From: a virus
Taxonomy: Duplodnaviria; Heunggongvirae; Uroviricota; Caudoviricetes
DNA: 33,660 nt
IMG/VR virus record: IMGVR_UViG_2913167280_000001
Reading direction: 5' to 3' (one strand)
Shown here: positions 1 to 33,660 of the stretch, piece by piece
Numbering within the stretch: position 1 is the first letter of the stretch
How the letters are laid out: each line of letters starts with the position of its first letter
Position numbers and translations under genes: made by a program
Notes under the pieces: model-generated
The model's database searches: none
What the model saw: the letters and a program-made list of their open reading frames with translations, nothing else
Told to the model about the DNA's origin: nothing

Positions 1-132
1 AAAAGTTTGATGCTCAAAGAATTAAACTTCGTAATGAATTACGTGTTCACTCTTGAGACTTGGTATTCATTTATCGTCTTGCGACGTTAAGAATCCGTAT
101 CTTCGAGTGCCCACACAGATTGTCTGATAAAT

Positions 133-145
133 TGTTAAAGAGCAG
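133..145 (-). promoter_or_regulatory. rRNA operon leader boxA antitermination element
   Basis: Minus strand reads TGCTCTTTAACAA, the rrn boxA consensus, downstream of the rrn P2 promoter. The 16S gene is not in the window. Confidence 0.8.
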
Positions 146-183
146 TTGCGACGCGGCTTTCAGCTCAGCGGCGCGGGGTGTGC

Positions 184-211
184 ATAATACGCTTTCCCGC
201 TACAGAGTCAA
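184..211 (-). promoter_or_regulatory. rRNA operon promoter P2
   Basis: Minus strand has -35 TTGACT (206-211) and -10 TATTAT (184-189) with a 16-bp spacer, matching rrn P2 architecture. Confidence 0.8.
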
Positions 212-301
212 GCATTTTTTTGCTTTTCTCTGCCGGAATTCTCAGGAGAATCCCGCTGACCCGGCGGCGTGTTTGCCGTTGTTCCGTGTCAGTGGTGGCG
301 C

Positions 302-352
302 ATTATAGGGAGTTATTCTGAGCTGACAAGAGGAAATTTAAAATAATTTATC
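302..352 (-). promoter_or_regulatory. rRNA operon promoter P1 with upstream AT-rich UP element
   Basis: Minus strand has -35 TTGTCA (324-329) and -10 TATAAT (302-307) with a 16-bp spacer, preceded by an AT-rich tract (AAATTATTTTAAATTTCCTC) typical of the rrn P1 UP element. Confidence 0.85.
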
Positions 353-407
353 GTTCGTTCAATTCTTAAGCAAAACACCTTAAAAACGACCATTTCCGGT
401 TGGAAAT

Positions 408-440
408 TAGACAAAAAGCGAGCCCCGAAGGACTCGCTTG
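408..440 (-). terminator. intrinsic terminator downstream of clpB
   Basis: GC-rich stem of about 9 bp with one mismatch, followed by a T run on the minus strand, directly after the clpB stop at 447-449. Confidence 0.6.
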
Positions 441-446
441 TCTTAT

Positions 447-3020
447 TTACTGGACGGCGACGATCCGGTCTTCATTAACTTCCAGGCGAATAACTTTACC
501 TGGAACCAATTCACCAGACAGTATTTGCTGTGCCAGCGGGTTTTCGATCTGCTGCTGGATAGCACGTTTCAGAGGACGTGCACCATAGACCGGATCGTAA
601 CCGTTCTCGCTCAGCAGTTTCAGCGCCTCGTCAGAAATGTGGATTTCATAACCACGTTCTTCCAGACGTTTGTACAGACGTTTCAACTGAATCTGCGCAA
701 TCGACGCAATGTGCTGTTCACCCAGCGGATGGAAGACCACCACCTCATCAATACGGTTAATAAACTCCGGACGGAAGTTATGGCTTACCACACCGAGCAC
801 CAGCTCTTTCATGTGCGCATAATCCAGTTCACCGAAGCGTTCCTGAATCAAATCGGAACCGAGGTTAGAGGTCATAATGACAACCGTATTACGGAAGTCG
901 ACCGTTCTCCCCTGCCCGTCAGTCAGACGCCCATCATCCAGTACCTGCAACAGAATGTTGAAGACATCCGGATGTGCTTTTTCCACTTCATCCAGCAGGA
1001 TGACGGAATACGGACGACGACGCACCGCTTCGGTCAGGTAGCCACCTTCTTCATAACCGACATATCCCGGAGGCGCACCAACCAGACGAGACACCGAGTG
1101 TTTCTCCATAAACTCGGACATATCGATACGGACCATCGCCTCGTCGCTATCAAACATAAAGTTCGCCAGCGCCTTACAAAGTTCAGTTTTACCCACACCA
1201 GTTGGGCCGAGGAACAGGAATGAACCAATCGGGCGATTTGGATCCGCCAGCCCCGCACGGCTACGACGAATAGCGTTAGATACCGCATCAACCGCTTCGT
1301 TCTGACCAATAACGCGCTGGTGCAGTTCTTGCTCCATACGCAGCAGTTTTTCGCGCTCGCTTTCCATCATGCGAGAAACCGGAATCCCCGTCCAACGCGC
1401 CAGCACTTCAGCAATTTCGGCGTCGGTCACTTTATTACGCAACAGACGCATAGTTTTGCCTTCGAGCTGCGTTGCGGCTTCCAGTTGCTTTTCCAGTTCC
1501 GGGATTTTGCCGTATTGCAGTTCAGACATCCGCGCCAGGTCACCCACACGGCGAGCCTGTTCAATGGCGATTTTCGCCTGCTCCAGTTCCGCTTTAATGG
1601 TCTGTGTACCAGAGAGCGACGCTTTCTCTGCTTTCCACTCTTCTTCTAACTCGGAGTACTGACGTTCTTTGTCGCTCAGTTCTTCGTTGAGCATATCCAG
1701 GCGTTTTTTACTGGCTTCATCAGACTCTTTCATTAACGCCTGTTGTTCCAGTTTGAGCTGGATGATACGACGATCGAGTCGGTCGAGTTCTTCCGGTTTT
1801 GAGTCAATCTGCATACGAATGCTGGATGCTGCTTCATCGATCAGGTCGATGGCTTTATCCGGCAGCTGACGGTCAGCAATGTAGCGATGAGACAATGTCG
1901 CCGCTGCAACAATTGCCGGGTCAGTAATTTGCACATGGTGGTGCAGCTCGTAACGTTCTTTCAGGCCACGCAGAATAGCAATGGTGTCCTCAACAGAAGG
2001 CTCGGCAACAAACACTTTCTGGAAGCGACGTTCCAACGCAGCATCTTTTTCGATGTACTGGCGATATTCGTCCAGCGTCGTAGCACCCACACAGTGCAGT
2101 TCACCACGCGCCAGTGCCGGTTTCAGCATATTCCCGGCGTCCATTGCGCCATCGGCTTTACCTGCGCCGACCATGGTATGTAATTCGTCGATAAACAGGA
2201 TGACGTTGCCTTCCTGTTTGGAGAGATCGTTAAGCACGCCTTTTAAACGTTCTTCAAACTCACCGCGATATTTCGCCCCAGCCACCAGCGCGCCCATATC
2301 CAGCGCCAGTACGCGGCGGCCTTTCAGCCCTTCCGGCACTTCACCATTAATAATACGCTGCGCCAGACCTTCAACGATGGCAGTTTTACCAACACCAGGC
2401 TCACCAATCAGCACCGGGTTATTTTTAGTACGACGTTGCAGTACCTGAATGGTACGGCGAATTTCTTCATCACGACCAATCACCGGATCGAGTTTGCCTT
2501 GTTCGGCTCGTTCGGTAAGGTCGATGGTGTATTTTTTCAAAGCCTGACGTTGGTCTTCAGCTCCTTGATCATTCACGCTTTCACCTCCGCGCATTTGTTC
2601 AATCGCTTGAGTAATGTTGGCGGTAGTCGCCCCTGCTGCTTTCAGGATATCGGCCAGCGTGCCGCGAGACTCAAGTGCCGCCAGAACGAACAGTTCTGAC
2701 GAGATAAAGTTATCACCACGTTTTTGCGCCAGCTTGTCGCAAAGATTAAGAACGCGCACCAGATCCTGTGATGGCTGGACATCGCCACCTGTACCTTCAA
2801 CCTGTGGTAAACGGTTTAATGCCTGAGTGATATCTGTGCGCAACTGGCCAGCATTGATGCCAGCAGATGTTAATAAAGGACTAACCGAACCCCCTTCCTG
2901 ATTCAGCAGGGCGCTCATTAAATGAAGTGGTTCGATGAATTGGTTGTCGTGCCCGAGTGCAAGTGATTGGGCATCGGCAAGAGCAAGCTGGAATTTATTA
3001 GTAAGACGATCCAGACGCAT
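447..3020 (-). CDS. clpB: ClpB disaggregase (AAA+ chaperone), 857 aa
   Basis: Translation begins [18 protein letters not shown] at the ATG at 3018-3020 with a GGAGG Shine-Dalgarno; two Walker A ([16 protein letters not shown]) nucleotide-binding domains. The ORF-track start at 3032 is a non-ATG extension. Confidence 0.97.
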
Positions 3021-3058
3021 AACTCCTCCCATAACGGATCAAAGTTGCTACTGGAGAT

Positions 3059-3087
3059 TAAATGAGGTCATCCCTCAATTATTCAAG
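3059..3087 (-). promoter_or_regulatory. sigma-32 heat-shock promoter for clpB
   Basis: Minus strand reads CTTGAA, then a 14-bp spacer, then CCTCATTTA, a close match to the sigma-32 consensus (CTTGAA / CCCCATNTA), about 40 bp upstream of the clpB ATG. Confidence 0.65.
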
Positions 3088-3149
3088 GTTATTGACCAGA
3101 TTAATGTGAAAAGAAAATCACGCGTACCGGATCGTCTTGATTCTTTAGG

Positions 3150-3881
3150 TTATATCAGCCAAATGAAACTTGCCATACGACCGGTGATCTTGTCGCGACG
3201 ATAAGAGAAGAAAGTCTCATTTTCCGTATATGTACAACGGTCGCCGCCGAAAATTTGCTCAACACCAACGCTCGCCAGACGCTGTCGGGCAAGCTGATAA
3301 ATATCCGCCAGATACTTATCACCATGCTGAATGAAAGCTGTACTCGCGTTGGCGTCTACTTCCATAAACGCCTCGCGAACCTCCGGCCCCACTTCAAACG
3401 CGCGTGGACCGATTGCCGGCCCCAACCAGGTAAGAATGTTTTCGGGCTTATCGGCAAAGCAGGAAACCGTCTCTTCCAGCACGCCTGCGCACAGTCCACG
3501 CCAGCCAGCATGGGCAGCCGCGACTTCCGTTCCTGCCCGATTGCAAAACAGCACAGGCAGGCAATCGGCTGTCATTACGGCACAAACCGTGCCGGGTGTG
3601 TTGCTATACGAGGCATCCGCCCGTTTTGAGGTATAAGGTTCGCCAGTAAGCTTAAGCACATCTTTACCGTGTACCTGCTCAAGCCAGACCGGTTTTGAAG
3701 GCAAATTACCCGCAGCAAAAAGCCGCTTGCGATTTTCCTCGACGTGCTCCGGGTTATCACCACAATGAGCACCGAGGTTGAGCGAGTCGTAGGGCGGCAA
3801 GCTCACGCCGCCGACACGGGTAGAGCTACAGGCCGCAACACCTTTTGGCAGCGGCCACTGCGGGACAATCAGCTTACTCAT
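3150..3881 (-). CDS. pgeF: YfiH/PgeF family protein, 243 aa
   Basis: Full-length ORF in the conserved clpB-yfiH-rluD context; 4-nt overlap with the rluD stop. Confidence 0.85.
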   Translation of the reverse strand: MSKLIVPQWPLPKGVAACSSTRVGGVSLPPYDSLNLGAHCGDNPEHVEENRKRLFAAGNLPSKPVWLEQVHGKDVLKLTGEPYTSKRADASYSNTPGTVCAVMTADCLPVLFCNRAGTEVAAAHAGWRGLCAGVLEETVSCFADKPENILTWLGPAIGPRAFEVGPEVREAFMEVDANASTAFIQHGDKYLADIYQLARQRLASVGVEQIFGGDRCTYTENETFFSYRRDKITGRMASFIWLI

Positions 3882-4858
3882 AACCAGTCCACTTCATCCT
3901 TATGCTCTTCGAAATCGGCGCGCATCACCTCAATCAGCTCCACCATATCTTGTGGAATAGGCGCATGCCATTCCATTTCAATGCCGGAGATCGGGTGATA
4001 AAGACGCAGCATGGTTGCATGAAGCGCCTGACGATCAAACTTACGCAGCGTGGAGATAAACGCTTCCGAAGCACCTTTTGGCGGACGCGGACGGCCACCA
4101 TAAACCGGATCGCCCACCAGCGGATGGGTTATATGGGCCATATGCACGCGGATCTGGTGCGTACGTCCAGTTTCCAGACGCAGCCGCAGACGCGTGTGCA
4201 CACGGAAGTGTTCCATAATGCGATAGTGAGTGACCGCCGGTTTGCCCATCGGATGCACCGCCATATGAGTTCGTTTGGTCGGATGGCGACTGATTGGCTC
4301 GTCCACCGTGCCACCAGCAGTCATATGACCAATTGCTACCGCTTCATACTCACGAGTAATTTCACGTCGTTGCAGAGATTCCACCAGGCGCGTCTGGGCT
4401 GGAACGGTTTTTGCCACAACCATGAGGCCAGTGGTGTCTTTATCCAGACGATGGACAATACCCGCACGCGGTACATCGGCAATGGGCGGATAGTAATGAA
4501 GCAACGCATTCAATACCGTGCCATCCGGGTTACCCGCGCCAGGATGTACCACCAGGTCGCGCGGTTTATTAATGACGATAATGTCTTCATCTTCATAGAC
4601 GATATCCAGCGGGATATCCTGCGGTTCAAAACGCGCTTCTTCTTCAATCTCGGCGTTGATGGCCACCAGCTCGCCACCTAATACTTTTTCTTTCGGCTTA
4701 TCACAAACTTTGCCGTTAACCAGCACGCGCTGGTTGAGGATCCATTCTTTTATTCGCGAACGTGAATAATCCGGGAACATTTCGGCTAAAGCCTGATCTA
4801 AGCGTTGACCGAGTTGGTTTTCGGACACTGTTGCAGTGAGTTCTACTCGTTGTGCCAT
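3878..4858 (-). CDS. rluD: 23S rRNA pseudouridine synthase RluD, 326 aa
   Basis: RluA-family catalytic motif HRLDKDTTG preceded by an S4-like N-terminal region; divergent from bamD as in E. coli. Confidence 0.93.
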   Translation of the reverse strand: MAQRVELTATVSENQLGQRLDQALAEMFPDYSRSRIKEWILNQRVLVNGKVCDKPKEKVLGGELVAINAEIEEEARFEPQDIPLDIVYEDEDIIVINKPRDLVVHPGAGNPDGTVLNALLHYYPPIADVPRAGIVHRLDKDTTGLMVVAKTVPAQTRLVESLQRREITREYEAVAIGHMTAGGTVDEPISRHPTKRTHMAVHPMGKPAVTHYRIMEHFRVHTRLRLRLETGRTHQIRVHMAHITHPLVGDPVYGGRPRPPKGASEAFISTLRKFDRQALHATMLRLYHPISGIEMEWHAPIPQDMVELIEVMRADFEEHKDEVDWL

Positions 4859-4992
4859 ATATACTGCTTCTTCGTTTATCGTTGGGGTTTTACGGCTTTG
4901 CCGTTTAATATAGTGTGCTATTGTAGCTGGTCTTAACCGGGAGCAGGAACAGAGAATCTCCCGTATTACATTTTGAGGAAAGTCAAAACGTC

Positions 4993-5730
4993 ATGACGCG
5001 CATGAAATATCTGGTGGCAGCCGCCACACTAAGCCTGTTTTTGGCGGGTTGCTCGGGGTCAAAGGAAGAAGTACCTGATAATCCGCCAAATGAAATTTAC
5101 GCGACTGCACAACAAAAGCTGCAGGACGGTAACTGGAGACAGGCAATAACGCAACTGGAAGCGTTAGATAATCGCTATCCGTTTGGTCCGTATTCGCAGC
5201 AGGTGCAGCTGGATCTCATCTACGCCTACTATAAAAACGCCGATCTGCCGTTAGCACAGGCTGCCATCGATCGTTTTATTCGCCTCAACCCGACCCATCC
5301 GAATATCGATTATGTCATGTACATGCGTGGCCTGACCAATATGGCGCTGGATGACAGTGCGCTGCAAGGGTTCTTTGGCGTTGACCGTAGCGATCGCGAT
5401 CCTCAACATGCTCGAGCTGCGTTTAGTGACTTTTCCAAACTGGTGCGCGGCTATCCAAACAGCCAGTACACCACTGATGCAACCAAACGTCTGGTGTTCC
5501 TGAAAGATCGTCTGGCGAAATATGAATACTCCGTTGCAGAGTACTACACCGAACGTGGCGCATGGGTTGCCGTCGTCAACCGCGTCGAAGGCATGCTGCG
5601 CGACTACCCGGATACCCAGGCTACGCGTGATGCGCTGCCGCTGATGGAAAATGCTTACCGCCAGATGCAGATGAACGCTCAGGCTGAAAAAGTCGCGAAA
5701 ATTATTGCCGCTAACAGCAGCAACACTTAA
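4993..5730 (+). CDS. bamD: outer membrane protein assembly factor BamD (lipoprotein), 245 aa
   Basis: Signal peptide ending in a lipobox (LFLAGCSG); full-length match to remembered E. coli BamD. Confidence 0.95.
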
Positions 5731-5748
5731 CAGGTGTGATATACGCAA

Positions 5749-5777
5749 AACGGCAGCCCTGGAGCTGTCGTTTTTTT
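5749..5777 (+). terminator. intrinsic terminator after bamD
   Basis: Stem AACGGCAGC / GCTGTCGTT followed by a run of 7 T. Confidence 0.7.
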
Positions 5778-5946
5778 ATTCGATTTGAACGCTAACTAAA
5801 GCGATTCAGTCGCGACTGATCCTATCAAATATGGCTCGCTTTGAGACATTCCTCAAGTAAAAAAACACCTCTTCCTGCGATTTCTCACAAAAAAACTTCG
5901 TTGACAAAAAGTGACAAAATTATGAGATTTTCATCACACATTTTGA

Positions 5947-6342
<396 letters not shown>

Positions 6343-6365
6343 TCCTTTATATTGAGTGTATCGCC

Positions 6366-6389
6366 AACGCGCCTTCGGGCGCGTTTTTT
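6366..6389 (+). terminator. intrinsic terminator after raiA
   Basis: Perfect 8-bp stem AACGCGCC / GGCGCGTT with a TTCG loop and a T run. Confidence 0.85.
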
Positions 6390-6465
6390 GTAAAGCTAAC
6401 AAATTGTTTCTATTAGCTTATTTCTTATAAACATCCACAAACTGTCCACATCAGTAATGATATAC

Positions 6466-6490
6466 AAGCCCGCAAAAAAAATGCGGGCTT
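6466..6490. terminator. hairpin downstream of the methyltransferase gene (possible bidirectional terminator)
   Basis: Perfect 9-bp stem AAGCCCGCA / TGCGGGCTT with an A7 loop, 4 nt after the methyltransferase stop; flanking sequence is only moderately T-rich. Confidence 0.4.
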
Positions 6491-6494
6491 TGTC

Positions 6495-7301
6495 TTATGT
6501 AGCCGAAATGGTTGTGGTGATGGTCCCCCGAAGCCGCTGCGCAGCTACCTCAAAATAATGATCACTGGTTTCTATACCAATAAATTTTCGCCCTGCTTTC
6601 AGTGCAGCCACACCCGTTGTCCCTGACCCCATAAAAGGATCAAGGACTGTTCCGCCACTATTCGCAGTTCTGACCAGTTCTGCCATAAGTTCTTCTGGTT
6701 TTCCGGTCGGGTGCATTTTCTTTGATGGGATAACCGGGAACGTCATGCAGCCGTCGAACGGTCCCGAAGGCGATTTATCTAAATGGCCTTTACTGCCCCA
6801 GACGATGTATTCGCACTGATGCCGGAAATACCCCGTATGGGGTGTTCGTGACCCCCTTCCTTTGTTCCACGCAATGATGCCGCGCCATGTGAAACCACTG
6901 GCCTGAAATGCATCAGTTAAAGCTGGCAGTTGTCGCCAGTCAGTAAATACCAGGGCATAACCGCCCGGCCTGACTGCGCGGTGTGCCTGTGCCATCCATA
7001 ATTGTGTCCAGTAAGCCCACGAACGGGCATCCATGTTTTCACCCGCAAACCCATCAAAGCGATGAAGGCTCTCGCCGTTCAGATATTTTGCGTGGCTGCC
7101 CTGGTTGGTGCGTCCGGCCTTGTGTGTCGCGCCCGAACTGTAAGGCGGGTCAGTGATTAAGGCATCAATACTTTCTGGCTCAATCAGCGGCAATATTTCC
7201 AGCGCATTCCCACGACAGAGCGTGGCATTGTCAGTCTGATAAACCTTAGTGTGTTCCGGTGTATGTGCTGGTTGGTGCTGGATTGTGATCCCCACGGTCA
7301 T
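6495..7301 (-). CDS. beta-class DNA methyltransferase (N6-adenine or N4-cytosine), 268 aa
   Basis: DPPY catalytic motif at residues 51-54 lies N-terminal to the AdoMet-binding motif DPFMGSGTT (beta-class order). ATG at 7299-7301 with a GAGGAG Shine-Dalgarno. Confidence 0.85.
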   Translation of the reverse strand: MTVGITIQHQPAHTPEHTKVYQTDNATLCRGNALEILPLIEPESIDALITDPPYSSGATHKAGRTNQGSHAKYLNGESLHRFDGFAGENMDARSWAYWTQLWMAQAHRAVRPGGYALVFTDWRQLPALTDAFQASGFTWRGIIAWNKGRGSRTPHTGYFRHQCEYIVWGSKGHLDKSPSGPFDGCMTFPVIPSKKMHPTGKPEELMAELVRTANSGGTVLDPFMGSGTTGVAALKAGRKFIGIETSDHYFEVAAQRLRGTITTTISAT

Positions 7302-7443
7302 AACTCCTCATGTGTGTGGGGTGCTCGATGGCTCTCGTTATCTGGTTAAGTGTTTTGCAGCGCGGACATTTTATTTCAATGTAGTGAAATGAGGCGCGGG
7401 CAAGTAGTTTGTTGCAATTTTTGCATCGTACATTTTGCGTCAT
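7246..7443 (-). CDS. com: Com-like zinc-finger protein (Mu com family), about 65 aa
   Basis: Sequence MTQNVRCKNCNKLL...IEIKCPRCK carries the Cys4 pattern remembered from Mu Com (RCKNCNKLL...IEIRCPRCK). It overlaps the first 56 nt of the downstream methyltransferase gene. ATG at 7441-7443; the track start at 7452 is GTG. Confidence 0.75.
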   Translation of the reverse strand: MTQNVRCKNCNKLLARASFHYIEIKCPRCKTLNQITRAIEHPTHMRSYDRGDHNPAPTSTYTGTH

Positions 7444-7488
7444 TTGCGGCACCTCTTGTGTGGTTACTGCTGCCGATATGATAACAAA

Positions 7489-7526
7489 TTGATCGCTTTT
7501 ATCGATCGGTTTTATATTATCGATCT
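7489..7526. promoter_or_regulatory. cluster of three GATC (Dam) sites upstream of com
   Basis: GATC at 7491, 7504 and 7522, within 35 bp and 48-82 bp upstream of the com ATG, in the divergent intergenic region. Confidence 0.6.
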
Positions 7527-7982
7527 GTGTTTTCTATTTTGTTCATGGGGCTGTTTGGCCTCACTTGTGCTGTAGTTTTAATGCGGAGGCTTCAAGTGCA
7601 ATATTTAAAGGGAACACCATTACATCAGTCCCGATTTGCAAGTGTCAGGATTACATGTCCTTCAGAGTTTTCCTCTTCAATAGAGGAGTATTTTCAAAAT
7701 AATGGATTTGATATAGGTCGTGTGACTTGCTTCTCTGCGAATGCACCCGATATGCTTAGTGTTATGTTCGAATTGCTCTCACGGGCGAAAAAATTTGCAG
7801 GGGTTATTATGGGGTTGTTAAACAGGAATGATGTTGAAGTTGAGCTACACCTTTGTACCAGAGATGATGAGCCTAAAACTGCAAAGCTCAAATTAAGAAA
7901 CCTCAAAGATGTTGATGCGTGTGAGCGCCTGATTGATAAACTGGCTACTGTGGTAATAACGTCAAAGAAAAATGAAGAATAA
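7527..7982 (+). CDS. hypothetical protein, AT-rich accessory gene (start uncertain)
   Basis: ORF clearly lower in GC than its flanks, divergent from com. The track start is GTG; a GTG at 7596 preceded by GGAGG is another candidate start. No recognisable motif. Confidence 0.5.
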   Translation: MFSILFMGLFGLTCAVVLMRRLQVQYLKGTPLHQSRFASVRITCPSEFSSSIEEYFQNNGFDIGRVTCFSANAPDMLSVMFELLSRAKKFAGVIMGLLNRNDVEVELHLCTRDDEPKTAKLKLRNLKDVDACERLIDKLATVVITSKKNEE

Positions 7983-8014
7983 TCGGTAAGCCAACCACCC
8001 TCTCTGGAAATAAA

Positions 8015-8043
8015 AAGCCCGCGACTAATCCTGCGGGCTTTTT
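8015..8043. terminator. bidirectional intrinsic terminator
   Basis: Perfect 8-bp stem AAGCCCGC / GCGGGCTT flanked by an A5 run upstream and a T5 run downstream, 30 nt after the stop of the 7527-7982 ORF. Confidence 0.75.
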
Positions 8044-8536
8044 GCATTCAGGTTTGCGAGATAGGGTGCCTTATCGACCTTAACCCTGGCAACCGATTGA
8101 CGGGGGATTGCTCCCCCGTCGCGGTTTCCTTACTGCTTACACTGTAAGAACGCCGCAAACTCCGCTCCCCAGAAGCTCATCCGTATCTCACACAGCGAAC
8201 CGTGTAGCATCCAGATGATGAGGATTGCCGTCACGCAGAACGTGATGGCTATAAGCGATTTTTGCGACATAGCACTTGCTCCTTTTTTTGCAAAGGCGCT
8301 AAGCTCTTGCCCGCTTATTGATTACGTTGTGAAACGCCCAGAGTTGAACATAAGGTTTAGTTGGGCCTTTTTACATCTGGCCTTCGTGTTTGCTGTCCAG
8401 CCATCAGTCGAAAGGCGTCCGCGTGAATTCTAGCCTGCTTTTTTTTCTTGCTTCAATACGTTGACTAATTTCAACACTCTGTTGTGCATATCCTGAACGC
8501 AGACATTATTCAGTCACGCATTTGATACATGCTTCC

Positions 8537-8561
8537 GCCGGCGTTCGCGCCGGTTTTTTTT
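8537..8561 (+). terminator. orphan intrinsic terminator inside an ORF-poor region
   Basis: GC stem CCGGCG / CGCCGG followed by 8 T; no convincing protein-coding gene upstream. Confidence 0.55.
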
Positions 8562-8941
8562 CGTCCTGTTGTTGCGTAGATCGTCATGTGCGATCGAGGC
8601 GCGGCATTGATCCTTTTTTCAGTTTAATTTCGACTCTCAATTTTACGCAGGCCGCGCCGCGTCTGGCTTCGTTGTTTGACGATTTTTCTATGCGATCCTT
8701 TCGCGATCGTGTCTCGCCCCACGCAAAGCATGAAAACTCTTTTAATATCATGCGGTTTCGTTGACCCCGCCATTTATGGGATCGTAAAAAACTCTCTGAA
8801 AACTGAAAAAAATTTCAAAGCGTGAAATTTCAGATCTTCGCTTTTCCCTCAGTTGCTGCGCGGGCTGGCTGTCATTTTTGCACGGCAGAAAACTGAAAAA
8901 CTGTTTCGACACAAAACCCGCGGGTTGGAGGGGGTAGCGCG

Positions 8942-8986
8942 GTTTACGTCACCTCACGCTTTACGTCACACCGTTTACGTGGTGTG
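8942..8986. repeat. iteron-like direct repeats and an inverted repeat
   Basis: TTTACGTCAC at 8943-8952 and 8960-8969, TTTACGTGGT at 8974-8983; inverted repeat CACACC-N8-GGTGTG at 8967-8986. Confidence 0.6.
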
Positions 8987-9038
8987 CGCATACAGCGCCG
9001 GAATGGCACGCAGAACGCATTAATCAGGTGGCAGATAT

Positions 9039-9064
9039 GAAAACGCACGACCGGAGCCGTGCGT
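9039..9064 (-). terminator. putative terminator at the end of the tail operon
   Basis: Stem ACGCACG / CGTGCGT followed on the minus strand by 4 T, about 40 nt after the stop of the last tail gene. Confidence 0.4.
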
Positions 9065-9102
9065 TGCGTGATGGGCGTTTATGGGGGTTTTATGCCCGGT
9101 GA

Positions 9103-10800
9103 TCAGGCGATAAGGTCACCGTATTTTTCGCGCAGGCTCGTAGCCTGTTTGGCGTCTGCGGCAAGTTCGCTGCTGTTTGTTGGTGCGCCGGTGTTGCTGT
9201 GGGTGTGGTTTGCAGTGTGTGTGGCCAGCAACTGAACCAGATCCAGAATATCAATCAACAACGTCAGCAGATTAAGTCCGGATTTTTCCCGTGAGCCACC
9301 GCGACCAATAAATACTGTCGGGGCTGTAAACTCCAGACCGCCGTCCGCCCGGCATGTTCTGCGGCCTCCCACGTTTTCAGTAAGGTCGCGCTCAATCGTG
9401 GATGTCGCCCCTTTGAGTTTAGTCAGCAAATCCTGCGCTACCATCTGGATATGCTCACCGGCTGCGATCGCATAATGACCAGTAGTAATGTGTTCTGTCT
9501 GGCCTGTCATCAGCTTGCTGGTTCCCAGAACGCTGGTTATGTCGTTTGCCTGTACTGTTGTTGTTCTGGTTGTTGTTGTGCGTTCTTCCTGATCGCTGTT
9601 AATGGTTCGCCTGGCTGAATGCTCCCTGATTTGCTGATCGGTTTCTCTGTGCCAGCTTCCGTCAGTCGTGACACGCTGAAACACTTCTGCGCGCTGTTGC
9701 TGCAGCTGTTCGCCGGGCTTTACATCAGGCAGGTTATGGCCAGCGGGTAAGATTTGCCTGATGACAGGTTTATCCGGTCGTCCTTCAATGTTGGATATTT
9801 CCACGATGGTGCCAGCCGGCGGGTAGGCAAAACATCCCGCCTCACTGCCAGCCATGGGGACGGGGAGCGGTACTGCCGGGTAAACGGGCGTATCGCTTTT
9901 ATCGTTGCCGTTCTCATCAAGCAACTGCACATCGACGGCGTAGCGTGGGCGGAAACTGTCGGCCACATCGCCCAGGGTGGCGGGCTCCGTTGGTGCAATG
10001 ACGCGCGCCAGCCGGGTATGTAGCGTACCGCTGGCCAGTTCCGGGAACTGTGTTTCCATTTGTCTGCGTAATGGTGATTTGGAAACAGGGCTGCCCGTGG
10101 CGGTAAGGCGCTCCCATGTCAGGGTCATTTTCTCGTTGTTGAGGGCTACACGGGTAATGCGCCCGGCTGGAAGGTTCACGCCCGGTCGCACAGTTTCCAT
10201 AAACATGATGTCGATGCTGTTTCCGCCGCTTTGCCCGAGTGTGTACTGTTGCGGAATATCCGGCATTGTAATGCTGGCAAATCGTGAATCAGCTGCACTT
10301 CCCACAAATACAGAACCGTCCGGCATAGGGTGCCAGACGTAATCGTTGATACTGAATGCTCGCCCCAGTTGGCTGAGCAGCTGTGCTCCGCTGCCGCTGT
10401 GGGTGATGTAGGGAGTTGGTATACTGGCATAATCCGCATCCGGAGTGATAAAAACGATACCGCTTTGTCGCCCCAGATTATCGAGTACCCCCCGCAACGT
10501 CGGGTGTTGCATGGAGCAAGGGAAATCAAAATCCAGCACAGCAGCCGCTTCACGAATAAAAAGGCGACGTGAGCCATTTTCAGCAGGTTGATCGCGCTCA
10601 ATGTAGCCGGAGAAATAGCGCCATGCTTCACCGTCACGGCCGAGATCAATTTGTACCATTGCGCCGGCAAGGCTGTGTTCGGGTGACAGATTGTTAACAG
10701 AAATGAAGCCACGACCGGCAGCATTCAGGGTAAGAACAAGGCTTATATCGGCAATTTCCACCCATTCGCCATTAATCATGCAGCGTTGTATCAATTTCAT
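9103..10800 (-). CDS. tail spike protein with a gpV/gp5-type OB-fold domain and an N-terminal extension (possible hub-spike fusion), 565 aa
   Basis: Residues about 306-350 (PVPMAGSEAGCFAYPPAGTIVEISNIEGRPDKPVIRQIL) resemble the conserved spike OB-fold motif; C-terminal HTANHTHS resembles the histidine tip motif of P2 gpV. Last gene of the tail operon, ATGA-coupled to the upstream gene. Confidence 0.6.
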   Translation of the reverse strand: MKLIQRCMINGEWVEIADISLVLTLNAAGRGFISVNNLSPEHSLAGAMVQIDLGRDGEAWRYFSGYIERDQPAENGSRRLFIREAAAVLDFDFPCSMQHPTLRGVLDNLGRQSGIVFITPDADYASIPTPYITHSGSGAQLLSQLGRAFSINDYVWHPMPDGSVFVGSAADSRFASITMPDIPQQYTLGQSGGNSIDIMFMETVRPGVNLPAGRITRVALNNEKMTLTWERLTATGSPVSKSPLRRQMETQFPELASGTLHTRLARVIAPTEPATLGDVADSFRPRYAVDVQLLDENGNDKSDTPVYPAVPLPVPMAGSEAGCFAYPPAGTIVEISNIEGRPDKPVIRQILPAGHNLPDVKPGEQLQQQRAEVFQRVTTDGSWHRETDQQIREHSARRTINSDQEERTTTTRTTTVQANDITSVLGTSKLMTGQTEHITTGHYAIAAGEHIQMVAQDLLTKLKGATSTIERDLTENVGGRRTCRADGGLEFTAPTVFIGRGGSREKSGLNLLTLLIDILDLVQLLATHTANHTHSNTGAPTNSSELAADAKQATSLREKYGDLIA

Positions 10801-11372
10801 GTTTTCCCTTCCTCTTTCACGCTCCCGATGCCAACAGCATCCAGACCAGAGCCAACGGCATCATTGATTTTTTTCCAGAACGAACTTTGCGTATTCATGC
10901 CTTTGTCTGGTGCCTGTTCGCTGCCATTCTGGGTCTGCTGTCTGGCGATGGTTTTCTGCGAACCGCTGCGTGCGGATGCTTTCTCTGGCACGCTTAATTT
11001 TTCCCTGAGAGTAAAGGTGATCTGCCAGTGCATTTTTCCCTGTTGTTCCGTGGCATCAATGCCACCAGAAAATACCCCCTGTCGCATATTGATTGCCTTC
11101 GCGGTAGCGTTAGCAATGCGATAGGTTTTTTTAGCACCGTTGCTTTCTGTTGCCTCCGCAAGCTGAAAAATACGGGTCAGAATAGCTTCATCGTTAAAAT
11201 CAATAACCCCCGACACGCGCAGCTCTTTAGCCTTGTTTCCCTGCTGGGCGCTCGTGGTGCTGGTTGACTGTCCGGACATATCTTTGTCCGGTAGTTGCAT
11301 GGTGGCGCTGACGGTGATGTTGCGCAGCAGAATGGCTTCTCCGTCAAGCGCAAGGACAATCATCTGGGTCAT
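10797..11372 (-). CDS. putative tail/baseplate protein, 191 aa (family uncertain)
   Basis: Translationally coupled between an unknown gene and the spike gene; no secure motif. Confidence 0.3.
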   Translation of the reverse strand: MTQMIVLALDGEAILLRNITVSATMQLPDKDMSGQSTSTTSAQQGNKAKELRVSGVIDFNDEAILTRIFQLAEATESNGAKKTYRIANATAKAINMRQGVFSGGIDATEQQGKMHWQITFTLREKLSVPEKASARSGSQKTIARQQTQNGSEQAPDKGMNTQSSFWKKINDAVGSGLDAVGIGSVKEEGKT

Positions 11373-12057
11373 GTAGTGCTTCCCTTAGTGATGAGAGATT
11401 ATCGCCGACGAACAGCATCACAGCTGTAAAAACCCACTCGGGGTGTGGGATGTTTTTTTGTATCAGCACTGCAGCCTGGCTAAGGGCTCCTTTGTAGCAA
11501 AAGCGCCACACCGGGCAAAATTTTTGCCGGAGTGCGGTCTGCTGATTAGCTATTTCCTGTAAGGCTTTATCTCTCGCATTCATGAACTGATGCAGTGATG
11601 ATGACAATGTTTCCGGTGATGTAGCGGCAGGAGTGGCTGCCTGTGCAATGGTTGCCGCCAGCGACATGCTGCGAGTGGTCTGTGTCGACAGCATTATCGG
11701 TTCTGGAAGTGATGTTGCCGGTCTGGCGGGGATTTGCATTCTGCTGATGGCCAGTGAAAGCTGGCTGGAGATCATGCGGGACATTCGTCCCACCTCCGGC
11801 AACGGAAATGCGCCTGAAAATTGCCTGGCGAGTGATAAAAACTCGCCAGCAGAAGGAGCGCAAAATAACAGCGCCACAATGTCCTTTTCCGTGTTTTCTT
11901 TCAGATAGGGTAAAAGTGCAGATACAGCATTTTCGGGGCTGAGATAACGCCCCGATGGTTTGATGTTTCCGGTATTTTCTGACCATGGATGAAGGCAAAC
12001 CACAGAGCATTTAATGTTCATGGCTGACGGGCGCAGAATTGCGTTTTCCCATTTCAT
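11344..12057 (-). CDS. hypothetical protein, 237 aa
   Basis: ATGA-coupled to the upstream fibre-chaperone gene; Ala/Ser/Thr-rich low-complexity central region; no recognisable motif. Confidence 0.4.
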   Translation of the reverse strand: MKWENAILRPSAMNIKCSVVCLHPWSENTGNIKPSGRYLSPENAVSALLPYLKENTEKDIVALLFCAPSAGEFLSLARQFSGAFPLPEVGRMSRMISSQLSLAISRMQIPARPATSLPEPIMLSTQTTRSMSLAATIAQAATPAATSPETLSSSLHQFMNARDKALQEIANQQTALRQKFCPVWRFCYKGALSQAAVLIQKNIPHPEWVFTAVMLFVGDNLSSLREALHDPDDCPCA

Positions 12058-12626
12058 TCTGACTCTCCAGCCTGAAAAGCGCGGATGTCGGCAAGATTAT
12101 TCAGACTATCCAGCACATCCTTCATCTGTCGCTGACGTCGATAAATTTCATCATTGCGGTTAACCTGCGCCTGCGCCATAGCTGTAGCCAGCCCCTCAAG
12201 CTCTGGCATCGACATCTTCACTTGCTGATTATCGGCGTCACCCCATGCCATAACGTCCCGCGCTGTGTCGGATTTTGATGCCATCACCACCGGATAAAGG
12301 CGGGTCAATGAGTCGGGGCCGGCGTTCCAGGTGCGACCGTTCCATTCGAACGTGAACGGCTGTGCTTCCTGTTCTGTGCGCCATGCCTCGATTTCCTGGC
12401 GTTTGGCGACTTTTGCTGCTTCCAGCATTTCAGGTGATACGGTGAACGGGGCAATCTTGCCCCATTTGCCGCTTTGCAGTTCCTGCCAGACGCGTTGGCC
12501 TGTCATTGCACTGTCTTCTGGTGTGGCTGTGTAGGGGACGGCTTCATCCATCCCTTCAAACAAAACTTCGCAGTCAATCGCACCGGATTCCAGATAGCGT
12601 GGATTCAGAATTTGTTGTATTTCCAT
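12054..12626 (-). CDS. putative tail fibre assembly/chaperone protein (second cassette), 190 aa
   Basis: Sits immediately downstream of tail fibre gene 2, by analogy with Mu U / P2 G; sequence differs from the first chaperone. Confidence 0.45.
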   Translation of the reverse strand: MEIQQILNPRYLESGAIDCEVLFEGMDEAVPYTATPEDSAMTGQRVWQELQSGKWGKIAPFTVSPEMLEAAKVAKRQEIEAWRTEQEAQPFTFEWNGRTWNAGPDSLTRLYPVVMASKSDTARDVMAWGDADNQQVKMSMPELEGLATAMAQAQVNRNDEIYRRQRQMKDVLDSLNNLADIRAFQAGESE

Positions 12627-12629
12627 TTT

Positions 12630-14681
12630 TTAGTTCACCCGCATAAATAAACCGACAAAGCATTCTGACGTGCCAAGTGTTGTTAAATGGCTGCCTGATA
12701 GTGCAATAAATGACCCTGCCTGTGGATATGAATTAGGAGACACAGTAATAAACTGTGGCGTGCTGGCATATGAGCCTGATGTGCTGCATTTCGCACTTAT
12801 TGTGACCGCCCCCAGTCTGGAGCCAGGTACAACTTGCCCCCTTTTCATTTTCCTGCTGCTGTCTGTGTCAGACTCACCAAAATAGGCCGCAAAAATCAGA
12901 CCTCCGACGCCCGGACTTCCCCATGCATTCCCTGTAACCGAGCGTAATAGATCTATTTGCGTCGCCGGGGACCACCACCCTTCAAGTTGAGGGCAGGCAG
13001 GATCTGCAATAAGACGGTTGTAATACAGCTCTCCACGAGCCCCCCGGTATGTAATGACTTTGTCATACACAGAGTGTGAGTTCGCATTGGCAGAAGAATA
13101 TGGTGACTCGATTTCTACTACACCATCAAATACTAATCCCGGAATTACCCTAATCGCTTCTGGATCTGTAATGACCTGTGTAACAAGATAGCGCCCTGGA
13201 GGCGTTTCCATGACCCACATAAGAAAATCCATGGGGCCATCCTTGCCTGTAAGCAGGTGGGGTGTTGAATAAAATGCTCCATAACCAAATGCGCCGGGTA
13301 ATGCCCCCCGACCTTCCGAGCGATCATAAATATCGCTTTGTAATGTCACTGTTCCGGAGTCTTCCAGCTCAAGCACCTTCCGCATATCTTCTGCTGTAGC
13401 TTGCGCCAGTAGTGAACGAGCCTTTTGCGTCACCTGGGCAAGTGATGCTTTCCCGTCCGTATTAAAGTACAGAAGGTTATCTGCCTGCGCTTTTAATTTG
13501 CTGATTGCCGTTAAAACATCGCTAAGCGGCTGTTTACCTGCCAGTGCGTTAGTGACCGTTGTTGCAAAGTTCGGGTCATTACCCAGCGCAGCTGCCAGCT
13601 CGTTCAGCGTGTCCAGAGCTTCCGGTGATGAGTCAACCAGCGCGGCAAGCAGTTTGCGGACAAACTCCGCATTGGCTATTTCAGTGCCTGCTGCGTCATC
13701 TGGCGGGGTTGGTGTTGTCGGTGCTCCGGTCAGTGCCGGGCTTTTCAGGGGAGCGCGTGCTTCAATCTGTGCGATGAGTGAAGCCTCATCAACCTTCAGA
13801 TTTTCCCAGCCAGCCAGATACCCCTGACCGCCGACGTAGCGATTGTAATAAATCTGACCATTAACACCGTAGTAAATTACTGCCTTATAGGCCCTGTCAT
13901 CGGTTGAGCTTTTAGGTTGTGGCCAGATAATTTCAATAACGCCGTTTGTCTGAATGCCTGGTACCACCACATTTGTGTCCGCAAATACGGTATAACGACC
14001 GGGTTTTGCCGTTTTTACCCAGCGGAGAAAATCGGCCTCTGTTTTAAACTCGGTCCTGTCGCCGCTGGAAAATACTTTCCCGAATCCAAACATGCCGGGA
14101 ATCGCCAGACGGCCTTCGGTGCGGTCGTAAAGGTCTGTTTGTACATCCATCGTTGCAGCAGTTTTCAACCCCAGATTGTCGCGGGATTCCTGTTGTGCTT
14201 CTTTCCCTTCTGCTGCAATTTCTGACAAACGGTTAGGGATTTTCAGCATTGATTTCAGCTCTGGATAAAGATCTATCTGCCAGCTCTGTGGAGGAACAGT
14301 AATTTGCGCAGCCTGAGCAATGCCGCTGTATATAATCGTGAAATTACGAATAAGTGACTCGCCTGTCACTTTTTGTCGAACAGGCGTTTTTATTACGCCG
14401 CATAGTGTTCCGCTGGCCTGATGGATGAGGCAAATCCAGTCATAGCTGAATGCACAGTCATCAGGAACAACCGCGCTACACACAATATTGTTCGGGCTTA
14501 ACTGGCCATAGGTCAGTTCATTCACGGTATATGTGATTTTTTCTTCCGGAACGGTATTATCTTCGTGCGTTGGTTCCCGCTCCATCAGGGCAAAAATAAT
14601 AGTGTCAGGGCGTGCAGGTAAATTACTGGCTGTGCATTCAGCAACCCACTTTTCAAATGCTTTCGTCAACAATGCGCTCAT
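12630..14681 (-). CDS. tail fibre protein 2 (P2 H / Mu S family), 683 aa
   Basis: N-terminal domain homologous to fibre 1 (PARPDT, NLIRTF/NLIRNF, WQID); central segment SPALTGAPTTP...ALVDSSPEALDTLNELAAALGNDPNFATT matches the conserved P2 H region; an internal duplicated domain (YDRxEGR...PGxFGxG, twice). Confidence 0.85.
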   Translation of the reverse strand: MSALLTKAFEKWVAECTASNLPARPDTIIFALMEREPTHEDNTVPEEKITYTVNELTYGQLSPNNIVCSAVVPDDCAFSYDWICLIHQASGTLCGVIKTPVRQKVTGESLIRNFTIIYSGIAQAAQITVPPQSWQIDLYPELKSMLKIPNRLSEIAAEGKEAQQESRDNLGLKTAATMDVQTDLYDRTEGRLAIPGMFGFGKVFSSGDRTEFKTEADFLRWVKTAKPGRYTVFADTNVVVPGIQTNGVIEIIWPQPKSSTDDRAYKAVIYYGVNGQIYYNRYVGGQGYLAGWENLKVDEASLIAQIEARAPLKSPALTGAPTTPTPPDDAAGTEIANAEFVRKLLAALVDSSPEALDTLNELAAALGNDPNFATTVTNALAGKQPLSDVLTAISKLKAQADNLLYFNTDGKASLAQVTQKARSLLAQATAEDMRKVLELEDSGTVTLQSDIYDRSEGRGALPGAFGYGAFYSTPHLLTGKDGPMDFLMWVMETPPGRYLVTQVITDPEAIRVIPGLVFDGVVEIESPYSSANANSHSVYDKVITYRGARGELYYNRLIADPACPQLEGWWSPATQIDLLRSVTGNAWGSPGVGGLIFAAYFGESDTDSSRKMKRGQVVPGSRLGAVTISAKCSTSGSYASTPQFITVSPNSYPQAGSFIALSGSHLTTLGTSECFVGLFMRVN

Positions 14682-14687
14682 TACTTC

Positions 14688-15239
14688 TTAATTCTCGCTA
14701 ATGTTCTGCGGTAATTCTGGCCATACAATCGCGGCATACGATGCTTTATCTGTAACCTGGCTGAATGTCATCTCCCGTAACGTTTTTGTATAAATACGGC
14801 AGGCTTTCAATTTCCCCCTGTCTTCGTCGCTGATTAATCCCAGCAGCAGGTCTTTTTCCCATTCGCTGGTCATGATGCTGGCCTGTTTTAACAGTGCATC
14901 ACGCTCATCTTCCGCTTTAAGTTTGTAGTCGAAGACAAATTTATCGTCGCGGTAAAACCAGTAACCAGGCACGGTAATACGGCGGTTAGCGGTAATATCA
15001 GGAACTTCAATAACACTGGCGTTACGGGGTTCAATGCCTGTCACATCCTTACCGACCCACACCACGCGCCCGTCTCCGGTGTAAACCATTTTTATGGTGT
15101 CACTGGCAAAGTTCTTCTGTTCTTCATACCAGTTTTTGCCGTCTTCCGAAAAAAGCCAGGTAACACCATATTGTTTTGTCAGCTGATATTGTTCCGCGGT
15201 TTTCGGGTTACCCGCAGTAATATTTTTTAAATGCAACAT
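14688..15239 (-). CDS. tail fibre assembly protein (first cassette), 183 aa
   Basis: Immediately downstream of fibre 1; size and C-terminal WPELP-type motif typical of the Tfa/U/G chaperone family. Confidence 0.7.
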   Translation of the reverse strand: MLHLKNITAGNPKTAEQYQLTKQYGVTWLFSEDGKNWYEEQKNFASDTIKMVYTGDGRVVWVGKDVTGIEPRNASVIEVPDITANRRITVPGYWFYRDDKFVFDYKLKAEDERDALLKQASIMTSEWEKDLLLGLISDEDRGKLKACRIYTKTLREMTFSQVTDKASYAAIVWPELPQNISEN

Positions 15240-15241
15240 TG

Positions 15242-16942
15242 TTAAACACTCGCCACGTTATACCAGGTACCGTTAATCAGTTTCTGAAGCGGTCGGTAAT
15301 ACACGCCGCCGATGTTATCTGCCGAATTACTTCCGGTTTCCTGCACATTAATACCGGATAACCCGTGGCCTGAAGGTGAGCGAAATGTCCAGGATATCTG
15401 GTTACCTCCCGGGTTGTAATACATTTCGGAACCATAACGCACATCCTGCACGCCGCCTGTTTTGGTCTGGTAACGGGCATCAAAGTTTCCGTAGTCTGAC
15501 GGTGTTACCCGCCCTGAAACATTCACTGCCCGGTTACTTTGTAACGCGCCATTCTGAAAACGGAATACGTGCTGACCATTGGCATAAACATCCAGCAGGC
15601 CGTCACCATTCTGTTTCAGGCCGGTATCGTTATCCCCGAAAGCAATTGAGTTTCCGCCCAGCGCATTCTGAACGCCGATACCCAGCGCACCATTCACCTG
15701 AGAACCGCCACCAACAGACACTTTATGCGACATGGATATTTCACCCGTCCGCAAATTAATAGTGAACGGACGCAGGGGGCCAATATCGCCGTTTTCGCCC
15801 TGATTTTCCCGGGTGGGAATAAGATGCAGGCACTCTTCAGAACGACGAAAAATCAGGCCAAAAGCTTCGTTGAAAATCCTCAGTGCATTAACACCACGGA
15901 TTTTCAGCTCCCCGGTCATGGTGTCGCCGTCGCGCTCAACAGCGTCTTTTGCTTTATCCATTGCGGCTTTTACTGCCTTTGATGTGGCGGCGCGGTCTTC
16001 TGCGTCGCTGTCGGTGGAGTTGCTGTACTGCGCAAAGCCTTTCTCCTTCAGTGTTGCGTCCGGATGATGGCGGGATTTTTCGTGCTCTGCCAGTGCATTG
16101 CTTTGTTCTTCGTCGGGTGTCTCCGGGCGCAGGTCCTGTGGGCCGTCTCCTGTCATTTTTGCAAGTGGCGCGACAAAGTGTCGGAAGCCGTTACCGTCTG
16201 TATAAGACGCATGTTCCTGGCGGGCGCAGAACGTAAAAACGGTATTCCATTCGCCGGTAACAAATCCCTGCCAGCTTGCATCAATCCAGATGGTATCCCC
16301 GACCGCAGCCGGCAGGCTGTAAGGTTCGCGCAGACTGACGCGCAGACCTCCCACATAACCCACGCCGGCGGCAACAGTAGCGGTACCGTCCTGATAGCTG
16401 ACCTGAAAACCATCCCCCAGAAAAGCGGCTTCACCGTAGTGATCAAACGCCAGCAGCCGGCGGGCCTCATCCATTCCTGCAAGGCGTGCAGTGAAATCAA
16501 TCTGCCAGACATCAGCGCTGACATCGATATGCATTGCTGCGGCTGCGCCGTCAAACTCCATGGAAAATGTGCGGATCAGGTTGTTTCCCTGCACGCCGTT
16601 CGCTGTTTTAATTTTTTGCTGACGAGGTGTGTGTGCAATCATGCAGAGCACGCCGCTTTCTTCGTTCAGCAGACCGATCCAGTTGTATTCGAAGTCGCCG
16701 ACTGTCGTGTCCAGAATGATGGAAAACGCGGTCGCGTTCGGCGACAGGAGGCCGTACTGGGTGACCGGCGCACGATACTGAATCATGGATTCATCAGGGA
16801 GTATCTCATCGCGGGGGATCTCTGCGGATTCATCCTGTCCCGGAATATATGCAAAAACAAATGTATCCGGGCGCGCAGGTTTTCCACTGATGATTTGATT
16901 TGCGCACCAGTGTTCGTACTGTTCAGTAATAATCGTGCTCAT
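15242..16942 (-). CDS. tail fibre protein 1 (P2 H / Mu S family), 566 aa
   Basis: Contains SRHHPDATLKEKGF...ATSKAVKAA and the C-terminus GDNDTGLKQNGDGLLDVYANGQHVFRFQNG...INGTWYNVASV, matching remembered P2 H conserved blocks. Confidence 0.88.
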   Translation of the reverse strand: MSTIITEQYEHWCANQIISGKPARPDTFVFAYIPGQDESAEIPRDEILPDESMIQYRAPVTQYGLLSPNATAFSIILDTTVGDFEYNWIGLLNEESGVLCMIAHTPRQQKIKTANGVQGNNLIRTFSMEFDGAAAAMHIDVSADVWQIDFTARLAGMDEARRLLAFDHYGEAAFLGDGFQVSYQDGTATVAAGVGYVGGLRVSLREPYSLPAAVGDTIWIDASWQGFVTGEWNTVFTFCARQEHASYTDGNGFRHFVAPLAKMTGDGPQDLRPETPDEEQSNALAEHEKSRHHPDATLKEKGFAQYSNSTDSDAEDRAATSKAVKAAMDKAKDAVERDGDTMTGELKIRGVNALRIFNEAFGLIFRRSEECLHLIPTRENQGENGDIGPLRPFTINLRTGEISMSHKVSVGGGSQVNGALGIGVQNALGGNSIAFGDNDTGLKQNGDGLLDVYANGQHVFRFQNGALQSNRAVNVSGRVTPSDYGNFDARYQTKTGGVQDVRYGSEMYYNPGGNQISWTFRSPSGHGLSGINVQETGSNSADNIGGVYYRPLQKLINGTWYNVASV

Positions 16943-17574
16943 GCTTCATCTGCCTGTAATGTGTAATGTTCCACGGACAGGCCGTAATGTCCTGCCTGTA
17001 GCGAAGCGGTTAACCAGATGGTGTCCTTTCTCACCGTTGCTTCTGCTGTGTGATACCTGTAATGGCCATCGAATGTGCCGGCTGTCATCCGGGCAGTGGT
17101 TGTATTGATTACCTGAAAGAAATAGCGCCTGCAGGTACGACCATACTGGCGCACGAGCTGCATCATCAGCGCGTTGTTTTCACTTAACTGGGTGTCATTA
17201 ATGCGCAGTAAAATAACGTCCCAGTCATGCTGCAGTTGCCGTTCCAGTGTTTTAACGTCTCCCACGCCAAGACGCTTAAAGATGCGTTCGAAGCCGGCGC
17301 GTTCGCCAGAGTCCTGAGCGTTAATAAACGCGTGTTTCACTCTTAAGCGAAATAATGAAACCGGCTCACCTTTAAATCGGGTGATATTGCGCTGATAAGC
17401 CAGCAGGTTAAGTAAAGGCTCTGCGCAGGTGTCGACATCAATCTGCTGTAGTGGCCACGTCAGCCAGCTGTATACCTTTTCCCAGTAGCGATGCGATGAA
17501 TGTGCCAGCGTTAACGGCTCACCTTTATTCATCCAGGTGGGGAGCGGGAATTCAGGGATCTCCGGAAGTTTCAC
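16939..17574 (-). CDS. putative baseplate/tail protein (P2 gpI-like by synteny), 211 aa
   Basis: Sits between the J-like baseplate gene and the tail fibre, overlapping both; GTG start per the track. Confidence 0.45.
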   Translation of the reverse strand: MKLPEIPEFPLPTWMNKGEPLTLAHSSHRYWEKVYSWLTWPLQQIDVDTCAEPLLNLLAYQRNITRFKGEPVSLFRLRVKHAFINAQDSGERAGFERIFKRLGVGDVKTLERQLQHDWDVILLRINDTQLSENNALMMQLVRQYGRTCRRYFFQVINTTTARMTAGTFDGHYRYHTAEATVRKDTIWLTASLQAGHYGLSVEHYTLQADEA

Positions 17575-18755
17575 TCGCTCACCTCCACAGTAAGGGATTC
17601 CAGACGAGGAACAGCCAGATCACTGAGAATATCTGGAAGAGAAAATGTAACCGACTCCACCTGTGGAAATACCTGGTGGATCTCTTCGCCCAGTCTGGAC
17701 ATGCTGAAACGGCTATACGGCCATGTTTTCTGAACGTCATAATCGCTGTTTTCTCGAAATGCACAGCGAACCAGATTTTCCACATTGCGCAATAACGTCT
17801 GAATTTCCTCATCGCTGAGGTTCAGCGTTGCATATAACCAGAGTGTCACGGTCAGGGTGTGGCGTGTTTCAGGCATGGAAAAACAGCGCAGATCATCACC
17901 GTGTCCGTGATGACCTTCATCGTTAATGAATGCGTTTACTGCATCAACGAACGGTTCGGATGCGATGCCGGTATCCAGCAGAATGTAAGCATTTGCTGTG
18001 CCGGGGCCGCGTGGTGCGTCATGCAGAAAATAGATGCGGTCGGCACTGACGCCGGCAACGCCGGCAATTAATCCCCGATAAACTGCATCGGTGTGATAAG
18101 CGCCGGCAAGATTAAACTGATTGCGAACACGATCACGCAGCTCGTCATCGCTTTCTTCGTTGGCACCCGGTGTGGTCAGCCAGTTTTCATCGTTCTCAAC
18201 ACCGGCAATACCATCAATCGCCACTGGAAGGATGCGGTAATATCCCGGCGCAAGGTTAAAGCCGGCTCCGGCCTGTTCCGCAGAAACATCGATGTTCATG
18301 CTGAGTGTTCCTGCCGGAATAACGGTATCCCTGACAACGGTCAGCGTATAAATCACGCCGTTAATGCGTTCTGTCTGAATCTGCGTACCGGCCGGCACGG
18401 TAACTGCGCGATCAATGTCGTTCTTGGTGAAACGAATCACGCCGGCTGCGTGCGTGGCGGCCTTGCGTTGCAGGTTTACCGCCCAGGCAAAAACATCAAC
18501 GAATACACCGCTGGCATCGGCCAGAAACAGGTTTTTCATCACCACATTAACCAGCGCATCTTTCAGCCACATCACGGGTTTTGTGGTGATGGCTGTAATC
18601 AGTCGCCAGAACGGCGACATGCGGGATGTGTTGGTGATAAGCCCTTCGTCTTTGACAATGGCTTCAAATTCAGCGCGTGCCTGTTCTTCGGTTACCGGCA
18701 TGCCGTTATCAGCCAGAATGCGCTCGTAATCTGCGGTGGGTTTGCCGTTAATCAT
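17571..18755 (-). CDS. baseplate protein (P2 gpJ / T4 gp6-like), about 394 aa
   Basis: Size and position after the W-like gene and before the I-like gene and fibres; probable ATG at 18753-18755 (the track start at 18758 is TTG). Confidence 0.65.
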   Translation of the reverse strand: MINGKPTADYERILADNGMPVTEEQARAEFEAIVKDEGLITNTSRMSPFWRLITAITTKPVMWLKDALVNVVMKNLFLADASGVFVDVFAWAVNLQRKAATHAAGVIRFTKNDIDRAVTVPAGTQIQTERINGVIYTLTVVRDTVIPAGTLSMNIDVSAEQAGAGFNLAPGYYRILPVAIDGIAGVENDENWLTTPGANEESDDELRDRVRNQFNLAGAYHTDAVYRGLIAGVAGVSADRIYFLHDAPRGPGTANAYILLDTGIASEPFVDAVNAFINDEGHHGHGDDLRCFSMPETRHTLTVTLWLYATLNLSDEEIQTLLRNVENLVRCAFRENSDYDVQKTWPYSRFSMSRLGEEIHQVFPQVESVTFSLPDILSDLAVPRLESLTVEVSE

Positions 18756-19098
18756 CAAGAGATACCGTAAAAGTCAGGGGTTCAAAAAAATCTTCGGTGT
18801 GGGCGCTAATCAGCAGGCGACCAGAAAGCGGGGTTTCTTCTGTCACACTGACCGTGCCGGGTGTGATGCGCTCATCATCTTCAATCAGCAGTGTCATCTG
18901 CATCATGATGTCGGCACGAAGTGTCGGGCTTTTTTCAGCCAGCAGGCGCGTTGCCAGTCCGCTCTCAATGATGGCGTGCTGGCAGTCCTGGGCAATACTT
19001 TCCCTGTTGTTGCATAACACCGGCTCACTGGCGCTGTTCAGCGTGAGATTGCGGCCGGTGATGAGCAAATCAATGTAAAGCGGTTTATCAGTATGCAT
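18748..19098 (-). CDS. putative baseplate wedge protein (gpW/gp25-like), about 116 aa
   Basis: Internal ATG at 19096-19098 of the 162-aa track ORF gives a 116-aa product immediately after the tape measure stop; size and position match P2 gpW. The longer ORF overlaps the tape measure gene by 149 nt. Confidence 0.45.
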   Translation of the reverse strand: MHTDKPLYIDLLITGRNLTLNSASEPVLCNNRESIAQDCQHAIIESGLATRLLAEKSPTLRADIMMQMTLLIEDDERITPGTVSVTEETPLSGRLLISAHTEDFFEPLTFTVSLDD

Positions 19099-21184
19099 GC
19101 AGCTCCATCCACTCGTTAAGACGGGCAGGGGATGGATCCTGCACATTGACGTTAACCACACGACGGGAGTTGTCGATGGTGGTCTGGTTTTCGCTGTTGT
19201 TCTGCATCTCTGCCGCAATGCCGCCCGGTCCCGCACTGATGGCTTTGCCGCCGGTTAATACGGAGCCTTCGCCACTTCCTGTGCTTTCCGGTGTGTCGAT
19301 ATTGACGCCGGGGATCATGTTGAGCTTGCCTACAATCCAGCCCCATGAATCACTGAAGGACTGTTTCACCAGTTCCCAGAGGTTACTGAAAATATTCAGG
19401 ATGCCGCCCGCGAGATCCTTCAGGGCATCCAGTGGTGAATGCGTGGAAAAATAGTTAACCAGTGCATTCCAGCCGTCCTGGATTGTGTTCCATGCATTGC
19501 CGAACCATGCCCCCATACTGCCGACCATTTCAGCCACCCACTGAAAGGCGGCGGTATCCATCAGCGCGGCTTTAATCTCATCCCAGCGGGTGATCAGGAA
19601 ATAAATGCCCACGCCCAGCGCAGCCAGTGCCAGGATGATTAATGTGATGGGGCTGAAAAGTAACTGTGTTGCAATTGCGGCTCCGCTGGTGACTGCGGTG
19701 TAGATTTTCATTGCTATGCCGGCGGCACCCAGCGCAACAGAATAAAGCCAGAGTCCGGCGCGCTGTAATTTCAGCAGCGCCAGCTGAATTTTTGCTTTGA
19801 CGTTGTATGTTCCCATAGCAATGGACATGGCCAGATACAGCGCCCTGACCGTTCGGGCAACTACAGTGAATGCCCACATGGTAGCCGTCAGTGTGCGTTT
19901 CAGCAGAATGAGAATCTTCAGCGGCGCAACAGCTGCCAGCCAGACCAGCCGCAGTCCTGTCCAGACAAACTTCGCCACACCCACCATAATGTTGACAACA
20001 GCACCCACTGCGGCAATGCCCAGCAGGGCGGCAGACAGTAAACCAATGGCCCGTGTGATATTGGGATACAGACGTAACCAGGCAACAAAGGATTTACCGC
20101 CTTCGTTGCTTTTCTGGATAAACGGGTACAGAACAGGCAGCAACTGCGTGCCAATTTCGATGCGAATGCCGTTAATAATTGCAGCGGCCTGTTCCCATGG
20201 ATCAGCCATGGCCTGTGCCATTTCGACAGCCTTATCCATACCTTTGATATTGCCCAGCGTGGCGATATTCTTTTCAAGTCCGCCAATGTCTGCATTGAGT
20301 AATTTAATCATGGCCACAGCTTCATCGGAGCCAAAGGCGCTTTTCAGCAAATCGGAATCAGCCACTTTTGACAGATCACCAAATTTACCCCTGATAAGTT
20401 TCATGATCTCGACAACACTTTTCATCGTGCCGTCTTTATTCACGAAATTAAGCCCCAGCTTTTTCTGGGCGCTGCCTACTGCGGCAAGAAATGCCTTGTA
20501 CTTTGTCCCGGCCTCGCTGCCACTCATGGTGGCCTGCAGCTGTCCCAGCACGGCGAACTGTTCAGCCGCATCAATACCGGCCGCTTTTGCACTGGCACCC
20601 AGCGTGGTGAACGCCGCTGACATGTTATCGCCGGTTGTTTTAAACATTTGCACGGCGGTGGCGGTTTGCCCGGCGACCTGCTCCACCCATTTGCTTTTTC
20701 CCATGGCATCAGCCTGGTCTTTAAAGATGCCGTACATGGTGCCCATGTAGGCGGTAATGGTCTGGCTGCTGGATTTGGTTGCTGCTGCCACCGTTGCTGA
20801 TGCGGTGGTGAAGCGGGACAGCTCATCGTCAGTTAATCCGGCAATGGCTGACTGGATGTCGTAAGAAGCACGCACAAAATCCTGCGCAGCCCCGCCGTAT
20901 TCCATAGTGAAATCAACGGCGGCGCGGCTGAGTTTACGCAATCCGGACTCTGCGACGCCCAGTGATTTCACCTCACCGAGCGCCCTGTCCATTTCAATGG
21001 CTGGCATCAGTGCCCCCTGAATGGCTGCACCCACTCCCCAGAGCGCAGCGCCTCCGGTAGCAATGTCCCGAAAGGCTCCCCGACTTGTTGCAGCAAATCC
21101 CTGAACCTGTCGCCCGGCCGCACGCAACGGCCTTGTCAGGCGGTCTGTCAGTTCAAGAAGTAATTCAAGGCGCTGTTGTGACAT
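19088..21184 (-). CDS. tail tape measure protein, 698 aa
   Basis: Long Ala/Gly-rich protein with central hydrophobic segments, directly downstream of the frameshifted chaperone; its ATG overlaps the stop of the chaperone -1 frame (TAATG). Confidence 0.85.
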   Translation of the reverse strand: MSQQRLELLLELTDRLTRPLRAAGRQVQGFAATSRGAFRDIATGGAALWGVGAAIQGALMPAIEMDRALGEVKSLGVAESGLRKLSRAAVDFTMEYGGAAQDFVRASYDIQSAIAGLTDDELSRFTTASATVAAATKSSSQTITAYMGTMYGIFKDQADAMGKSKWVEQVAGQTATAVQMFKTTGDNMSAAFTTLGASAKAAGIDAAEQFAVLGQLQATMSGSEAGTKYKAFLAAVGSAQKKLGLNFVNKDGTMKSVVEIMKLIRGKFGDLSKVADSDLLKSAFGSDEAVAMIKLLNADIGGLEKNIATLGNIKGMDKAVEMAQAMADPWEQAAAIINGIRIEIGTQLLPVLYPFIQKSNEGGKSFVAWLRLYPNITRAIGLLSAALLGIAAVGAVVNIMVGVAKFVWTGLRLVWLAAVAPLKILILLKRTLTATMWAFTVVARTVRALYLAMSIAMGTYNVKAKIQLALLKLQRAGLWLYSVALGAAGIAMKIYTAVTSGAAIATQLLFSPITLIILALAALGVGIYFLITRWDEIKAALMDTAAFQWVAEMVGSMGAWFGNAWNTIQDGWNALVNYFSTHSPLDALKDLAGGILNIFSNLWELVKQSFSDSWGWIVGKLNMIPGVNIDTPESTGSGEGSVLTGGKAISAGPGGIAAEMQNNSENQTTIDNSRRVVNVNVQDPSPARLNEWMELHAY

Positions 21185-21665
21185 TACGATCCCTTAAAAG
21201 CACGGATAATGCCGTTATTGACGGCGATGCTCATATTTTCCCAGTAGTGGTTATCCAGCCAGACGGCGGCAGCCAGTGACTGCGGCGAGTCATCCTCGCC
21301 GGGCAGCCAGTGGCGGCGCAGAATCAGCATCCGGGTAAGGTCATTGCGATCAATGGCCCCCAGATGGCTTTTTATTTTTTTACGGTGATTTCCACTTCCG
21401 GCACAAACTCGTTATTCACGGCTGTTGCCAGGCTGGCTGGCATTCCTGGTTTTTCCAGCAACTGGTTCAGCAGATCGCGGTGCTCTTTAATCACGATACG
21501 GCGCAGGTAGTTTTTCAGCGGCGCGATTTTGTTATCCGGCATGAAGTCGTTCTGCAGGTCGTTGTAGGCTTTTACGGTCGGGATAAACGTCAGTTCATGC
21601 TCGCCGACCTGTAAAGTGATGGTGTTCTCTGCGGTAGTCTGGGTGTTTTTATCGTTCATCATCAT
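21184..21665 (-). CDS. tail assembly chaperone; 97-aa product (21372-21665) plus a predicted -1 frameshift fusion of about 158 aa extending to 21184
   Basis: ORF between tube and tape measure genes with an AAGGA Shine-Dalgarno. Minus-strand slippery heptamer A AAA AAA (21375-21381) abuts the zero-frame stop; the -1 frame is open for 61 codons and ends at a TAA overlapping the tape measure ATG. Confidence 0.7.
21375..21381 (-). promoter_or_regulatory. programmed -1 ribosomal frameshift slippery site (A AAA AAA)
   Basis: Seven consecutive A on the coding strand, in X XXY YYZ register, immediately 5' of the chaperone stop codon. Confidence 0.65.
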
Positions 21666-21729
21666 TTCCTTTTAAAGTCAAGAATAAGAGGGCTTAATAA
21701 GCCTGCAGGAAGGCTTATTAAGCGTAAAA

Positions 21730-22071
21730 TCAGCGCACGCCGTCGTGCTCAAGGCTGAAATGATTGCCATCCGGGCGGTTTTTAAAACGACCGCCCCATG
21801 CGCCACCAAGGGATTCCCAGTACTCGCCCAGCTCGCGGTAGGCCTCTGTGCGGGTCTGATATTCACCGTTAATAAACAGATTAAAATCCACGGCCAGCCG
21901 CTGGCAGTGCAGGCTGTTGGCAATGCCGGATCCCTTTTGTGCGTTGAGTTTTGCCTGTTCTGGCGTGCGGTACGCCTCACCGAACGTCAGGCCATAACCG
22001 CGCTGATGGGCAAACTGGATGAGTTTTCCGATCATGACGGTAAATTGTTGTTGCTTATCGGAGAGTTTCAT
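21730..22071 (-). CDS. peptidase M15-type cell-wall hydrolase (endolysin-like), 113 aa
   Basis: Zinc-ligand pattern H-x6-D (SLHCQRLAVD) plus a C-terminal D-x2-H (DGNH), as in small phage L-Ala-D-Glu peptidases and VanY-like enzymes. Confidence 0.6.
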   Translation of the reverse strand: MKLSDKQQQFTVMIGKLIQFAHQRGYGLTFGEAYRTPEQAKLNAQKGSGIANSLHCQRLAVDFNLFINGEYQTRTEAYRELGEYWESLGGAWGGRFKNRPDGNHFSLEHDGVR

Positions 22072-22175
22072 TTTTGCTCCTTATGAGGTTGCTGAGGTTT
22101 GCGCAGCCAGTACCACAGTGCCCGGATAATTTTCCAGGCAATGGCAGCAGCTTTTTGTTCCCTGCGGGACAGCAT
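22068..22175 (-). CDS. small ORF, 35 aa (MLSRREQKAAAIAWKIIRALWYWLRKPQQPHKEQK)
   Basis: GAGGAG Shine-Dalgarno 8 nt upstream of the ATG; its TGA stop overlaps the ATG of the M15 peptidase gene (ATGA). Below the ORF-track length cutoff. Confidence 0.4.
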   Translation of the reverse strand: MLSRREQKAAAIAWKIIRALWYWLRKPQQPHKEQK

Positions 22176-22180
22176 TGCTG

Positions 22181-22477
22181 TTACTCCTCTTTGTTCTCTT
22201 TCTCGCCCAGCTTCCGGCGCATATGACGCAGGAAGATTTCAACAATCTGGTAACCGGCAACGCCCATTGCAGTGCCTGCGCCGGCAATGGCCAGTGGGTC
22301 AAGGTTCGGGTAACGAACCAGCAGGGCAGCGGCAGAAACACCCAGCGCGCTCCCCAGCAGGGTTCGACCCACAAACAACCGCAACGTAATCGGCTCTGCG
22401 CCAGCCAGCACCCGACTTGCGGCAGCGATTCCGCCCAGAATGCCCAGGGTGATAATGGTGCGCTCATGCTCCTGCAT
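22181..22477 (-). CDS. holin-like small membrane protein, 98 aa
   Basis: Three predicted hydrophobic segments and a highly charged C-terminal tail (RRKLGEKENKEE), a holin-like topology; sits upstream of the peptidase. Confidence 0.5.
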   Translation of the reverse strand: MQEHERTIITLGILGGIAAASRVLAGAEPITLRLFVGRTLLGSALGVSAAALLVRYPNLDPLAIAGAGTAMGVAGYQIVEIFLRHMRRKLGEKENKEE

Positions 22478-22480
22478 GGT

Positions 22481-22936
22481 TCACCCCATCAGTCCGCGCA
22501 CGTCGTTCTCTGAGAGAACGGGCACGCCGTTGATACGCACAAAGTCAGGGCTTGCCACCACGTACTTGATTTTGTGCGTGGTCAGATCTGCGCTTTCGGT
22601 GTCAATGCTTAACAGGCCGGAAAGCATCAGCTCACAACCGAAGGCTTCAACGCGGATTTCTTCAGTGCCCGTGTTGGCGTAAAACACAAAATCCATTGGC
22701 GGCAGATCGCGCCACGATCCCGCCTGAGCAGCCACTTCCCCGAGCTGGTTAAAGCTGCGGGTACTCATTTCGATTTCACCTTCGGCACTGACAGGTCCAC
22801 GCAGTTTACCGTCAGGGATGCCACGGGTTTTGGCAACGGCGCTTTCATCGCTGATGTCCAGTGAGATGCTTTTCACATGGATATCCGTTCCACCGATAAA
22901 GGTGTCAAACGCCATGCCGTTAATGCGGGTCGTCAT
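22481..22936 (-). CDS. putative tail tube protein, 151 aa
   Basis: Follows the sheath-sized gene with an ATGA overlap; size fits contractile-tail tube proteins. Called by synteny. Confidence 0.55.
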   Translation of the reverse strand: MTTRINGMAFDTFIGGTDIHVKSISLDISDESAVAKTRGIPDGKLRGPVSAEGEIEMSTRSFNQLGEVAAQAGSWRDLPPMDFVFYANTGTEEIRVEAFGCELMLSGLLSIDTESADLTTHKIKYVVASPDFVRINGVPVLSENDVRGLMG

Positions 22937-24081
22937 GCCTTTTCCTCCAGAGATTTATCCAGCTGAATGCCCACTTTGATGGTTTTAGGGCAGGCGTAAG
23001 GGCGGACAACAATGCTGATGCTGACCGTCTTTTCGTCCTGCCAGGTGATAACCACGTCGCCTTTTTTTGGGGATTTCACTTCGCCCGGAAACGTGATGCC
23101 GTTAATTTGCATGGATTTCGCCATGGCACGCAGTGGGCGGGCAAACAGCGTTTCATGTGCGGCAATGCTGCCCGGCGTGCTGTTCAGCGAGCGGTCGGCA
23201 ATCTTGGGGATGGCCATCAGCCGCACGCGGCGCGCCACCTTATCAGCAATGCGGACATGCTCAATGACGTTGTAGTCCCCGCCTTCCACTTCAAGTGTTA
23301 CACCGTCAGCCCAGTAAAGGCCGTCATAGTCGGCATACCACATGGGCACGCTGTAGCGGGCGGTTGCCAGTGCCTGCAGAGTGTCGAGATCAATTGCCTG
23401 CCCTGCGCTGTCTTTCGGGCGTTCTGTGGTTTTCAGTGCGGACAGGGGCCCGGTTGCCACACGTGCCGGACTGTCAGCAATGGTGACGGTGCTGTTACAC
23501 AGGCGACCAGCAAGAACGCCCGGTTCAAATCCAAAAATCTCCGGAACCAGCATGACCTGCGGAGCTGCAATGCCTTTCTGTAGCGCGGTCAGTTCGGCAA
23601 CGTATTCCGCCCAGGTTTTACTGTTGTCGTTGGCGGCGATGGTCAGGATGAACCAGATGCGGCGCTGATATTTATTGATGATGGTCTGACGTAACGCCTG
23701 TATGGCGTTGATGTCATCCTTCGTGCTGACCGGTTCGGTGATCACCACGCCTTCAACTGAAACAGTTTCCTGAGCCGCCAGTATGGCGTTCTGCCATGCC
23801 TGGCAGGCTGGCGTTGCTTCTTTGCCTTTGCCGGCTTCCGGCAGAACGGCAACATAGAAAAAGGCATTCTGTCCGGCATTGGTCAGCGCAGACTGAAGGA
23901 AATTCTTCAGCGGATTGGCGTTTGTTCCCAGCAGTTCATCCAGATCGCTGTTGGCATTAACCGGCAGAACCTTACCTTTGTTGTTTTGTGCATTGCCCAC
24001 AAACAGCAGCGTATTTTCCACGCCGTCCGGCGAGCTACTGAACGTGTTGTACTGTTCAATCGTGACAGATGGCCATGTCAT
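22933..24081 (-). CDS. putative tail sheath protein, about 382 aa
   Basis: Largest gene before the tube gene; start set at the ATG at 24079-24081 (AGGAG Shine-Dalgarno 7 nt upstream) rather than the track start at 24213. Not P2 FI-like by eye. Confidence 0.55.
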   Translation of the reverse strand: MTWPSVTIEQYNTFSSSPDGVENTLLFVGNAQNNKGKVLPVNANSDLDELLGTNANPLKNFLQSALTNAGQNAFFYVAVLPEAGKGKEATPACQAWQNAILAAQETVSVEGVVITEPVSTKDDINAIQALRQTIINKYQRRIWFILTIAANDNSKTWAEYVAELTALQKGIAAPQVMLVPEIFGFEPGVLAGRLCNSTVTIADSPARVATGPLSALKTTERPKDSAGQAIDLDTLQALATARYSVPMWYADYDGLYWADGVTLEVEGGDYNVIEHVRIADKVARRVRLMAIPKIADRSLNSTPGSIAAHETLFARPLRAMAKSMQINGITFPGEVKSPKKGDVVITWQDEKTVSISIVVRPYACPKTIKVGIQLDKSLEEKA

Positions 24082-24100
24082 GGTTTGTCTCCTGATTTTG

Positions 24101-24814
24101 TTATCTCGTGCCGCCGTAATGCAGGCTGCGCAGCTGCGCTTCCAGAATGCGGGCAAATTCAGCATCGCTGGCTCCCAGAAATGCGCGGGAAGGGATTTTG
24201 ATTTCCCATACACGTTTTTTCTGCTCGCCTTTCAGAATGCTGATCACCAGTCCGGCCTGCGCCATACTCATGTTTTCCATAATCCATTTCAGGGAAGGTT
24301 TTCTGCGCCCCCTGCGCCCGGTCTTTTTGCTGACTGCGCCGACGGGGGCGCGAAAGCCCAGAGAAAGAAGGCGTTCTGCCTGCCGTCGTGTGGCGGGACG
24401 GGTGCGCATGGCTTCGCTGTCCCGGCGTTTTGTGGCGCGGCCTTTGATGGTTGCGCCGTGCTGTTGCACCCACGCGACCGCCCCACCATGAGAGCCGGTG
24501 TTGTAATCCCCTTTTTTGAAGAAAAGGCGGACACTTTTCCCGCTGCCGTCAACCCTGATGGCCAGCAGTTTCGGCAGTCCCAGCAGCATTTTGTTTTTAT
24601 ACCTGCCGCTGGCTTTATCCGGTCTTTTTCGTGGTGCCCAGGCTGCCCCCTCCGGTGTTCGCTGTGCTTTCACATTGCGTCGTGCAGCCGGTATCAGGCC
24701 GTATTTCGCAATGCGAACCAGCAGCCTTTTGGCCTTTGCCGGCGGAAGTTCTGCCTCTCTGATGGCGCGACGAACCTGCCGGAGTTGTGACTCGTTAATC
24801 ACGGGGCGCGTCAT
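24101..24814 (-). CDS. putative virion morphogenesis / tail completion protein, 237 aa
   Basis: Basic protein between the head completion gene and the sheath gene; called by position. Confidence 0.4.
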   Translation of the reverse strand: MTRPVINESQLRQVRRAIREAELPPAKAKRLLVRIAKYGLIPAARRNVKAQRTPEGAAWAPRKRPDKASGRYKNKMLLGLPKLLAIRVDGSGKSVRLFFKKGDYNTGSHGGAVAWVQQHGATIKGRATKRRDSEAMRTRPATRRQAERLLSLGFRAPVGAVSKKTGRRGRRKPSLKWIMENMSMAQAGLVISILKGEQKKRVWEIKIPSRAFLGASDAEFARILEAQLRSLHYGGTR

Positions 24815-25284
24815 GGCATCACCTGGCAGTGAAGCTGATGCGCCTGAGCCACCCAGATTTCAGGCTTTTCCAGCTGGTAACGTTTCCCGCCTCTGGGGAT
24901 GGGGCCGTTTTCGTCCTCAACCAGGGTGATGGGATCAACCAGCGGCAGACTGATTTCCAGCCATGCCACTTCATTTTCATCATCCACTTCGACGTCAACG
25001 GTTGGCGCATCCAGTGCCAGGCGCTGGCGCAGGTCGCCGCCGTTGTCTGCCAGCCAGGCTTCAACCAGAGAAAACACCAAATCCGGATTGAGCTGACGAT
25101 AGGGCCATGCGTCCCATCGCAGAAAAGCCGTATATTTTCGGACCTGTGTGCATAACTGCCCGTGCCCCAGCGACTTCGTAAACGGAATGAGCGTGATGTC
25201 ATCCATGTCACTGGTGAACGGAATGCGTGAGCGTGCCGGCAGATTGTTTTCAATGAATGCCGTCAGGCTGGCGAGTTGCGTCAT
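24811..25284 (-). CDS. putative head-tail joining / tail completion protein, 157 aa
   Basis: Immediately downstream of the L-like gene, ATGA-coupled to the next gene; size close to P2 gpR. Confidence 0.4.
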   Translation of the reverse strand: MTQLASLTAFIENNLPARSRIPFTSDMDDITLIPFTKSLGHGQLCTQVRKYTAFLRWDAWPYRQLNPDLVFSLVEAWLADNGGDLRQRLALDAPTVDVEVDDENEVAWLEISLPLVDPITLVEDENGPIPRGGKRYQLEKPEIWVAQAHQLHCQVMP

Positions 25285-25293
25285 ACCGTTACC

Positions 25294-25788
25294 TTAATCA
25301 ATCAGCGCGATGGATGCACGTGGTCGGCCCAGCAGCGCCCGCACCGCCATTGCCGCTTCAGCCAGCAACGTCCGGCGGCTCTCGCTGGCTTCTGATGAGG
25401 GCTGCGCCTCGCGTCGCCCCACGCTGGCAGATTCCGGCAAAAGATCGGCCTTTGCGCGGGCATACACAGCCTTGGTGTAAAGTGCTGTAATGTGGTTCTG
25501 CATCCGTTCAGGTTGTGCATCCGTATTGCGCGGCTCTGGTTGCAACACGGTGTAACCCGGAATATCGGCGGCCCGGGTGTAGCCCTGTTCCTGCCAGTAT
25601 TCACGGCGTGCAGCCAGTTCAGTGTTAATCTCTGTTACCGCGCAAAGCAGCGCCGTCAGCACCGTTTCGTGTGACGTGACGGCGGGGATGCTGCGGCTCT
25701 TTTCAAAATCGCCGGCATCAATATCCGGCCAGAATCCATCGTTCTGAATAATGGCCTGCTGATAGTGAATGCTTTTCCCGTCAAACAT
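25294..25788 (-). CDS. head completion/stabilisation protein (P2 gpL-like), about 164 aa
   Basis: Follows the M-like gene as in P2; start set at the ATG at 25786-25788 (GGAG upstream), because the longer track ORF overlaps the M gene by 97 nt. Confidence 0.55.
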   Translation of the reverse strand: MFDGKSIHYQQAIIQNDGFWPDIDAGDFEKSRSIPAVTSHETVLTALLCAVTEINTELAARREYWQEQGYTRAADIPGYTVLQPEPRNTDAQPERMQNHITALYTKAVYARAKADLLPESASVGRREAQPSSEASESRRTLLAEAAMAVRALLGRPRASIALID

Positions 25789-25886
25789 GCTCACTCCGGG
25801 GAAAGGCGGGCTGACCGGTTTCCGCAGTGTGCTGATGGCTTTTACCGGCACACCTCCACCGCGCCCGCCCGGTTGTTGGGAGTTGT

Positions 25887-26597
25887 TTACGTGCCCTGCA
25901 ACGCGCGCAGTCTTGCGGCAATGCGCTGGCGCAGGGTTTTCACCTGAATTTTGGGATGCAGCCAGGCAGCCCGTTCCAGGCACTGGTCGGCCTGTTGCAG
26001 TCTCTCCGGATCGTTAATTGCGCTGGCCTGTGGCTTGCCGTCATCGCCGCGCAGCAGCAGGATGCCTGCAAAGCGCCAGTAGCGGGCAGCAAGGCGTTCA
26101 TTCACGCGCCATTTGTCGCGGATTTTTTCAAACACCTGCTGAAAATATGGCGCGATACTGTTCCCGCGTTCAGCTTCGTTTTCTGCCCATTCAAGAATGA
26201 AATGGGCCACAAACGTTGGCAGCTCGCTTTTGAAGTTCTCCGGCGTCTTTTGCCCCTGCTCAATGGCAATGTCAGCCCACCGCAGCGCCATCTCAAACTG
26301 CCCGGTATCGAACAGCCAGATGATGCAGTACACCAGAATGGGATTCTGATAGACGCGTTCCCCCTCCAGATAAGCCTGTGCGTGTGGCAGCCAGCGGGGC
26401 AGCAGCGTGTTCCGCTTGAATTCCAGCTTGTCAGACAGCAGCTCCATGTTGTGCAGTTGTCTGACATCGTTATCCAGTGCCAGCAGCTTAATGTGCTGAC
26501 TCTCTGTGCTGACGGCGCGCCCGTCTGTTCTGGTCATGAGCGCCGCACGGCGCTCATCCATCTGTCGGGCACGTTGTCGCTGCATTGGCGTTGGCAT
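25887..26597 (-). CDS. terminase small (endonuclease) subunit, P2 gpM-like, 236 aa
   Basis: Block LLPRWLPHAQAYLE...ILVYCIIWLFDTGQFEMALRWADIAIEQGQKTP resembles the remembered conserved gpM-family region; sits in an O-N-M-L order. Confidence 0.75.
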   Translation of the reverse strand: MPTPMQRQRARQMDERRAALMTRTDGRAVSTESQHIKLLALDNDVRQLHNMELLSDKLEFKRNTLLPRWLPHAQAYLEGERVYQNPILVYCIIWLFDTGQFEMALRWADIAIEQGQKTPENFKSELPTFVAHFILEWAENEAERGNSIAPYFQQVFEKIRDKWRVNERLAARYWRFAGILLLRGDDGKPQASAINDPERLQQADQCLERAAWLHPKIQVKTLRQRIAARLRALQGT

Positions 26598-26614
26598 ACC
26601 GTGCGCTCCGTTTA

Positions 26615-27628
26615 TCAGGCGATGGTGACCGCAGACTCATCCACGGCAGCATATAAATCCGGATCGCCCAGGGCGTACCCCTCATAACGCCAGTATGAGT
26701 TTTCGAACTGTTTGCGATCGCCCACATCTTCTGCCTTGCGGCGGCGGGAGCCTTTCAGCGTCAGGATCTGCAGGTTTGGCAGCATGGTCACCACCATACG
26801 TTTGCCCGGCATAAACGGCGGAATGATGGCCTTGCGGCCCGCAATGTTCTTCGTCAGCAACTGTGCGGCCACTTTTTCGGTGGGCTTGTCCTCTTTGTTG
26901 TAGAGGCGTAGTTCTTCAGCAGCCACAAGGTCTGCGCCAACCAGTACAGTAAGGCGAGGATCGTTGTGATATTGCGCCGGGATATAAGTGCGGATCAGGT
27001 CTGAGGCCATGGCATCAAGGCTGACATAATCACCGCCTTCGCCCAGGGTAACGGCGTCCGTCAGAATACGGGAGGTATTGCCGGGCTGTTCTCCCCACTT
27101 TTTGGCGATTTCATGCCAGCCGACGTTAACGTCTTCGCCGTTCGGGTGACTTTCCGGGTCAGAGTTTTCAGCAGCCTCTTTACCGTTAAAGCCAATGCGC
27201 AGCATGTCCAGCGCAAAGTTGGTGACGGCGGCGGAGTTCATCAGGTTGAAAAATTCCTGCGGGCTGCCGGCATTCGCCCAGATGGCGAGTTGTTCCCAGG
27301 TGATCACGCAGCAGGAATCAGTTTCAACGAGTTTAAATTCGTTGCCTTTGATGCCCGAACCTTTAGCGAAACGACCGCTTTTCACGCGACCGGTGCGCAG
27401 CGTGGATTCGCCCACGGTGACGACCTGCCCTTGCGGGTGCGGAACGTCCATGCAGGTGATGAAACTCAGAAATTCCGTGCTTTCCAGCAGGGCTTTGCGC
27501 AGGGCAATACTGCGTGGCTCGGTCAGCGAAAAGAAACGATCGCTTGATTTCCCGCAGTCACTGAATGTTTTTTGCAGTTCGCTGATGTACTGATTAACCA
27601 GCTTTTGTGCTTCTGGTGTCATGTTCAT
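26615..27628 (-). CDS. major capsid protein, P2 gpN-like, 337 aa
   Basis: Conserved blocks GFNGKEAAENSD, VGW, LGEGGDYVSLDA and DPRLTVLVG match remembered P2 gpN. Confidence 0.85.
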   Translation of the reverse strand: MNMTPEAQKLVNQYISELQKTFSDCGKSSDRFFSLTEPRSIALRKALLESTEFLSFITCMDVPHPQGQVVTVGESTLRTGRVKSGRFAKGSGIKGNEFKLVETDSCCVITWEQLAIWANAGSPQEFFNLMNSAAVTNFALDMLRIGFNGKEAAENSDPESHPNGEDVNVGWHEIAKKWGEQPGNTSRILTDAVTLGEGGDYVSLDAMASDLIRTYIPAQYHNDPRLTVLVGADLVAAEELRLYNKEDKPTEKVAAQLLTKNIAGRKAIIPPFMPGKRMVVTMLPNLQILTLKGSRRRKAEDVGDRKQFENSYWRYEGYALGDPDLYAAVDESAVTIA

Positions 27629-27642
27629 TGCGTTCTCTCCGG

Positions 27643-28533
27643 TTACACCAGGTTAAAAGTTTCGCCACCGGCCGGATTGTTGCCCGGCAGCTTCGTGGCG
27701 TCCTTGCTGAGTTCAGCAAATGCGGTTTCCATACTGGTAACCTTCTCCGCGATGGCGTTCACTGTGGAGAACAGCTTTTCGCCCTGCTCGGTGGTCAGCG
27801 TGAAGGTTTTGTCGTCCTTGTTGTTCTGTTCTGCGTTGTCCTGCCCCTGATCGCCGGTGCTGCCTTCCGGCTTGTTATCACCGGTATCTTTCGGGGCATC
27901 CTTCGCGCTGAACTGCGCGACGTTTTCTTCCAGTTTGTTCAGGCGTTCGCCGGTTTTGTTGATGGCGTCCATCAACTGACCGAACTGTTTTTCGTTCATG
28001 TCGTTTTCCTGTTTGTTGCGTCCCACGGAGAAAAGGCCGGAAAAGAAACTGCGTTTGGCCTGCTCGTCGTCAGACTGCAGCGTGAAATTCAGTTCTTCTG
28101 CATTTCCCATGTGAATGGAGTCTCCCTGCGAAAATTGCAGGCGGGTGGTGTTGATGCTGGCCGGTGTGTCAGTCACGGCGATACCGGATACAAAGAATTT
28201 GCCTGTTCCCAGGTAGTTTTCCTTTACCTCTATGGAGGTGAAAAGTTTTTGCCCGGCCTCGTTGGCTTCGGTCAGAAAGCGGTTGGGTATCAGGCGGGCT
28301 TTCAGCTGCACTTTATCGCCGACTTTTTCCGCCTTCAGTGCATCAACAAGACCATAGTTATTGGTGAAAGCACGCCAGCCGGCGCTGGCATGAAACGGCC
28401 AGAGCATGGCGGTGTGTTCGTCCGGGTTATAAACCTCGGCGGCATCCGTCAGCCACTTTGGATCAATTTCCCGACCGTCGATGGTGGGGCCTGAAGTGGC
28501 TACGACCACCCAGTCTGTTTTCAGTTTCGACAT
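27643..28533 (-). CDS. capsid scaffolding protein, P2 gpO-like, 296 aa
   Basis: N-terminal region (TIDGREI, YGLVDALKAEK), TGKFFVSGIAVTDTPAS and METAFAELS match remembered gpO blocks; first gene of the operon divergent from the terminase gene. Confidence 0.8.
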   Translation of the reverse strand: MSKLKTDWVVVATSGPTIDGREIDPKWLTDAAEVYNPDEHTAMLWPFHASAGWRAFTNNYGLVDALKAEKVGDKVQLKARLIPNRFLTEANEAGQKLFTSIEVKENYLGTGKFFVSGIAVTDTPASINTTRLQFSQGDSIHMGNAEELNFTLQSDDEQAKRSFFSGLFSVGRNKQENDMNEKQFGQLMDAINKTGERLNKLEENVAQFSAKDAPKDTGDNKPEGSTGDQGQDNAEQNNKDDKTFTLTTEQGEKLFSTVNAIAEKVTSMETAFAELSKDATKLPGNNPAGGETFNLV

Positions 28534-28616
28534 CTGAATTAACCCGCTGATAAAAATTAAACTGGCGTTATTTAACGGAGAAATGAAAATGTCGTCATCT
28601 GATTAATTTCCGGTAC

Positions 28617-28642
28617 TTTCGGATATGCGTATATATCCGAAA
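28617..28642. promoter_or_regulatory. dyad-symmetric element in the divergent terminase / capsid promoter region
   Basis: Perfect 10-bp inverted repeat TTTCGGATAT-N6-ATATCCGAAA, with partial flanking extension (CGGTA / TACCG). Confidence 0.5.
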
Positions 28643-28727
28643 AATACCGAAAAGCGATATTCGTTTTTAAAAAAGCCTTTGCTGAAAATGCATAAATTAA
28701 AATTGCATCAGCAGGTGAGGTTTATTT

Positions 28728-30515
28728 ATGGCGTATTCTGATGAGGTGATTGCTGCTGCAAAATCGCTCTATCTGAAAAGGCACACACCAAAAGAAATAC
28801 AAAAGAAGCTCGGACTGAACAGCCCGCGAATTGTTTATTACTGGGCGACAAAGTTTGAGTGGTACACACAGCTTAATACTGAAGGCGTGGAAGATGTTAT
28901 CGCCCGTCGTCTCGCTGTACTGGCGGAGCGTGATCATAAAACGCCGGAAGAACACGATGAACTCGATCGCCTGATTGGCCATCACGTCAAACTGATGTCG
29001 GTCAGGAACAAGCACACGGAACGAATGGCCGAGATTGAACGAATGGGAGCGGATATTCCCCAATCTGGTCGTTATGGAAAAGAAGAACGCGGAGAAAAAG
29101 GTGCAGGTAAGAAAGAGCGCCCCCGCAAAGCTAATGACGTTTCCGGACTGACTGCTGAAAGTTTTGAGCCGTTTACGAAAAAGTTGTTTACTTACCAGTT
29201 GCTCCTGCGTGAAAACAAATTCCGCCGTGTACGCAACCTGCTTAAATCCCGCCAGATTGGGGCGACGTATTACTTCGCGTTTGAGGCATTTGAAGATGCA
29301 GTATTAACAGGCGACACACAGATATTTTTATCGGCATCAAAACGTCAGGCCGAAGTGTTCCGTACTTATATTGTAAAAATTGCACAAACAGAGTTTGGCA
29401 TTCCCATTAAAGGCAATCCGGTTAAGTTAAGTAATCTGGCTGAACTGTATTTTCTGGCGACCAACAGTAACACAGCGCAGTCAAACAGCGGCCACCTGTA
29501 TATTGATGAATACCTGTGGATCCCCGGTTTTCGCCGTCTCAATGAAGTGGCGTCAGGGATGGCCACCCATAAACACTGGCGCATTACCTATTTCTCCACG
29601 CCGTCATCCAAAACACACCAGGGTTACCCGTTCTGGTCTGGCGATGAATGGCGCAAAGGCGATCCGAAACGAAAAGGGGTTGAGTTTCCGTCCTTTGATG
29701 AGCTGCGCGATGGTGGGCGTGAATGTCCGGATGGTCAGTGGCGCTATGTGGTTACGCTGGAAGATGCCATTGCCGGCGGCTTTAACCTTGCTGACATCAA
29801 CGAGCTGCGCGAGCGATACAACGAAACAGCGTTCAATATGCTGTTTATGTGTGTGTTTGTGGATGACAAAGAGAGCGTCTTTAAATTTGATGATCTTGTG
29901 CGTTGTGGTGTTGATGTCAGTACGTGGGAGGATTTTCACCCGGAAGAGTCCATGCCATTTGGTAACCGTGAGGTTTGGGGCGGCTTTGACCCTGCGCGCT
30001 CCGGCGATAACGCCACATTTGTAGTGCTGGCACCGCCGCTGGTTGCGGCAGAACGATTCCGCGTGCTGGAAAAACACCACTGGCGCAGCATGTCATTCCA
30101 GTTTATGGCAGAGCGTATACGCAGCATTAAAGCACGCTATAACATGACGTTTATCGGCATTGACGTCACCGGTCTTGGCTACGGTGTCTTTGAGCTGGTT
30201 CAGGGATTTGCCCGCCGTGAAACAGTGGCCATTCATTACAGCGTGGAATCCAAAAACCGCCTGGTGATGAAGATGCTGGATCTGATTTACGCCAACCGTA
30301 TTGAGTGGGATGAAGAAGCCACGGATATTCCGGCATCGTTCCTGGCCATTCGTCAGGAATCCACCAACAGCGGCAATAAAGTCACTTTCACCGCCGAACG
30401 TAGCGAAGAAACCGGGCACGCTGACATCTTCTTTGCCATAGCTCATGCCGCAAGTAATGAACCCCTGAACTATAAGCACAAGCGCAAATCAACATGGATC
30501 CTGTCAGATGAGTAA
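28728..30515 (+). CDS. terminase large (ATPase) subunit, P2 gpP-like, 595 aa
   Basis: N-terminal region typical of gpP-family terminases; Walker B-like LYIDEY; AGGTGAGG Shine-Dalgarno; stop overlaps the portal gene start. Confidence 0.85.
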   Translation: MAYSDEVIAAAKSLYLKRHTPKEIQKKLGLNSPRIVYYWATKFEWYTQLNTEGVEDVIARRLAVLAERDHKTPEEHDELDRLIGHHVKLMSVRNKHTERMAEIERMGADIPQSGRYGKEERGEKGAGKKERPRKANDVSGLTAESFEPFTKKLFTYQLLLRENKFRRVRNLLKSRQIGATYYFAFEAFEDAVLTGDTQIFLSASKRQAEVFRTYIVKIAQTEFGIPIKGNPVKLSNLAELYFLATNSNTAQSNSGHLYIDEYLWIPGFRRLNEVASGMATHKHWRITYFSTPSSKTHQGYPFWSGDEWRKGDPKRKGVEFPSFDELRDGGRECPDGQWRYVVTLEDAIAGGFNLADINELRERYNETAFNMLFMCVFVDDKESVFKFDDLVRCGVDVSTWEDFHPEESMPFGNREVWGGFDPARSGDNATFVVLAPPLVAAERFRVLEKHHWRSMSFQFMAERIRSIKARYNMTFIGIDVTGLGYGVFELVQGFARRETVAIHYSVESKNRLVMKMLDLIYANRIEWDEEATDIPASFLAIRQESTNSGNKVTFTAERSEETGHADIFFAIAHAASNEPLNYKHKRKSTWILSDE

Positions 30516-31542
30516 AAAGAAAAAATACCCCGTGTTACACGATGGCGTGGCAAAAAAAACAGCCAGCAAAATGACTTTTATTGAATTTGGTGACCCGGAA
30601 CCGGTCGCTGCATGGGGCTGTTATTACGGCTCGCTCTGGGATGGCTATAACGGCTGGTACACGCCGCCCATTGAGCGCATGGATCTCGCCATGTTGTCCA
30701 ATATCGCACCGTATCACGGCGCGGTATTGCGTGCGCGCGTCAATATGATCATGCAGGGTTTTCGGGGTGGTGGTGGTATGACACACGCCGCCATGGCGGC
30801 AGCAGTAACCAATCTGCTGATATTCGGGGATATGGGGTTGCTTAAAGTGCGCAATGGCTTCGGTCGGGTGGTGCGCCTGCATACGTTACCTTCTCTGTAC
30901 CTGCGGCGTAACAACGAGGGTGGCACGGTGATTGTGCAGGCAGCACTGGAAGATCTCGTTTATCAGCCAGGCGAAGTGGTGTTCGTAGCCATTTATGACC
31001 CGCAACAGCAGGTTTACGGTGTCCCGGATTATATTCACGGGATGGAATCCGCCATGCTGAATGTGGATGCCACCCGCTTTCGCCGCAAGTATTACAAGAA
31101 CGGCGCACATCTTGGTTATATCCTGTATTCCACTGACCCGGACATGGATCCCGAGCTCGAGGCGGAATTCCGTAAAAAGATAGAGGCGTCAAAAGGGGCG
31201 GGCAATTTTAAATCCATGTTTATCAATATACCGGGCGGAGACAAAGAAGGTGTTAAGGTGATCCCTATCGGGGATTCAGGTACAAAAGATGAGTTCCTGA
31301 ATATAAAAACCATCAGTGCCCAGGATCAGCTCGTTGCGCACCGTTTCCCACCCGGACTTGCCGGCATCATTCCCGCAAATACGGCCGGGCTTGGTGACCC
31401 ACTGAAATCCCGCGAGGCATATTACAGGGATGAGGTTATCCCGATGCGCCGCCTGATTATGGAGGGGATCAACAGCGACCCGGATATCAGACGACTGGGG
31501 GAGGTGAAATTTATTCTTGATTTTGATGAACCCATGGAGTGA
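30508..31542 (+). CDS. portal protein, P2 gpQ-like, 344 aa
   Basis: Same length as P2 gpQ; coupled directly downstream of the terminase gene in the P-then-Q order of P2. Confidence 0.75.
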   Translation: MSKKKKYPVLHDGVAKKTASKMTFIEFGDPEPVAAWGCYYGSLWDGYNGWYTPPIERMDLAMLSNIAPYHGAVLRARVNMIMQGFRGGGGMTHAAMAAAVTNLLIFGDMGLLKVRNGFGRVVRLHTLPSLYLRRNNEGGTVIVQAALEDLVYQPGEVVFVAIYDPQQQVYGVPDYIHGMESAMLNVDATRFRRKYYKNGAHLGYILYSTDPDMDPELEAEFRKKIEASKGAGNFKSMFINIPGGDKEGVKVIPIGDSGTKDEFLNIKTISAQDQLVAHRFPPGLAGIIPANTAGLGDPLKSREAYYRDEVIPMRRLIMEGINSDPDIRRLGEVKFILDFDEPME

Positions 31543-31607
31543 TGTGCGGTATGGGGAAAGAGCGGGTAAAATCGGTGGCAGTAAAACGCTGTTCCGGGAG
31601 GTGGAAA

Positions 31608-31865
31608 ATGCGCAGACAGAAAGCGCGATGTCATTGCTGCGGTGCACATGCAGTGATTGAGAAAACAGCCTGGAAAACCGATCAGTTTGCTGATGTGTAT
31701 TACCGTTGCACCCGTCTCGAGTGCGGACATACCTGGGTGATGAATCTGACCTACTCGCACACACTGGTGCCCAGCGGGCTGGAGAATGGTGTGTTAAAGC
31801 TGTTGATTGAGCGGATGCGTCCGGAAGAAAAACAAATGGCTCTGGAGTTGTTGCAGGCCGGATAG
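31608..31865 (+). CDS. Ogr/Delta-family zinc-finger late-gene activator (putative), 85 aa
   Basis: Cys pattern C-x-C-C...C-x4-C (RCHCCGAH...YYRCTRLECGHTW) resembles Ogr/Delta; GGAGG Shine-Dalgarno before the ATG at 31608. The track ORF starts earlier at a GTG overlapping the portal gene. Confidence 0.55.
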   Translation: MRRQKARCHCCGAHAVIEKTAWKTDQFADVYYRCTRLECGHTWVMNLTYSHTLVPSGLENGVLKLLIERMRPEEKQMALELLQAG

Positions 31866-31885
31866 CTGACGCGCTTTGCTTGTCC

Positions 31886-31935
31886 AACCCGGAACGGGCG
31901 CACAAAGAATTTGCGCACCCGTTCCGGGTTTTCTT
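31886..31935 (+). terminator. long hairpin with T run after the ogr-like gene
   Basis: About 21-bp stem with two mismatches (AACCCGGAACGGGCGCACAAA / TTTGCGCACCCGTTCCGGGTT) followed by TTTTCTT; lies between the convergent ogr-like and Rrf2 genes. Confidence 0.75.
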
Positions 31936-32293
31936 ATTTAATGGCAGACAACTGATAATTTGTGTCTTCCTGCAGGCTGGTTAAAGAAATATTATCCAGT
32001 GCAGCCAGAATAACGTGCTGTGTATATAATCCGGAACATTTCATTGCCCGGACAATATCACCAACACTGTAATTTTCTTTTGTTGGGATATATCCACCAC
32101 CCGGGCCGCGTGTGGCTTTTACCAGGCTACTTTCCCGTAAATATCTGAATATTTGCTCCAGATATGACAGTGAAACGGTTTCTTTGCTTAATTGCCGGAG
32201 CGAGATTGGCTTTCCGGTGTACTGTTTCACAAATTTAATCATTACCATAACTGCAACTGATGCACGCTGGCTTCCGGAATTATCTTTCATCAT
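31934..32293 (-). CDS. Rrf2-family transcriptional regulator, about 119 aa
   Basis: Helix-turn-helix region with SLSYLEQIFRYLRESSLVKATRGPGGGY, matching the Rrf2/IscR signature; only one Cys after the HTH, so probably not an Fe-S type. Start set at the ATG at 32291-32293. Confidence 0.75.
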   Translation of the reverse strand: MMKDNSGSQRASVAVMVMIKFVKQYTGKPISLRQLSKETVSLSYLEQIFRYLRESSLVKATRGPGGGYIPTKENYSVGDIVRAMKCSGLYTQHVILAALDNISLTSLQEDTNYQLSAIK

Positions 32294-32304
32294 GATTACT
32301 TCCA

Positions 32305-32592
32305 TTAATGGCATAAATTGATGGAGCGGGTCAGTGAATAAAGAGGCAATACATTCCATCCCTTAGAGCGCCAGCTGTCTGCAACATCTTTACTTCTTGT
32401 TATCGCCGGCATTCCAATAGGATTATTTGCGTGCATCCATGCCACTGGCTCTGCTTCCAGTGATGCAAGTGCGATTTCCAGTGCGATTAACATATTGTGA
32501 TCGTCTTCATCAAGACCGAACGGGATGTCTTCGCGCCACGATTTAAACTCTGTGATTTTACGTTGTAACCATTCTTTGGTAATGGTGGACAT
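32305..32592 (-). CDS. hypothetical protein, about 95 aa
   Basis: ATG at 32590-32592 with an AGGAG Shine-Dalgarno 5 nt upstream; between the parR-like and Rrf2 genes on the same strand. No recognisable motif. Confidence 0.5.
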   Translation of the reverse strand: MSTITKEWLQRKITEFKSWREDIPFGLDEDDHNMLIALEIALASLEAEPVAWMHANNPIGMPAITRSKDVADSWRSKGWNVLPLYSLTRSINLCH

Positions 32593-32606
32593 AGTTACTC
32601 CTGTTT

Positions 32607-32921
32607 TCACTTCGGAAAAAACGCCTGAATATTCTTCTTCACCTGCTGCATATGGGGGGCGCTGTCTGCTGCTGGTTGCGCCGGTTTTTCAGGCTGTACT
32701 GGTAGCGGTGGCATCCTTATTTCGTCTTCTGACCATTCTGCCAGCGAATACGCCAACGCGGGGATGCGTTTTATAAGAGCCAGTCCGGCCAGAAAAGCCG
32801 CGCGTTGTGCGCGGCTGCGTTCGGAGGCTGGCAGGCTGTCGAGGTAACTGCACGCCTCCCGTTCGCTCTTGACGACGGCGGGCTTCAGATAGAAACTTAT
32901 CCGTCTGGTTGGTGTCGTCAT
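32607..32921 (-). CDS. parR: ParR-like partition adaptor protein, about 104 aa
   Basis: N-terminal YLDSLPASERSRAQRAAFLAGLAL resembles plasmid R1 ParR (from memory); AAGGAG Shine-Dalgarno 7 nt before the ATG at 32921, embedded in the parM 3' end. Confidence 0.65.
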   Translation of the reverse strand: MTTPTRRISFYLKPAVVKSEREACSYLDSLPASERSRAQRAAFLAGLALIKRIPALAYSLAEWSEDEIRMPPLPVQPEKPAQPAADSAPHMQQVKKNIQAFFPK

Positions 32922-32925
32922 TGAT

Positions 32926-33660
32926 TTACTCCTTGTCCATTGCGTACAGCCCATTAACCAGAGCAAACTGTGGCACCCCGTCCGCGATGAAAGTCGCATT
33001 AACTCCGCAGGCTTCGCGGATAGCGGGTGCCACAATCTCCGCTCCTCCACCTACAACCATCACCCGCCCGTAACCCGAAAAACCCGCCAGCGCGCGGATC
33101 ACGCGTTGTTTCAGTGTTTCCTCCTTTTCACGAATAACTGCCATCAGGCTGGCGTAATGCGCGTCATTGTGGATGTGCTGGCGCAACCAGGCTTCATCGT
33201 GGCGATGTTCGATAATGGTATTGGCGATGTGGTGACTGGTGCGCATACCGTTGGTGGCCATCACCGACAGCACGGCGTCGGCCATCAGAGAAACGCCTAC
33301 GTGTGGATCGCAAAACACCTGGCTGATACCTGCCAGTTGCCCCTGAACCTTTGCCACATCCAGCGTGGTTCCGCCCAAATCCACAATCAGCAGGGATTCA
33401 AACGGACTCATGTCAGCCAGTGCTTTAAAGCCAGCCGGAATGGATTCAGGCATAACCCGCACGTTACGGATAGTGAATGCCTCGCCGTTCTGGTACTCCA
33501 CCTGGCGCATAACGTTCGCTTTTTTGCGGTTGATGTTGGCCATGTCCGGCTGTGCGTTTGTGTCGAAATACTCGCTCAGTGGCAGGGTGACAACCACATC
33601 CACCTCCTGTGGCGTGATGCCTGATTTGACCAGCGCATGATGAATGGCAATGACATTCAC
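32926..33660 (-). CDS. parM: ParM/StbA-like actin-type segregation ATPase, C-terminal about 244 aa (N-terminus beyond the window edge)
   Basis: Actin-fold motifs LLIVDLGGTTLD and MVVGGGAEI, plus VMPESIPAGF, match remembered ParM of plasmid R1. The ORF is open to the window edge. Confidence 0.75.
   Translation of the reverse strand: MNVIAIHHALVKSGITPQEVDVVVTLPLSEYFDTNAQPDMANINRKKANVMRQVEYQNGEAFTIRNVRVMPESIPAGFKALADMSPFESLLIVDLGGTTLDVAKVQGQLAGISQVFCDPHVGVSLMADAVLSVMATNGMRTSHHIANTIIEHRHDEAWLRQHIHNDAHYASLMAVIREKEETLKQRVIRALAGFSGYGRVMVVGGGAEIVAPAIREACGVNATFIADGVPQFALVNGLYAMDKE

Follow-up and report, generated by a model that had tools for sequence, protein, structure and literature searches.

Lysis genes of related phages

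The ESSI-2-like Peduoviridae, which include Cronobacter phage ESSI-2, Escherichia phage ESSI2_ev015 (Quadragintavirus), Salmonella phages SI7/SW3 and Yersinia phage vB_YenM_324, have the tail tube gene on one side of their lysis genes and the tail assembly chaperone gene on the other. The order in ESSI2_ev015 and YenM_324 is tube, holin, endolysin, i-spanin, o-spanin, chaperone and tape measure. In most loci of this group the holin gene overlaps the start of the endolysin gene by 4-14 nt, and the i-spanin and o-spanin genes (~480 nt) follow the endolysin gene.

A similar arrangement is found in HP1 (the hol-lys-orf25 region), Vibrio phage K139 and Aeromonas phage phiO18P, whose holin, endolysin and spanin genes are framed by the tube gene and the chaperone/tape-measure genes, while Pseudomonas phage phi3 has an endolysin and a spanin at the tube-chaperone position and no annotated holin. 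The holin of HP1 belongs to PF16080, unlike the PF04550 holin of the locus described below. The endolysins of HP1, K139, phiO18P and phi3 are also larger (153-195 aa) and gave no match to our M15 peptidase query, those of K139 and phi3 being annotated as lysozyme-like; spanins are present in these phages. In P2 (Y-K-lysA-lysB-lysC), which resembles the present prophage in its head and tail genes and in the holin-endolysin-spanin logic of its lysis genes, the cassette is flanked by head-completion and tail-completion genes instead of following the tube gene, and the spanins LysB and LysC are part of it.

[quoted passage not shown] Among these is the virulent coliphage phiKT, a podophage with a lysozyme-type endolysin, in which gp27, gp28 and gp29 encode endolysin, disruptin and holin, respectively. 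The function of the disruptin gp28 has been shown by experiment (Holt et al., bioRxiv 10.1101/515445), and it was the sole alternative outer-membrane disruptor that our literature search found. Whether other spanin-less phages encode disruptins was described as an open question in a 2026 paper.

Prophage and gene order

The lysis cassette analysed here, in a window (the whole stretch of DNA that was analysed) of 33,660 nt, belongs to a temperate, P2-like Escherichia prophage from the HP1-like branch of Peduoviridae. The prophage is complete, with head, tail, replication and integrase genes. Intact copies occur at no fewer than two integration sites and in 42 of 5426 complete E. coli genomes, which suggests an active phage; E. 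coli STEC313 is one of the carriers. A contig scan matched a single locus, in Escherichia albertii NBRC 107761, with 98.3% identity to the window. Against isolated phages, megablast of the region gave no more than two matches, both short and partial, to Aeromonas and Vibrio phages, and the clade is known from prophages only. The genes around the cassette are as follows.

22933..24081, minus strand: tail sheath gene, DUF2586 family (PF10758, E 1.4e-127; PHROG 907 'tail sheath')
22481..22936, minus strand: tail tube gene, HP1 Orf24 family (PF10772, E 1.1e-50; PHROG 1182)
22181..22477, minus strand: holin, 98 aa (PF04550; PHROG 175)
22068..22175, minus strand: 35-codon ORF without annotation, cationic amphipathic peptide (ORF, Shine-Dalgarno, conservation)
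21730..22071, minus strand: endolysin, 113 aa, Peptidase_M15_4, LAS-type (PF13539; endolysin PHROGs)
21692..21723, minus strand: 13-bp terminator-like hairpin in the endolysin-chaperone gap (folding and covariation)
21372..21665, minus strand: tail assembly chaperone gene (PF10963, E 1.6e-26)
21184..21330, minus strand: DUF6890 ORF (PF21830, E 3.5e-24), in the -1 frame relative to the chaperone gene
19088..21184, minus strand: tail tape measure protein gene (PF10145; PHROG 28)

The sheath gene likely starts at 24081, and it is 1149 nt long in the PGAP annotation of equivalent prophages. The tube protein is 42-56% identical to most of its matches, including those in HP1, K139, phiO18P and ESSI-2, and the weakest full-length match has 39% identity. 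At the end of the chaperone gene there is a slippery A7 run (21375-21381), and the DUF6890 ORF is, judging by its frame and by this run, probably a programmed-frameshift extension of the chaperone, as in P2 E/E+E'.

The first-pass annotation had placed a holin-like gene and a peptidase gene between tube and chaperone, and both are found there, on the same strand as their neighbours. Its description of this position as unusual does not hold, as the tube-chaperone slot is standard for lysis genes in every HP1-like Peduoviridae record examined (HP1, K139, phiO18P, phi3, ESSI2_ev015 and YenM_324), and a holin-endolysin pair between tube and chaperone also occurs in 117 distinct related regions. 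The finding as first reported is itself ordinary, being a lysis cassette in a place typical of HP1-like P2-family phages.

Holin and endolysin

The 98-aa protein matches PF04550 (Phage_holin_3_2) over profile positions 1-85 of 86 (E 5.5e-28, 97.7 bits, cut-off 25) and PHROG 175 'holin' (E 1.2e-32), and a PSP3-type holin is among the matches to it. It is 47% identical to the holin of ESSI2_ev015 and 28% identical (E 1e-11) to the phiKT holin gp29, likewise a PF04550 member. It had been described as a three-segment membrane protein with a charged C-terminus. Hydropathy shows two clearly hydrophobic segments, with centres near residues 13-20 and 46-48, and the C-terminal tail (LRHMRRKLGEKENKEE) has six basic and four acidic residues among the last 16; the third segment, which is Gly/Ala-rich (residues ~60-82), falls below the hydropathy threshold used and was proposed from the sequence. 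No dual-start motif was seen in the holin sequence.

The downstream peptidase matches PF13539 (Peptidase_M15_4; E 3.2e-11, 44.1 bits, cut-off 25) and the endolysin PHROGs 1768, 465 and 2649. The zinc-peptidase motifs noticed on first reading are present as H55-x6-D62 (SLHCQRLAVD) and D101-x2-H104 (DGNHF), and H55, D62, D101, H104 and H109 are invariant across 11 homologues. Used as a single-sequence query, the endolysin had no match in the PDB, while a profile search gave weak matches across the metal-ligand motifs to the solved L-Ala-D-Glu peptidases 2VO9 (E 0.003), 8Q2G (E 0.008) and 2MXZ (E 0.08); in Ply500 (2VO9) the counterparts of the motifs in the alignment are SNHNYGVAVD and DYPHF. The enzyme is probably an L-alanyl-D-glutamate endopeptidase. 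A hydropathy scan found no hydrophobic segment, and neither a signal sequence nor a SAR segment is present, so that the endolysin is predicted to be soluble.

Among phage proteins, the nearest homologues of the peptidase, with 75-80% identity, come from Salmonella SI7/SW3, the ESSI-2 group and YenM_324 and are annotated as endolysins; in these phages the gene adjoins a holin gene, followed by genes for an Rz-like i-spanin and an o-spanin. The ESSI-2-like phages thus share with our locus the tube-chaperone position, the PF04550 holin family and the 113-aa M15 endolysin. These homologues support the suggestion, made from the first reading, that the two genes are a lysis cassette. No second lysis cassette or displaced spanin genes were found in the PGAP annotation of two equivalent prophages, one of which, over its whole length, has no further annotated lysis gene, so a canonical cassette elsewhere in the prophage does not compete with this assignment.

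Absence of spanins

It had also been remarked that no spanin genes are evident nearby, and this is confirmed at the level of the whole prophage. The endolysin stop and the chaperone start are only 64 nt apart, an interval that contains the hairpin. Searches by tblastn with the ESSI-2 and YenM spanins gave no match, and none of the ten hypothetical proteins of the prophage matched a spanin PHROG. A six-frame lipobox scan of the whole prophage yielded no credible lipoprotein ORF, only antisense or nested spurious ones, whereas the same scan recovered the o-spanin in 8/8 relatives used as a positive control. Among the tube-to-chaperone regions compared, spanin homologues occur in 0/25 of this clade and in 92/92 of the others.

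An alternative-frame ORF with a lipobox-like sequence (MAIISALSTTAC...) in the 3' end of the endolysin gene was considered as an o-spanin and rejected. The lipobox-like ORF is there because of the conserved DGNHF codons of the endolysin; its part after the Cys is 5-18 aa long and not conserved, and it has no i-spanin partner.

The place of Rz/Rz1 in relatives is occupied here by the hairpin (folding energy -21 kcal/mol, z -3.9), which resembles a terminator. In four lineages 98% of its cells are paired, with compensatory changes at 4/13 pairs. All relatives have Rz/Rz1 spanin genes after the endolysin; the clade has lost them, and this absence is the one real departure from relatives among the features remarked on first. 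The assignment of the holin and M15 peptidase to a lysis cassette, together with the absence of spanins, is a conclusion that we hold with high confidence.

A small ORF between holin and endolysin

In contrast to the overlapping genes of the ESSI-2-like phages, holin and endolysin are separated here by 109 nt, and this gap is filled by a 35-codon ORF encoding MLSRREQKAAAIAWKIIRALWYWLRKPQQPHKEQK. The ORF had gone unseen in the first-pass annotation, and PGAP leaves it unannotated in most genomes. It is preceded at 8 nt by a GAGGAG Shine-Dalgarno sequence within the last codons of the holin gene, and its stop overlaps the endolysin start (ATGA). A longer ORF of 128 aa (22081-22467) was rejected as a gene, as it overlaps the holin and is merely an open upstream reading of the endolysin frame, from whose start it is separated by a stop in the window.

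Four divergent lineages keep the ORF (35-41 codons) and its Shine-Dalgarno sequence, with the ORF ending at or overlapping the endolysin start codon, although the DNA of the ORF is almost unalignable between them. Peptide identity between lineages is mostly 20-33% (54% for the two closest), compared with 81-95% for the endolysin. Length variants are mostly in-frame (-1, +3 and -3 aa), and 12 synonymous against 14 non-synonymous changes were counted, where 22% synonymous would be expected (p = 0.005); the peptide is under no more than modest purifying selection. Two premature stops (Q28* and Q34*) and two frameshifted forms occur among natural variants, and some of the C-terminal sequence owes its constraint to the endolysin Shine-Dalgarno (AAGGAG) rather than to peptide function. 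The ORF is translatable, and its conservation, its mostly in-frame length changes and the excess of synonymous changes make it look like a real gene.

The peptide is Trp-rich, and its net charge, computed for three lineages, is +7 in all of them. Its hydrophobic moment is 0.62, shuffling yields less amphipathic sequences in ~96% of cases, and in the AlphaFold2 prediction residues 4-25 form a helix (mean pLDDT 74.5). Neither a transmembrane or hydrophobic segment (by hydropathy) nor a signal sequence was found. The peptide matched no Pfam family, and a profile search of 1.84 billion representatives returned matches in this prophage clade only. When an origin from the ESSI-2-type holin or spanins, or from other sequence in the collected loci, was sought, only random 6-residue matches were obtained.

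The distribution of the ORF was examined in the 117 distinct tube-to-chaperone regions. All 25 regions of the clade have a holin-endolysin gap of 102-118 nt with the small ORF and no spanins, whereas in all 92 others the gap is -14 to 0 nt, both spanins are present and the small ORF is missing. Because the spanin-less clade is monophyletic, this perfect complementarity represents one evolutionary event, not a repeated one.

Possible function of the small peptide

By analogy with phiKT, the small peptide may take over the task of disrupting the outer membrane and so replace the spanins, a reading that we prefer but hold tentatively. Both genomes lack spanins, and in both a small cationic amphipathic peptide is encoded between an endolysin gene and a PF04550 holin gene, with gp28 having a net charge of +7 and a hydrophobic moment of 0.68. 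Its 35 aa also fall below the upper size for a disruptin (<80 aa). The gene order in phiKT is opposite to that found here. It is equally tentative that the peptide constitutes a second disruptin family, unrelated in sequence to the first, which replaced Rz/Rz1 in a P2-like temperate coliphage lineage.

In the proposed course of lysis, late transcription would produce the holin, as known for the family, which would accumulate in the inner membrane, trigger and give the soluble endolysin access to the peptidoglycan. The endolysin, having no signal sequence, would then cut the peptidoglycan, probably as an L-Ala-D-Glu endopeptidase. Finally, the cationic, amphipathic, Trp-rich peptide of 35 residues might disrupt the outer membrane as gp28 does, which is the weakest step of the scheme.

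Some observations do not favour a disruptin role. The peptide shows no sequence similarity to gp28 (no BLASTP alignment at E <= 100) and is shorter than gp28, which has 56 aa. The modest selection on it, its truncated and frameshifted natural variants and the single origin of the complementary distribution weigh in the same direction. The holin of the clade differs from the ESSI-2 type, and the peptide could be its partner.

The peptide could accordingly regulate the holin, as an antiholin, a lysis-timing factor or a helper like Lcc6, a small extra lysis factor of LambdaSo that acts at the holin level, and take no part in outer-membrane disruption; the phage would then have no dedicated outer-membrane step, or one not yet recognised. 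The small ORF directly follows the holin gene and has its Shine-Dalgarno within it, the holin is a distinct subtype with which the peptide could therefore have co-evolved, no dual-start motif is present, and Lcc6 sets a precedent. We nevertheless consider regulation of the holin unlikely, since ESSI-2-type relatives manage without the small gene, its gain coincides exactly with the loss of the spanins, it encodes no transmembrane segment, and the charge, amphipathicity and Trp content of the peptide fit those of membrane-surface-active cationic peptides.

Still more doubtful is the idea that the ORF has no peptide function and is either a translated spacer that couples endolysin translation to that of the holin or a non-coding gap, in which case spanins were lost and lysis became less efficient. 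The fast evolution of the ORF relative to its neighbours, its truncated and frameshifted variants, the endolysin Shine-Dalgarno at its 3' end and the lack of a PGAP annotation in most genomes are in keeping with a spacer. They are countered by the persistence of the ORF, its own Shine-Dalgarno, the charge of +7 and the amphipathic helix in four lineages whose DNA can hardly be aligned, and by the mostly in-frame indels and the excess of synonymous changes. Moreover, in ESSI-2-type phages direct overlap provides the coupling of holin and endolysin, so that no spacer is needed there, and the occurrence of the intact prophage at two or more sites in E. coli suggests an active phage.

That the peptidase is a virion-associated hydrolase which cuts the cell wall at infection with the membrane protein as its partner, as had also been proposed, is very improbable. 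The genes do lie inside the tail gene block, but relatives carry holin, endolysin and spanins at the same spot, and the pair is therefore the lysis cassette of the prophage; in addition, the peptidase is a free 113-aa enzyme and not a tail-protein domain, its partner is a genuine member of a holin family, and the prophage has no other lysis cassette. Most improbable of all is a domesticated type 10 secretion module that uses holin and peptidoglycan hydrolase for non-lytic export, since a complete prophage carries the cassette inside its late operon and no cargo gene adjoins it, even though some such modules, the Salmonella T10SSs, consist of holin and peptidoglycan hydrolase without spanins (PMC13284979).

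Implications

The clade offers a natural comparison in E. coli, where relatives share the 113-aa endolysin (63-83% identical among the loci compared) and the holin family, and close relatives have spanins or the small peptide but not the two together. This split opens the disruptin question to a direct test by the lambda Rz/Rz1 complementation assays that already exist. As a short, Trp-rich cationic peptide, the product of the small ORF is also a candidate antimicrobial. If its proposed role is true, phiKT would not be alone in disrupting the outer membrane with a cationic antimicrobial-like peptide, and disruptins would be a recurring solution, exchangeable for spanins in otherwise syntenic lysis cassettes.

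Prophage Context and Late-Gene Layout

The window begins with host genes (1 to about 6400; clpB, yfiH, rluD, bamD, and raiA) that are about 96% identical to those of E. coli, and the sequence beyond holds the greater part of a P2-like prophage. Of 5426 complete E. coli genomes, 42 contain its late region at 95-100% identity, in at least two integration sites and with differing integrases, and Escherichia albertii NBRC 107761 possesses a region 98.3% identical to the window. No isolated phage of this clade was found in the phage collection searched, where the top tube identity was 56%.

The tail-fibre end of the prophage (6495-8270) encodes a Hok/Gef-type toxin (8130-8270, minus strand) and a Com-like zinc-finger protein (7246-7452, minus strand), whose ORF overlaps a DNA methyltransferase gene (6495-7301) at the 5' end of the latter, reminiscent of the com/mom arrangement of Mu. 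In another region (about 31934-33660, minus strand; 11804-13755 in the equivalent whole prophage L004), ParM and a plasmid partition/stability gene lie near an Rrf2-type regulator, and all adjoin a gpA-type replication endonuclease gene; integrated P2-like phages do not usually carry such cargo.

The late genes from tail sheath to tape measure all lie on the minus strand:

22933-24081, minus strand, tail sheath (DUF2586)
22481-22936, minus strand, tail tube (PF10772, E 1e-50)
22181-22477, minus strand, holin of 98 aa (PF04550, E 5.5e-28; PHROG 175)
22072-22180, minus strand, holin-endolysin gap of 109 nt, containing a small ORF
21730-22071, minus strand, peptidase of 113 aa (Peptidase_M15_4, E 3.2e-11; endolysin PHROGs)
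21666-21729, minus strand, endolysin-chaperone gap of 64 nt, containing a hairpin
21372-21665, minus strand, tail assembly chaperone (PF10963)
21184-21330, minus strand, DUF6890 ORF (PF21830)
19088-21184, minus strand, tape measure protein (PF10145)

The chaperone gene ends in GTA AAA AAA TAA, with a seven-A run at 21375-21381 (minus strand), and the DUF6890 ORF follows in frame -1. Although PGAP annotates it as a separate gene, this ORF looks like the classic extension that tail chaperones gain by programmed -1 frameshifting (lambda G/GT, P2 E/E+E').

Lysis Cassette

The holin-like and M15 peptidase genes that the first-pass annotation placed between tube and chaperone were confirmed by the PF04550 and Peptidase_M15_4 matches. 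The motifs it named, H55-x6-D62 and D101-x2-H104, are present and invariant among the 11 peptidase homologues compared, and the homologue profile matches 2VO9 (E 0.003), 8Q2G, and 2MXZ, L-alanyl-D-glutamate peptidases of solved structure, in alignments spanning the metal-ligand motifs. Hydropathy analysis found no hydrophobic segment in the peptidase, which therefore should be a soluble, holin-dependent endolysin.

The tube homologue search showed that this tube family is restricted to HP1-like Peduoviridae. Six such phages (ESSI2_ev015, YenM_324, HP1, K139, phiO18P, and Pseudomonas phi3) keep their lysis genes between tube and chaperone/tape measure, as in the window, and the position is thus not the unusual one that had been proposed. 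Most of these records annotate a holin, an endolysin, and an Rz-like spanin, while in phi3 no holin is annotated. The window's enzyme shares 75-80% identity with the proteins annotated as endolysins in the ESSI-2 group, Salmonella SI7/SW3, and YenM_324, and the annotation of L004 shows no second lysis cassette. Given the shared position and the homologous annotated endolysins, the holin and peptidase genes are the lysis cassette of the prophage at its canonical place, which bears out the suggestion of a lysis cassette; it belongs to the known HP1-like/ESSI-2-like cassettes, whose position and whose holin and endolysin families it shares, and differs from them in one group feature, the spanins.

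In the ESSI-2-like viral contigs L145, L148, L151-L154, and L156, holin, spanins, and chaperone are kept; the missing M15 match between them and the holin-to-chaperone distance of about 904 nt (about 815 nt is usual) suggest that a different endolysin type was swapped into the same slot.

Absence of Spanins

In relatives, the i-spanin and o-spanin occupy about 480 nt between endolysin and chaperone, whereas this interval is 64 nt in the window. As initially noted for the vicinity, no spanin was detected: tblastn with ESSI-2 and YenM spanins gave no match, ten hypothetical prophage proteins did not match spanin PHROGs, and scanning the entire prophage in six frames for lipoprotein signals, which detected the o-spanin in 8/8 control relatives, returned only antisense or nested spurious ORFs. 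An alternative-frame ORF (MAIISALSTTAC...; 21730-21800, minus strand) mimics a lipoprotein signal and can trip o-spanin finders; it is created by the conserved endolysin codons DGNHFSLEH and was rejected, as its post-Cys part is 5-18 aa and not conserved.

Exactly where Rz/Rz1 sit in relatives, the window carries a perfect 13-bp hairpin (21692-21723, minus strand; -21 kcal/mol, z -3.9), followed by a conserved CCCTCTTATTCTTGAC motif. The hairpin is kept in 4/4 clade lineages, where 4 of its pairs show compensatory changes and 98% of cells are paired, and may be a terminator or RNA-stability element within the late operon.

Two viral-contig scans (endolysin query and holin alignment), together with annotated genomes, yielded 117 distinct tube-to-chaperone regions, 25 of which belong to the clade (tube at least 80% identical). 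The holin-endolysin gap is 102-118 nt in the clade and -14 to 0 nt in the 92 other HP1-like regions; the endolysin-chaperone interval is 64-86 nt against 475-769 nt. The small ORF is present in 25/25 clade regions and absent from 92/92 others, whereas i-spanin and o-spanin homologues are found in 0/25 and 92/92, respectively, with zero exceptions among the 117. Since the clade is monophyletic, this complete split represents a single evolutionary swap.

Small ORF between Holin and Endolysin

The unannotated ORF of 35 codons (22068-22175, minus strand; product MLSRREQKAAAIAWKIIRALWYWLRKPQQPHKEQK) has GAGGAG 8 nt upstream of the ATG at which it starts, and overlaps the endolysin start with its stop codon (ATGA). 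It was compared across four clade lineages: the window type, E. coli E7-1N7, L033, and the metagenome contig L175. All four have 35-41 codons, a well-spaced Shine-Dalgarno, and an end at or overlapping the endolysin start, while the DNA is almost unalignable and peptide identity is mostly 20-33% (54% for the closest two), compared with 81-95% for the endolysin. The three lineages computed each have a net charge of +7 (+9 for L033 if it starts at GTG), and the amphipathic moment of 0.61-0.78 exceeds that of at least about 96% of shuffled sequences. AlphaFold2 predicted a single helix at residues 4-25 (mean pLDDT 74.5).

Most of the length variants seen in public assemblies keep the frame (-1, +3, -3 aa); there are also two forms with frameshifts, and two with premature stops that leave the helix intact. 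Window-type variants comprise 12 synonymous and 14 non-synonymous changes, the latter mostly conservative (22% synonymous expected, p = 0.005). These patterns indicate that the ORF is very probably translated, and that selection very probably acts on the physicochemical character of the peptide rather than its exact sequence. When 1.84 billion representative proteins were searched with a profile, the family was found nowhere outside this prophage clade, and a Pfam search gave no match.

Possible Function of the Small Peptide

According to established knowledge of holin-endolysin lysis, triggering of the holin would release the soluble peptidase, which would cleave peptidoglycan; by analogy, the small peptide would then take the place of spanins at the outer membrane. 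A previous study showed that the disruptin gp28 of phage phiKT, an amphipathic protein of 56 aa and charge +7, complements lambda Rz/Rz1 (10.1101/515445), and in the literature searched it was the sole experimentally characterised non-spanin outer-membrane disruptor found. In phiKT its gene is flanked by the endolysin and by a holin that we assign to PF04550, the family of the window's holin. The window's cassette resembles the phiKT arrangement in its possible mode of action. The small peptide has no sequence similarity to gp28, and would therefore be an analogue from outside the gp28 family. Substitution for spanins in a disruptin-like manner is a plausible but tentative reading. The phiKT RefSeq record (region 36780-37109) labels gp28 a 'hypothetical OmpW family transmembrane protein', and annotates the neighbouring endolysin at only 109 aa, with a match confined to the C-terminal portion of the phage lysozyme profile.

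Alternatively, the peptide could be a holin regulator or lysis-timing factor, which we consider unlikely. Somewhat less likely still, the ORF is a remnant without function or a spacer that is translated, the clade having simply lost its spanins. The earlier suggestion that the peptidase is a virion hydrolase with a membrane partner found no support and is highly improbable, and a type 10 secretion module formed by holin and peptidase is even more so.

A 2026 paper regards it as still open whether other spanin-less phages encode disruptins (PMC12819732). A lysis cassette between tube and chaperone, as originally framed, is ordinary; the exchange of spanins for a small peptide is of moderate interest and directly testable.

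Follow-up and report, generated by a model that had tools for sequence, protein, structure and literature searches.

A ParM/ParR partition pair of R1 type in the replication module of P88-like prophages of Escherichia coli

The parM and parR genes at the right end of the window (the whole stretch of DNA analyzed here, 33,660 nucleotides) are a fixed, lineage-constant part of the P88-like replication module, and sequence comparisons identify their products as a genuine R1/pB171-type (type II) partition pair. We regard this identity and lineage status as nearly certain. The presence of ParM/ParR in a P2-like prophage is a common, already published feature of one phage lineage: of the 5426 complete E. 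coli genomes, 1291 (about 24%) carry the corresponding DNA, and a gene arrangement identical to that of the window has been listed before (Rousset et al. 2022, Cell Host Microbe, PMC9122126). The initial annotation, made from the window alone, had called a partition system unexpected on an integrated P2-like prophage, a view that these observations overturn. Our best guess at the role of the pair, which falls just short of an even chance, is that ParM/ParR would act on phage circles outside the chromosome while the early lytic genes are being expressed.

A P2-family prophage between raiA and pheL

The prophage belongs to the P2 family, measures about 36 kb, and is integrated in the E. coli chromosome between raiA and pheL. 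Within the window, the chromosomal genes clpB-yfiH-rluD-bamD-raiA run uninterrupted into the prophage, and together with the att repeat they bear out the contiguity with chromosomal genes that was described initially. The raiA-side copy of the att core, CCTTCGGGCGCGTTTTTTGT, has an identical 20-mer beside pheL in a near-identical locus, L002 (positions 27115-27134 of L002, after the integrase and with annotated flanks). The initial annotation had advised extending the sequence to the right; when this was done by way of L002, it recovered the att core and the integrase, which the annotated prophage retains, but not canonical parC iterons or plasmid replication genes.

The prophage combines an early module of P88 type with a different late module. 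Its portal protein is only about 30% identical to that of P88, and an HP1-like baseplate protein is also present. The ogr-like gene, which sits after the portal gene and co-occurs with the window-type portal in related loci, is part of the late module and lies outside the partition unit. The hairpin between this gene and the convergent Rrf2-like gene (Table 1) coincides with a terminator-like match on the plus strand, and because there is a T-run on that strand, it is likely a terminator closing both units. Rfam and tRNA scans gave no match in the region.

The minus-strand unit at 31934-33660 comprises the 3' part of parM, parR, a 95-amino-acid (aa) gene, and an Rrf2-like gene. The gaps between the four genes are 4 nucleotides (nt; parM stop to parR), 14 nt, and 11 nt, and there is a Shine-Dalgarno sequence at each, in agreement with the operon-like coupling first proposed. 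The initial assignments of all four genes and their placement on the minus strand were likewise upheld, with Pfam matches for ParM, ParR, and the Rrf2-like protein. In the integrated prophage, the early/replication genes form a leftward block, and the region makes up its distal end.

Table 1. Positions in the window of the features discussed in the text
Feature	Position	Strand	Evidence and remarks
att core copy, CCTTCGGGCGCGTTTTTTGT	6372-6391	.	raiA-side prophage end; identical 20-mer beside pheL in L002
Portal protein (gpQ equivalent)	30508-31542	+	TIGR01540 2e-68, Pfam Phage_portal; far edge of gpA-gpQ hotspot
Ogr/Delta-like zinc-finger late-gene activator	31608-31865	+	Pfam PF04606 1.4e-12; PHROG 603, transcriptional regulator
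Hairpin, 21-bp stem, 3-nt loop	31886-31930	.	Inverted repeat I1, 90% complementary; between convergent Rrf2-like and ogr-like genes
Short Rrf2-like winged-helix protein, 119 aa	31934-32293	-	Pfam Rrf2 PF02082, 50.1 bits (cut-off 30); hotspot cargo
95-aa accessory phage protein	32305-32592	-	PHROG 660/60/5117, function-unassigned; hotspot cargo
parR (StbB family), 104 aa	32607-32921	-	Pfam Plasmid_stab_B PF10784, E 1.6e-23; ribbon-helix-helix adaptor
parM, C-terminal 244 of 319 codons plus stop	32926-33660	-	Pfam PF21523 (ParM C-terminal domain), E 7e-69; PF06406 (StbA_N), E 2e-40

ParM, ParR, and their linkage to gpA

The window end cuts parM, which runs on to window-equivalent position 33885. 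As the initial annotation had anticipated, the ParM N terminus lies beyond the window, as do the candidate centromere palindromes upstream of parM, and the 75 missing residues were taken from L002. The full-length L002 protein aligned with R1 ParM (PDB 1mwk) over residues 2-316 with 47% identity (E 1.7e-92). DDGST, E147, DLGGTT, and GGGAE, which represent the catalytic and nucleotide-binding motifs, are invariant in this alignment; the protein is thus an actin-fold ATPase of ParM type, with phosphate-1, phosphate-2, and adenosine motifs and the catalytic Glu/Asp. A non-ParM actin-fold protein such as a sugar kinase, the alternative that the initial annotation had kept in reserve, is ruled out by the Pfam ParM domains and by the 1mwk match.

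Directly downstream lies the ribbon-helix-helix adaptor ParR. It had been recognized as such from the start, with an extent of 147 aa; that open reading frame (32607-33050) overlaps parM, and the true start, MTTPTRR, which agrees with the RefSeq annotation and is conserved across loci, gives a protein of 104 aa. ParR matches PHROG 2515, "partition protein" (2.4e-44), and pB171 ParR (PDB 2jd3; E 0.009). Its alleles are divergent (about 52, 66, 85, and 100% identity) beside an almost invariant ParM. Alleles that otherwise share only about 52% identity nonetheless keep MTTPTRRISFYLKP at the N terminus and NIxAxFP[EK] at the C terminus. The C-terminal motif is shared with plasmid ParR proteins, whose tails the [KR]xN[AI]xx[LMF]F tail of the phage protein resembles. 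In R1, it is the C-terminal tail of ParR that binds ParM.

The gene order gpA-parM-parR was found in every locus seen. The pair always stands directly after the lineage-specific long gpA (a 940-aa replication endonuclease) of P88-like phages, genus Xuanwuvirus, including P88 and PhiSM, the latter of which integrates at an attB (PMC6456863). The 14 phage records with this gpA 3' type are the same 14 that carry parM, and among complete E. coli genomes the 3' kilobase of gpA occurs in 1355 and parM/parR in 1291, some genomes having two or three copies. The genes accordingly belong to the prophage, and the separate inserted element that the initial annotation had considered is excluded by their linkage to gpA.

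ParM is at least 97% identical across all phage-type loci found (E. coli, Escherichia albertii, Salmonella, and viral-collection contigs), whereas gpA identity over the same loci ranges from 82 to 98%. The scan of genome contigs for relatives used two peptide patterns only and may miss those at 60 to 95% identity, so the seeming gap in ParM identity between 97% and 61% is not to be over-read. Plasmid ParM proteins come no closer than about 50% identity, and the plasmids that encode the nearest ones carry quite different iterons. Among 69 distinct parM alleles, the dN/dS ratio is about 0.05, with dS up to 0.24, and the reading frames are intact in 86 loci. Judged from these alleles, parM is under strong purifying selection.

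Hotspot cargo and candidate sites upstream of parM

The initial annotation had counted the 95-aa and Rrf2-like genes as part of the partition unit. They are instead variable cargo of the known gpA-gpQ hotspot and not members of the partition system: they lie between gpA and the portal gene, just 37 of the 5426 complete E. coli genomes carry them both, and the distance from parR to the portal gene ranges between 1044 and 3127 nt among loci. The same variability is not seen for parM and parR. The 95-aa protein had no Pfam or PADLOC match; it is related to the N-terminal module of Eaa/DUF551-containing proteins, and homologues are so named. In the Rrf2-like protein, PF02082 covers profile positions 2 to 87 of 132, which takes in the winged helix-turn-helix (HTH). 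The full-length Rrf2 architecture, which includes a C-terminal dimerization region, was not found, as the profile match ends at position 87 to 89, and the NCBIfam rrf2_super score (52.8 bits) is below the cut-off of 73.3. The protein has one Cys in 119 aa, versus the three Cys cluster ligands of IscR/NsrR-type members. An alternative start at 32359 would give 141 aa. The relatives found were identical E. coli copies and one at 51%; the others were generic IscR-like proteins, about 40% identical over the HTH. PADLOC returned no defense-system match for any of the five genes of the region, and a defense-system assignment was dropped.

The gap between gpA and parM is 76 nt. Around the gpA stop codon, beyond the window end, stand two imperfect palindromes of 20 bp each (CGGGATT-N4-AATCCCG), spaced 73 bp apart and with one lying within gpA, in a segment at window-equivalent 33918-34028 (L002 18419-18529). 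The prophage has no further copy, both lie just upstream of parM, and the palindrome is present in all 55 distinct upstream sequences. In L032, a locus with a different gpA C terminus, homology begins exactly at the first palindrome. These two palindromes are the sole centromere candidate. Their natural variants (GGGACT, AATCCT, and CAGGATT) are not compensatory, which suits a site of protein binding better than one that folds, and the hairpin reading was rejected. Two 38-nt repeats there are also readable as a duplicated coding segment (KKQTETGFTNPV/KQAKAGFQNPV) and so could be a recombination scar or related to gpA or to the origin.

A canonical parC, with about 10 short direct iterons flanking a par promoter upstream of parM, was not found: a mismatch-tolerant scan of the whole prophage gave nothing above shuffle level. 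In four control plasmids, the same scan scored 6 to 9 just upstream of parM, and in a fifth only 3. It replaced an exact k-mer cluster scan, which was discarded since it missed the parC of the plasmid controls. In the gpA-parM gap, neither a sigma-70-like promoter nor a coding-strand terminator was found. The promoter scan is insensitive: it detects the promoter in the control L090, but in an R1-type control it gave no match ahead of parM, where R1 is expected to have a promoter. For this reason the scan argues only weakly for cotranscription with gpA. By our own reading, TTCAGA-16-ATTAAT, which overlaps the second palindrome, may be a weak promoter. Phased A-tracts upstream of parM were irregularly spaced, and no claim is made for them.

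Possible functions and relation to known systems

As parM and parR are seemingly without a strong promoter of their own and without a terminator separating them from gpA, they would be made together with the replication proteins while the early operon is on, after infection or induction. This timing is suggested by gene order and by what is known of P2, in whose lysogens C represses the early operon. The two palindromes that straddle the gpA stop codon would serve ParR as a minimal centromere, and ParR, through its conserved C-terminal helix, would capture ParM filaments. The filaments would then move or separate extrachromosomal phage circles, as a help for replication, packaging, or pre-integration inheritance like that which AlpA/AlpC gives prophage CGP3, and the pair would not be a device for keeping a repressed plasmid prophage. 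It is mainly this mechanistic part that sets our confidence in the whole explanation; taken alone, a lytic or transient-episome mechanism is one that we hold tentatively, as somewhat less probable than its opposite.

The handling of phage circles is favored by the signature of a functional protein in the dN/dS ratio, the linkage to gpA, integration with no plasmid replicon, the lack of an evident promoter or terminator in the gpA-parM gap, the palindromes, the conserved ends of ParR, and the AlpAC precedent. Against it, the number of sites is much lower, with two palindromes here, about 10 iterons in R1, and 24 alpS repeats in CGP3, the 38-nt repeats have the other readings given above, and most P2-like phages do without a segregation motor. 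To our knowledge, P2-type rolling-circle replication has no known need for one. A fuller version of the proposal, that the P88-like ParM/ParR is a phage genome-handling motor and not a plasmid maintenance system, expressed early in lytic growth with a two-palindrome centromere at the 3' end of the replication gene, and that it positions or separates rolling-circle DNA or secures pre-integration inheritance, is possible, though less likely than not. If it is true, AlpAC would have an R1-type counterpart among Gram-negative bacteria, carried by about a quarter of E. coli genomes.

An alternative explanation could be that the pair maintains the prophage as a low-copy plasmid, for instance when no attB is free, the phage being a facultative phage-plasmid or the recent remnant of one. 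About a quarter of P2-like phages carry a putative plasmid partitioning system, for which plasmid maintenance has been proposed speculatively (PMC9122126). The pair is indeed complete, selected, and of plasmid type, P2-like phage-plasmids exist in Arsenophonus, and a 34,461-bp circular "plasmid" record (pZ1323PEC0009-2, NZ_CP148288.1) consists of an entire P88-like genome. We discount this single record as evidence for an episome, because other P2-like genomes, absent from the ParM/ParR DNA matches in the plasmid collection, have likewise been deposited as circular "plasmids" of 30 to 37 kb. Nor does the prophage look like an extrachromosomal replicon in other respects. The window is contiguous with the chromosome and has the att repeat, and 1428 of the 1430 places of ParM/ParR in complete genomes are chromosomal. 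No complete-genome record held an intact attP junction, a result that gives an upper bound only, since a circular record starting at that junction would split into two matches and escape. The integrase is kept, and no plasmid-type replication initiator was found among the 40 annotated prophage genes of L002; gpA, the only such protein present, is a nickase of rolling-circle type and belongs to the early lytic operon. In the Arsenophonus phage-plasmid, RepA and an AAA family ATPase take the place of the integrase. Nor was a canonical iteron parC or an obvious promoter of the pair's own found. We consider plasmid maintenance unlikely, and the phage-plasmid ancestry or episomal state suggested in the initial annotation finds no support in these data. 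Between stable plasmid lysogeny and the transient handling of phage circles, the former looks less likely.

We consider it improbable that ParR, ParM, or their cis sites benefit the lysogen by using partition incompatibility or titration to hinder plasmids that enter the cell or related phages. The location, in a hotspot of P2-like prophages rich in anti-phage systems (PMC9122126), would suit such a role, as would the two or three copies in some genomes, and the divergence of ParR beside a near-invariant ParM could reflect diversifying pressure. However, the PADLOC search was empty, and the pair is lineage-constant and tied to the gpA type, unlike true hotspot cargo. Allele-specific incompatibility is not evident, because all alleles share the predicted DNA-reading strand at the ParR N terminus as well as the candidate sites. 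The nearest plasmid systems are distant in both ParM and iterons. That the pair is an inert relic, a functionless and decaying leftover of a phage-plasmid ancestor or a plasmid capture, would fit the missing iteron array but is scarcely credible, being nearly refuted by the selection signal, the intact frames, the catalytic residues invariant relative to R1 ParM, and the conserved, presumptive ParM-binding tail of ParR.

As a discovery, the system matters little: RefSeq already names ParM and a plasmid-partitioning protein, both have families in PHROGs, and the published survey reports the system (PMC9122126). Added here are the evidence for purifying selection on parM, the lack of an iteron centromere or plasmid replication gene in a prophage that keeps its integrase, and the two-palindrome candidate. 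An R1-type actin motor that appears strongly selected is thus carried by about 24% of complete E. coli genomes, inside prophages with no plasmid replicon or canonical centromere. If a role in phage replication, in the establishment of lysogeny, or in transient carriage as an episome were defined for it, ParM-type cytomotive filaments would gain a use beyond those now known.

Comparison with known systems places the locus as follows. The system of Rousset et al. (P88, PhiSM, and Xuanwuvirus; PMC9122126) is the same thing, and nothing essential differs; relative to P88, the window prophage has a different late module and the rarer Rrf2-like cargo. ParMRC of R1/pB171 is similar in its ParM, to which the phage protein aligns along its whole length with every nucleotide-binding and catalytic motif kept, and in its StbB-family ParR directly downstream, whose tail resembles that of the phage protein. 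The phage pair differs in residing in an integrated prophage and not on a plasmid, in having a 76-nt gap and two palindromes in place of an array of about 11-bp iterons flanking the promoter, in the length of ParR (104 aa versus about 117 to 145 aa in plasmids), and in following gpA with no evident promoter or terminator. The phage-plasmid paPv10 of Arsenophonus nasoniae (NZ_CP123514.1) shares P2-type capsid, tail, gpA, Cox, and C genes on a genome of roughly 34 kb. It is a circular plasmid record with RepA and the AAA family ATPase, possibly a ParA-type partition protein, at the place of the integrase, whereas the window prophage is chromosomal, with an integrase and no RepA. In prophage CGP3 of Corynebacterium glutamicum, AlpA and AlpC are induced early, and without them the excised circle of phage DNA does not replicate efficiently; AlpA's own promoter region contains 24 alpS repeats, to which the protein binds (PMC4446434). 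The host phylum is another one, and the window prophage has two palindromes and no clear promoter where CGP3 has its repeats. What the two systems have in common is an actin-like ATPase with a DNA-binding adaptor in an integrated prophage, and AlpAC is the functional model that we favor for ParM/ParR of P88-like phages.

The parM/parR unit and its prophage

Four closely spaced genes occupy the minus strand at 31934-33660, and their Pfam matches to ParM, Plasmid_stab_B, and Rrf2 bear out the arrangement reported in the initial annotation; the gene identities proposed there also agree with the ParM structure match and the PHROG assignments. The gaps between the genes measure 4, 14, and 11 nt, with a Shine-Dalgarno sequence in each. 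The starts of parR, the 95-aa open reading frame (ORF), and the Rrf2-like gene were refined from the RefSeq annotation of L002, the 99.3% identical locus of STEC313 (window x = L002 x + 15499). A Pfam search gave no match for the 95-aa ORF, and a PADLOC search of the genes gave none. One hairpin separates the unit from the convergent Ogr/Delta-like gene, a late activator lying immediately 3' of the portal gene.

The ∼36-kb prophage is integrated. Chromosomal genes precede it in the window, and L002 continues past the window end with the parM N-terminus, a 940-aa gpA replication endonuclease, early genes, Cox, the C repressor, and an integrase, followed by pheL/pheA; a 20-bp att core, CCTTCGGGCGCGTTTTTTGT, is present at both element ends. 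No plasmid-type replication initiator was found among the annotated genes of the L002 prophage.

Features of the window and of the adjoining L002 (STEC313) sequence
Feature	Record	Position	Strand	Details
clpB-yfiH-rluD-bamD-raiA	Window	1-6342		Chromosomal; remainder of window is P2-family prophage
RyfD sRNA	Window	3001-3139	-	Upstream of clpB; Rfam RF02768, 125 bits
att core	Window	6372-6391
att core	L002	27115-27134
raiA-side prophage end	Window	6495-8800		DNA methyltransferase gene; Com-family regulator and Hok/Gef toxin gene inferred from STEC313 annotation
565-aa ORF	Window	9103-10800	-	No Pfam or PADLOC match
Late module	Window	∼9100-31542
Ogr/Delta-like gene	Window	31608-31865	+
Hairpin	Window	31886-31930		21-bp stem
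Rrf2-like gene	Window	31934-32293	-	119 aa; Pfam Rrf2, 50.1 bits (cutoff 30)
95-aa ORF	Window	32305-32592	-	95 aa
parR	Window	32607-32921	-	104 aa; Plasmid_stab_B PF10784, 1.6e-23
parM fragment	Window	32926-33660	-	244 aa, cut by window end; PF21523, 7e-69; PF06406, 2e-40
38-nt repeats	L002	18419-18456, 18492-18529		73 bp apart; one in gpA-parM gap, one in last gpA codons
gpA C-terminal ∼245 residues	L002	18463-19200		Codons ∼696-940; no Pfam domain

The late module is unlike that of P88, with a portal only ∼30% identical, a DUF2586 protein, and an HP1 ORF34-like baseplate protein, and the prophage is thus mosaic, combining a P88-type early/replication module with an HP1-like tail module and a P2-type capsid. 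This portal type is found in only a minority of related loci, where it occurs together with the Ogr/Delta-like gene; in NZ_CP148288.1, a circular P88-like record, that gene lies instead at the far late-gene end, by the attachment site. The 565-aa ORF adjoins the HP1 ORF34-like gene, between the tail-fiber genes and the raiA-side end, whose genes are ordinary accessory genes. RyfD is likewise an ordinary chromosomal feature.

The description of a four-gene operon held for the close, co-oriented spacing, but only parM and parR are constant in the lineage. The Rrf2-like/95-aa pair occurs in just 37 genomes, in an identical arrangement in all, and the parR-to-portal segment ranges from 1,044 to 3,127 nt between loci; we therefore regard the locus as a lineage-constant two-gene unit followed by two co-oriented cargo genes. 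The Rrf2-like protein is short, has one cysteine, and falls below the NCBIfam superfamily cutoff. Essentially its only relatives are identical E. coli copies and one 51% homolog, whose different neighbors (IstB_IS21-like and DUF977 genes) resemble a phage early region. Related small prophage proteins form a large family that includes the 95-aa protein; its longer members carry the names Eaa or DUF551.

Distribution and conservation of ParM and ParR

The premise that partition genes are unexpected in a P2-like prophage proved wrong. parM/parR DNA is present in 1,291 of 5,426 complete E. coli genomes, at chromosomal positions in 1,428 of 1,430 places, and in P88, PhiSM, and other Xuanwuvirus-type phages, always directly after gpA. 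Both the observation and the phage-plasmid interpretation offered in the initial annotation are already published (Rousset et al., PMC9122126), the episomal idea being unproven. We found no functional study of phage parM/parR in the literature, and the PhiSM partition gene is listed merely as a "fitness" gene (PMC6456863). The remaining interest is modest and lies only in parM/parR function and the noncanonical cis elements.

parM is carried by 14 phage records, exactly those with this gpA 3' type, while all other P2-like phages match just a short gpA core segment; among complete genomes, the gpA 3' kilobase occurs in 1,355 and parM/parR in 1,291. In this lineage, parM/parR thus behave like a component of the replication module. 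The gpA C-terminal DNA is itself specific to the parM/parR-carrying lineage, and this long gpA tail may form one functional module with parM/parR.

Full-length ParM (from L002) matches R1 ParM structures over residues 2 to 316 (E = 1.7e-92; 47% identity), with the DDGST, E147, DLGGTT, and GGGAE motifs invariant between the two proteins. ParR matches pB171 ParR (2jd3) weakly (E = 0.009), and the PHROG families of both proteins are named "partition protein." ParM is at least 97% identical across all phage-type loci, including those of E. albertii and Salmonella, whereas identity to the window ParR separates ParR into classes at ∼52% (60 of 80 loci), ∼66% (8), ∼85% (4), and at least 96% (8). Every ParR allele retains MTTPTRRISFYLKP at its N-terminus, corresponding to the DNA-reading β-strand of ribbon-helix-helix proteins, and a C-terminal NIxAxFP[EK] tail similar to the [KR]xN[AI]xx[LMF]F termini found in plasmid ParRs. 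The C-terminus of R1 ParR binds ParM. In the loci compared (L006 to L088), parR starts ∼8 nt past the parM stop and diverges right after codon 14 or 15, so that conservation extends from the first upstream repeat across parM into the first parR codons. Recombination at the edge of the gpA-gpQ hotspot could account for this break, as could diversifying selection acting on the body of ParR.

A candidate centromere upstream of parM

Plasmid relatives, with ParM ∼46 to 52% identical, carry clear arrays of ∼11-bp iterons upstream of parM; in L090, the sole plasmid control with a promoter-scan score, the array flanks a consensus-like promoter. A mismatch-tolerant repeat scan scored the iteron arrays at 6 to 9 in four of five controls and found nothing above shuffle level in the whole ∼36-kb prophage. 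Only one feature stands out near the 76-nt gpA-parM gap, namely two 38-nt direct repeats. Each repeat includes the palindrome CGGGATT-N4-AATCCCG, which has exactly two copies in the prophage and is kept in 55 of 55 distinct upstream sequences. Its variants are not compensatory, which favors a protein-binding site over a hairpin. At the L032 locus, where the gpA C-terminus is unrelated, the parM/parR module homology starts exactly at the first repeat, indicating that both repeats travel with parM/parR. The two palindromic repeats are thus the best centromere candidate. Two sites are very few for a centromere, and the repeats, which resemble a duplicated coding segment, could instead be a recombination scar or serve gpA or the replication origin.

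In three Raoultella/Klebsiella chromosomes (L103, L104, and L115; parM at 5001-5942), a ParM/ParR sharing ∼46% identity with the phage ParM has an obvious iteron array upstream. The neighbors are ordinary genes of the chromosome (glycosyl hydrolase 4, AraC regulator, DnaJ-like, TerC, and ScsC-like), with no phage or plasmid genes within 5 kb, and these systems look like chromosomal orphan ParMRC.

Expression and possible roles of ParM/ParR

In the gpA-parM gap, an insensitive scan detected neither a consensus-like promoter nor a coding-strand terminator. In P2 lysogens, C keeps the early operon containing A repressed. By position, parM/parR would be expressed alongside the replication proteins once infection or induction occurs. 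ParM/ParR would then act on extrachromosomal phage circles during early gene expression. We favor this reading given the inferred early timing, the retained integrase, the lack of a plasmid replicon, and a location that is almost always chromosomal.

A weaker alternative is that ParM/ParR maintains the prophage as an extrachromosomal plasmid. One 34-kb circular "plasmid" record is indeed a P88-like genome, but similar records exist for P2-like phages outside the ParM/ParR DNA matches of the plasmid collection, and no intact attP junction was found in complete genomes. Moreover, in a genuine P2-like phage-plasmid, Arsenophonus paPv10, RepA and an AAA family ATPase replace the integrase. This apparent phage-plasmid of Arsenophonus nasoniae (NZ_CP123514.1) is a 33.8-kb circle with a complete set of P2-like genes (capsid, tail, gpA, Cox, C, and Ogr); the replication initiator protein A and the ATPase, possibly a ParA-type partition protein, lie at 31562-33245. 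Several further 33- to 36-kb Arsenophonus plasmids are similar. A possible role in competition or incompatibility fits poorly with the lineage-constant behavior of parM/parR. Selection on parM (mean dN, 0.004; mean dS, 0.083; ratio, 0.05 over 69 distinct alleles) contradicts the reading of the genes as an inert relic; the same measure gives a rough 0.25 for the last 300 gpA codons.

The action on phage circles during early gene expression that we favor has been shown for AlpA/AlpC of the integrated Corynebacterium glutamicum prophage CGP3, likewise a pair of an actin-like ATPase and a DNA-binding adaptor (PMC4446434).
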